Below, one piece after another: positions 1 through 64,000 of a stretch of 64,000 nt of DNA (within the stretch, counting starts at the first letter, position 1; every line of letters starts with the position of its first letter). The position numbers and the translations under genes were made by a program. This DNA comes from Mobula hypostoma (lineage: Eukaryota): NCBI RefSeq assembly GCF_963921235.1, contig NC_086117.1, positions 45,880,001-45,944,000 on the forward strand, in the 5' to 3' direction. A model generated the notes under the pieces. It was not told where the DNA came from, made no database searches, and worked only from the letters and a program-made list of their open reading frames with translations.

Positions 1-522
1 GAAATATCTGCCATATTTGCCAAAGTAACAAAAATCAAGTCATTGAACAATAGGTGGTAGGCAGGGAGGGTGGGTTACAAGACTCCGAAGCAGGTTAATA
101 CAGGCTACATTATCGAGTGAGAGGTTTGACATTCCTGGAAAATGGGCTGTATCACATCCTTTCCATAACCCGAAGTCAAGTGAATCCCACGCCAGCTACA
201 TCCCTCCAACCATTCGCTTCTTGAACCAACCAGCAAGACCCTAATCACTACAATCAGCAATAGTTTGACCACTTTGCACTAAAATGGACGTTTTTGTTCT
301 AATTGTGTATTCTTGTTTGAATGTGTATAACTTATGTTTAATTTATGTTTTACTTGTTTGATGCCACGTGCCTGCGCTGCTGTTGAAAGATTTTCATTGA
401 ACCTTTGTTTACTTGTACTCGTGGATGTGACGATAAACCTCAACTTTGGCTTTAGACGCATCAAGGACTGCAAATTGAAAAAAAGAAAACTAAACCTAGT
501 GTCGATTTATTTGCGAATTTAT

Positions 523-575
523 TCATACAAATTCTGCGAGAGAGAATTTTATTTTGTATCTCCAATTTGTGAATT
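523..575 (-). CDS. C8G: Candidate C8G terminal exon 7 (EFTNWRYKIKFSLAEFV*)
   Basis: Good acceptor tttgtctttacag, phase compatible, AATAAA hexamers at and just after the stop; peptide itself not recognisable. Confidence 0.5.
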
Positions 576-3500
576 CTGTAAAGACAAATTTCTGGAATTG
601 AAATGGCCGTAAGGCAGAGGGTCACCTGTATAAGGCAAGCAATAGTTTGAGCACCTGAAGCACAAAGAAGCGAATGGAGCCAAGTTGGTGATAAGGGTGA
701 TGTCTGGCAATGGCATATTGCATTGTATTTGTTGGTCATGGAATGCACGAGGAAGTGTTCAATAAGCTGGAGTAACTCACCAAGTTGATGAAACTCATCA
801 GCGGCATCACAGAACCCTGTAAAAGAGTACAGAGAGTCAATGTTATGCCTGTCACAGGGGCGGTGTCCCACTGCCTATCAAAGTCCATTAAGAAAGATTA
901 TTACAGAACCAATTGGTGGGAGTTGGTCAGATTTTTTTTTGCTGGATGCTGTACTGGGGAGTACAATGAAGAAGGGAAAGGAAATAGTGCAACGTTGCAG
1001 GATTTGGGGATAGAGGATCAGAAAGGTGTAGGATGGACAAGGGTAAGATATAAGCACAGTAAGATGGAGACAATGAGATAGAGAGGTAGGATACAGGACA
1101 GGAGAGCTAATACAGAGAGAAGGAAGGAGAACGGTAGGATGGAAGGGGAAGTTAAAGAAGGAATGGTAAGGACAACTGGGATAAGTGATTGTTGGAGGAG
1201 TGTAGGGGCGGAGGAAGATGAGCAGCATGGAAGGGAATACTGTAGACTGGTGAGACGAAAGGATGAAATGGTGGGATGTTGCAGTGGTAAAATGGAGGAC
1301 TGCAGGGACGGAATTGCTAATAGGTGCCCGGGATAATTTTCCAGAGCAATATGTTCCTAACCTAACAAAGGAGGAATATTACTGAACCTAGTTCTGAAGA
1401 GAGGTGGGTTAAGCACACCAAGATTGTTCAGGGAACATTTAAGAAATAGTGACTGTGACATCACAATATTTCGGTTAGCAATAGAAAAGGAGGAGCAAAC
1501 CAGAATAAAAATCCTACACTTGAGGAAAGCTCACTTTAATGAGAAGGATCTGGCTCAGGTTAATAGAAACTGAAAGTAAACAGGCTTAGCAGAGCAATGG
1601 GCTACAGTTGAGACACATGTCCATGTAAAGTCAAAGAAGAGCAAACACAGAGGAAGGGAAGCATAAAAAGGCACGTGTGAAAATTGTTGCGTTATATATA
1701 CTAATGCGAATCAGAGAAGAGAAAACTAAGATAAGAGACTAAAGGAGAACAAATGAGGAAAAAGGAAATAAAATGCTGGAAGAATCTGTGGAAGGAGAAA
1801 CCGGTCAACATTTCAGGTCAAAGACCTTTCATTAGTGTTCTGATTCTGTCAGAGTGGACCTCTAGGTACCCAAAGCTTTTCTGCCACCAAGAATGGTTTG
1901 GGATGTTACCCATTCCGTTGTATCCAACTCTAAAGAATTACCAAAGCATCCATCAGGTTGAACTCCATCTACCACCCTAAAGCATTCACTTTCTCCACCA
2001 CTGCTGCATCGTGGTTGCAGAGTGATATCACCCATAAAATGTAATGCAGTTACTCCTTCAGGCTGCTCCTGCAACTCCCGTCCAAAACACGGGTCCTCGG
2101 CCTCCGAGGAAGAGGGCCGGAGGTGCAGAGGAACTCTGTCACCTGCAAGTTTCCATTCGCTCGTCAATCCCGGGTCAAAATCTTGGAGCTCCCTCACCCA
2201 CAGCTCTGTGGAAGCACCTTCACCAGGAGGAGTACGATGAGTCAACAAGCCAGCTCACTACTGCCCTCTGAAGGAAAACGAAGGATGGGCAGTAAATGCT
2301 GGTCTTGCCAGTGACACCCGCATCCCAAAATAAACAATATCTCTTGTCAATTTCTTCATTGTTGCCATATCTATGCAACTGATCCATCGTTCACTCATTT
2401 TAATTCACACCCATTTCTTAATGGTCAAACTGTAAGAAATTCCTTCCGTCTGGCCCACTCAGCTTTAATCATCAATCCTGTGAGTCAGTTAAGAGAAGGG
2501 GGAAGTTCTTTTTCCACCTATATTTTATTTCCATCCCCTTTCATTCCATCTAGATTAAGGATATGGCTCCAGAGACACAAAGGACTATAATATGGAGCAA
2601 AAAGCAACTACTGGAGGAAGTCGGGATGAAAGGAAATGTTAAACAGAAGAGGTGCCGGAAATCCAGAGTAACACATACAAGTTGCTGGAGGAGCCCAGCA
2701 GGTCACACAGAATCTATGGAAAGCAATAAACAGTGCATATTTTGCTCCTGATGAAGGGACTCAGCCTGAAACATTGGCTTTTATTCCCTTCCATAAATGC
2801 TGTTTGACCTACTGAGTTCCTCCAGTATTTTGGAAAAGAAATGTTGATACTTTCAGTCACGGCTGTGGATCAGGGATTCACTTTGTCCTCATCTCCCACC
2901 CTGCCAATGTCCAACTTCAACAGATCGTCTGCTTTTTCCACCATCTTCAACGGGATTGCATCACAGGGCACATGCCTCTCTCCTCCTCTTTCCTCATTCC
3001 AAAGGGGACCATGCTCTTTCAGCTCCCGAGCTTGATGTTCCATTTCCACTAACTACTCCTCTTCCCACTTCCTTATCCAAAGCAATTACCGGAAATTCAG
3101 CACCTGTCCTTTCAGCTAGCCTCCTCAAACATGGGATCAAACACTCCCAGTTGAAGCAGCATCCCAATATAGCATACTGTATTCAATCTGTGCTAAAGAA
3201 GCTGTTGATTTCTCAACTTTTCCATTTTCATTTCTACATAAGACATAGGGCCAGAATCAGGCCACTCAGCCCATCGACTCTGCTTCACCATTCAGTCACG
3301 GCTCCTCTATCCACAGATGCTACCTGACATGCTGAGAATGGCCAGTTTTCCTGTTTTTATACCTTACTCTTGTTTCTACGAGAGAGAAAAACACAAGCAA
3401 CACACACAAAATGCTGGTGAACGCAGCAGGCCAGGCAGCATCTCTAGGAAAAGGTACAGTCAACGTTTCGGGCCGAGACCCTTCGTCAGGACTAACTGAA

Positions 3501-6500
3501 AGAAGAGGTAGTGAGAGATTTGAAAGTGGGAGGGTGAGAGGGAGGTCCGAAATGATAGGAGAAGACAGGAGGGGAGAGATGGAGCCAAGAGCTGGAGGAG
3601 AGAAAGGATCAAGGGAAGGGAAGCCTGGGGAGAAAGAGAAGGGGGAAGAGGAGCCCAGAGGGTGGAGAGCAGGCAAGGAGTTATAGTGAGAGGGACAGAG
3701 GGGGAAAAAGAGAGAGAGAAAAAAAAGGAGGAAAAAAATTAAAAATATATTAAATAAATAAATAAGGGATGGGGTGTGAAGGGGAGGAGGGGCATTAGCG
3801 GAAGTTAGAGAAGTCAATATTCATGCCATCAGGTTGGAGGCTACCCAGACAGAATATAAGGTTCTGTTCCTCCAACCTGAGTGTAGCTTCATCTTGACAG
3901 TAGAGGAGGCCGTGGATAGACATATCAGAATGGGAATGGGATGTGGAATTGAAATATGTGGCCACTGGGAGATCTTGCTTTCTCTGGTGAACAGAGCTTA
4001 AGAAAAACACGGTTAGTTTATTTAAAAGACAGACTTATCATTGGGATGATTCTAACCATATTGAGGGAACGCGTAGATGAATATTTCTGGGATGTTGTTG
4101 CTGGTAGCAAGTTGTTGAAACTTGGTCTCTACAGCTTCATCGACATTAGAGGTTCTCCCTGGAAACAGAAAAAGAAATTATTATTGTGAATGGAAATCAC
4201 ACAGTCCGCCTCTACTCTGTGCTTTTCTTATACCTAATTAGTTCTGTATCTGTCCTGACAGTGTTTGATGGGATAACAGAAGAATGCTTCACTCTGTGCT
4301 TAAGCTGTGTTCCGCTCCATACAGTGGGACCTTATGTCCTCCATCTAGCCCACCTTACACCTGATTTGTCATTCGGAATTCACCATTTCATGAGTGTTGA
4401 CACCTCTCACTCTAACTAGCACAAAATTCAGAAAAGTAATGAAAAGTAGTTTGAGGTCCATGTCAGTGTGTACCCAGGTTTGGGATTCATGGTTTTCCTC
4501 TAACACATTCTTTACCCACCATAGAGTTTGACAGTGATTTTCCGTCTTTGCTGAAAGAAGAGTATTGCGTAATTGGTGTAGTCTGTTTCACCGACCACAA
4601 TGTCAGTGGTCAGTCCCCGATCTGCAGAGTGAAGCAAAAAGACACATTCAGGTTGTTAATTCCTCAAATTCTACGTAAGATAATAATGCTGAATTTTGGG
4701 ACAGACTGTCAAACCTGACTGTTTTTGAGCAACTCCTAGTATACGCTCCATCTGAACGATGAACAGTGTAGCCCCAATGGAGACTGACTACTCAGCCTAT
4801 TGGAGTCAGCCAAATGGCTCACTCATCAGCCCAGTTATGCAAACTCCTTTCATTGCAACTTCACCTGCAATATTTCTTTTGTGAAATAGTGCTACAAATT
4901 ATGACCAGCCAGTAGTCACACTTGGAGCAATCATAATCTATTACCAGCTGTAGTCAAGAACTCTCAAAGATCAGAGTCTCCACCATCCTTTGTTTCCAGG
5001 CACAACCACACAGTGAGCATGATCTACATCCCACCACCCACCTAAAACAACTCCTGCCCAACACCATCCCCAGCCCCAACCTCTCCATCAGAACCCCTGG
5101 CCCCAATACCTCCATCCCTCCAGTGGTATTGATCTCTGATCAAATCCATAGCCTCGACTCACCATTGTATACCCAATTCCTGAATAATTGTCCATTCCAC
5201 CTCACCATCACAGCCTCCTACACCCTGACACCTCCCTAGCCACAATCCCAAACTACATCCCTGCCCCAAAATCCTGACCACTTCCACATTGATCCCTGTT
5301 CCACAACTTGAGACCCTCCTGGATCTCCAATCAGTCTCTGACGCCCTCATGTGCCCAGTCACCAGAGCCTGCTCTCACCTTGGATGCTACGTTTTCTTGA
5401 CCCAGCTGATCCCCAGAGCACTGGTGCATCTTTAGCTCCAAGGATGCTCAACATCTTTTGGTTCACAGCAACATCCCTGAGGTTTTCATCAATACATCAC
5501 TCAGTGCTGAAACTAATTTGAAATCTGCTCCCTTGGACTTTTGACAGTTTGCATCTAAACTCTTCAGGAACTTAAACTTAGCTTTATAAAATCTTATTTC
5601 AACTTCTCTGCTCTAAGGAAAACAACTGAAAGTTTTCTCAACCCTGACTGGAAACCCTCACTCTGTCCTAGGGTACTAAGGCTCCTCCGTGCTCCTCCAA
5701 ATCCTTCAAGGTGTCAGAAATGGGCGTCTTTCAGTTCTGTGTAACCACCTGACTTTTACACCTTCACTTTACCTGTTGCTTTTGATTTCTCCCATAATTT
5801 CTTGGTTTGCCCAATGACAATGAGAAAAGGGATAGAGTCAACAGCTTTACGGGATGGCAAAGAGAGTCAGCATCAGGGGAGTGTTGGGGAGGGGGGTATG
5901 AATGTCAGCATCTTTAACGATGGAGTGAGTTCATCATGGGGTTCAATAGACAATAGACAATAGGTGCAGGAGTAGGTCATTGGGCCCTTCGAGCCAGCAC
6001 CGCAGGAATGAGGGATATTGCCAATGCCTCACACAGTACGTTGGGAGAAGATGAGCACCAGCTCTTGTTGTGGAAGAGGGTGAGCAACTACAGGGAAGAA
6101 TTAGCTCCAGTCCTTGAAGGGAGAGGGAGCTGAGGGAAGTGGGAATGGGTCTGTAGTTTAAGGGAAAATAGATGAATAGGAGGAGATTAACATCAGAGGA
6201 AGGAGCATCGGCCCTTCAAAGGAGGAATATAAAATTGTCACTTCAGGGGAGGGTTTGAGAGCATGAGTGAGGAGACATGACATTCACTTATTCAAAGGGG
6301 AGGAATGGAGGTCTAAATGACTGAGTGTGGAAGAGAAGAAAATCAGCTTCAAGAAGGAAAGGGAAAATCATATCAGTCTTTGGGGACAGAGAAAGAGGGT
6401 CGACAATCTTAAGGATGTGATACAAACACAGTGTGTTTAGTGGCTGGAGAGAAACCTTCAAGGGAGGAGGATGAGGTTGGAGATCAGTGGAAGGGAGATG

Positions 6501-9500
6501 GCACTGAAGGAAAGTGGAGAACAGATCTCTGGGGGAGGGTGGGGGCGACAGGAACGCGGATGGCAGCTCTCCATACCCTCTCATCCATGTACCCATCCAA
6601 ACTTCTCTTAAACATTGAAATCGAGCTCTCATGCACCACTTGTGCTGGCAGCTCGTTCCACACTCTCATCTCCCTCTGAGTGAAGAAGTTCCCCCTCATG
6701 TTCCCCTTAAGCATCTCACATTTCACGATTAACCCATGACCTCTAGTTGTTGTCCCACCCAACCTCAGTGGAAAAAAGCCTGCTTGCATTTACCCTATCT
6801 ATACCCCTCATAATTTTGTATACCTCTATCAAATCTCCCCTCAATCTTCTACGTTTCAAGGAATAAAGTCCTAACCTATTTATTCTTTCCTTATTACTCA
6901 GGTCCTCCAATCCCGACTACATCCTTGTAAATTTTCTCTGTACTCTTTCCACCTTATTTACATTTTTCCTGTCGATGGGACACTACTCCAAATTAGGCCT
7001 CACCAATATCTTAAACAACTTCAACATAACATCCTATCTCCTGTACTCAATACTTTGATTTATAAGGCCAATGTGCCAAAAGCTTTCTTTTTGACCCTAT
7101 CCATCTGTGCTGCCACTTTCAATTAATTATGGACCTGTATTCCCAGATCACTTTGTTCTACCACATTGACTTTGCTTCACACATAGGTTACCATTCTGAT
7201 CTTCCAGGGGACCAGTTTTGTCTCTTGCAATCCTTTTGCTCTTAATATATCTGTAGAATCCCTTAGGATTCTCGCTCACTTTGTCTGCTGGGCAATCTTA
7301 TACCTCCTTTTAGCCCTCCTGATATTTTTCTTAAGTGTTCTCTTGCAATTCTTCTACTCCATAAGTACCTCATTTGTTCCTATCTGCTATGCACTTCCTT
7401 CTTTTTCTTAACCAGGGCCTTAATATCTCTTGAAAATCAAGGTCCCCTAAACCTATTATCTTTACCTTTTATTCTGATAGGCACATACAAACTTTGTACT
7501 CTCAAAATTTCAACTTTGAAGACCTCCCACTTACCAAGTACACCTTTGCCAGGAAACAGCCTGTCCCAATCTACACTCGCCACATCCTTTCCGATACCAT
7601 CAAAATTGGCCTTTCTCCAATTTAGAATTTCAACCTGGGACTATCTTTTTCCTTTTCTACTTTGAAACTAATGCCACTGTGATCACTAGATGCAAAGTAT
7701 TCCCTGACACAAACCTTGGTCACCTGCCCTGTCTCATTCCCTAAAAGGAGATCAAGTATCACAGACTCTCTCATTGGGACTTCTACGTACTGATTAACAA
7801 AACTTTTTTGAACACATTTGACAAAGTCTATCCCATCTTGTCTTTTCACAGTAATGGAATTTCAATCAATATAGTTAGTATCACCTACAATAACAACCTT
7901 GTTTGTTGCAACAGTCTCTACAAATTTGTTCCTCTAAACCCTGCAAACTGTTGGGTGGTCTATAATATAACCCTATTAATTTGGTCATACGTTTCTTATT
8001 CCTCAGTTCCACCCATATAGCCTCACTAGATGAATTCTCCAGTCTGTCCTGACTGAGCACTGCCATGACAATTTTCCTTGACTAGTAATGCCACCCCTTC
8101 CCTTTAATCCTTCCCACTCTGTCACTTCTAAAACAACAGAATCCTGGAATATTGAGTTGCCAGTCCTGCACCCTCCTGCAACCAAGTCTCACTAAAGGCT
8201 ACAATATCATAATTCCAGGTGTTGATCCATGCCCTGAGCTCATCAGCCTTTCCTACAATACCTCTTGCTTTGAAATATACGCAGCTCAGGGCACTGGTTG
8301 TACCATGCTCAGCTTTTTGATTCCTAGCTTTGTCTAAGGTCTTATCAACATCTGTCTCCATAACCTCTCCACCAACTATTCTGGTACTCTAGTTCCCATC
8401 CTTCTGCAGCTCCAGTTTAAACCACCCCATGCAGCACCAGCAAACCTTCCTGCTAGGATATTAGACCATTCCAATTCAGGTGCAAACCGTCCCTTCTGTA
8501 CAGGTCCCACCTTCCCTGGTAGAGAGCTCAATGATCCAAAAATCTGATGGCCTCCCTCCTACACCAACTCCTTAGCCACGTGTTAAACTGTATGATCTTC
8601 CTATTTCTGACTCAGTAGCATGTGGCATGGGTAGCAATCCCGAGATCACAACCCTGGAAGTCCCATCCTTTAACTGAGCACCTAACTCCCTGAACTCACT
8701 TTACAGAACCTCATCACCTTCCTACCCATGTCATTGGTGCCTACATGGACCATGACCTTTGGCTGCTCACCCTCCTATTTGAGAATGCTGAGGACTCGAT
8801 CCAAGATGTCCCAGACCCTGGCACCCAGGAGGCAGCATTCCATCCAGGAATCTCATTCTTGTCCGCAGAACCTCCTTTCTGTTCCCCTAACTAATGAATC
8901 CCATATAACCAAAGCTCTCCTCTTCTCTCCCTTTTCTTCTGAGTCACAGAGCCAAAGTCAGTGCTGAGGATCTGACCACTGTGACTTTCCTCTACTACGT
9001 CATTTCCTCCACCTGCTCCAAACGGTCTCCAAAGTGATATACTTTGTTGTTATTGAGAGGGACGGCCACAGGGTTACTCTGCACTGGCTGTTTAGCCTCT
9101 TTCCCCTTCCTGACTGTCACTCAGTCTCCTGTACCTCTCTATATGTCCTAACTACCACTCCGTCAGCCTCCTGAATGATCCAGCGTTCATTCAGTTCCAG
9201 CTCCAACTCCTTCACACTTCACCGTTCACGAGAGGAGCATAAAGTGAGTATGAAGAAAGAAAAAGGAGAGAGTTAACTCTCTGGCGGTGAGGGGGCAGAA
9301 GCACAGCCCTTCAGGGCATGAGGAGCAAATGGGACACGTGCGCTGGGGGGGAGAGGAGTCAGCACTTTCAGGGTAGGAGGGTAGGGAGTCAGTCCAATGA
9401 GGGTGGGGACAAGGCCAAGCATTTTCAGGGGATCTGGGAGAGAGGCAGCAGCTGTGCAGGCTGAGTGCCTCCTGGGGAAATGAGAGGAATGAAATATTAT

Positions 9501-12500
9501 AAGGTGACAACGATTTCACAAACTTTTCCTTGAGAATCGCCCTGGGGTCACAGCCTTCTTGTAGTCTTGCTTAATGTTCCAACAGATCCCATCCCTGGGA
9601 GAAAGAGAAGAGAATATTGAGTACATTTCATTGTGTTGCATGTTGGAAACTGATTCTTTGTCCAACTCAGAAACTGCACAGAGATGTCTTGATTTTACCT
9701 TTATCTTGACTTTGCAGAGACTGATAACGGTAGGACATAAACAATGATTGGTAGGGCCCTAGGGAGTACCAAGGAACAGAAGGACCTTAGTGCATGTCCA
9801 ATGATCCCTGAAGGTAGCAACAAAGGTCGATACTGTAAAATGGTAGAGAAGGTATATAGGGATAATCCTCTTCATTACATGAGACAGAAAATATAAGAAC
9901 AAGGAGATTATTGTGCATCTAAATAAATTATTGGCCAGGCCACAGCTCAAATGCCCTATGCAGTTCTGGTAGTCATACTATGGGAAGGATTGAGTGCAGA
10001 GGATGCAGCCTGGGATGGAGTGTTTCAGTTAAGAGGAAAGATTGGACAGGCTGGGAAGGTGAGACGTAAAACCATAAGACAGGAGCTGAATTTGGCCACT
10101 TGGCCCATTGAGTCTATGCTGCCATTCAATCATGACTGATTTATTTTCCCTCTCCAACCCACTCTGGTTCAGAGGTCCATGAGAAAGAACTTTTGCTCTG
10201 CCTAGGTGAGTGGTGGAGGCAAGGGTTTTATGTGAGCGCTTGAATTGCCACAAACAGAAGGCTACAGAGCCAGTGCTGATAAGTAAAGATGTTACCTTAA
10301 TGGTCAACCTGTACATAACATGACTCTCTGAAGTGTCAAAAACAAAACTTGTCAAGTTGACTGCTGCGACCATGGTTTCCAATTTGGAGAGGTGTCTGAC
10401 GAGAGCAGGAGGCTCGACTCCCAACCAATCAGAGCAAGGGGCCCAACTTCCATCCGGTGGGAGCAAGGGATCTGACTCCCATCCAATGGAAATGATAAAC
10501 ACAAAATGTTGGAGAAACGGCAGGTCAGGCAGTGGAGGGAAATGAATAGTTGAATTTCCAGGCTGAGACCCTTCAAAAGGACTGAAAAGAACGGGGGCAG
10601 AATCCAGAATAAAAGGGTGGGGAGAAGTAGGAGGAGCATGAGCAAGCAGGTGATAGGTGAATCCAGGGGAAAGGGGGAAAGTGGGAAGGTGGGGTGGGGT
10701 GGGGGGGGGGGGAAATTGGCCGACCATTTTAATTCCATTTCCCACTCCCACACTGATATGTCTGTCCACTGCCTCCTCTGCTGACAAATTCAGGCAAGAT
10801 GCAGATTAGAGAACAACATCTTGGTAGTCTCCAACCCGATGGCAATTTTTTCTAATTTCCAGTAACCGCTCCCATTCTCTCCTCCCTCCTTCTTATCCCT
10901 CTGATCTCTTTAGCCTTTCTCTTTTCCCTCCCTGCCTCCACGACCTGTCCATCACCCACACCTTCCTCCTTCTGGTCAACCACCTCCCTCCCTTTATTCC
11001 GTAGCCAAGTGTCGTCATCTATCAGATTCTATCTAATTCAGCCCCTTGCCTCTTTCGCCTATCTCCACCCAGCTTCTTCCATCAATTTCCCCCTTCTCAA
11101 ACGTACCTAACTTCACCCCCTCCTCTAGATTCACCTATCACCTAGCTCCTGCTGCTCTCTCTTTCACCGCCCTTTTGTTTTGGCTTCTAGCCCATTTCTT
11201 TCCAGTCCCGATGGAAGGTCTCGGCCCGAAATATCAATTGTTCGTTTCTCTGTATAGATGCTGCCTGACCTGCTGCAATCCCCCAGTATTTTGTGTGTGT
11301 TTCCCTGGATTTGCACCATTTGTGGTCTCTGCTGTGCTTCCATCCAGAGAAATTGGTCAGGGGAGCAGGATTGGGAAATTGGCAGAGAAAAATACTTGGT
11401 TACGCTCACATTTTGCGGAGCGTGTTGATACGCATGTCTTCAGTCTGATCGCTCACTCGCATAGTAACCGCTTCCAGATTGTGGTTATTTGTTTTCAGAT
11501 ACGAACATTGCGATCCAACAGCAATGAGGCGCCACACCTGTAATCTAAAATAAAACATCACATCAAGCAGTCCCAGGGCAGGAATGTTATGGGTTAATTA
11601 CAGAGTGAAGCTTGCTCTGCACTCTGTATTCAAACATTCCCACTGCAGGAAAAGAAAGAGTCAGTGAAAATCAAACTCCCCGCACCATCCCAATGACCTT
11701 AAATTGTGTCCTTCCCCGTCCCCACAAGAATTGCTTATTTCTCCATTCTAAGTAATCCTAATATTCTGAGAATTTGCTGTAGCAAAGCATCTTAGAACAC
11801 CTCAATTCCCCATTCTGGCTCCCCACTTCCCCTTCCGTTCTTGTCACCTCCCTCTGGTGCCCCCCTGTGGTATTTTGTGTTTGTTACCTGAAATTAAATC
11901 TCCTCTTTCCGTTGTATGCCCTGCGGTGAATGGTCTTAGCTCCTGCAGGCTGTTCGTGCAACTGAAATTCCTCCGCCTTTCTAATAGATGTTTTTGTGCT
12001 GTCAGTCTCCATTAATGAAGCCAAAGATCCCAACTGCTATTTTGATAGTTTTCTCAATCTATTTCAGACATACAAATAACCTTAGGTCTATTTCAGCTTC
12101 TCTTTCAGAATTGTATTATTTAGTGTAAGATGCCTCTCCTCATTCAGTCCACCAAAATACCACACTTCACATCACTCTGTATTAAATACAATCTGCTATT
12201 TGACTATCCACTTTGGCAGCCTTGGCTTCAACTTACTGGCAGAACTACTGTATCAGTCATCTGTAAAGGGTGAAAAATACAATTCTGCTGAGGAGAGTGA
12301 GTCAGGGGCTTGCCTCGCCAGTACGCTGATCACTCCACCATTAGAAAGTGTTGCAGTTAAAAGGTTTGCCATTACCTGCTGAATGTTAAAGTTTTGCTGA
12401 GCCTGGATCTTGTCAATTGGACTCTGGCCCCGTGCTCGCCGTCTCGCCGCACTGCCACTGGAAAGAAAAGTCAAACTTAACGTGAAAAGGAAGATCAGAT

Positions 12501-12513
12501 TGAAAGGCCCCAT
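523..12513 (-). CDS. C8G: Complement component C8 gamma chain (lipocalin), 7-exon spliced gene; exon 2 anomalous
   Basis: Hand-spliced protein MGPFNLIFLFTLSLTFLSSGSAARRRARGQSPIDKIQAQQNFNIQQ/..VWRLIAVGSQCSYLKTNNHNLEAVTMRVSDQTEDMRINTLRKM/DGICWNIKQDYKKAVTPGRFSRK/NRGLTTDIVVGETDYTNYAILFFQQRRKITVKLY/GRTSNVDEAVETKFQQLATSNNIPEIFIYAFPQY/GFCDAADEFHQL.. matches recalled human C8G motifs (SPISTIQPKANFDAQQ, AVGSAC, DGICW, ETDY, GFCEAADQFH); GT-AG introns with lipocalin phases 0,2,1,1,1,1. Confidence 0.92.
781..816 (-). CDS. C8G: C8G exon 6 (36 nt)
   Basis: tttacag|GG TTC TGT GAT GCC GCT GAT GAG TTT CAT CAA CTT G|gtgag = GFCDAADEFHQL. Confidence 0.9.
2670..3200. mobile_element. Degraded Penelope-like fragments
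   Basis: Degenerate ctgatgaaggg..ctgaaac terminal motif and eroded coding sequence of the same family. Confidence 0.5.
3385..3995 (-). mobile_element. Penelope-like element 3' fragment (GIY-YIG C-terminus + terminal repeat)
   Basis: ORF 3795-4010 ..DLPVATYFNSTSHSHSDM..LEEQNLIFCLGSLQPDGMNIDF; hammerhead motif at 3457-3494. Confidence 0.75.
4057..4158 (-). CDS. C8G: C8G exon 5 (102 nt)
   Basis: ttccag|GG AGA ACC...FPQY G|gttag. Confidence 0.9.
4520..4621 (-). CDS. C8G: C8G exon 4 (102 nt, TDY motif)
   Basis: ctgcag|...VVGETDYTNYAILF...VKLY G|gtgggt. Confidence 0.92.
6560..9220 (-). mobile_element. CR1-like LINE, degraded and internally deleted
   Basis: ORFs with GNFFTQR..VWNELP (3' end), LDLLLGNE and VAFSETWL (APE endonuclease), esterase-like ORF1 remnant at ~8450-9000. 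Confidence 0.85.
9524..9594 (-). CDS. C8G: C8G exon 3 (71 nt)
   Basis: cccag|G GAT GGG ATC TGT TGG = DGICW...GRFSRK, donor A|gtttgt. Confidence 0.9.
10490..11310. mobile_element. Penelope-like fragments in opposite orientations
   Basis: Terminal-repeat sequence on minus (10490-10700) and GIY-YIG tail + terminal repeat on plus (10720-11310). Confidence 0.6.
11410..11544 (-). CDS. C8G: C8G exon 2 (135 nt from upstream AG, out of frame; 128 nt and in frame from AG ending at 11538)
   Basis: Encodes WRLIAVGSQC (the Cys that links to C8 alpha in mammals); donor AT|gtgag in phase 2. Confidence 0.88.
12376..12513 (-). CDS. C8G: C8G exon 1 (138 nt, signal peptide + NF motif)
   Basis: ATG at 12513, hydrophobic signal, ends CAG|gtaat in phase 0. 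Confidence 0.92.
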
Positions 12514-12603
12514 GCTCTGGAGACAGTGAGTATATCTGCTGACTGGGCTGTTTGGAGTTACCAGCAGATAGAGCAATATTTACAATTGACAAGGTCCTCT
12601 TTG

Positions 12604-12616
12604 GTTTATCATTAAA
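12604..12616. promoter_or_regulatory. Putative HNF1 site in C8G proximal promoter
   Basis: GTTTATCATTAAA, 2 mismatches to GTTAATNATTAAC, ~90 nt upstream of the ATG of a liver plasma-protein gene. Confidence 0.45.
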
Positions 12617-12771
12617 TAAACGACAGCCTACAAGGTATACTTGAATTCTAGGCAAACCTCCTGCTCTGCAGAGCTAATAATGTAACCTTATTTGAGATTG
12701 ATTGTTACCTTCAAGCCCACCATCCTACCTTCCTGTCACCATATCCCTCAAGCTTATCTAGAAAGGCTGTT

Positions 12772-13455
12772 AATGGTGCTAGAAAGGTTGTGAACCCTGT
12801 AAAATTTTCTGTATAAACAGGACCTAAAATGTGATCAGATCTTCACATAAAAGAGAACCTAATTAAATGAATAACCCAAAAAACATCATACTTGTTCATT
12901 TATTTATTGAGAAAAATTATCTGATGTTACATGTATTTGTTGGAAAAAGTATGTGAACCTTTGCTTTCAGTAACTGGTGTAACCCCCTTGTACAGCAATA
13001 ACTTCAACCAGACATTTCCGGTAACTGTTGATCAGTCCTGCTTGCAGGAATTTTAGGCCGTTTCTCCTTACAAAACTGCTTCAGCTCTGGGATGTTGGTG
13101 TGCTTCCTTGCATGAACTGCTTGATTTGGATCCTTCCACAACATTTCGATAGGATTAAGATCAGGACTTTGACTCGGCCATTCCAAAACACAAATTTTCT
13201 TTGTTTTAACCTAGTCCATTGTTGATTTACTCTTGTCTTTCGGATCATTGTCTTGTTGCATTATCCAACTTCTACTAAGCTTCAGGTGACAGACTGTCAC
13301 CCTGGCATTCTCTGGAAAATGCCTTCATACAATTTTGAATTCATTGTTCCCTCAACAATTGCAAACTGTCCAGGCCCTGAGGCAGCAAAGCAGCTTCAAA
13401 CCACGATGCTCCTTCCACCGTGCTTCACAGCTGGGATGAGGTTTTGGTGTTGGTG
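12772..13455 (-). mobile_element. Tc1-type DNA transposon fragment directly upstream of C8G
   Basis: MEWPSQSPDLNPIEMLW transposase motif; terminal-repeat-like end near 12772. Confidence 0.85.
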
Positions 13456-14564
13456 GTCAGGGAGAAGCCAGCAGAGAGACTGTAGGAGGGAAGTAACGAA
13501 CCCTGGAGTACGCCATCGCCCGATCAGGGAGCTGTTGTCGGGGGCAGTGCAGCGCTCAAATCCGCTGTTTCAGCTATGGTAATGTGTGTCATTTATGCTC
13601 GGAGCTGAACAGCAAACAGTTCATGTCATTTAAATCCTGGCAAAAGTCAGAGAGTTTATTTTCGGAAGGGTCAAAATATGTCGGAATGTTGGTTAATGTG
13701 GGTATTTCATGCTTTAGACTTGTTGAATGTTGTTTATTTGTGCATAATGTATAACTTCCAACATTTCCTTGTTTTAGAGTCTCAGAGTAATAGAGTAACA
13801 CATATCCTCAATGTTGTTGGATTGTAACTGAATATTGTGGTAACGGGGTGTATGAGGTGTCAAGGGAGGGGGGCCTGCCGTGCCCTTTTCAGGACAGCTC
13901 GTCCACCTTTGGGTCCCCACCTGGCGCTCAGCTCTCACCCGTGGCTCCAAGTAGCTGTAACACGCGCAGCGGCCACACCCCGGTAAACCGTCTTGGCAGA
14001 CGGGCCAAACCAGGTGAGGGTAGCCGACGGGTCCTTGACCCTTGGTGAGGTAGGGGATCTGTCTTTCCCAGCGTGTGAAGTCTGGCCCTGGCAGATTGAG
14101 TGGAGGAGACCGATTAATGGTTTAATGGTTGAGAAGGCAGGCCCAGGAGGCGTTGTGGAGCGGTAAGTGATACACCTAGTCCTGTTGCCAGTACTTCAGT
14201 GTCTGTCTCTTGCATTTGTGTCCCCTCCCAGCGCCTCCCTTATGACACTAGAGCACAAGACAGGCGTCCTGGTTATCCACTGCAGCAGGAGAAGTCTCCA
14301 GCCGTAACGGTTGTCCGTGCCACTGGATCAAGGTCTCTTCTGCCGAGAGAGTGGGATTGCCCCTGTGCAACGGCTGTTCCACTTAAAACTCCATCACGCA
14401 CAGGTTTCTGTATCTTCTTCGAATCCGAAGGACTACCAATCATTGTGATAACGGTTTCACCCTTGGGTTCAAGAGAATTTCTGAAATGGTTTAATAAGTG
14501 AACGGTTTTCATGCAAAGTGTGGCCACAACTGAATTCATCTGAGTGAGAGAAAATGTGTGCGTG

Positions 14565-14567
<3 letters not shown>

Positions 14568-14602
<35 letters not shown>
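14568..14602. repeat. (GA)n microsatellite
   Basis: Direct reading. Confidence 0.95.
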
Positions 14603-14605
<3 letters not shown>

Positions 14606-16253
14606 CTGCTTTTAAGAGACTGTACCTTTACGATGTTGCATCAATGTGCTAATACGGGGGCAACACGCCCAGATGTATTTTTTCTCTCTTCCTTGGTCCT
14701 TTGAAAAAATGTATGAAAGCTACTCATGACTGGAATTTTAAGTTTTGCTCTTACTTCAAGGACATTTTTGTATTGCATGTGTTTTTATTTGGTTTGTGTT
14801 TCTTTTTCCATGGAATTGAATTTAGAGACACCCAAATTCCATGATGGCCAGGTGTAATCTGGGTTGAGGTAGAAATTTTCAAAGGTACATTTAATGTCAG
14901 AGAAATGGATACAATAAGCATCCTGAAATGCTTTTTCTTCGCAACCATCCACGAAAACAGAGGAGTGCCCCTAAAGAATGAATGACAGTTAAATGTTAGA
15001 ACCCCAAAGTCCCCCACAGCTCCCCCCTCACACACGTAAGCAGCAGCAAAGCAACAATCCCCACGAGTCAAAAAAGCATCGGCACCCACCACCGAGCACT
15101 CAAGCGTGCAGCAAAGCAACAGCAAAGACACAGACTTGCAGTACCACAAAGACTACTCGTTCACCCGGTATTCGACATACCACAGGCTCTCTCTCTCTTC
15201 CTAATAAAGGAGAAAGAGGTGTCTTCATTTCACAGTGAAAGGGGAGACATAACAAACAATTCATTGATTTACGATGTTAAAAGTCCGTTGCGTCGTGTTT
15301 TCTGAGTTCTGTGCCCAAAGATCTCGGGTCTCTGGGCACACAGCCAGACGTCTTCCATCTCCCACAACACACCGATTTTCTGCCAGGACACAGACCATGA
15401 GATCCCGGAACTTCGAAGGTGAGCTAATCTCTTAGTCCGCATCCTTGGCATATCGAACAACGGCCAGTCGTGAAACCCTAAGAGCGGGTCCCATTTCCAC
15501 AAAGAACTGAAGTCAGCGTGTAACTCCATGCCTTCAAAAGAACCTTGAAAGGGAAAAATAGAGATACTAAGGATGGAAACGGAGCTGTTTCCGAAGATGC
15601 AAACAAAGGAGTTGCCGCGAGATGCCATTGTCGCCTCCTCTAAATATGAGATTTGTATTCCTATTACTGATCCATCAACAAATCAAGAATATCACCAGCA
15701 AAAAAGCTCCTCTTGTCATAACGTGGTGGCTGGGACCCAAGTGCTAGACACAGACACTGAAGTACTAGGGACAGGACTAGGATACAGGTTGAGGACTAGG
15801 ACATGGACATGAAAGCCGGGAACCCAGAACAGGACTGGACAAGAGAGCTAGGAGCCCGGGCTTGGACTCTGAGCCAGAGACAGGACAAGAATCCAGAACC
15901 TGGGTCTTGCCTCTGGCTCGGACCCCAGAACTAGGCAAGGACGTGACTTGGCTGGCAGGCAGGATGAGGCTGGAGTCTTCAGACTTGAGGCGAGGCTGGG
16001 GACCAGGGACTTGAGGCTTGGGGTCTTGAAACTTGGCTTGGGGCGAGGCTCGAGGCTTGGGGTCTTGAAGCTCCTCCTGGGCAGGGCGCGGTACTCCACC
16101 CGACGGAGGCCAGGGACAGGAATGGACAGAACCAACCGCAGGGTAATGGCATGACGGCCTGACTTACCTGGCGGAGGCAAGGGATAGGAAGGGGGCTAGG
16201 TACAGGGTGACTCCAAGACAAGACTACAGGCGAAGTGAGGCGAGAGTTACCGG

Positions 16254-17968
16254 TGTCATGTGTGATGCCAAGCAGAGCTACCGGACAGATGATGCTAATG
16301 AGAGAGATAACGGAAGACAATGGAGAAACATTCAAAATGCTAATAAGAGAGAAGAGAGAGATTAACGAGAAAGAAACACAATTCAGATATTGACAGTCCA
16401 TTTGCTTTGAACCTCAGCCGTTTGAAGTTTGATGGACAGGTGATACCCCAGCAGGGGGATAAAAAGAGCAGGTTTGCTAAGGCACGACATGCCACGAGAA
16501 CCTGGAAAGAGCAGTGTGCCCCCACAAATTGGTGGGAGTTTGGAGGACTGGTTCGCGGGAATTGGTCAGAGGCTCACAGGGTGTAAAGGTATGATTAGTG
16601 GGGACCTGGGGTGTGTGTCCGCCCTTGCCTGGGTGCCGGGTTCACCGTGGAAGAACGACCGTATCTGGAATGGAGGAGTCACAGTTAGTGACCACAGCGG
16701 GATTAGAAGACATCAGAAGGTCTTCCCGAAATGAACTGCATCTCTCTCTCTCTCTCTCTCTCCCTCTCTCTCTCTTTTCCCCCCCCACCCTCCCTCCCTC
16801 CCTCCCCTTCCAATGGTACAACGACAGTGATTACTTCGAACTGCACGAAACTGAACTGAACTCTGCTTCACTTGTTACGAGAATACACATAAAATTAAGA
16901 TGTTTGCTGGCCTGGGCTAGCATCAGTGGCATCAGCAGTTGGTCTGCCACCTGCCCTCAGGGGAAGGAGAGATAAGGAACAATGGAGCAGCGTCTGGAGA
17001 TGTGTAATGAAGGGATGTGGGAGGAAGAGCTGTCTGGAGCGGCTCCCCCCTTTGAACCCTGAACTGTTTGAAGTGATGGACAGGCGATACCCCAGCAGGG
17101 GGATAAAAAGGGACAGGTTCGCTAAGACAGACACACACGCCACCCGAGGTAACGAGACCCTGGAAGCGGTGCGCTTCTCACGAGTGGGTGAGAAGTGCCA
17201 GACAACGACAAGGGTGGAAAGGTACGATCAGCGGGAACCCGGTGTGTGTCCGCCCTTGCCTGGGTGCCGGGTTCACTGCAGAGGATCGACCGCATCTGGA
17301 GGAGGGGTCACAGTCGGTGACCTCAGGTGACATCACCAAGGACCCGCCCAAATGCTGTTTGTGAGCCATCTCGCTGGTCTGTGAGTGAAGCTGTGCTGAA
17401 TGATGAGTTGTTCCTATTCTATGTCTCTCTTCCCCACCTTGTCCATCGCCATGACAACGATTACTGCGAACTGAACTACAAACTGGACTGAACTTTGAGT
17501 CATTTTGAAATTGGTCATTTACCCCTAGACAACGATAGAGCTTGATTGATGCGGTTATCTTAATTCTGTGCACATGTGCGTTTATCATCGCTGAACTGTT
17601 GCATTTATTATCCTTTCGATTAATGTGTTGCTTGTTTCTTTAATAAAACTTTCTTAGTCCTAGTACTCCAGACTCCAACTGAGTGATCCATTTCTGCTGG
17701 TTTGGCAACCCAGTTACGGGGTACGTAACACACTTAAGACTGATCATTTTACCCCCAGACTGCGATAGAGCTTGGTTGATTCCTATTACCCTATTTCTGT
17801 GTATATGTGTGTATTATCATTACTAACCCTGTTACATTTATATCCTTACGATTAGTGTACTGTATTACTTATTTCTTTAATAAAACTTTATTAGTTCTTA
17901 GTAATCACAGACTTCAATGAGCGTTCCATTTCTGCTGGTTTGGCAACCCAGTTACCGGGTATGTAACA
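16254..17968 (+). mobile_element. Solo LTR (family 2) inserted in LTR 1, TSD CCGG/CCAG
   Basis: TG...CA termini, AATAAA near 3' end, interrupts sequence that is contiguous in the 28-kb copy. Confidence 0.8.
16873..17730 (+). mobile_element. Solo LTR (related to family 2) inserted in LTR 2, TSD CACT
   Basis: TGTTACG...CGTAACA inverted termini, perfect 4-bp TSD, GATAAAA and AATAAA motifs. Confidence 0.88.
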
Positions 17969-18226
17969 CCAGCAAGACAAAGCAGGGCTTCAGATGAGGA
18001 AACAGAAGGCAGGGGAAGTGATACAAGGAGTAAGGACAAGGACAATCCAGCAGCCATGCCCTGGTCTCTGGAGGTATTTATGCAGCCAGTCCCAAAGAGA
18101 ATCAGCTGCCTCAAATAGTGTTCAATGGGAACAGAAACAGGGTAGACAGGAAAACCTGGAGCAAGGGTCGATGGACCGGTCCGTGAACCAGAATGCAGAC
18201 TTCACGGACCAGACCATGACACCTCT

Positions 18227-19810
18227 GTTCTTCAGGTGGATGTTTGAAAGCAAAGGACAGTACCATTATCATGGAAAAAGATGAGATTATGAACAGATGG
18301 ACCAAGTATATTTTAAAATCTGAAGTTCGTAATGCAATAAATAAGATGAAGAAAGGAAAGGCATCAGGTCCTGATGAATTAGTAATAGAACAAATTATTG
18401 CCCTTGAAGATTATGGAATTGAAAAACTTACTGATTTAATCAATGACATTTATGAGACTGGAATAATACCAGAAGAGATGAAAAAATCAGTATTTATCAC
18501 TCTTCCTAAGAAACCTGGAGCAATAGAATGTGAATTACATAGGACCATTAGTTTAATGAATCATATCACCAAGATACTTCTAAGAATTTTGATGACAAGA
18601 GCTAAAAGTAAGACACAAGCTGAAATAGGTAAAGAACAATGTGATTTTGGAAAGACAAAGGTACAAGAAACGCAATATTGATGTTAATGATACTATCAGA
18701 ACGAGCTACTCAAGTGCAAAAAGATTTATTTGTTTGTTTTATCGACTACACGAAAGCATTTGATAAAGTGAAGCACAATAAGCTATTTGAAATATTATAG
18801 AAAACTCTCGATCTAGATTTGAAAGGTCTCCACCTAATCAGAAATCTATACTGGGAACAAACTGCTGCTGTAAGATTAGATGGAGAAGTGAGTCAGTTTA
18901 CAAAAATCAAGAGAGGCATTAGACAAGGGTGTGTTTTCTCCCCGATTTATTTAATGTGTACAGTGAAACAATATCACAAAAATAAGAGACATCTTGGGAA
19001 TCAAAGTTGGTGGTGAAAACATCACTAATTTCAGATATGCAGATGACACTGTGTTAACTGCAAGTACGGAGGAAGAACTACAAAACTTAATTGATATAAT
19101 TGTCAAAGAAAGTACAAAAATGGGTCTATCAATTGCAAAAAGACAGAATGTATGGTGATATCCAAAAAGAAGGAGAATCCTGTCTGCAGGCTGTGGATAA
19201 ACGGGGAAGACATAAAACAAGTACAGAACTTTTGCTACTTAGGAAGCTGGGTGACACCAGAGGGCAGGTGCGACAAGGACATCAAAAGAAGAATAGGGAT
19301 GGCAAAAGACAACTTTATGAGAATGAAGAGTATACTGACTAATACTAAACTAGGCATGACAACCCGCCTCAGAGTACTAAAATGTTACGTTTATCCAGTT
19401 ATGTTATATGGCTCAGAATGTTGGACAATATCTAGTAACACGAGGAAACGAATTGTAGCAGCAGAGATGTGGTTTTTGCGGAAGATGCAAAGAATATTAT
19501 GGGCGAAACGAATATCTAACGAGGATGTCATGAACAGAGCAAACACAAAAAGAGAAATAATGTATGAGATCATGAAAAGGCAATTTAACTTCATTGGACA
19601 TGTGATTAGGAAAGAGGAGTTAGAATGCACGGGAAAGATTGAAGGGAAGAAAGCAAGAGGAAGACAAAGACAAATGATGATGGAGACAGCAGCCAGAGAA
19701 CTGGAAATGAATACCAATGAATTGATCCACTTGACCCGAAACAGGAGAGTGTGGGCCATGGCAGTCAAAGCTCAAACTGGGCACGGCACCTGATGATGAT
19801 GATGATGATG
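18227..19810 (+). mobile_element. RTE-clade LINE, 5'-truncated and frameshifted
   Basis: RT motifs (KASGPDE, HRTISL, RQGC, YADD, LYGSECWT) and (TGA)n 3' tail at 19791-19810. Confidence 0.88.
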
Positions 19811-20129
19811 ATTCTGGATGTGAGATGCTCATATTTCTGAGGGAAACGGGCATTTGGGGAAAATTACTCATTGGTAGATAACTAAATTGAGAATTTGAAA
19901 TTAACAATTTTGGAAAGATTGGAATATTTTTAAGACTTATTCTAAAAGTTGTGTTGCTAATAACACTGTTTTTCTTTTATAGAATAGAAAAGATGTTGCC
20001 CGAGACCTTTGACACAGTGTTTTTGACTTTGAGATTCCTTGGAAAGTAGTTTTGATGCAATCAGTGTTTTGTCATGTAAAGTGCAAATAAAAGAGGGTCA
20101 GGAGTTTCGGGGGGGGCGCGGGGGGAGCT

Positions 20130-21451
20130 CTACTCTAATACAGTACGTGTATAAACTCCCGTCGGTCTTGTCAATCAAGCAAGCCCGTGAGCAGGACTCC
20201 CTTTCCCTTTTACATAAACTAGCCAAGAATAGTCATAAAGTATCAAAGCAGAAACTACAGTTCGTACAACTGGACATACCCTATTGCAGGATGCAAGGTC
20301 ATTGATTAAGATTCCGATTAAAGCAATGGTTAAAGCCAAGCAACCAACGACTCACGGGGAAATGAACCATTTCCTTGGGATGACTGGGCAATGTAGACAA
20401 TTGATTTTAGATTATCTGCTATTGTTCGGCCCCTCCAGAATTCCATTATACCCCTGAAGCTGAGGAAGTATTTGAACGTAGAAAAGAAGCAATGATATTC
20501 AGCTCAGCTTTGGGCCTCCCAGACTACAGGAAGGAGTTTCACTATGAAAGGTTTGTTCATATCGTTCCGACTCAGAACTACGGGGAAAGACAAAGGCCGA
20601 TTGTTTATTTCAGTGCTCGGGTCCAATTGCCAGAAGTTTATCCGATTGTCTTCCAACAGTGGCATATTCTCCCCACAGAGGGAGACAGTGATCCACGCTG
20701 CCATGAAACTGTTACACAATAAAATTTCGTGTGGCCCGTATTGATATTCCTATTGTTAATGCCGATTTGATTTTCTTTGTTTGTGGTTCGGTTTTATGTA
20801 ACAACATTGGAAAATCATGCGCAGGATGTGCAAGTGTTTCCCTCACTCTCGTTGTGCCAGAAACACGCGGCACCACGCTGTCGGTCCTGATGACACCTCC
20901 CACGGTGGAGGACACCCGAGCATACCAGTCCACTGCTCTATCGACCGAAAGGGTAAAGTGGGAAAAGCTGGCTTGTAAGCAGCACGATGGTATGTGAGCT
21001 TCATCCCGATAGAATCATTGTGGCCCTAGGAAAATTGATACCATGGATTGCCCGTTGTGTTCACAAGTTCACACATGCAGTGAAGAGGGGAATGATTAAT
21101 TAAATAAACCAAACTTGGTATGCCCCTGGTGTATCTCAATTTGCGGAGCAGATCTGCAGACAATGTATGAGATGTGAGATGTACCTTACGAAATCCAGGC
21201 AAACCGGTATAAGTAACGAGGGTTCATACCCCGCCAAGAGATGGCCCTTTTTGTACACTTACGGATAGACTTTATTGAACTGTCTTAATGTATAGTATGT
21301 GCTTTGGTTGAAACATAAGATTGAAGCTATTTTCCAGATTATACTTGTCTGGAAATATACCTTCTCTTGCAAATAAAATAATAAATGTGTTAATAATGTG
21401 ATCTACTCTTTGTTGTAGTTTGTTCCTTTACATTGGGAGACAGTACACGAC
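20130..21451 (+). mobile_element. Endogenous retrovirus pol remnant (RT/RNase H/integrase pieces) with possible LTR end
   Basis: FLGMTGQCRQ, ALGLPDYRKEF, QRPIVYFS, GPFCTLRIDFIEL motifs broken by stops. Confidence 0.7.
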
Positions 21452-21499
21452 AGAATTTGGAGGTTTCTCCAAATTTGTTATAGTTTGTTACATGAAATT

Positions 21500-23525
21500 A
21501 GAAGACCTAGCTGAGCAGTACACAGCAGGATAGAGAGGATGGAGAGGCTTAATTAGTTAAAAAAACAAAATCAAATCTTTAGAAAGAAGTGGCATGGGAT
21601 CAAAAGATTTAGAATCCTTGTGGCTAGAGTTTAGAAATTGCAAAGGTAAAAAGACCCTGATGGGAGTGATATCGAGGCTTCTGAACAATAGCCAGGATGC
21701 AGGATACAAATGACCATGGGAGATAGAAAAGGCAAGTCAAAAGGGCATTTTATGATAATTACAGGGCATTTGAATATGCACGTTGATTGGAAAAGTCAGG
21801 TTGGTGCTGGATTCCGAGTGAAGAAATTTGTAGAATGCCTACAAGGTAGCATTTTAGAACAGCTTATGGTCAAATCTAGAGAAAGACAATTCTATATTTC
21901 GTGTTGTGCAATGAACTAGATTTGATTAGGGTGCTTACAGTAAAAGAATCCTCAGGTGGCAGTGATCATGATACAATAGAATTTACCCTGCAGTTTGAGG
22001 AGAAGCCAAAATTCAATGTACTGTATTGGTATCATAGTTCAGTAAAGATAACTACAGAAGCATGAGATAAGAACTGGCCAAAGTTGATTGGAAGGGGCAC
22101 CAGCAAGGATGACAGCAGAGAAGCAATGGCTGGAGTTTCTGGAAGTAACTCGGAAGGTGCATGATTTATTCATCTCAAAGAAGAACAATATTCTAAAGGG
22201 AGCATGAGGCAACAGTAGCTGACAAGGGTTATGAAAGCCACCGTAAAAGCCAAAGAGAGGGCAAAGCTTATAACAAAAATTACTCAAAAGCTGGAAGATT
22301 AAGAGGCTTTTAAAATCCAAAAGAAGGCAACCAAAAAGCAAGAAGGAGAGGAAAGATTAAATATGAAGGTAAGCTAGCAACAATATCAAATAAGGTACCA
22401 AAAGTTTTGTCAGATATATAAAGGGTAAAACAGAGGCAAGAGTGGATATCAGACCACTGGGGATAAAGTAATGAGCAACAAACAAATCTTGAATGAACTG
22501 AGTAAGTATTTTGAATCTTCACTGTGGAAGACACAGTAATGTAACAGAAATTCAAGAGAGTCAGGGGCAGAAGGAGCTTGGGGAAAGGTCTGAAGATAGA
22601 TAAGTCACCTAGACCAGATAGACTACACTGGAGGGTTCTGAAAGAGGTAGCTGAAGCGATTATGGAGGCGTTAGCAGTGAGCTTTCAAGAAGCACTAGAT
22701 TCCGGAATGGTTTCAGGAGATTGGAAAATTGCAAATATCACCCCACACTTTCAGAAGGGAAGATTCTATTTCTAAGGATGAGGTTACGGGTTATGGAGGC
22801 ACATGTTAAAAGAAGCTGAAGTCAACATTGTTTCCTTAAGGGGGAAATCTGGCTGACAAAACTGTTGGAATTCTTTGAAGAAGTAATAGGTAGCTTAGAC
22901 TAAGGCGAGTCAGTGGATGTTGGTTACCTGAATTTTCAGGAGGTCTTTGACAAGGCACCACATATGAGGCTGCTAAACAAGATATTGCAGCAACAATTCT
23001 AACGTGGATAGAAGATTAGCTGGGGCATCAGAAGGCAAAGAGTGGAAATAAAAGGGGCCTTTTCTGGTTGGCTGCCCGTGATCAGCGATGCTCACCGGGG
23101 TTCAGTGGGACCACTTCTTCTCACATTATATAGTCACGATATGGATAAAGGAATTAATAGTTTTTGGGCCAAAATTGAGGATGTTACAAATTTAGGTGGG
23201 GGTAGATAGTGTTGAGGAAGCAGAAGGATGCAGACATTTTAGGTGAATGGGCAAAGAAGTGGCAGATAGAATACAGCACAGGGAAGTGTCTCATCATATA
23301 CTTTGGTAGAAGGAAAAAAGGCACAGGCTGTTTTCTAAACGGAAAGCAAGTTCAAAAACTGGAGATGCAAAGAGCCATAGGAGCCCTCATGCAGTATTCC
23401 CCAAAGGTTAACTTGTAGGCTGAGCCTGTAGTAAAGAAGGCAAATGCAATATTAGCATTCATTTTGAAATGATTGGAATATAAATGTGAGGATGTAATGA
23501 TAAGGCTTTATGAGGTATTGGTTAT
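21500..23525 (+). mobile_element. CR1-like LINE, degraded
   Basis: DKSPRPDRLHWRVLKE, DWKIANITP, EWAKKWQIEY motifs. Confidence 0.85.
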
Positions 23526-23589
23526 GTATGTTCCATCCCCCACTCCAAATGTGCTCTGTGCCAGAACACATTGAAAGATATTTCTCTCC

Positions 23590-24490
23590 GTCTCTCTCCC
23601 TCACTCTCATACAGACACACACACACCCACACACTCAATGAAACAAAACCTAAACTATAGATTTCACACATCCCAAACTACAAGTTACAGTGTCCAGCCC
23701 TACAGGCAAAATAAACCCCATCTCACCAACTATATGCCCCCACCCAACCTACTGAACACTCCCATCCACAAATTGCACAAACACCCTCTACGAGCTAGAC
23801 AGAGCTCACACAAAACATTTGTAAACTGCACAACCTCCCCTAGAAACTACACACACATACACATGACAAAGGACGCCAGCACCAGCCACAATCTAAACAA
23901 GTGCATACTCCTCCCCACAAACTGCACAGTCTCCCTACGCACAACAAACATGCTATAAACTGCATGTATACACCCAGCAAATCACACTTGCCCACCATAC
24001 AGCCACACACACAAAACAATGGGTTATTCACAGCCAACACTACAACATACAAATACTCCACCCAACAATCTCACCTTAAATAACCCTTCAAACTGTATAC
24101 ACACCACACAGACTACACACAATATGACCTACAGTGATTCACATTGCAGCCTGCAATCTACATAGCCAATGCAGGGCCCCGACCTGAAACACTGTCTACC
24201 TCTTTGTCTACACAAATGCTGCTTGACCTTCTGACTTCCTCCAGTAATTAGTTTTTGCTAAAATCTACATGTGCTATTTAACAAACTACTACATACACCC
24301 CTCCTCACACACCCTTCTCCACACAGAATGCAAAATCTATCCCTTAATAAATACCCACACTGAGCACAATAAACCATGCATTACACTCCATAAATGACAG
24401 ACACACACCCCAAAACTTACAACCATCCATCCTACATACAATACACATCCTCACAACAAATTGTACACATACGATAAAAGCCCAGTACTT
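23590..24490. repeat. CA-rich low-complexity tract
   Basis: Strong C/A strand bias, degenerate (CA)n. Confidence 0.8.
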
Positions 24491-24754
24491 ACCCTGTGTG
24501 GAACTGATTATTAAATATACAACATTTTGCATTTTGGAGACAGGCAACAGATTACTTTGATTATTTAAGTTTATTGGATCAATTGGTTAAAGAACATTGT
24601 CACTCTATTGAACATGAGCTCATGCAATTTCCGTGTTTCTGCCACTTGTTTTTAGGATCAGACTCACGGTCTCATTGTGAACGGTTGCTTTGAATCATTG
24701 TTTCTAATATTTACTTCTTGTGTTGCCCTTAAACTTTTATTTTTGTCTAAGCCT

Positions 24755-24780
24755 TCACTGTAACAGAAGCTCATCCTCCC
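24755..24780 (-). CDS. Bikunin terminal exon (..EDELLLQ*)
   Basis: Strong acceptor tttctctttttccag; resembles AMBP C-terminus DEELL; AATAAA at 24736-24741. Confidence 0.85.
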
Positions 24781-27700
24781 CTGGAAAAAGAGAAAGAAAT
24801 TATTTACCTTTGGGCTCACCACAGGCTGGACACAACAGTATGACACCTTGAAGGGTCCCCTCTGTGTTGTGAATATCTCTTGGCTCTCTGAGAAGCTCAT
24901 TCCATTCAATGATACTGATTGACTTCTGTCTCAAATTACTTGTATTCATTTCAAAATTCACCTGCATTCATAATAAAACTATATACCAAGAATTAAACAG
25001 TGCAAAATATATTTCATTCAAGGTCATCACATTCAATAGTGTTAATTGATATTTTTAAAGCTACATCACCATTGTCACTCGTGACATCCCCCTGGGGATG
25101 ATAATACACTATTTCAATGTGTGAGACTCTACCCCAGCTGATTCAGCCCTTCTGTGTACAGTAGCAGAAGAATCTCATTCAGTAGCTGTTCCCAATATAC
25201 ATTAATGATCTGGAAGAGGCAACCAAATGTAGTATATCTAAGTTTGCTGATCATACTAAATTGAGTGGAAAAGAAAATTGTGCAGATGATATGGAGAGTC
25301 TGCGGAAAGATATAGATAGGTTAAGCGAGTGGGCAGGGGTCTGGCAGATGGAGCACAATGTTGGTAAATGCGAGATCATCCACTTTGGAAGGAAAAATGG
25401 AAGATCAGATTATTATTTAAATGATAAAATATTGTAGCATGCTGCCGTGCAGAGGGACTTGGGAGTGCTTGTGCATGAATCACAGAAGGTTGCTTTACAG
25501 GTGCAGCAGGCTCTCAAGAAGACAAATGGAATGTTGGCCTTCATTGTTCAAGGAATTGGATTTAAGAGCAGCGAGGTTATGCTGCAACTGTACAGGGTAC
25601 TGGTGGGGCCACATCTGGAGTACTGCGTGCAGTTCTGGTCTCCTTACTTGAGGAAGGACATACTGTCTTTGGAGGTGGTGCAGAGGAGGTTCACCAGGTT
25701 GATTCCAGAGATGAGGGGGATAGACTATGAGGAGAGATTGAGTTGCCTGGGACTGTACTCGCTGGAATTCAGAAGGATGAGAGGAGATCTTATAGAAACA
25801 TATAAAATTATGAAAGGGATAGATAAGATAGAGGCAGGGAAGTTGTTTACCCAGGTAGGTTAGACTAGAACTAGCGGACATAGCCTCAAGGTTCGGGGGA
25901 GTAGATTTAGGAAGGAGATGAGCAGGAACTGCTTTTACCGAGGAGTGGTGAATCTGTGGAATTCTCCGCCCAATGAAGCAGTGGCTACCTCAGTAAATAT
26001 TTTTAAGACAAGGTTGGATAGTTTTTTACATAGTAGGGGAATTAAGGGTTATGGGGAAGAGGCAGGTAGGTGGAGCTGTGTCCATGGCCTGATCAACCAT
26101 GATCTTATTGAATGGTGGAGCAGGTCTGACAGGCCAGATGGCCTACTCCTGCCCAAATTTTTATGTTCTTATGATATCAGACTGTTGCCCTTCCCCAAAA
26201 AGCCTTTGCTTTGGCCACACCTGAGTTTCAGTGCATCTCTCAGCACGTACTGCTACAAGCCGGAATGTGCCATTCAGCAACACTCCTTAACGGTCATCTT
26301 GATGTGCTGGAAGACCAACAAGTGACCGAGGGCTACAGGTACATAGTTTGCTAGAAATGGTGACACAGCTAAACAGGACGGTGAAGAAGGCATGTGGCTC
26401 ACTTGCTCTCATTGGCTGAGTCATGTTAGAGTTGTACATAGCACAGGTTAGGCCATACCAGGGATGTAGTGTGCAGTTTTGGCCATTAGACTATAACAAG
26501 GATGTCATTAAGCTGGAAGCAGTATGGATAGATTAATCTGGAGGTTTTCCTGGATTGGAGGGCTGGAGTTATAGGGAAAGACTGACTAGCTTGGGACTGT
26601 TAACGCCTGGAACATAGGAGGGTGAAGAGTGACCTTACAGAGGTTTATAAAAATGATGAGGAGCATAGAGAGGTTAGGTATTCACAGCCTTTTTTAGCCC
26701 CTGGTTGGGGGAGTCTAAAACTAGACAGTATAGATTTAAGGTGAGAGGGGAAAGGTTTAACGGAGATTGGAGGGGAAATTTCTCACGCAGAAGGTGGTGG
26801 ATATGTAGAATGAACTGCCGGGGAGGTGGTAGAGGTGGGTAATTACAATGTTTAAAACACATTTGCAGAGTACATGGACAGGAAAAGTTAGAGGGTAATG
26901 GTCCGAATGCAGACGCATTAGAAGAGATCAGATAGGTATCCTGATTGACAAGGACAAGATGGGTCTAGGGCCTGTTTCCATGCTGCAAACTATAGATCTA
27001 TGAAAATACATCAGAGTTGGGACAGTGGCTAGAGATCTCGGGTTTGACCACATCCTACCCCATGGAGCTGAAGTAATCAGGGAAATGAGCTCTAAGCCAC
27101 CATCAGCAGGAGCTCACGGGAACAAGAGACCATAAGGAACATTTATCACTTTCTGGGATGGGGTCACAATACTCCACGCACTCCTTCTCCGTGTAGAACT
27201 TGTTCCCGTTTCCTTCACACCCACCGTACACGAAACGGATACACTTGCCAATGTTGGAATCAAACGCCCAGAGATCAGTGCTCATTCTGCAAGAGCCAAT
27301 TTTTATGGGCAACCTGCAGGCAGCTGTGACAAAGGAAGAGAAGAGGAACGAGAGGCAGGGTTGAGGGCAGTGGTGATATACTAATTAAAACTCCCAACAG
27401 AGGTCACTGTAACACCAGTGTGATCCCCACAGATTGTTACACAGAGACCATTTGGCCCCAAATATGGCCAGTTATTCACAATGAAACCCTAACAACATAC
27501 ATTTTTCACCACTGAGAAAGTGACGTCTTTACCAGGGGATGGAGAAATTGACACTTTTACAAACTTAATATTTTCTTGTTCTTACTGTACATCAAAGTCT
27601 GGTAGTCACTATGACGATGGTAACATTGGCTTTGTTCATGAAGGGTGTGGCTATTCACCCTTACTTGTCAGACGTTGACTTGCTGTACCGGTAGGGCTCA

Positions 27701-30700
27701 GAAACAGGGAACAATTATTCTTTGAGATGCTGATGCAGAATGTCTGCACGGACCCAGCAATAAGCACAGTCTTCACAGAATGGCAATGTAAAGTTACTGG
27801 TTGGTCACCATTATTAGGGAGCTACTGGCACAATATCTCGTAAGGAATCAGGCCGAAGATCCATGCTCACCGATTATAAATCTGTATTTCCAGGTCTCTG
27901 TTCTACTGCACACCACAGAGCTTTACCGTGCACTTTGTAATACAGGCTGGACACTTGCTGTTACAGAAAGATGGTGTCTGGCTGTTACTGTGAGTATATG
28001 GGAAAGGACTGTCATGGTCCAGTCTGTGAAGTCCGCATTCCGGTTCACGGTCCGGTCCATCGACCCTTGCTCCAGGTTTTCCTGTCTACCCTGTTTCTGT
28101 TCCTGTTGAGCTCTAATTGAGGCAGCTGATGCTAGTTGGGGCTGGCTGCATAAATACCTCCAGAGACCAGGGCATGGCTGCTGGATTGTTCTTGTCCTTA
28201 CTCCTTGTATCCCTTCCCCTGCCTTCTGTTTCCTCGCCTGTCTTGTACTCTCGCCTCGCCTGAAGTTCTTGTCTCGCCTTGCATTGCCTGAAGCCTTGCC
28301 TTGTTTTGCTGGTAACTTTTGCCTCATTTCGCCTGAGCCACCCTGTGCCTAGCTCCCTTCCTGTCCCTTGCCTCTGCCGGGTAAGTCAGGCCACCTTGCC
28401 ATTACCCTGCTATTGGTTCTGTCCCTTCCTGTCCCTTGCCTCCATCGGGTAAGCCAGGCCGTCTTGCTGTTATCTACGGTTGGTTCTGTCCCTTCCTGTC
28501 TCTTGCTTCCATCAGGTGGAGTACCGCGCCCTGCCCAGGAGGAGCTTCAAGACCCAAGTCTCAAGCCTCTGGTCTCCAGCCTGGCCTCAAGTTTCTGGTC
28601 TCCAGCCTGGCCTCAAGTCTGAAGACTCCAGCCTTGTCCTGCCTGCCAGCCAAGTCATGTCCTTGCCCAGTTCTGGGATCCAAGCCAGAAGCAAGACCCA
28701 GGTTCTGGGTCCTTGTCCTGTCTCTGGCTCAGAGTCCAAGCCCGGGCTCCTAGCTCTCTTGTCCAGTCCTGTTCCGGGTTCCCAGCTTTTGTGTCCATGT
28801 CCTAGTCCTCACACTGTATCCTAGTCCTGTCCCTAGTACTTCCGTGTCTGTGTCTTGCACTTGGGTCCGTTCCCAGCCACCTCCTTATGACAAGGACTCC
28901 TTCTGAGAGTTGATTATTATCTTTCTCTGCTTTTATAGATACAGGACTCTGCAATCACAATTACCCTGAGATGCTCACTGAGGGTTAGCTTGAGCTCAGT
29001 CACATACCTTCAGTTCGGCAGGTCTGTAGACACTCCCGTTCTGTTTGAAAATTATTCTTGTTTCCAGCACAACCACCATATTTAAATAGTTCACAGGCCA
29101 TCGAGGTTTGGTTATAGAAGAACCGATGGAAAAGCATGAAGCACGGACCACTATCAGGCTCAAGTTGGCAGGATTCTTGATACAAAAGGAAATGAAAATT
29201 GTTAACATTAACAACTATACAAAATGTTTCACTTTCATAAAGTTGCTTCTCAAGTTGTTCCAAAGACAAGAACCCTAGCTCACTCAACCTTTCCTCCTAA
29301 GGCATTCTCTCTAATCCAGAGAGCATCGTGCTAAACCTCCTCTGCAACCTTTCTAAAGCTTCCAAGTCCTTCTTGTAATAAGGTTCAAGAAGACAGTTCA
29401 CCACTTTCTCAAGGGCAACTGGGCACAGGAAACTCAAAGCTAGCTCAACTTGCAAAGCCCACATCCCTAGACCAATTAGAACAAAATTACAAGGGAGAAA
29501 GCGGAATATGGAAGTAACCATTAGGGAATATACAATTCAAAGGGGAAATGTTGTTGAAAACAAATGTGGAACTAATGTTCCCTCTAATATGTAATGATCA
29601 GTGCATGCAAAAATCTTGTGCTGTGCAATTTTTTGCTCAGTGACAGCAATATGTGTGCACTGAATGTTTGAGTAAACCTGAAGCTATTCTAAGGATGATA
29701 ATCTACCAAGTCAACTTTGTTGTTCATTGTTTAAAAGAAGTAACATAATGCATATCAATGAGTCATTGCTGATGTCACATAAACATGCAAATAGTTCACT
29801 ATTTATTGCACAAGTTCCAACGGTGCAACCGGCAAACTGAATGACTTCAAACTTGTGGATAAATAAACATGTCGCTGTTTGCAATCAGAAGTTTTATTTC
29901 TAAGAACACTCAGCCTTTTCAACTTCCATATAGCGGAAGGGGGAGGGGGGTAATATTTTGATAAATATTCATCAAAAGAAGTATACTTAACTTTGTCAGC
30001 GAGGTACAGGGTGACAACCTTTTGTCCACAGTTTAAATTATTTTGTGCGCTGGTAGCAAAAGATGTTTGCACGCGCACACCTTAGAGGGAACGTTGGTGG
30101 TGGAGACAGTATTCTCAAAGTATTTAAGAAGCATCTACAGTAGTGGGGTGGGGATGAGGAAGAGGATGAGGGGTGGAGGGGGGGTGGTGATGAAAGTTGG
30201 GGGGTGGCTGGGTTAAAGAGTCAAAATGTAATCGGCAACTGGTTGTATTGAATGTAATTTGTTGGTGTTGCAATAAAAAATTTAGTGATAAAAAAGAAGC
30301 ATCTACAGTAGACAAGGACTTGGATCAATCCAGTTTTAAAGGCTGTGGACCAAGTGCTGGTAAGTGGAGTTGGTGGACTGAAGGCCCATGGCTGGGCTGA
30401 GTGACCGATGGCTCCACATTATGCTGCGGCTGGTCATCTGCCGGAAGCAGCACCAGGTAATCAAACCAGTGCTGTGCCAAAACAGTACTTAATCCCCTGC
30501 CTAGACCTGTGCCCAGTGTGGTGGTCAAAACACCTCATAATAATACTGCATCATGGTACTGGTTAATGCATACTCTGCATAATTACACTGGTTCTGTTCC
30601 ATTTCTGCAGCCAGTGCCGTACCTGATGTGGCACCCAGCTCACTGTTGGCCAGTTCCCAGCACCGTGATCAGGGTGGCCCAGTGATCTCTCTGTCCTTGC

Positions 30701-33700
30701 ATCCACTGTCCAAGGTGCTGATTTACTCCGTAACACCCCACCTCCCCTGATGTTGAGAGCAGTGATTCACCCTTTGCTGTATCCAGTGCTATACCCACCT
30801 TCATTTGCCTCAATGGCTCCAAAAGCAGACTGTTCCGTGCCTGTCAACACTCTCCTTGCACGAGCCTTGCATGAAAGAGGAATGAAAATGCCTTCAGATT
30901 TGATTAGACATTGATTCAGAAAATAATGCAAAAATATTGTTGTGTACAGTATTTAATATTTCAGTAATATTGTAAATATATTGCTTGATGAAGCAATATT
31001 ATTTTTCAAATAATTCATTGCAGGTTATATGCAAATGTACATAGATGACATATGTCATTAGCCTATCACATCATAAGGGCGTTCGTCAGTAAAGAATGGA
31101 AAGTAAAAAGAAAGAAGGCATGTTTACCCCAGCTTCCCGGTTGTTTCTTTCAATTTGTTTCTGAAGTTACAAAACATAACAGTAGCAATGAGGAAATTTT
31201 AAACCTAACCTGAGACCCCTACCTACCTGTTGAAACACAGCACGTTCCTTCTTCAGAAGGGGAGACAGAGAGACATTTGAGTTTTTTAAAAAAAGTACAC
31301 CATGTTTATTTCTTCAGAAATGAGTGAAAAATGGTTGAGTTTAAAAAAAAGTCAGAAAACAGACAGAATTCATGGGTTCATAAGCGGTGAGTACCGGGTG
31401 ATAATTATAATAAATTTTTAAAAAGCAGAAATGGCTCATTACATCAGAAAGATAGATGTGTTTGAGTGCACAACAGATAACTGGGTGATGTATACTGAAT
31501 GAATTGAGCAGTATTTTGAAGCAAATCAAACTAGTTTTGATTAGTTTCTGGAGTGAGAAAACTTAACAAATATGAAGTATTTATTTGTTTCTTTTAAGTT
31601 GCTTCTTTCCCAAGAGCTGTAAAATACTCAGTCTTCATTTACAAACTAAATATTTTATAATAAGTAACTTGTTTGTGGAAAAACTCAAACAAGTTTACAA
31701 TGTTTCTCAATGTTATATGACCAAGAACATGAACAAGCAATATGGAACATAATTCTGATCAGTTCCATAATGGGTTGAATGAGATTTTATAGCATTGCCC
31801 TATCGAACACTGGCTCAGTACACCTCCTGCCATCAATCCTTATAACCCCCTATTCTGTACATATGTCAGGTAGCCCAGAGATGGAAAACCTTATCAGTTA
31901 CATCTCCCTTGGCCATCCCGTTCATTGCTACTTCAAAACCTTCAGACAGATTTATCAGCTGTGAAACGGTTCAGTCACTTATCTTGGTGTTATTTGCTGA
32001 GATATACCTTGGGCGTATCATTTTTCTCAATTAACAGTGACATTTACAATTTTTCAATCTAAACAAAGAGTTTCCAAGCCCAGTTAAATGTGAAAAATAA
32101 TGTTAATCTCCAAAGTTTTCATCTGCTTCCATTGTAATTTTGGGAACAACCTCATCCCAGGAATTTGTCAGCCTTTGATGTCAATATGTTCAAAGTTCAA
32201 AGTAAATTTATTATCAAAGTGCGCTAATGTCACCATATACAACCCTGAGATTCATTTTCTTGCAGGCAATCACAGTAATTACAAGAAACACAATAGAATC
32301 AATGAAAGACGGCACTCAACAGGATGGACAACAACCAATATGAGGGGGAAAAACAATAAACTGTGCAAATACAAAAAGAAAGAGAAAATAAAGAAATAAT
32401 TAAAAATAATCAGTAAGTATCAAGAATGTGAGATGAAGATTCATTGAAAGTGAGTCTATAGATTGTGGGAACAGCTCTGCAATGGGGTGAGTGAAGATGA
32501 CTAAAGCTACTCCCTTTGGCTCAAGAGCCTGATGGCTGAGGGGTGAGAATTGTTCCTGAACCTGGTAGTGCAGATGTTGAGGTTTCTGTATCTCCTCCCT
32601 TACAGCAGCATGGCCTGAGTGGTGGGGGTCCTTGATGATGGATGCTTCTTTGCTGCAGCAGGGCTCCATGTAAATGTGCACAATGGTGGGGAGGGCTACA
32701 AGTGTGATGGACTGGGCAGCATCCACTACTTTTTGGAGGCTTTTCCAACCAAAGGCATTGGCGCTTCCATGCCAGGCCTCGATGCAACTGATCAGTATCC
32801 TCTCTTCCACATATCTATAGAAGTTTGTCGAAGTTTTAGATGACATGCCAAATCTTTGCAAATTTCTAAGAAAGTAGAAGCATTGCAGTTCTTTCTTCAT
32901 GATCACACCTATATGCTGGACCCACGACAGAAGCTCTGGAATGATAACACTGAGGTTATCCAGGTTGTGGTTGTTTTACTTACAGAGGATTTGGTAAATC
33001 CCTTGTTGTAATTGTTTTTTAATGCTTTAGTAAAATATTAGTTGAATTAATACAAGACTAAAATCATATGTTTTACTGACATACTATTTGTATTTTTAAC
33101 AAACACATGTACAAGGGGTGATTGATAAGTTTGTGGCCTAAGGTAGAAGGAGTCAATTTTAGAGAGCTGTATAACTCATCTCCTTCTACCTTAGGCCACA
33201 AACTTATCAATCGTCCCTGCTGTGGACCACCTGGAGGTCCAAGACGCTCTCGTTACATGCACGTGCAGTTCAACTCTTTGAGTGATAATGCAGAAAGTTT
33301 GAAGTTAATAACTCATCACCTTCTACCTTAGGCCACGAACTTATCAACCACCCCTGCTGTGGACTACTTCTACAAAGAAGGGATCTGTATGCTCCACGAC
33401 CGCTGGACTAAGTGTGTACATGTAGGAGGGGACTATGTTGAAAAATAAATGTGCTAGGTTTTCTAAAATTGACTCCTTCTACATTAGGCCACAAACTTAT
33501 CAATCACCCCTCATATTTTTCACAATATGTGGTGTTGGTCTCCACCTACTGAAGGAAAAGCAGTATACCAGGTCCAATTTTCATTTCTCATTGGCTAAGT
33601 GTTAGTACATTACACATTTACTGTGACTGTGTAACTTTTTATTGGTTCCTTCTTATCTCAGGAATTTAACTCAATTGAAGAATAAAGGTGACAGGCACTG

Positions 33701-35294
33701 CAAAAGCGCCATCTTTGTTTCCTTTTTTCTTTATTTCTTTGTTCCTTTTTTCTCCTCTCAGTTTCATAAGCTCTCTATCTGCTCCTTTGTTTAAACTTTA
33801 AGACAAACAATTACGAAGCAACAAGTATTTACTCATTCTTGGACTCCCAAAGGAACCTGGGTATCAGAAAAATCATCAGATCCCACACCCACTTCTGAGT
33901 TCTGACAAACGATCCTTGGCATTCTCTCTCCACAGAAGCTGTCTTCCCTCTGCGTAGTTCAAGGATTTTATGTCTGTAATTGAACATGAGTTTCCTTGGG
34001 GTGAGCCAATAGAGGCTTGGACTAGTGTTGTTGTTTGTTTGATCTTTGGGCTCACAGTAAGGTTGTGTTTGCTCTCATGTGCATTCAGCAGACTGGAAGA
34101 AAATAAACTTCCTAAAAGTTGAAACTCAGCCTCAACCTCTTCTGAGTGTTGAAGTGTAACCCCATCGTGTTCCCGCTGCCCCCGGACAGTGATACTGCAC
34201 AGCGTAACCCCTTCGTGGTACACAGCCGCAACATCCCCCACAGCTCTGATTAATCCTAAACTAATCACAGGACAACTTCCAACCACCACTTAACCAACCC
34301 AGTATGTCTTTGCACTGTGGGAAGGAACAGGAGCACCCGGAAAAATCCACAGGGAGAATGTGCAGACGTTCCTTACAGAACGGCACCACAATTGAACGGC
34401 AAACTCTGGAAAGCCCCAAGCTGTAATAGTGCCGTGCTCACTATGCTACTGTAGTTATCGCATGTAAGCACCGATCAATGCCACTGCTCAGCCCAAAGCT
34501 ACACCAATCAAAGCAACCCACTTACCCGGTTTACCAGAGTTATTGCATTAACTATATCTCTGGGACAGAATCAGAATATTATCTAATTTATTATCACTGG
34601 GCTTGTCATTCCCAAACCCAGTGTACCAGAGTTAGTGCGTTAACGACTTTTCCATAGGGCAGATGCCCAAGAAGCGGTGAGAAATATCGCCATCATACCA
34701 GCACATTCATTACAGCATCAACTTAACTTACTGAGCACAGTGTACATGAGTTACTGAATAAGCTGCCAACTTCATCCCATCTGTCAAATTACTATATCAA
34801 TTACAATCTCTTAAACCAGCGCCTCAGGGTTAGTTAAATTAACCAACACCCAGAGCACCAGAATAAAACAAGCATACTACTTGCAATAACTACTGGCCCT
34901 TATACAGCATTAATCTCAGTGCCTAACTCTGCTGTTCCAGACTTACAGACGTCATTATGATCCCAGAACCAAGGGGTACCAGAGTTCCTACAACAACTGC
35001 AAGACAATGATAACAGTGATGGCCTTAACATAGCTCCTAAGCCTAGTGGACCAAAGTTAATGCATTAACTGCTGTTTCTGAGCCCAATATATCAGTCACA
35101 GCACTATCTGTGGTCATTTACCCAGTGTACAACTACAGTTCATGGGCCCACATCCCTGAGTTCAGTCTGGCTTGGATTACCTGATTCTCATTAAAGTTCG
35201 CCCATAGTAGAAGATCAGCATTTGTTTTCCGTGGGGCTGCTGTCCCTGTGCCCAACAGCTGCATGGCAAGGAGAAGGCACAGAGTGCACCACAT
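24755..35294 (-). CDS. AMBP-derived bikunin-only gene, copy A (5 coding exons, 549 nt, 182 aa)
   Basis: Exons 35181-35294, 30799-30865, 29008-29175, 27150-27323 and 24755-24780 join in frame (phases 0,1,1,1) into signal peptide - RARR - two Kunitz domains - EDELLLQ*. Confidence 0.8.
25185..27000 (+). mobile_element. Two CR1-like 3' fragments
   Basis: [31 protein letters not shown]. Confidence 0.88.
27150..27323 (-). CDS. Bikunin Kunitz domain 2 exon (174 nt)
   Basis: [58 protein letters not shown]; bikunin-type LWAFD and GNGNKFY; donor weak (A|gtgata). Confidence 0.93.
28010..28892. mobile_element. Solo LTR (family 1) in the intron between the Kunitz exons, TSD AGGAC
   Basis: TGTCAT...ATGACA termini; AGGAC at 28005-28009 and 28893-28897. 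Confidence 0.88.
29008..29175 (-). CDS. Bikunin Kunitz domain 1 exon (168 nt)
   Basis: [56 protein letters not shown]; six Cys, bikunin-type YNxTSMACE and ECLQTCRT. Confidence 0.95.
29573..30096. mobile_element. Non-autonomous DNA transposon, hAT-like (mirror ~62593-63116)
   Basis: Terminal inverted repeats aatgttccctctaa / ttagagggaacgtt; TSD not clear. Confidence 0.6.
30126..30311 (+). mobile_element. Short 5'-truncated retroinsertion with 18-bp TSD
   Basis: AAGAAGCATCTACAGTAG at 30126-30143 and 30294-30311 flanking ~150 nt that ends in AATAAA and an A-rich tail; TTT/AA insertion site. Confidence 0.75.
30799..30865 (-). CDS. Copy A linker exon (AMBP exon 7 equivalent), [22 protein letters not shown]
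   Basis: Polypyrimidine tract + aag acceptor, phase 0 to 1, R-x-R-R furin site, donor G|gtgggt. Confidence 0.85.
30938..31570 (+). mobile_element. Gypsy-type LTR + PBS-like site + gag start, truncated (mirror ~61120-61752)
   Basis: TGTTGTG...CATAACA (30938-31181), then [18 protein letters not shown] gag-like N-terminus. Confidence 0.6.
32400..32930 (-). mobile_element. Rex1/L2-like LINE 3' fragment (mirror ~59760-60290)
   Basis: [28 protein letters not shown] motif. Confidence 0.75.
33112..33513. mobile_element. Mariner-type MITE with TA TSD (mirror ~59176-59577)
   Basis: Long TIR c[a/g]aggggtgattgataagtttgtggcctaa..., TA on both sides, extra internal TIR copies. Confidence 0.85.
34210..34455 (-). 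mobile_element. tRNA-derived V-SINE-like element (mirror ~58235-58480)
   Basis: ccgggtgctcc..ttcccacagtgcaaagac core typical of fish SINEs. Confidence 0.55.
35181..35294 (-). CDS. Copy A exon 1: signal peptide + lipocalin N-terminal stub
   Basis: [38 protein letters not shown]|gtaat; ends NFxxxx in phase 0 like lipocalin exon 1. Confidence 0.8.
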
Positions 35295-35393
35295 TCTGCT
35301 GGTCTGCTCCAAAGTAACACAGCTACGTGGTTCTGCCTGGAGTTATCAGACAGACGATGTCCCAATCCCAGTGTGTGTGGAACAGTGACAGCT

Positions 35394-35431
35394 CAAAGGT
35401 CCATGTTGACATTATTTTGTTATTCATTAAT
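35394..35431. promoter_or_regulatory. Putative HNF4 + HNF1 liver promoter module of copy A (mirror ~57258-57295)
   Basis: CAAAGGTCCA at 35394-35403 and GTTATTCATTAAT at 35419-35431, 100-140 nt upstream of the ATG. Confidence 0.5.
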
Positions 35432-35714
35432 CACAACTTGATGGATTTACTCAGAAACTACTAGAACCCTTGAGTGGGCACATTAACTGGTCTGAGCTTG
35501 GAATATCAGCGGCGGGTCAGAGAATGAGTGAGTTGGAGAATTAGACTATGTGATGGACTGAGCTCTGTGCAGGTTATTACTTGTCATCACTCCTCATTGA
35601 ACAAGAGGATCGACCTTTGGTCAACAAGGAGTGTGGAATGTATATAGGGAGCAAAACCAGACTCTTCGAAATATCTGTCCACTGGTGATTGCACGTTTGC
35701 AAATCCTTAGCAAA

Positions 35715-37500
35715 TGAGTTAACCCATCCCAGTATATGAAGAGCAAGAGGATAAGATGTGAGAGAATAGGACCTATCAAGTGTGACAGTGGAAAAGTGTG
35801 TATGGAACCGGAGGAGGTAGCAGATGTACTTAATGAATATTTTGCTTCTGTATTCACTACGGAAAAGGACCTTGGCGATTGTAGGGATGACACAGTCAAC
35901 TGAAAAGTTTGAGCATATAGATATTAAGAAAAAGGATGTGCTGGAGATTTTGGAAAGCATCAAGTTGGATAAGTCACCGGGACCAGACAAGATATACCCC
36001 AGACTACTGTGGGAAGTGAGGGAGGAGATTGCTAATCCTCTGGCAATGATCTTCGCATCATCAATGGGGACAGAAGAGGTTCCAGAGGATTTGAGGGTTG
36101 CAAATGTTGTTCCCTTATTCAAGAAAGGGTGTAGAGATAGCCCAGGAAATTATAGACCAGTGAGTCTTACTTCAGTGGTTGGTAAGTTGATGGAGAAGAT
36201 ACTGAGAGGCAGGATTTATGAACATTTGCAGAGGCATAATATGATTAAGAATAGTCAGCATGGCTTTGTCAAAGACAGGTCGTGCCTTACGAACCTGACT
36301 GAATTTTTTGAGGATGTGACTAAACACATTGATGAAGGTAGATCAGTAGATGTAGTGTATATGGATTTCAGCAAGGTATTTGATAAGGTACCCCATGCAA
36401 GGTTTCTTGAGAAAGTAAGGAGGCATGGGATCGAAGGGGACCTTGCTTTTTGGATCCAGAATTGGCTTGCCCACAGAAGGCAAAGAGTGGCTGTAGACAG
36501 GTCATATTCTGCATGGAGGTCTGTCACCAGTGGTGTGCCTCAGGGATCTGTTCTGGTACCCCTACTCTTTGTGATTTTTATAAATCACCTAGATGAGGCA
36601 GAGGAGAGATGGGTTAGTAAGTCTGTGGTTGACACAAAGGTTGGGAGTGTTGTGGATAGTAGGGAGGGCAGTCAGAGATTACAGCGGGACATCGATAGGA
36701 TGCAAAACTGGGCTGAGAAGTGGCAGATGGAGTTCAACCCGGATAAGTGTGAGGTGGTTCATTTTGGTAGGTCAAATATGATGGCAGAATATAGTATTAA
36801 TGGTAAGACTCTTGGCAGTGTGGAGGATCAGAGGGATCTTGGGATCCGAGTCCATAGGACACTCAAAGCTGCAGCGCAGGTTGACTGTGTGGTTAAGAAG
36901 GCATATTGTGCATTGGCCTTCATCAACCATAGGATTGTGTTCAAGGGCCGAAAGGTAATGTTACAGCTTTATAGGACCCTGGTCAGACCCCACTTGGAGT
37001 ACTGAGTTCTGGTCGCCTCACTACAGAAGGGATGCAGAGGAGATTTATAAGGATGTTGCATGGATTGGGGAGAATGCCTTATGAGAATAGATTGTGTGTA
37101 CTTGGCCTTTTCTCCTTGGAGTGATGGAGGATGAGAGGTGACCTGATAGAGGTGTATAAGATAATGAGAGGCATTGATCGTGTAGATAGTCAGAGGCTTT
37201 TTCTCAGGGTTGAAATGGCTAACACGAGAGGGCTAGTTGGTTCTTGGAAGTAGGTACAGAGGAAATGTCAGGGGTAAGTTTTTTACTCTGAGAGTGGTGA
37301 GTGTGTGGAATGGGCTGCCAGTGACAGTGGTGGAGGCAGATACGATAGAGTTTTTGAAGATACTCTTGGATAGGTACATGGAGCTTAGGAAAATAGAAGC
37401 TATGGGTAACCCTAGGTAATTTCTAAAATAAGTGCATGTAAGGTACAGCATCATGGGCCGAAGGGCCTGTATTGTGCTGTAGGTTTTCTATGTTTCTAAA
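35715..37500 (+). mobile_element. CR1-like LINE RT region, 393-aa open segment (mirror 55190-56975, frameshifted)
   Basis: NYRPVSLTS, QHGF, DFSKVFDKVPH, GVPQGSVL; catalytic FADD degraded to SVVD. Confidence 0.92.
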
Positions 37501-39900
37501 CTAAGAACGTCAACATCTAGATCATTACCATATAACATGAAACGAAGTGGTCTCAACAATGACCCCCGCAGAACACCACTAATCACTGGCAGCCAACCCA
37601 AAAAGGCTCCTTTATTCCCACTCTTTGCCTTCTGCTGCTCAGCTATTCTTCTGTCCATGTTAGAATCGTTCCTGCAGTATCTTGTTTATCAGAATCAGAA
37701 TCAGGTTTATTATCACCGGCAAATGTCGTGAAATTTGTTAACTTAGCAGCAGCAGTTCAATGCAATACATAATATAAAAGAAAAAGGAAAAAAATAAAAT
37801 AATAATGATAATAATAAATACACAAGTAAATCAATGACAGTATATTTATATTGAATAGATTAAGAATCGTACAAAAAACAGAAATAATATATATTAAAAA
37901 AGTGAGATAATGCTCAAAGGTTCAATGTACATTTAAGAATCAGATGGCAGAGGGAAGAAGCTGTTACTGAATCGCTAGGTGCCTCAGCAGCCTTATATGT
38001 GGCACCTTATCAAAGATCATCTGAAAATCCAAGTAAACAACATCTATAGGCTCTACAGATCTATAGATCTCCAGTCCTGACGAAGGGTCTCGGCCTGAAA
38101 CGTCGACTGCACCTCTTCCTAGAGATGCTGCCTGGCCTGCTGCGTTCACCAGCAACTTTGATGTGTGTTGCTTGAATTTCCAGCATCTGCAGAATTCCTG
38201 TTATCTACAGACTCTCCTTAGTCTAAACTACCTATTACTTCTTCAGAGAATTCCAACAGTTTTGTCAGCTAGATTTCCCCTTATGGAAACCATTCTGACT
38301 TTAGCTTCTATTAACATGTGCCTCCAAGTACCCCAAAACCTCATCCTTTGTAATGGACTCTAACGTCTTGCCGACCACTGAAGTCAGGCTAACTGGCCTA
38401 GAATTTCTTGTCTGTTGCCTCACTCCCTTCTTAAAGTGTGGGGTGACAATTGCAAGTTTCCAGTCCGCCGGAACCATTCTAGAATCTCGTGGTTCTTGAA
38501 GGATCACTACCAATGTCTCCACAATCTTTTCAGCTACTTCTTTCAGAACCCTGGGGTTCTGTCCAGATGACTTAACTGCCTCCAGGCCTTTCAGCTTCCC
38601 AAGCTCCTTCTCCTTAGTAATAGAACCCGCACTCACTTCTGCTCCCTCAGTCTCTTGAATTTCTGGCATGTTGCTGGTGTCTTCCATAGTGAAGATTCAA
38701 AATACTTGTTCAATTCATCCACCATTTGTTTCTTCCTCATTACTACATCTCCAGCAGTCCGATATCCACTCTCGCCTATCTTTTACACTTTATTTATCTG
38801 AGAAAACTTCTGGTACCCTCTTTTACACGAATGGCTAGCTTACCTTCATATTTCATCTTTTCATTCCCTATTGCCTTTTAGTTAGCCTTCTTTTGGCTTT
38901 TAAAAACTACCCAGTCCTCCAGATTGTCCCTAACTTTTGTTATATTTTTTGCCCTCCTTTTACTTTTAATCCTGACTTTGACGCTACAGTTGTCTCATGC
39001 CCCCTTTATCTTCTTTGAGATGAAAGAAGCATGCACCTTCTGAGTTGCTGCCAGAAACTCAGGCCATTGCTTTTCTTCCATCATCCCTGCTAGTTTCCCC
39101 TTCCAATCAACTTTGGCCAGCTCTTCCCTCGTGCCTCTGTCAGTACCTTTACTCAACTATAATACCGATACAGTACATCCAATTTTAGCTTCTCCCTCTC
39201 AAACTGCAGGGTAAATTCTATTGAATTATGATCATGATCACCTCAGGTTTCTTTTACCTTAAGCTTTCTAATCAAATATGGTTCATTGCATAACACCAAA
39301 TCTGGAATTGCGTTTTTCCCTAGTGGAATTGACCAAAGCTGTTCTAAAATGCTTTCTTGTAGTCATTCTACAAATCCCTTCACTGGAATCCAGCACCAAT
39401 CTGATTTTCCCAATCTACATGCATATTGAAATTCCCCATAACTATTGTAACGTTGCCCTTTTTACTCACCTTTTCTATCTCCCATTGTAGTTTGTACCCC
39501 ACATCCTGGCTATTGTTCAGAGGCCTGTAAGAAACACCCATCAGGGTCTTTTTACCCTTACAGTTTCTTAACTCTACGCACAAGAATTCTAAATCTTTTC
39601 ATCCTATGCCACTTTCTTCGAAGGATTTGACTTCATTTGTTTCACCTTCTTGGTTCCCCTTCCTAACTTTTCAATAAAGTGTTTGGCACCCGGCCATGAT
39701 CTTCTTTCAACCATGACTCTGTGATGCCTACAATGGCTTTCCTGCCAATTTCTAACTGCACTGTAAGCTCACCTACCTTATTTCATACACTGCATGCATT
39801 TGAATCTAACTCCTTCAGTCCTATATCCACAACCCTTCTTCTTACTTTTATCTGCATTTTGTCCAAAATTAAACTCTTATCCCCTTTTATATTTCCCTGT
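37500..39900 (-). mobile_element. CR1-like LINE with nested LINE-tail and Penelope insertions (mirror 52790-55190)
   Basis: ORFs 38301-38687 and 39380-39583 with CR1 EN/RT motifs. Confidence 0.85.
38072..38109 (+). ncRNA. Minimal type I hammerhead ribozyme motif (Penelope terminal repeat); mirror 54581-54618 (-)
   Basis: CAGUC-CUGACGA-AGG(GUCUCGG)CCU-GAAA-CGUC^GACUG: intact core, stem I CAGUC/GACUG, stem II AGG/CCU, palindromic ACGU stem III. Confidence 0.7.
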
Positions 39901-40224
39901 CTTATTACAGTATTTATCCTGCATACTTCAGTAAGCTTTCCTGCAATTTAATTCCCTTTCAAGGTGTTGAAAGCACTCCCATCCCCCTCGCCCTTGAACC
40001 TTTGCAATCCCCTCAGTGTTGTTGGGGAGGGGTCTCCAGGACTTACACCCAGTAGTGAAAAAGTGCTGGAGACTTGGTGGTGTCCTGCTGCCTTTATCTC
40101 ACTGAGGGGACGTGGTTACTGGGTTTGGGCAGTGCTGTCAGCGTAGCCTGGATGAGCAACTGCAATGCACTTGTAGCTAATACGCACGACAGCCACCATT
40201 GGTAGAACGGATGAGAGTTTAGAG

Positions 40225-40755
40225 TGGTGACAGGCTGCATCACTGTCTGGTATGGCGGGGAGGGGGGCTACCGCACAGGACCGAAAGAAGCTGCAGGGGG
40301 TTGTAAATCTAGTCAGCTCCATCTTGGATACTAGCCTACAAAGCACCCAGGACATCTTTAGGGAACAGTGTCTCAGAAAGGCAGCGTCCATTATTAAGGA
40401 CCTCCAGCACCCAGAGCATGCCCTTTTCTCACTGTTACCATCAGGTAGGAGATACAGAAGCCTGAAGGCACACACTCAGCGATTCAGGAACAGCTTCTTC
40501 CCCTCTCCCATCTGATTCCTAAATGGACGTTGAACCCTTGGACACTACCTCACTTTTTTAATATACACTATTTCTGTTTTTGCACGATTTTTAATCTATT
40601 CAATATATGTATACTGTAATTGATTGATTGATTTATTATTATTTTAATTTTGTTTTTTTTTCTTTTATATTAAGTATTGTATTGAACTGCTGCGGCTAAG
40701 TTATCAAATTTCACATCACATGCTGGTGATAATAAACCTGATTCTGATTCGGATT
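40225..40755 (+). mobile_element. Rex1/L2-like LINE 3' end with (ATTCTG)n tail (mirror ~51935-52465)
   Basis: DRKKLQGVV..LLPSGRRYRSL..RFRNSFFP. Confidence 0.8.
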
Positions 40756-41004
40756 CTTCTGAATGGGGCTGCTTCGTCCTGGGTTGTGTCGAGCTTCTTG
40801 AATGTTGCTGGCGCTGCACAGATCTAAACAGGTGGAGAGTATTCGATCAGGCTCCTGACTTGTGGCTTGTAGATGGTGGATAGGACATAGGGTGTTAGGA
40901 GCTGAGTCACTCTCTGCAGGTTACTCAGCCTCTGACCTGCTCCCGAGTCTCAGTACTTCTAGAATGCCTTGGGGTTTTGTCCAGGAACTCACTGTGTTTA
41001 GCAG

Positions 41005-41816
41005 CATTCAATCCTGACCAGATTTCCAGTCCCTGCTGCTGAAAAGCATCCATGGCATGATGCTACGTCCACCATACTTTACAGTAGGGATGGAGTTACC
41101 TGGTTGATGCTCAGGATTAGATTTGCGCCACACATACCACTTAGTGTTGTGGCCAAAATTGAATTCATTCTTCCCTCTCCCAGTAAATGTTCCCCGTGCC
41201 ACTGGCTGCAACACAAACCCAAAGCATGATCGATCCACCCCCGTGCTTAACAGTTGGAGAGGGGTTCTTTTCATGAAATTCTGCACCCTTTTTTCTCCAA
41301 ACATACCTTTGCTCATTGTGGCCAACAAGTTCTACTCAAAAGGTTCAAAGAAACATCTAAGCAAGCCTGATGCATTTTGGAAACAAGTCCTGTGGACTGA
41401 TTAAGTTAAAATAGAGGGAAGAATGAATTCAATTAAATACCAGCAAATTCTGGAAGCAAAAATCACACCATCTGTAAAAAAGCCAAAGATGAAAAGAGGA
41501 TGGCTTCTACAACAGGATAATGAACCTAAACACACCTCAAAGTCCACAATGGACTACCTCAAGAGGCGTAAGCTGAAGGTTTTGCCATGGCTCTCACAGT
41601 ACCCTGACCTAAACATCATCGAGAATCTGTGGATAGACCTCAAAAGAGCAGTGCATGCAAGACAGCCCAAGAATCTCACAGAACTAGAAGACTTTTCAGC
41701 CTTTTGCAAGGAAGAAAATAGCTGGCTACAAAAAGCATTTCCCCCAAACAAGAATTGAAAGACTCTTAGCTGGCTACAAAAAGCATTTACAAGCTGTGAT
41801 ACTTGCCAAGGGGGTG
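41005..41816. mobile_element. Scrambled Tc1 transposase mosaic at the inner arm boundary (mirror 50865-51685)
   Basis: QQDNEPKH, WLSQYPDLNIIENLW, VLWTD on plus; PTVKHGGGS and PTVKYGGRS segments on minus. Confidence 0.88.
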
Positions 41817-41879
41817 CCTCTTTTACTGGGTAAATCCCTGTGTGTTGCTTGAATTTCCAGCATCTGCAGAATTCCTCGT

Positions 41880-42275
41880 GTTTATGTCAATTTATTAGGT
41901 TGTAAATTAATTTTTAAAGCTTTAGAAATTGTAGAAAAAACAGATTTCCCAAACTGTTTCAATAGAGAACACAACCAAAACATATGTGTCAATGTAGCTA
42001 TCTCAGTTTTACACCTATCACACTGACTATTAACATTAGGAAATATTTTAGACAGTTTCTCCTTTGTCAAATAATAACGATGTACAATTTTAAATTGAAT
42101 TAGAGAATGACTGGCATGCATCGAAGAACAGTTAACCAACTTCAAAATTCGCAACTAATCCTCTGTTATCAAGGTCATGTTAAGCTCTCTTTCCCAATCT
42201 TGCTTAATCTTAAATAGAGGATAATTATCCTGTTGTAATAGTAAATTGTAAATTTTCCCAATAAAACCTCTTTAT
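41880..42275 (-). mobile_element. L1/Tx1 LINE ORF2 C-terminal fragment
   Basis: IQFKIVHR..CDRC..THMFWLC zinc knuckle. Confidence 0.8.
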
Positions 42276-42279
42276 AATC

Positions 42280-43000
42280 CTCATGTGCTTTGTTTGCTCC
42301 TTACTTATGAAGCTTTACATATTTTTCCTTTTTCTTTTGACTAAATTCATCATCCCTCTGGACATCCAACGTCATCTTCTCTTTCCATCCCTGTCCTTCT
42401 TTCTAACAGGAACAGACCTTTCTGGTACTCTGTGCAATTGAACACCCTCCACATGTCTGATGTTGCCTTGACAGAAAAAAGGTGATCCCAATTAAGTCTT
42501 CTTAGTTCATAATTTGCCCTCCTCCAACTTAAGCCTCTCCTGCAAGGACTATACCCATCCTTATCTAAAGCTATCCTGAAAATTAAGGAGCTGTGGTCAC
42601 TGTTCCCTAACCGATCACCCACTGAAAGGTAAGTCACCTGGCCAGGCTCATTACCCAACACCAGGTCCAGTACAGCCCCTCCTCTCATCGGGCCGTCCAC
42701 ATATTGATTTAAGAAACCTTCCTGGATACCCTTAACAAACTCTACCCCTTCTAAACCCCTTACACTAAGAAGGTCCCAGTTTATATTAGGGAAGTTGAAC
42801 TCCCCCATGACGACAGCCCCGTTATTTTTACTAATTTCCTTGATATGATCACCTATCTGTTCTTCAATGTCCCAGTGGCTATTAGGGGGTCTCTAGTACA
42901 ATTCCATCAGTGTGATTGCACCCTTCCTATTCCTGAGTTCCCCCCAAATGGACTCAGTATCTGACCACTCCATCATGTCTCTGCTGAGTGCAGCAATGAT
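42280..43000 (-). mobile_element. CR1-like endonuclease fragment
   Basis: MGEFNFPNINW..LDLVLGNE..LGNSDH. Confidence 0.85.
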
Positions 43001-45056
43001 AATAAACCATCACCAATATGAAATAAGCCATGGCAGGGGTTGTCATGTCATTAACCTGGTGTTCGTGATCGGGTCTTCTTGCAATTCCGACAGACTGGGC
43101 TGAGAGGAGCTAGCGGCTGCTGCGGCTAGAACTGCAAACCGACAGTCACTGACTCCTACTTTGTGCTCAGTTGGTTAATGATTCCTTCAGTAAGAAGGAT
43201 CAAAACAAGACTTGGTGCCAAAAAAAAGATCAGTTAATGGAATACTGAAATACAGGAAGAATGATTCGCACTCCAGCAACCATATTGAAAACCAATTATG
43301 CTGCCATTACTATAGAAAAGATGGGAGTTTGGGCATGACCAGGGCAGGTTAATATAATGTGGAGTCTTTGGTGGATACACTTTGGTGCACGTAACAAGGT
43401 GCACATATTTGTTACATGATGTGAGACTGGTTACTGGATATGTTCAAAGGAGATTGGGAGAGCTTTATCTGAAGGCCAAAGGGCAATGGTATGAAATCCT
43501 TTAATATGAGAGGGGTTGTTTACAAGAATGAGGAAGTCTTATTGCAGTTGAATAGGGCCTGGGTGAGACTGCATGTATATCTTTGGTTTCTTGACCTCGA
43601 GGTGCTTGCCTCGAGGAGTGCTGCAAAGATTCATGAAACTGGTACCAGGGATGGTGGGTCTGTCACCTAAGGAGAGATTGTATTTTCTTGGAGTTCAGTA
43701 GAACAGGAGTACATCTCATTAAAACCTACAAAGCTGTTGATAGACATAACTGGTTGGATGCAGGGAGGATGTTTCCCCTAACTGATGAGTCCAGAGCTGG
43801 GGGAAAAGCAATTTTGGACTGAGATAAGGGGAGACTTCTGCACTCAATGGGCAATGAATCTACCTCAGAGGGCTGTGGAAGCTACAATAATGTTCATTCA
43901 ATGCAAGCGACATAGGAAATAAAGGGATATGGGAATCGGGCTGATATACATTGACGTTAATGAATGTTAGAGCAGGCTGGAGGATCCTTTGGCTGATTTC
44001 TGATTTTAAAGCGGCTGCCTCCTCTCTGGGAAAATAAACAAAAAGTACTGAAACACTCAGCAGGTCAGGCAGCTTCCATGGAGAGAGAAACAGAGTTAAT
44101 ATTTCAAGTCAATGACTCTCCATCGGAACTGGGAAACAGAGGGAATGCCAGCTTTAAATTGCAGGGCTGGATAAAACAAAGGGAAAACGGATGAGGCCAG
44201 AGTTTCTTTGGGATTAAGCTGCAGATGCAGGCACCTGGTTGACAAGATAAAGAGAGGAAGTGCACAATCAAAGGGAGAGGTAAAAGCTTTGGAATGCAGG
44301 TCTGGTGGTGTGGGAATACCCAGCCGATCAGGCAGTGTTAGTGGAGAGAGGAATACCGAGACAGTGTCACAGGTGGAACCAGCCAGTTCTGATACAAACT
44401 GAAGAAGCCACTTACTGGAAATTGATAAATCCAGCTCTGACTGCAGAAGACGTTCCTCAGAGTCAGAATTAGGTTAATTATCATTGTCATACAGAATATG
44501 GCATGAAATTTGTTGTGGCAGCAGAATAGTGCAAGAGATAAAATTGCAAAGTAAAAAAAAGTGCAAAAGAATGAACTAGTGAGATAGTGCTGCTGACAGG
44601 TCTCGGCCCAAACCGTCGACTGTACTCTTTCCCATAGATGCTGCCTGGCCTGCCGAGTTCCTTCGGCATTTTGTTACAAGGTAGTGTTCATGGGTTCATG
44701 GAACATTCAGAAATCTGATGGCAGAAGGGAAGAAGCTATTGTGGAATTGTTGAGTTGGTCTTCAGGCTCCTTTGCCTGCTGTTGGTAGTAATGGGAAGAG
44801 ATCATGTCCTAGCTGCTGAGGTTTTTCAATGATGGATGCAGTCTTCTTGACGAACTGCCTTGACGAACTCCTCGTTCAAGTCTGTAGATGACTCTGACCC
44901 CACAACTCTCCCAATGCTGTATTCCAGACCACAACTACTCCCGTGTCCCTTTCATGTCAGCTATGGTTGCTTTGCCAATCACCTTTAATCAGAATCAGGT
45001 TTATTGTCACACGTATGTCATGAAATTTGTTGTTTTGCAGCAGCAGTGTAGTGTAA

Positions 45057-45634
45057 TCTATATACTACTAAAACTCTCATGCTCTGTCTGTCTGTTTGTG
45101 ACCTCCAATTAGCGCAAACGGTGCATTACAGTGGCACTTTTTTTGGCTAAATCGAATTAAAATGCGCTAACTTACAGAATACAGGCACAGTTCAGGGCTG
45201 TATATTAGTATAAAATTGCTCATTCACCAAAATCAACTGGCTTCCATTTAACCCGAGAGCCAATCAGCCATCGTGGAAATCGGGACACAACAGCCCGACG
45301 CGTGCACACAGCCAGCCTCAGCAGCGACACCTACTGGAGCAAAAGGGCAGGGCAGCTCTATTTCGCGGGGTCACATTCTGCTAATCACCATCAGCATGTG
45401 CAGGATTGGGACAGATCTAACAGCCACCCATCAATAAGAGATAATTAAATCTTATTGTAATGACGTACTTCGAGACACCCATAAAACCCTTTGCTGCAGT
45501 CAAAGGACAGCGGTGACTATATCACGTCCATTTAGGAGAGCGCCAACCACATCATCAAGTACAATCAGCATCCTTTGATGTAACTGCTTCGTATCTTCTA
45601 TCCAGCGTTAGGGTAAAAAAAATGGTCAGCCTAA
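45057..45634 (+). mobile_element. Possible non-autonomous Helitron-like element
   Basis: A|TCTATATACTACTAAAA 5' end, (CTGT)n near the start, CTAA|T 3' end; no clear hairpin. Confidence 0.35.
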
Positions 45635-46179
45635 TTATGCTGTGTGGAAAGGGAAGGGGGAGATTATGATCAAGAGATGACACCAAACATCGTTGGGAAG
45701 TGGCAAGGGGAGGGAGAGAACAAGAATCGGATGAGGCCAGGGCCGCACGACTCCAGGATCAAAGAGTCAGGACAAAAAAAGATAAGAGAAGAAGAGACAG
45801 AGGAGGAGAGGCATGCACGTCTCTGCAAGCGTCGTGGAACATGTAGAGCAGAACAAGACACAGAAGACGTCCTGGTCATCCACTGCGCCTCGTCCCATCT
45901 CCAGCCGTCTTGACTCTTGTCTTGCCGCTGGATCCAGATGGGAATTGGGAAGAGAGAGTGAGGCTGACGCTGCGCAACTCTCCCTCACTTAAATCCAAAT
46001 GACGCGCTGATGGTGTCGAGGTCTTCATCGACGACAACGATGGACGAACAACAACAACAGACAGGTATATGGAGGAATTTAAGGTGGGGGCTTATATGGG
46101 AGGCAGGCTTTGAAGGTTGGCACAACATTGTGGGCCGAAGGGCCTGTACTGTGCTGTACTATTCTATGTTCTCTGTTCT

Positions 46180-49100
46180 ATGTTTGACCTGGCTTTAGAA
46201 CCTTTAGCTATTGCTTTTCGAGAATCTAATGATATCACTGGTATTTTACAGAAGGGTACTATCCACAAAGTTTCACTTTATGTGGATGATTTATTGCTTT
46301 ACATTTCTAATTTTTAAACTTCATTACCTTCGGTGCTTTCTTTACTATCTTGTGTTAGTCAATTTTCTGGATATAAGCTGAACCTACACAAGAGTGAACT
46401 TTTTCCTTTGAATATTTTGCCATTAACTGATATTAACCACCCTTTTAAAATTGTAAGAAACCAATTCACTTATTTGGGTGTAACAATTACTAAGAATTAT
46501 AAATACTTACTTAAGGAAAATTTTCTTACTTTATTAAATTATATAAAAAGAACATTATCAAATTGGTCGCCCCTCTTGTTATCATTGATTGGCCGAATTA
46601 ATTCTATTAAAATGAATGTTTTACCTAAATTTATATACCTCTTTCAGGCATAACCCGTTTTTATTCCTAAATCCTTTGTTGACTCTCTGGACTCTATTTT
46701 ATCCTCCTACATATGGGAAAATAAACATCCTCGATTGAATAAACTCCATCTCCAGAAAGTTAAAAAGAATGGAGGTTTAGCTTTACCAAATTTTATGTTT
46801 TATTACTGGGCAGCTAATATACGGAATCTCACGTTTTGGTTATACTATATTAAGCACGAGGACTGTCCCGGGTGGGTTTCTTTAGAAGCTAAGTCGGTTA
46901 ATAAATTTTCTATTATCTCCCTATTAAGTAAGATAACTGAAAATGTAGTAGTCAAACATACTTTACGGATTTGGATACAATTTAGAAAACACTTTGGTTT
47001 ATTGAAATTCTCCCTTTCTAGTCCCATTTTTTAAAATTATTTTTTTATCCTTCCATGACTGATGTAGTCTTTAAACAATGGGAAGGATTGGGCATGACAT
47101 GCTTCCGGGATCTGTTTGTGGGAGGAAGTCTTTCTTCGTTTGAACAATTGTCAACTAAATATAGTTTACCAAAAACCCATTTTTTTTGGTACTTACAAAT
47201 TAGAGATTTTCTGCAATCTCAATTATATACATTTCCTAATAGACCTGATAAGAACGTTTTAGATGAAATTCTTAATATGAAACCATTCTATAATGGTTCA
47301 ATATCCAATTTTTATGATATGTTGTTGGGAATGAGAAATGATTCTTTAGATAAGATTAAAAATCTTTGGGATCAAGATTTACAGACCACAATTTCTGAAG
47401 AAACTTGGAATGAGATTTTTAAATTGGTTAATACTTCATTGCTATGTGCTCTTCATTCCCTCCTGCAATTTAAAGTGGTTCATAGGGCTTATATGACCAA
47501 GGATGTTATCTCATTTTTTTAGAGATATGTCTCCCTATTGTGATACTTTTATACTTATACTTTATACTTTATTGTCGCCAAACAATTGATACTAGAACGT
47601 ACAATCATCACAGCAATATTTGATTCTGCGCTTCCTGCTCACTGGATTACAAATATTAAATATTAAAATAGTAAAAATTAGTAAATATTAAAAATTTAAA
47701 TTATAAATCATAAATAGAAAATAGAAAAATGGAAAGTAAGGTAGTGCAAATAAACCGAGAGGCAAGTCCGGATATTTGGAGGGTACGGCCCAGATCCGGG
47801 TCAGGATCCGTTCAGCAGTCTTAACACAGTTGGATAGAAGCTGTTCCCAAATCTGGCCGTACGAGTCTTCAAGCTCCTGAGCCTTCTCCCGGAGGAAAGA
47901 GGGACGAAAAGTGTGGTGGCTGGGTGGGTCATATCCTTGATTATCCTGGCAGCACTGCTCCGACAGCGTGCGGTGTAAAGTGAGTCCAAGGACGGAAGAT
48001 TGGTTTGTGTGATGTGCTGTGCCGTGTTCACGATCTTCTGCAGCTTCTTTTGGTCTTGGACAGGACAACTTCCATACCAGGAAGAATGCTTTCTACGGTG
48101 CATCTATAAAAATTAGTGAGGGTTTTAGGGGACAGGCCAAATTTCTTTAGTTTTCTCAGGAAGTAAAGGCACTGGTGGGTCTTCTTGGCAGTGAACTCTG
48201 CTTGGTTGGACCAAGTCAGGTCATTTGTGATATTGACCCCAAGGAACTTAAAGCTTTTGACCTGTTCCACTTGTGCCCACCGATGTAAATTGAGTCGTGC
48301 GGTCCGCTACTCCTTCTGAAGTCAACAACCAATTCCTTCATCTTGCTGATGTTGAGGGATAGGTTATTTTCTTCGTACCATGCCACCAGGTTCTTAATTT
48401 CCTCCCTGTACTCAAACTCATCATTACCCGAGATACGGCCAACAATTGTTGTGTCATCAGCAAACTTATATATTGAGTTTGATGGAAACTTGGCTACACA
48501 ATCATGGGTGTACAGTGAGTACAGCAGGGGTCTGAGTACACAGCCTTGTGGGGCACCGGTGCTCAGAGTGATTGTAGAGGAGAGCTTGTGCCTTATTTTT
48601 ACAGTCTGGGTCCTGTCTGTGAGGAAGTTGGAGATCCAGCAGCAGATCTGAATGCTCAGGTCCAGGTTCCGGAGCTTAGGAATCAGTTTATTTGGAATGA
48701 TGGTACTAAAGGCAGAGCTGTAGTCAATGAAAAGGAGCCTTACGTATGCGTCTTTATTCTCCAGGTGTTCTAAGGAGGAATGTAGGGCCAGAGAGATGAC
48801 ATCTGCCGTTGACCTGTTGCTCCGGTAGGTGAATTGCAAAGTGTCGAGGTTGACCGGTAGGCTGTGGTTGATGTGTGCCATAACCAATCTCTCGAAGCAC
48901 TTCACAGCAATTGATGTGAGAGCCACAGGTCGATAGTCATTCAGGCATGCCACCTTGCTCTTCTTCGGCACTGGGATTATCATTGCCTTCTTAAAACATG
49001 GGGGGATCTTAGACTGAAGCAAGGAGCAGTTGAAGATGTCAGCAAACACTCCAGCTAGCTCGCTTGCACAGGCCCGGAGAACCCATCCTGGGACGCCATC

Positions 49101-50340
49101 TGGGCCCGTCGCCTTCCTTGGATTTATCTTCAGGAAGGCCCTTCTAACGTCCTCCTCGGTGATGATGAATCTCGATGCCACCAGGTCCAGTTCATCCGGA
49201 GGGAGCGGGACGCTCCTCTTCTGTTCGAATCTTGCGTGGGATATGTTAAGTTCATCAGCAAGACAAGCACCACAATTATTGATATTCCCAGCCTTTTCTT
49301 TGCGCCCGGTGATCTCATTTAGACCCTGGCATAGTCTACTGGCATCCCTCTGGTTAGCCTGGGCTTCCAACTTGGCTCGATATTGCCTCTTTGCGCCTTT
49401 AATGGCTTTCCGGAGTTCACGCCTGGATTCCGTGTAGCGACTGGTATCCCCGGACCTAAAAGCCGCAGCTCTAGCCTTTAAAAGGGACTTGACCTCATAA
49501 TTCATCTAAGATTTCCGGTTAGGGAATACCCGGATCATCTTGCGAGACACACAGTCCTCCGTGCATTTCCAAATAAAGTCGGTGACAACTGAGGCATACT
49601 CATCAAGGTTAGCTATCGAGTCCTTGAATACTAACCAGTCCACCGATTCAAAGCAGTCATGGAGGACCTCATCCGTTTCCTCCGTCCAACGTGACACTAC
49701 TTTTGACACCGTGACCTCCCGCTTCAGTTTCTGTTTGTAAGCTGGGAGGAGGAGTACGGCCTGATGGTCCGATTTTCCGAAGTGAGGTCGTGGGACGGAA
49801 CAGTAGGCATCCTTGACTGCTGTGTAGCAGTGGTCAAGTATATTCGGGCCTCTAGTGGGGCAGGAGACATGTTGGTATAACTTTGGCAGCACCTTTCTGA
49901 GGTTAGCCTGGTTAAAGTCCCCAGCTGTAATGAGCAAAGCCTCTGGATACCTGGTCTCAAGTTCACTGATGTTGGCATACAGTATGTTCAGAGCATACAT
50001 TGATAGGTGTAACAATGGAGAAGCTTCATTTATTCATATGTTTTGGATATGCCCAAGTCCTGGAAAATATTGGAAGGAAATATTCCAGATTTTTTCTGTA
50101 CTCTTTAAAGTAAATTTTAAACCTAATCCTTTGACTGCCCTATTTGGTATTGTTGGAAGGAAAGATATCATTTTGAAGACATCTGATGTGCACATTCAGG
50201 CTTTTATCTCTCTTATTGCTAGGAGGGCACTTTTGTTTAAATGGAAGGATGCTGTTCAGCCTAATCATGCTCAGTGGTTACGGGATATTAGGGCATGCCT
50301 AAATTTAGAAAAGATTCATTGTTCAATTTCTGAATCTAAC
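46180..50340 (+). mobile_element. L1/Tx1 LINE ORF2 remnant interrupted by a Rex1-like element
   Basis: ALEPLAIA, SLYVDD, FSGYKLN, GGLALPNF, and a CDRC..HMFW knuckle split by the insertion. Confidence 0.88.
47546..50000 (-). mobile_element. Rex1/Babar-like LINE, 5'-truncated, TSD TGATA
   Basis: 429-aa RT ORF (LNDYRPVALTS, GAPQGCVL, KFADDT); (TAAAGTA)n tail; TGATA at 47541-47545 and 50001-50005. Confidence 0.88.
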
Positions 50341-53300
50341 ACAGATTCTATAACTACATCAAGAGCAAAAGGATAAGTAGAGTGAGGGTAGAACAACTCG
50401 AGGATAAAGGGGGGAACATTTGCTTGGATGTGGAGAATGTGAGTGAGGTACTTGTTTCAATGTTTCCCAAGGAAAAAGACATGGAGGACCAGGCGATCAA
50501 TGCTGAGTGCATAATTGTGTTAGGCATTCAGGGGTTAAGGAGGAGGATGTGTTTGGTCTCCTAATGAATATTAAAATGGACGTCTCCAGGTCCTGATGGG
50601 ATTTACCCCAGGTTATTGAAAGAGGCAAGAGACGAGATTGCTGGGGCTGTATTGTTCTCGTGCAGTGTGTTGAAACTCTGATTGAACACCAAGTTAAACC
50701 AGAGCCAATGAAGACAGAGCTGTAGTAAGGTTAACCATTTACTGTTCACTCTTCCATATTAACATCGTATGGTGAAAACTGTTGATAAAAAAATATGAAC
50801 ATATACAGCGTCTGTTTCATTCTTGAGACCATGCACGCTCTTTTCTTTTAGTGAGTGTCTTCAGCCGCATGGCAGTACTTAGTAACACCCCCTTTGGCAA
50901 GTATCACAGCTTGTAAATGCTTTTTGTAGCCAGCTAAGAGTCTTTCAATTCTTGTTTGGGGGATTTTCGCCCATTCTTCCTTGCAAAAGGCTGAAAAGTC
51001 TTCTAGTTCTGTGAGATTCTTGGGCTGTCTTGCATGCACTGCTCTTTTGAGGTCTATCCACAGATTCTCGATGATGTTTAGGTCAGGGTACTGTGAGAGC
51101 CATGGCAACACCTCCAGCTTGTGCCTCTTGAGGTAGTCCATTGTGGACTTTGAGGTGTGTTTAGGTTCATTATCCTGTTGTAGAAGCCATCCTCTTTTCA
51201 TCTTTGGCTTTTTTACAGATGGTGTGATTTTTGCTTCCAGAATTTGCTGGTATTTAATTGAATTCATTCTTCCCTCTATTTTAACTTAATCAGTCCACAG
51301 GACTTGTTTCCAAAATGCATCAGGCTTGCTTAGATGTTTCTTTGAACCTTTTAAGTAGAACTTGTTGGCCACAATGAGCAAAGGTATGTTTGGAGAAAAA
51401 AGGGTGCAGAATTTCATGAAAAGAACCCCTCTCCAACTGTTAAGCACGGGGGTGGATCGATCATGCTTTGGGTTTGTGTTGCAGCCAGTGGCACGGGGAA
51501 CATTTACTGGGAGAGGGAAGAATGAATTCAATTTTGGCCACAACACTAAGTGGTATGTGTGGCGCAAATCTAATCCTGAGCATCAACCAGGTAACTCCAT
51601 CCCTACTGTAAAGTATGGTGGACGTAGCATCATGCCATGGATGCTTTTCAGCAGCAGGGACTGGAAATCTGGTCAGGATTGAATGCTGCTAAACACAGTG
51701 AGTTCCTGGACAAAACCCCAAGGCATTCTAGAAGTACTGAGACTCGGGAGCAGGTCAGAGGCTGAGTAACCTGCAGAGAGTGACTCAGCTCCTAACACCC
51801 TATGTCCTATCCACCATCTACAAGCCACAAGTCAGGAGCCTGATCGAATACTCTCCACCTGTTTAGATCTGTGCAGCGCCAGCAACATTCAAGAAGCTCG
51901 ACACAACCCAGGACGAAGCAGCCCCATTCAGAAGAATCCGAATCAGAATCAGGTTTATTATCACCAGCATGTGATGTGAAATTTGATAACTTAGCCGCAG
52001 CAGTTCAATACAATACTTAATATAAAAGAAAAAAAAACAAAATTAAAATAATAATAAATCAATCAATCAATTACAGTATACATATATTGAATAGATTAAA
52101 AATCGTGCAAAAACAGAAATAGTGTATATTAAAAAAGTGAGGTAGTGTCCAAGGGTTCAACGTCCATTTAGGAATCAGATGGGAGAGGGGAAGAAGCTGT
52201 TCCTGAATCGCTGAGTGTGTGCCTTCAGGCTTCTGTATCTCCTACCTGATGGTAACAGTGAGAAAAGGGCATGCTCTGGGTGCTGGAGGTCCTTAATAAT
52301 GGACGCTGCCTTTCTGAGACACTGTTCCCTAAAGATGTCCTGGGTACTTTGTAGGCTAGTATCCAAGATGGAGCTGACTAGATTTACAACCCCCTGCAGC
52401 TTCTTTCGGTCCTGTGCGGTAGCCCCCCTCCCCGCCATACCAGACAGTGATGCAGCCTGTCACCACTCTAAACTCTCATCCGTTCTACCAATGGTGGCTG
52501 TCGTGCGTATTAGCTACAAGTGCATTGCAGTTGCTCATCCAGGCTACGCTGACAGCACTGCCCAAACCCAGTAACCACGTCCCCTCAGTGAGATAAAGGC
52601 AGCAGGACACCACCAAGTCTCCAGCACTTTTTCACTACTGGGTGTAAGTTCTGGAGACCCCTCCCCAACAACACTGAGGGGATTGCAAAGGTTCAAGGGC
52701 GAGGGGGATGGGAGTGCTTTCAACACCTTGAAAGGGAATTAAATTGCAGGAAAGCTTACTGAAGTATGCAGGATAAATACTGTAATAAGACAGGGAAATA
52801 TAAAAGGGGATAAGAGTTTAATTTTGGACAAAATGCAGATAAAAGTAAGAAGAAGGGTTGTGGATATAGGACTGAAGGAGTTAGATTCAAATGCATGCAG
52901 TGTATGAAATAAGGTAGGTGAGCTTACAGTGCAGTTAGAAATTGGCAGGAAAGCCATTGTAGGCATCACAGAGTCATGGTTGAAAGAAGATCATGGCCGG
53001 GTGCCAAACACTTTATTGAAAAGTTAGGAAGGGGAACCAAGAAGGTGAAACAAATGAAGTCAAATCCTTCGAAGAAAGTGGCATAGGATGAAAAGATTTA
53101 GAATTCTTGTGCGTAGAGTTAAGAAACTGTAAGGGTAAAAAGACCCTGATGGGTGTTTCTTACAGGCCTCTGAACAATAGCCAGGATGTGGGGTACAAAC
53201 TACAATGGGAGATAGAAAAGGTGAGTAAAAAGGGCAACGTTACAATAGTTATGGGGAATTTCAATATGCATGTAGATTGGGAAAATCAGATTGGTGCTGG

Positions 53301-56300
53301 ATTCCAGTGAAGGGATTTGTAGAATGACTACAAGAAAGCATTTTAGAACAGCTTTGGTCAATTCCACTAGGGAAAAACGCAATTCCAGATTTGGTGTTAT
53401 GCAATGAACCATATTTGACTAGAAAGCTTAAGGTAAAAGAAACCTGAGGTGATCATGATCATAATTCAATAGAATTTACCCTGCAGTTTGAGAGGGAGAA
53501 GCTAAAATTGGATGTACTGTATCGGTATTATAGTTGAGTAAAGGTACTGACAGAGGCACGAGGGAAGAGCTGGCCAAAGTTGATTGGAAGGGGAAACTAG
53601 CAGGGATGATGGAAGAAAAGCAATGGCCTGAGTTTCTGGCAGCAACTCAGAAGGTGCATGCTTCTTTCATCTCAAAGAAGATAAAGGGGGCATGAGACAA
53701 CTGTAGCGTCAAAGTCAGGATTAAAAGTAAAAGGAGGGCAAAAAATATAACAAAAGTTAGGGACAATCTGGAGGACTGGGTAGTTTTTAAAAGCCAAAAG
53801 AAGGCTAACTAAAAGGCAATAGGGAATGAAAAGATGAAATATGAAGGTAAGCTAGCCATTCGTGTAAAAGAGGGTACCAGAAGTTTTCTCAGATAAATAA
53901 AGTGTAAAAGATAGGCGAGAGTGGATATCGGACTGCTGGAGATGTAGTAATGAGGAAGAAACAAATGGTGGATGAATTGAACAAGTATTTTGAATCTTCA
54001 CTATGGAAGACACCAGCAACATGCCAGAAATTCAAGAGACTGAGGGAGCAGAAGTGAGTGCGGGTTCTATTACTAAGGAGAAGGAGCTTGGGAAGCTGAA
54101 AGGCCTGGAGGCAGTTAAGTCATCTGGACAGAACCCCAGGGTTCTGAAAGAAGTAGCTGAAAAGATTGTGGAGACATTGGTAGTGATCCTTCAAGAACCA
54201 CGAGATTCTAGAATGGTTCCGGCGGACTGGAAACTTGCAATTGTCACCCCACACTTTAAGAAGGGAGTGAGGCAACAGACAAGAAATTCTAGGCCAGTTA
54301 GCCTGACTTCAGTGGTCGGCAAGACGTTAGAGTCCATTACAAAGGATGAGGTTTTGGGGTACTTGGAGGCACATGTTAATAGAAGCTAAAGTCAGAATGG
54401 TTTCCATAAGGGGAAATCTAGCTGACAAAACTGTTGGAATTCTCTGAAGAAGTAATAGGTAGTTTAGACTAAGGAGAGTCTGTAGATAACAGGAATTCTG
54501 CAGATGCTGGAAATTCAAGCAACACACATCAAAGTTGCTGGTGAACGCAGCAGGCCAGGCAGCATCTCTAGGAAGAGGTGCAGTCGACGTTTCAGGCCGA
54601 GACCCTTCGTCAGGACTGGAGATCTATAGATCTGTAGAGCCTATAGATGTTGTTTACTTGGATTTTCAGATGATCTTTGATAAGGTGCCACATATAAGGC
54701 TGCTGAGGCACCTAGCGATTCAGTAACAGCTTCTTCCCTCTGCCATCTGATTCTTAAATGTACATTGAACCTTTGAGCATTATCTCACTTTTTTAATATA
54801 TATTATTTCTGTTTTTTGTACGATTCTTAATCTATTCAATATAAATATACTGTCATTGATTTACTTGTGTATTTATTATTATCATTATTATTTTATTTTT
54901 TTCCTTTTTCTTTTATATTATGTATTGCATTGAACTGCTGCTGCTAAGTTAACAAATTTCACGACATTTGCCGGTGATAATAAACCTGATTCTGATTCTG
55001 ATAAACAAGATACTGCAGGAACGATTCTAACATGGACAGAAGAATAGCTGAGCAGCAGAAGGCAAAGAGTGGGAATAAAGGAGCCTTTTTGGGTTGGCTG
55101 CCAGTGATTAGTGGTGTTCTGCGGGGGTCATTGTTGAGACCACTTCGTTTCATGTTATATGGTAATGATCTAGATGTTGACGTTCTTAGTTTAGAAACAT
55201 AGAAAACCTACAGCACAATACAGGCCCTTCGGCCCATGATGCTGTACCTTACATGCACTTATTTTAGAAATTACCTAGGGTTACCCATAGCTTCTATTTT
55301 CCTAAGCTCCATGTACCTATCCAAGAGTATCTTCAAAAACTCTATCGTATCTGCCTCCACCACTGTCACTGGCAGCCCATTCCACACACTCACCACTCTC
55401 AGAGTAAAAAACTTACCCCTGACATTTCCTCTGTACCTACTTCCAAGAACCAACTAGCCCTCTCGTGTTAGTCATTTCAACCCTGAGAAAAAGCCTCTGA
55501 CTATCTACACGATCAATGCCTCTCATTATCTTATACACCTCTATCAGGTCACCTCTCATCCTCCATCACTCCAAGGAGAAAAGGCCAAGTACACACAATC
55601 TATTCTCATAAGGCATTCTCCCCAATCCATGCAACATCCTTATAAATCTCCTCTGCATCCCTTCTGTAGTGAGGCGACCAGAACTCAGTACTCCAAGTGG
55701 GGTCTGACCAGGGTCCTATAAAGCTGTAACATTACCTTTCGGCCCTTGAACACAATCCTATGGTTGATGAAGGCCAATGCACAATATGCCTTCTTAACCA
55801 CACAGTCAACCTGCGCTGCAGCTTTGAGTGTCCTATGGACTCGGATCCCAAGATCCCTCTGATCCTCCACACTGCCAAGAGTCTTACCATTAATACTATA
55901 TTCTGCCATCATATTTGACCTACCAAAATGAACCACCTCACACTTATCCGGGTTGAACTCCATCTGCCACTTCTCAGCCCAGTTTTGCATCCTATCGATG
56001 TCCCGCTGTAATCTCTGACTGCCCTCCCTACTATCCACAACACTCCCAACCTTTGTGTCAACCACAGACTTACTAACCCATCCCTCTTCTGCCTCATCTA
56101 GGTGATTTATAAAAATCACAAAGAGTAGGGGCACCAGAACAGATCCCTGAGGCACACCACTGGTGACAGACCTCCATGCAGAATATGACCTGTCTACAGC
56201 CACTCTTTGCCTTCTGTGGGCAAGCCAATTCTGGATCCAAAAAGCAAGGTCCCCTTGGATCCCATGCCTTCTTACTTTCTCAAGAAACCTTGCATGGGGT

Positions 56301-57394
56301 TCCTTATCAAATGCCTTGCTGAAATCCATATACACTATATCTACTGCTCTACCTTCATCAATGTGTTTAGTCACATCCTCAAAAAATTCATCAGGTTCGT
56401 AAGGCACGACCTGTCTTTGACAAAGCCATGCTGACTATTCTTAATCATATTATGCCTCTGCAAATGTTCATAAATCCTGCCTCTCAGTATCTTCTCCATC
56501 AACTTACCAACCACTGAAGTAAGACTCACTGGTCTATAATTTCCTGGGCTATCTCTACACCCTTTCTTGAATAAGGGAACAACATTTGCAACCCTCAAAT
56601 CCTCTGGAACCTCTTCTGTCCCCATTGATGATGCGAAGATCATTGCCAGAGGATTAGCAATCTCCTCCCTCACTTCCCACAGTAGTCTGGGGTATATCTT
56701 GTCTGGTCCCGGTGACTTATCCAACTTGATGCTTTCCAAAATCTCCAGCACATCCTTTTTCTTAATATCTATATGCTCAAACTTTTCAGTTGACTGTGTC
56801 ATCCCTACAATCGCCAAGGTCCTTTTCCGTAGTGAATACAGAAGCAAAATATTCATTAAGTACATCTGCTACCTCCTCCGGTTCCATACACACTTTTCCA
56901 CTGTCACACTTGATAGGTCCTATTCTCTCACATCTTATCCTCTTGCTCTTCATATACTGGGATGGGTTAACTCATTTGCTAAGGATTTGCAAACGTGCAA
57001 TCACTAGTGGACAGATATTTCGAAGAGTCTGGTTTTGCTCCCTATATACATTCCACACTCTTTGTTGACCAAAGGTCGATCCTCTTGTTCAATGAGGAGT
57101 GATGACAAGTAATAACCTGCACAGAGCTCAGTCCATCACATAGTCTAATTCTCCAACTCACTCATTCTCTGATCCGCCGCTGATATTCCAAGCTCAGACC
57201 AGTTAATGTGCCCACTCAAGGGTTCTAGTGGTTTCTGAGTAAATCCATCAAGTTGTGATTAATGAATAACAAAATAATGTCAACATGGACCTTTGAGCTG
57301 TCACTGTTCCACACACACCGGGATTGGGACATCGTCTGTCTGATAACTCCAGGCAGAACCACGTAGCTGTGTTACTTTGGAGCAGACCAGCAGA

Positions 57395-57508
57395 ATGTGG
57401 TGCACTCTGTGCCTTCTCCTTGCCGTGCAGCTGTTGGGCACAGGGACAGCAGCCCCACGGAAAACAAATGCTGATCTTCTACTATGGGCGAACTTTAATG
57501 AGAATCAG
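57395..57508 (+). CDS. Copy B exon 1 (signal peptide + lipocalin stub)
   Basis: [38 protein letters not shown]|gtaat; mirror of 35181-35294 with one M/V change. Confidence 0.8.
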
Positions 57509-60500
57509 GTAATCCAAGCCAGACTGAACTCAGGGATGTGGGCTCATGAACTGTAGTTGTACACTGGGTAAATGACCACAGATAGTGCTGTGACTGATAT
57601 ATTGGGCTCAGAAACAGCAGTTAATGCATTAACTTTGGTCCACTAGGCTTAGGAGCTATGTTAAGGCCATCACTGTTGTCATTGTCTTGCAGTTGTTGTA
57701 GGAACTCTGGTACCCCATGGTTCTGGGATCATAATGACGTCTGTAAGTCTGGAACAGCAGAGTTAGGCACTGAGATTAATGCTGTATAAGGGCCAGTAGT
57801 TATTGCAAGTAGTATGCTTGTTTTATTCTGGTGCTCTGGGTGTTGGTTAATTTAACTAACCCTGAGGTGCTGGTTTAAGAGATTGTAATTGATATAGTAA
57901 TTTGACAGATGGGATGAAGTTGGCAGCTTATTCAGTAAGTCATGTACACTGTGCTCAGTAAGTTAAGTTGATGCTGTAATGAATGTGCTGGTATGATGGC
58001 GATATTTCTCACCGCTTCTTGGGCATCTGCCCTATGGAAAAGTCGTTAACGCACTAACTCTGGTACACTGGGTTTGGGAATGACAAGCCCAGTGATAATA
58101 AATTAGATAATATTCTGATTCTGTCCCAGAGATATAGTTAATGCAATAACTCTGGTAAACCGGGTAAGTGGGTTGCTTTGATTGGTGTAGCTTTGGGCTG
58201 AGCAGTGGCATTGATCGGTGCTTACATGCGATAACTACAGTAGCATAGTGAGCACGGCACTATTACAGCTTGGGGCTTTCCAGAGTTTGCCGTTCAATTG
58301 TGGTGCCGTTCTGTAAGGAGCGTCTGCACATTCTCCCTGTGGATTTTTCCGGGTGCTCCTGTTCCTTCCCACAGTGCAAAGACATACTGGGTTGGTTAAG
58401 TGGTGGTTGGAAGTTGTCCTGTGATTAGTTTAGGATTAATCAGAGCTGTGGGGGATGTTGCGGCTGTGTACCACGAAGGGGTTACGCTGTGCAGCATCAC
58501 TGTCCGGGGGCAGCGGGAACACGATGGGGTTACACTTCAACACTCAGAAGAGGTTGAGGCTGAGTTTCAACTTTTAGGAAGTTTATTTTCTTCCAGTCTG
58601 CTGAGTGCACATGAGAGCAAACACAACCTTACTGTGAGCCCAAAGATCAAACAAACAACAACACTAGTCCAAGCCTCTATTGGCTCACCCCAAGGAAACT
58701 CATGTTCAATTACAGACATAAAATCCTTGAACTACGCAGAGGGAAGACAGCTTCTGTGGAGAGAGAATGCCAAGGATCGTTTGTCAGAACTCAGAAGTGG
58801 GTGTGGGATCTGATGATTTTTCTGATACCCAGGTTCCTTTGGGAGTCCAAGAATGAGTAAATACTTGTTGCTTCGTAATTGTTTGTCTTAAAGTTTAAAC
58901 GAAGGAGCAGATAGAGAGCTTATGAAACTGAGAGGAGAAAAAAGGAACAAAGAAATAAAGAAAAAAGGAAACAAAGATGGCGCTTTTGCAGTGCCTGTCA
59001 CCTTTATTCTTCAATTGAGTTAAATTCCTGAGATAAGAAGGAACCAATAAAAAGTTACACAGTCACAGTAAATGTGTAATGTACTAACACTTAGCCAATG
59101 AGAAATGAAAATTGGACCTGCTATACTGCTTTTCCTTCAGTAGGTGGAGACCAACACCACATATTGTGAAAAATACGAGGGGTGATTGATAAGTTTGTGG
59201 CCTAATGTAGAAGGAGTCAATTTTAGAAAACCTAGCACATTTATTTTTCAACATAGTCCCCTCCTACATGTACACACTTAGTCCAGCGGTCGTGGAGCAT
59301 ACAGATCCCTTCTTTGTAGAAGTAGTCCACAGCAGGGGTGGTTGATAAGTTCGTGGCCTAAGGTAGAAGGTGATGAGTTATTAACTTCAAACTTTCTGCA
59401 TTATCACTCAAAGAGTTGAACTGCACGTGCATGTAACGAGAGTGACTTGGACCTCCAGGTGGTCCACAGCAGGGACGATTGATAAGTTTGTGGCCTAAGG
59501 TAGAAGGAGATGAGTTATACAGCTCTCTAAAATTGACTCCTTCTACCTTAGGCCACAAACTTATCAATCACCCCTTGTACATGTGTTTGTTAAAAATACA
59601 ACTTGTATGTCAGTAAAACATATGATTTTAGTCTTGCATTAATTCAACTAATATTTTACTAAAGCATTAAAAAACAATTACAACAAGGGATTTACCAAAT
59701 CCTCTGTAAGTAAAACAACCACAACCTGGATAACCTCAGTGTTATCATTCCAGAGCTTCTGTCGTGGGTCCAGCATGTAGGTGTGATCACGATGAAAGAA
59801 CTGCAATGCTTCTACTTTCTTAGAAATTTGCAAAGATTTGGCATGTCATCTAAAACTTTGACAAACTTCTACAGATATGTGGAAGAGAGGATATTGATCA
59901 GTTGCATCGAGGCCTGGCATGGAAGCGCCAATGCCTTTGGTTGGAAAAACCTCCAGAAAGTAGTGGATGCTGCCCAGTCCATCACAGTTGTAGCCCTCCC
60001 CACCATTGTGCATATTTACATGGAGCACTGCTGCAGCAAAGAAGCATCCATCATCAAGGACCCCCACCACTCAGGCCATGCTGCTGTAAGGGAGGAGATA
60101 CAGGAACCTCAACATCTGCACTACCAGGTTCAGGAACAATTCTCACCCCTCAGCCATCAGGCTCTTGAGCCAAAGGGAGTAGCTTTAGTCATCTTCACTC
60201 ACCCCATTGCAGAGCTGTTCCCACAATCTATAGACTCACTTTCAATGAATCTTCATCTCACATTCTTAATACTTACTGATTATTTTTAATTATTTCTTTA
60301 TTTTCTCTTTCTTTTCGTATTTGCACAGTTTATTGTGTTTCCCCCTCATATTGGTTGTTGTCCATCCTGTTGAGTGCCGTCTTTCATTGATTCTATTGTG
60401 TTTCTTGTAATTACTATGATTGCCTGCAAGAAAATGAATCTCAGGGTTGTATATGGTGACATTAGCGCACTTTGATAATAAATTTACTTTGAACTTTGAA

Positions 60501-61824
60501 CATATTGACATCAAAGGCTGACAAATTCCTGGGATGAGGTTGTTCCCAAAATTACAATGGAAGCAGATGAAAACTTTGGAGATTAACATTATTTTTCACA
60601 TTTATCTGGGCTTGGAAACTCTTTGTTTAGATTGAAAAATTGTAAATGTCACTGTTAATTGAGAAAAATGATACGCCCAAGGTATATCTCAGCAAATAAC
60701 ACCAAGATAAGTGACTGAACAGTTTCATGGCTGATAAATCTGTCTGAAGGTTTTGAAGTAGCAATGAACGGGATGGCAAAGGGAGATGTAACTGATAAGG
60801 TTTTCCATCTCTGGGCTACCTGACATATGTACAGAATAGGGGGTTATAGGGATTGATGGCAGGAGGTGTGCTGAGCCAGTGTTCGATAGGGCAATGCTAT
60901 AAAATCTCATTCAACCCATTATGGAACTGATCAGAATTATGTTCCATATTGCTTGTTCATGTTCTTGGTCATATAACATTGTGAAACTTTGTAAACTTGT
61001 TTGAGTTTTTCCACAAACAAGTTACTTATTATAAAATATTTTGTTTGTAAATGAAGACTGAGTATTTTACAGCTCTTGGGAAAGAAGCAACTTAAAAGAA
61101 ACAAATAAATGCTTCATATTTGTTATGTTTTCTCACTCCAGAAACTAATCAAAACTAGTTTGATTTGCTTCAAAATACTGCTCAATTCATTCAGTATACA
61201 TCACTCAGTTATCTGTTGTGCACTCAAACACATCTATCTTTCTGATGTAATGAGCCATCTCTGCTTTTTTAAAATTTATTATCATTATCACCCGGTACTC
61301 ACCGATTATGAACCCATGAATTCTGTCTGTTTTCTGACTTTTTTTTAAACTCAACCGTTTTTCACTCATTTCTGAAAAAATAAACATGGTGTGCTTTTTT
61401 AAAAAAAACTCAAATGTCTCTCTGTCTCCCCTTCTGAAGAAGGAACGTGCTGTGTTTCAACAGGTAGGTAGGGGTCTCAGGTTAGGTTTAAAATTTCCTC
61501 ATTGCTACTGTTATGTTTTGTAACTTCAGAAACAAATTGAAAGAAACAACCGGGAAGCTGGGGTAAACATGCCTTCTTTCTTTTTACTTTCCATTCTTTA
61601 CTGGCGAACGCCCTTATGATGTGATAGGCTAATGACATATGTCATCTATGTACATTTGCATATAACCTGCAATGAATTATGTGAAAAATAAAATTGCTTC
61701 ATCAAGCAATATATTTACAATATTACTGAAATATTAAATACTGTACACAACAATATTTTTGCATTATTTTCTGAATCAATGTCTAATCAAATCTGAAGGC
61801 ATTTTCATTCCTCTTTCATGCAAG

Positions 61825-61891
61825 GCTCGTGCAAGGAGAGCGTTGACAGACATGGAAGGGTCTGCTTTTGGAGCCATTGAAGCAAATGAAG
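61825..61891 (+). CDS. Copy B linker exon, [22 protein letters not shown]; Kunitz exons not in window
   Basis: Furin site followed by EGSA, similar to AMBP RVRR-AVLPQEEEGSG; intact splice sites. Confidence 0.87.
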
Positions 61892-64000
61892 GTGGGTATA
61901 GCACTGGATACAGCAAAGGGTGAATCACTGCTCTCAACATCAGGGGAGGTGGGGTGTTACGGAGTAAATCAGCACCTTGGACAGTGGATGCAAGGACAGA
62001 GAGATCACTGGGCCACCCTGATCACGGTGCTGGGAACTGGCCAACAGTGAGCTGGGTGCCACATCAGGTACGGCACTGGCTGCAGAAATGGAACAGAACC
62101 AGTGTAATTATGCAGAGTATGCATTAACCAGTACCATGTTGCAGTATTATTATGAGGTGTTTTGACCACCACACTGGGCACAGGTCTAGGCAGGGGATTA
62201 AGTACTGTTTTGGCACAGCACTGGTTTGATTACCTGGTGCTGCTTCCGGCAGATGACCAGCCGCAGCATAATGTGGAGCCATCGGTCACTCGGCCCAGCC
62301 ATGGGCCTTCAGTCCACCAACTCCACTTACCAGCACTTGGTCCACAGCCTTTAAAACTGGATTGATCCAAGTCCTTGTCTACTGTAGATGCTTCTTTTTT
62401 ATCACTAAATTTTTTATTACAACACCAACAAATTACATTCAATACAACCAGTTGCCGATTACATTTTGACTCTTTAACCCAGCCACCCCCCAACTTTCAT
62501 CACCACCCCCCCTCCACCCCTCATCCTCTTCCTCATCCCCACCCCCCTACTGTAGATGCTTCTTAAATACTTTGAGAATACTGTCTCCACCACCAACGTT
62601 CCCTCTAAGGTGTGCGCGTGCAAACATCTTTTGTTACCAGCGCACAAAATAATTTAAACTGCGGACAAAAGGTTGTCACCCTGTACCTCGCTGACAAAGT
62701 TAAGTATACTTCTTTTGATGAATATTTATCAAAATATTACCCCCTCCCCCTTCTGCTATATGGAAGTTGAAAAGGCAAAGTGTTCTTAGAAATAAAACGT
62801 CTGATTGCAAACAGCGACATGTTTATTTATCCACAAGTTTGAAGTCATTCAGTTTGCCGGTTGCACCGTTGGAACTTGTGCAATAAATAGTGAACTATTT
62901 GCATGTTTATGTGACATCAGCAATGACTCATTGATATGCATTATGTTATTTCTTTTAAACAATGAACAACAAAGTTGACTTGGTCGATTATCATCCTTAG
63001 AATAGCTTCAGGTTTACTTAAACATTCAGTGCACACATATTGCTGTCACTGGGCAAAAAATTGCACAGCACAAGATTTTTGCATGCACTGATCATTACAT
63101 ATTAGAGGGAACATTAGTTCCACATTTGTTTTCAACAACATTTCCCCTTTGAATTATATATTCCCTAATGGTTACTTCCATATTCCGCTTTCTCCCTTGT
63201 AATTTTGTTCTAATTGGTCTAGGGATGTGGGCTTTGCAAGTTGAGCTAGCTTTGAATTTCTTGTGCCCAGTTGCCCTTGAGAAAGTGGTGAACTGTCTTC
63301 TTGAACCTTATTACAAGAAGGACTTGGAAGCTTTAGAAAGGTTGCAGAGGAGGTTTAGCATGATGCTCTCTGGATTAGAGAGAATGCCTTAGGAGGAAAG
63401 GTTGAGTGAGCTAGGGCTCTTGTCTTTAGAACAACTTGAGAAGCAACTTTATGAAAGTGTACTAGATTATGAGAGACGTAGCTAGAGTGGGCAGCCAGCA
63501 CATTCTGCCCAGGGCAGCAATGGCAATACCATAGGACATGTATTTATGATGAGTGGAGGAACGTTTTGGAGAGTTGTCAGAGGTACATTCTCAGCTAGTG
63601 GGATTCAGATTCCAGCCAGACTACCATCAAAGACATCTTCAAACTGTGGTGCCTCCAGTGCATGCCCTCTTCTCATTACTCAGATCAGGAAGAAGACACA
63701 AGAGCCTAAGGATGGCCATGGAGAGGGCTGGGGAGAGGCAGGTTGGTGTGGGAATGGGAAGGGCATTTTCAGGGACATACAACCAGAAGCTCGAGGTGGC
63801 TGTTGCAGACAGAGCACAGGTGTTCCACAAAATCGATGCCTAGTCTACATTTGGTTTCCCTGATGTAGTGGAGGCCACATTGGACGTACTGGCTACAGAA
63901 GACAAGTTTGGAAGAAGTTGTGTGAGCTGGAAGGACTGTTTGGGTCCCTGGACAGTGGTGAATGAGGAGGTTTAACTTTGGTTTACAAGCAGTTCTCAGG

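What the first reader, a model, noticed from the sequence alone, without database searches (positions are those of the whole stretch)
24755..35294. Natural 'bikunin-only' AMBP paralog: alpha-1-microglobulin exons 2-6 missing, exon 1 fused in frame to the linker exon
Seen: a lipocalin-type exon 1 (signal peptide, ends NFNENQ, phase 0), 4.3 kb of mostly transposon sequence with no intact GxW, TxY or other lipocalin exon that I could find, a phase 0-1 exon with furin site RARR, two intact bikunin Kunitz exons (168 and 174 nt, the sizes I recall for AMBP exons 8 and 9), and a DELL-type last exon with AATAAA. Established: vertebrate AMBP co-encodes A1M (exons 1-6) and bikunin (exons 7-10), and introns 1 and 6 are both phase 0, so losing exons 2-6 preserves the frame. 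From recollection (verify), the same deletion engineered in mouse disturbs bikunin maturation. Inference: a 182-aa secreted precursor that releases a free double-Kunitz inhibitor independent of A1M. No ORF-level view shows this gene.
Basis: partly seen in the sequence, partly recalled or inferred. Interest (0 to 1): 0.92.

Follow-up and report, generated by a model that had tools for sequence, protein, structure and literature searches.

The report
Bikunin-only AMBP gene in rays
This ray gene is a real, highly expressed version of the vertebrate AMBP gene that has lost its whole alpha-1-microglobulin part and makes only the protease inhibitor bikunin; all rays and skates sampled share this layout, which contradicts the textbook claim that the two proteins are always made together.

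Summary
Five minus-strand exons with GT-AG borders (35294-35181, 30865-30799, 29175-29008, 27323-27150, 24780-24755) give a 182-aa frame: signal peptide, NFNENQ, RARR, two Kunitz domains.

RNA contigs from two organisms join exon 1 directly to the linker exon and the linker to Kunitz 1. Contig lengths leave no room for other exons, and depth is in the thousands.

Shark, lungfish and teleost A1M probes find only exon 1 here and in four other batoid loci. The same probes find A1M exons in frog and white shark loci.

The layout is not special to this genome. RefSeq already models 180-186-aa "protein AMBP" or "inter-alpha-trypsin inhibitor-like" genes in seven rays and skates. The window matches the two Mobula hypostoma models exactly. 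Sharks keep the full 353-aa AMBP.

So this looks like the batoid AMBP gene, stripped of A1M exons 2-6 in the batoid stem lineage and under purifying selection since (dN/dS 0.23-0.32). In this species it is duplicated as an inverted pair, with copy B at 57395 onward. The copies are diverging fast at the chondroitin-sulfate site.

Whether batoids keep A1M elsewhere could not be tested. Earlier notes of this scan on this same stretch (palindrome, CS-site burst, breakpoint) agree. I found no paper on it.

The parts
35295..35347 (-). 5' UTR; transcripts start about here
   Evidence: Contig X1 record 8 runs colinear from exon 1 to 35339 plus 8 more letters. Contig X3 record 24 starts at 35324.
35181..35294 (-). 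Exon 1, 38 codons: signal peptide plus the vestigial A1M N-terminus ending NFNENQ; phase 0 donor
   Evidence: It is 47% identical over 34 aa to exon 1 of sawshark AMBP (E 0.004). It ends at the residue where shark AMBP continues with F-x-G-x-W.
30866..35180 (-). Intron 1, 4.3 kb, no A1M exons, mostly repeats
   Evidence: tblastn with shark, lungfish and teleost A1M gives nothing below E 1. Only low-depth pre-mRNA-like contigs and repeat-derived depth are seen.
30799..30865 (-). Linker exon (equivalent to canonical exon 7): A-RARR convertase site and the glycosaminoglycan-site region (TEQSAFG); phase 0 in, phase 1 out
   Evidence: It is orthologous to the white shark exon, with similar flanking intron sequence. 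Loose ends join it to exon 1 and to Kunitz 1.
29227..29230 (-). Junction of a 1.0-kb deletion in intron 2 of copy A, 52-55 bp upstream of the Kunitz 1 acceptor; also the outer end of arm A
   Evidence: The M. birostris locus L002 16077-17097 and copy B 63460-64000 continue the LINE fragment that is cut off here.
29008..29175 (-). Kunitz 1 exon, 168 nt, phase 1-1; P1 Phe; NQT sequon
   Evidence: PF00014 E 1.4e-19. 1BIK residues 25-78, E 4e-30.
27150..27323 (-). Kunitz 2 exon, 174 nt, phase 1-1; P1 Arg. It is skipped in the RefSeq model that is identical to this copy.
   Evidence: PF00014 E 5.8e-18. RNA runs X1 and X2 hold 75% of its words. The K2-skipped translation equals P0241.
24550..24780 (-). 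Last exon: REDELLLQ, stop at 24757-24755, 3' UTR with AATAAA at 24741-24736 and 24575-24570
   Evidence: The 616 nt that follow exon 1 in the 761-nt contig equal 66+168+174+208.
29230..41816 (-). Arm A of the inverted duplication (5' half of copy A plus 6.5 kb upstream)
   Evidence: blastn 12,589 bp, 99.0% identical to 63459-50886.
50886..63459 (+). Arm B of the inverted duplication (5' half of copy B)
   Evidence: It is colinear with the single-copy M. birostris locus up to the window end.
57395..57508 (+). Copy B exon 1 (Val11 instead of Met11)
   Evidence: Together with the copy B linker exon it equals residues 1-60 of P0242.
61825..61891 (+). Copy B linker exon (RRALTDMEGSAFG, which keeps the E-G-S-A site)
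   Evidence: The RNA loose end at 35180 in X2 equals 61826-61843, unique to copy B.
41817..50885 (.). 9.1-kb spacer between the arms, with a LINE reverse-transcriptase ORF at 48219-49505
   Evidence: RVT_1 E 5e-25.

Best explanation
This is a functional gene descended from AMBP in which A1M exons 2-6 no longer exist. Exon 1 (signal peptide plus the first ~19 residues of the former A1M) is spliced in frame to the exon that in canonical AMBP opens the bikunin part. The loss happened before rays and skates diverged, and the gene has been kept under purifying selection since. In this species (sequence identical to the Mobula hypostoma models) the whole gene was then duplicated in inverted, head-to-head orientation, after the split from the manta lineage. 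Both copies are transcribed. Inferred steps: signal peptidase removes about 19-20 residues; a furin-type convertase cuts after RARR and discards a ~20-residue propeptide; a free two-Kunitz inhibitor of about 139 aa is secreted without any A1M partner. Kunitz 1 has P1 Phe (chymotrypsin-like targets) and Kunitz 2 has P1 Arg (trypsin- or plasmin-like targets). Copy B keeps the E-G-S-A serine that should carry chondroitin sulfate. Copy A has changed it to E-Q-S-A and lost a nearby Asp, so it may be a glycan-free form. Copy A also has a Kunitz-2-skipped 124-aa isoform model.
For: Gene model. Splicing: loose ends at 30867 (X2, X8) equal 35183-35196, the end of exon 1. The loose end at 35180 (X2) equals 61826-61843, the copy B linker. 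Loose ends at 30799 (X2, X8) equal 29154-29175, the start of Kunitz 1. The 402-nt and 761-nt contigs have exactly the lengths expected without extra exons. Expression: summed contig word depth in X2 (table 2, a poor measure of expression) is 16839 over exon 1 and 8575 over the linker, against 3-9 for contigs inside the intron. Of the linker depth, 38% carries copy A letters and 62% copy B letters at 30831/30832. Absence of A1M exons: with positive controls in frog L001 (E 1e-4 to 1e-11), white shark L005 and the window's own C8G exons (E 0.002-0.04). Orthology of the linker exon and phase 0. Conservation: 180-186-aa models in Mobula birostris, M. hypostoma, Hemitrygon akajei, Hypanus sabinus, Amblyraja radiata, Leucoraja erinacea and Rhinoraja longicauda. 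Full A1M-bikunin is present in the sharks Mustelus asterias (353 aa), Pristiophorus japonicus and Carcharodon carcharias. dN/dS between rays and skates is 0.23-0.32 at dS 0.6-0.8. Batoid sequences form one clade placed with sharks and teleosts. Duplication.
Against: No protein-level data exist: signal cleavage, furin cleavage, glycosaminoglycan attachment and inhibitor specificity are inferred from motifs. The splice joints were read from loose ends and contig arithmetic, because the joint table showed only the 15 best of 157. The tissues of the RNA runs are coded and unknown. Copy-specific inclusion of Kunitz 2 is unresolved. The two linker variants in run X2 could in principle be alleles. 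The tree has weak support (80-87) on 107 columns. The AlphaFold model was of low confidence (mean pLDDT 53).
Confidence: 0.85

Rival explanations
1. It is an extra, lineage-specific paralog, and a canonical full-length A1M-bikunin AMBP still exists elsewhere in batoid genomes.
For: The protein searches could only see proteins of 101-320 aa, so a 350-aa batoid AMBP would have been missed. Frogs have both a canonical AMBP (L001) and bikunin-only genes with the same layout (Rana temporaria P0159, L006), so coexistence is possible. Extra bikunin-only copies are modelled in M. hypostoma and Hypanus sabinus.
Against: In several batoids RefSeq gives the name 'protein AMBP' to the bikunin-only model. 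The same search found shorter A1M-containing isoforms or fragments for three sharks but none for batoids. The batoid genes group as one clade where the species tree would put an ortholog. The gene lies beside C8G, the sister lipocalin.
Confidence: 0.4
2. Copy A, the copy in the finding, is a decaying or subfunctionalising duplicate; the working bikunin gene of this species is copy B.
For: Copy A against M. birostris shows 17 nonsynonymous and 2 synonymous changes (dN/dS 2.4). Three amino-acid changes on the A lineage hit the glycosaminoglycan-site region. Copy A has a 1.0-kb deletion ending 52-55 bp from the Kunitz 1 acceptor and a 1.6-kb upstream deletion. The RefSeq model for it is the 124-aa K2-skipped form. 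Runs X1, X3 and X8 show only copy B-type letters.
Against: The frame is intact and all 12 Kunitz cysteines and RARR are kept. Copy A-type letters make up 38% of a very deep linker signal in X2. Changes cluster in the reactive loop and glycan site, as expected for diversifying inhibitors. X3 and X8 are another organism that lacks the duplication, so their B-type letters are simply the ancestral state.
Confidence: 0.25
3. The inverted pair is an assembly artefact (two haplotypes placed head to head) and there is really one gene.
For: The arms are 99% identical and the inner 4.5 kb almost identical. The M. birostris assembly has one copy. I could not lay DNA reads.
Against: There is no N anywhere in the window, and a 9-kb spacer with its own LINE joins the arms. 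The copies differ by two kilobase-scale indels and 111 substitutions. Copy B is a full 12.7-kb gene with its own Kunitz exons that differ from copy A (Q104R, tail SGEDELLLQ). Both variants are present in one RNA run.
Confidence: 0.08
4. It is an exon-skipping isoform of a normal AMBP gene whose A1M exons are present but diverged or missing from the assembly.
For: Exons 2-6 together are frame-neutral, so skipping would be tolerated.
Against: No A1M exon was detected in intron 1 of five batoid loci from independent assemblies, with working positive controls. There is no gap in the intron. Introns are as short as 2.45 kb in Amblyraja. Only repeat-type or trace pre-mRNA depth is seen inside the intron.
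Confidence: 0.03

Closest known systems
Canonical vertebrate AMBP (for example Mustelus asterias XP_078082874.1, 353 aa; human AMBP)
   Same: Homologous exon 1 (signal peptide, NFxxxQ, phase 0). Orthologous linker exon that opens one residue before RxRR. Kunitz exons of 168 and 174 nt in phase 1-1. A short acidic last exon (EDELL). A conserved N-glycosylation sequon in Kunitz 1 and P1 Arg in Kunitz 2.
   Different: Exons 2-6, the whole A1M lipocalin barrel of about 165 residues, are absent from the gene, not merely skipped. Reviews state that the A1M-bikunin construction is preserved in all species studied (PMC7965949).
A1M-knockout mouse with A1M exons removed and bikunin exons kept (Bergwik et al. 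2020, as summarised in PMC7965949)
   Same: It is the engineered counterpart: a signal peptide joined to bikunin without A1M.
   Different: In the mouse this gives defective high-molecular-weight bikunin forms and hepatic ER stress. In batoids the arrangement is ancient and under purifying selection, so bikunin maturation there cannot depend on a co-translated A1M.
RefSeq models 'protein AMBP' / 'inter-alpha-trypsin inhibitor-like' of batoids (XP_062929981.1 and XP_062929982.1 of M. hypostoma, XP_072096210.1, XP_072908203.1, XP_059799787.1, XP_032904754.1, XP_055515707.1, XP_078282097.1)
   Same: They are the same gene. Copy A with Kunitz 2 skipped is identical to XP_062929981.1, and copy B exon 1 plus linker is identical to XP_062929982.1.
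   Different: They are automatic models without comment. No paper in the searchable library mentions AMBP or bikunin in batoids.
Anuran 'inter-alpha-trypsin inhibitor-like' genes (Rana temporaria, 184 aa, locus L006; Engystomops pustulosus)
   Same: The Rana gene has the same five-exon layout: a 38-codon exon 1 ending ENFEVIK, then a linker with a basic site and E-G-S-G, then two Kunitz exons. Its 2.75-kb intron 1 has no A1M exons.
   Different: These genes do not group with the batoid clade in the tree, where the tetrapod rows are unresolved, so their origin looks independent. A canonical AMBP is seen in another frog (L001).

Membership tests
AMBP (A1M-bikunin precursor) | N-terminal lipocalin domain (A1M) encoded by exons 2-6 | tested here: not met
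   tblastn with A1M of two sharks, a lungfish and a teleost finds only exon 1 in the window and in the loci of M. birostris, Hemitrygon, Amblyraja and Rhinoraja. Controls were positive in frog, white shark and the window's C8G.
AMBP (A1M-bikunin precursor) | Lipocalin-type exon 1: signal peptide plus an NFxxx motif, ending in phase 0 just before GxW | tested here: met
   The 114-nt exon is 47% identical to sawshark AMBP residues 7-40 and ends where shark AMBP continues with F-L-G-D-W. The neighbouring C8G exon 1 ends the same way, after NFNIQQ.
AMBP (A1M-bikunin precursor) | Basic RxRR convertase site at the start of the bikunin part, on its own exon entered in phase 0 | tested here: met
   A-RARR here compares with D-RARR in white shark and D-RTRR in Mustelus. 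The exon borders and flanking intron sequence are conserved.
AMBP (A1M-bikunin precursor) | Two tandem Kunitz domains on separate phase 1-1 exons | tested here: met
   PF00014 matches twice. Six cysteines are found in each domain. The best PDB relatives include bikunin 1BIK.
Bikunin as the inter-alpha-inhibitor light chain | Serine in an acidic E-G-S-G/A context that carries the chondroitin sulfate linking the heavy chains | tested here: inconclusive
   The motif is conserved in the other batoid models seen and in copy B (EGSA or EGSG) but changed to EQSA in copy A. Glycan attachment itself is not testable with these tools.
Bikunin as the inter-alpha-inhibitor light chain | Covalent assembly with ITIH heavy chains | not testable with these tools
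   This needs plasma biochemistry. The presence of ITIH genes in batoids was not examined.
Kunitz/BPTI serine protease inhibitors (PF00014) | Kunitz fold signature above the Pfam gathering score | tested here: met
   70.4 and 65.3 bits against a cut-off of 21.

The most novel reading that the evidence does not exclude
Rays and skates as a whole have no alpha-1-microglobulin. Their only AMBP gene lost the lipocalin exons in the batoid stem lineage. That would make batoids the first vertebrate group known to live without A1M, and a natural test of the idea that A1M is needed as a co-translated chaperone for bikunin. In Mobula hypostoma the freed bikunin gene has since duplicated, and the copies are diverging at the glycan site and the reactive loop.
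Probability: 0.4. Interest if true: 0.8.

Novelty: new variant of a known kind. Interest (0 to 1): 0.62.

Why it matters
Why A1M and bikunin are co-encoded has been an open question since 1986, and reviews state that the arrangement is preserved in every species examined (PMC7965949). Removing the A1M exons in mice disturbs bikunin maturation and stresses the ER, which led to the proposal that A1M acts as a chaperone for bikunin.

A whole vertebrate superorder that has made bikunin without A1M, under purifying selection over a synonymous divergence of 0.6-0.8, shows the coupling is dispensable. It also gives natural sequences to test what compensates: the retained ~20-residue propeptide, changes in bikunin itself, or other factors.

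It raises a simple, checkable question: do batoids have A1M at all? The young inverted duplicate in this species adds a case of rapid divergence at a glycosaminoglycan site and an inhibitor reactive loop.

Tried and rejected
1. A representative search with the Kunitz 2 exon was swamped by multi-Kunitz proteins and returned no AMBP.

2. A Pfam scan of stop-free pieces of intron 1 found nothing. It also missed the C8G exon 2 control, so it has no power and is not used as evidence.

3. A word-indexed search with the 98-aa frame around Kunitz 1 gave a single frog hit because of the length filter. That hit became the stepping stone to the batoid proteins.

4. A 43-aa similarity between 33934-34059 and sawshark A1M residues 134-176 (35% identity, E 1.3) was rejected. 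It is not significant, and it runs across the position of a canonical intron (LYG|RTP, seen split in frog L001).

5. The AlphaFold2 model on a 14-row alignment had mean pLDDT 53. Its secondary structure fits two Kunitz domains, but it is too weak for a fold search, which I did not run.

6. Look-ups of the Mustelus isoform X2 (not on record) and of the M. hypostoma copy B locus (no DNA served) failed. Copy B's Kunitz exons are therefore known only from its protein model.

8. I did not submit the spliced 182-aa sequence as typed letters to any tool.


Full report
**1. What is in the sequence**

On the minus strand, five exons with canonical AG/GT borders give a 549-nt frame of 182 codons. The exons are 35294-35181, 30865-30799, 29175-29008, 27323-27150 and 24780-24755.

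- Exon 1 has 38 codons. It encodes a hydrophobic signal peptide and ends with ANFNENQ in phase 0.
- The 67-nt second exon starts A-RARR and leaves in phase 1.
- The 168-nt and 174-nt exons are each one Kunitz domain with six cysteines. Both match PF00014 at 70 and 65 bits, and Kunitz 1 matches bikunin 1BIK domain 1 at E 4e-30.
- The last exon adds REDELLLQ and the stop.
- The window has no N.

**2. Is the exon 1 to linker splice real?**

I laid contigs of four RNA runs from two coded organisms on 29340-35339 and checked the loose ends against the window.

- Letters hanging off the linker exon's 5' side (X2, X8) are the last letters of exon 1 (35183-35196).
- Letters hanging off exon 1's 3' side (X2, five contigs) are the start of the linker exon of the twin copy (61826-61843).
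- Letters hanging off the linker's 3' side (X2, X8) are the first 19-22 letters of Kunitz 1 (29154-29175).
- A 402-nt contig of X1 has 234 letters beyond exon 1, which equals 66 + 168 (rest of the linker plus Kunitz 1).
- A 761-nt contig of X3 has 616 letters beyond exon 1, which equals 66 + 168 + 174 + 208.

There is no room for the roughly 500 nt of A1M exons.

Summed contig word depth in X2 (table 2, a poor measure of expression) is 16839 over exon 1 and 8575 over the linker exon. Contigs inside the intron have depth 3-9, apart from dispersed repeats. Contigs run colinear into the 5' UTR up to about 35347, so this is the first exon. The transcript length points to the distal AATAAA (24575-24570) rather than the one at 24741-24736.

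**3. Are A1M exons hidden in the intron?**

A per-piece Pfam scan was uninformative because it also missed a true lipocalin exon of the neighbouring C8G gene.

I reached real A1M sequences stepwise. A frog Kunitz fragment led to batoid and shark AMBP proteins.

tblastn with the A1M parts of Pristiophorus, Mustelus, a lungfish and a teleost gave these results:

- In the window they hit only the two copies of exon 1 and, weakly, the paralogous C8G exons at 4055-4625.
- Nothing below E 1 lies in 30866-35180.
- The same holds for the loci of Mobula birostris (L002), Hemitrygon akajei (L004), Amblyraja radiata (L003) and Rhinoraja longicauda (L007). Their first introns are 2.45 to 4.3 kb.
- The same queries find A1M exons in a frog locus (E 1e-4 to 1e-11) and in the white shark locus L005.

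The exons are therefore gone, not skipped.

**4. Relation to canonical AMBP**

Sharks have the full gene. Mustelus asterias isoform X1 is 353 aa, with A1M, D-RTRR, an E-G-S-A site and two Kunitz domains.

In the white shark locus, exon 6 ends in phase 0 (…GTC AAG|gt). The next exon starts acaag|GAT CGT GCA CGG AGA and ends G|gtggga. The ray exon starts gcaag|GCT CGT GCA AGG AGA and ends G|gtgggt. The linker exon is thus the orthologue of canonical exon 7.

Exon 1 aligns with shark exon 1 and stops exactly where sharks continue with the GxW motif.

Mice lacking the A1M exons translate signal-peptide bikunin but make defective high-molecular-weight forms and show ER stress. The same review states that the AMBP construction is preserved in all species described.

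**5. How widespread is it?**

RefSeq holds bikunin-only models of 180-186 aa with this exon 1 and linker. The species are:

- Mobula birostris
- M. hypostoma (two adjacent genes)
- Hemitrygon akajei
- Hypanus sabinus (two genes, the second with a different first exon)
- Amblyraja radiata
- Leucoraja erinacea (256-aa model with a spurious N-terminal extension, no lipocalin)
- Rhinoraja longicauda

The window's copy A with Kunitz 2 skipped is letter for letter the 124-aa M. hypostoma 'protein AMBP-like'. Copy B's exon 1 plus linker equals the first 60 residues of the 183-aa M. hypostoma 'inter-alpha-trypsin inhibitor-like'.

dN/dS between rays and skates is 0.23-0.32 at dS 0.6-0.8. In a small tree the batoid sequences form one clade next to sharks and teleosts. 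Frog bikunin-only genes, which have the same five-exon layout, do not group with the batoid clade; they fall in the unresolved tetrapod part of the tree.

The simplest reading is a single loss of exons 2-6 in the batoid stem lineage, and separate events in frogs. From my own knowledge that stem lineage is on the order of 200 million years old; this was not tested here.

I found no paper that mentions AMBP or bikunin in batoids, including the recent mobulid genome preprint.

**6. The local duplication**

Positions 29230-41816 and 63459-50886 are inverted copies, 12.6 kb long and 99.0% identical, around a 9.1-kb spacer that holds a LINE.

The M. birostris locus is single copy and colinear with copy B's 5' half and copy A's 3' half. 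Relative to it, copy A lacks 1.0 kb of intron 2. The cut goes through a LINE fragment and ends 52-55 bp before the Kunitz 1 acceptor. Copy A also lacks 1.6 kb upstream. Copy B keeps both stretches.

So the 'outer breakpoint' noted earlier is a deletion in copy A, not the end of the duplication. Copy B is a complete 12.7-kb gene with its own Kunitz exons outside the window.

With M. birostris as outgroup there are 52 changes specific to A, 59 specific to B, and 216 on the remaining branch (shared by A and B or specific to M. birostris) in 12,534 sites. The duplication is therefore younger than the split from the manta lineage.

Differences are about ten times rarer in the inner 4.5 kb of the arms, as expected from arm-to-arm gene conversion.

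The 67-nt linker exon carries six differences where 0.6 are expected, and five are nonsynonymous:

- A lineage: Ala44Val, Asp47Gly, Gly50Gln.
- B lineage: Thr48Met.

Copy A against M. birostris shows 17 nonsynonymous and 2 synonymous changes. Several lie at P1' and P2' of Kunitz 1.

In run X2, 38% of the linker depth has copy A letters and 62% has copy B letters. The other three runs show only the ancestral B-type letters.

**7. Mechanism**

Shown:
- the gene structure
- the splice pattern
- abundant transcripts
- conservation of the layout

Inferred from motifs and from established AMBP biology:
- signal peptide removal
- furin-type cleavage after RARR, which releases a short propeptide that is the relic of the A1M N-terminus
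- secretion of free bikunin with an N-glycan at NQT
- chondroitin sulfate on the E-G-S-A serine in copy B, possibly lost in copy A (E-Q-S-A)
- Phe and Arg P1 specificities

**8. What remains open**

- Whether batoids have any A1M gene elsewhere. My searches could only see proteins of 101-320 aa.
- Which isoform of copy A dominates.
- Direct read support for the inverted pair.

**9. Verdict**

The gene is already modelled in public annotation and is a batoid-wide feature rather than a peculiarity of this locus. Its interest lies in what it says about the A1M-bikunin coupling, and in the possibility that batoids lack A1M altogether.

Noticed in passing
window 4055-12540, minus strand: A C8G-like lipocalin gene lies downstream of copy A on the same strand. 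Exon 1 ends SPIDKIQAQQNFNIQQ in phase 0 near 12376, exon 2 is at 11410-11547, and later exons are at 4518-4640 (TDYTNYA motif) and 4055-4159. A LINE sits inside the gene around 7.4-8.4 kb. In Amblyraja the C8G-like gene lies upstream of the bikunin gene instead (L003 1-2932), so the gene order differs between skate and ray.
   Followed up: partly
window 36750-41250 versus 51450-55950: The inner 4.5 kb of the palindrome arms has only about 5 differences (0.1%), against about 1.3% in the outer 7.5 kb that holds the gene. This suggests recent arm-to-arm gene conversion near the spacer.
   Followed up: partly
window 48219-49505, minus strand: A 429-aa open frame with a reverse-transcriptase domain (RVT_1, E 5e-25) sits in the spacer between the arms. 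It is a fairly intact LINE.
   Followed up: partly
protein P0243 (Hypanus sabinus XP_059799788.1): The Atlantic stingray has a second, adjacent bikunin-only gene. Its first exon is unrelated to the lipocalin-type exon 1 (MDNHSTIVLL…) and is joined to the same linker exon, so it appears to have acquired a new signal-peptide exon.
   Followed up: no
L006 10001-17073 (Rana temporaria): A frog 'inter-alpha-trypsin inhibitor-like' gene has the same layout: a 38-codon exon 1 ending ENFEVIK, then a linker with E-G-S-G, then two Kunitz exons, with no A1M exons in its 2.75-kb intron 1. This looks like an independent loss of the A1M exons in a duplicate.
   Followed up: partly
L005 10001-22385 (Carcharodon carcharias): The RefSeq model 'inter-alpha-trypsin inhibitor-like' (232 aa) is a mis-built fragment of the canonical shark AMBP. 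It starts inside A1M exon 4, skips exon 6 and the linker exon, and takes in a piece at 12977-13096 that resembles transposon (LINE-derived) sequence. The true A1M exons 3-6 and the linker exon are present in the locus.
   Followed up: partly
window 29008 (3' end of the Kunitz 1 exon): The 402-nt RNA contig of run X1 stops exactly at the Kunitz 1 exon border. This fits a branch in the assembly graph between Kunitz 1 to Kunitz 2 and Kunitz 1 to last exon. K2-skipped isoforms are also modelled in M. hypostoma and Mustelus asterias.
   Followed up: no
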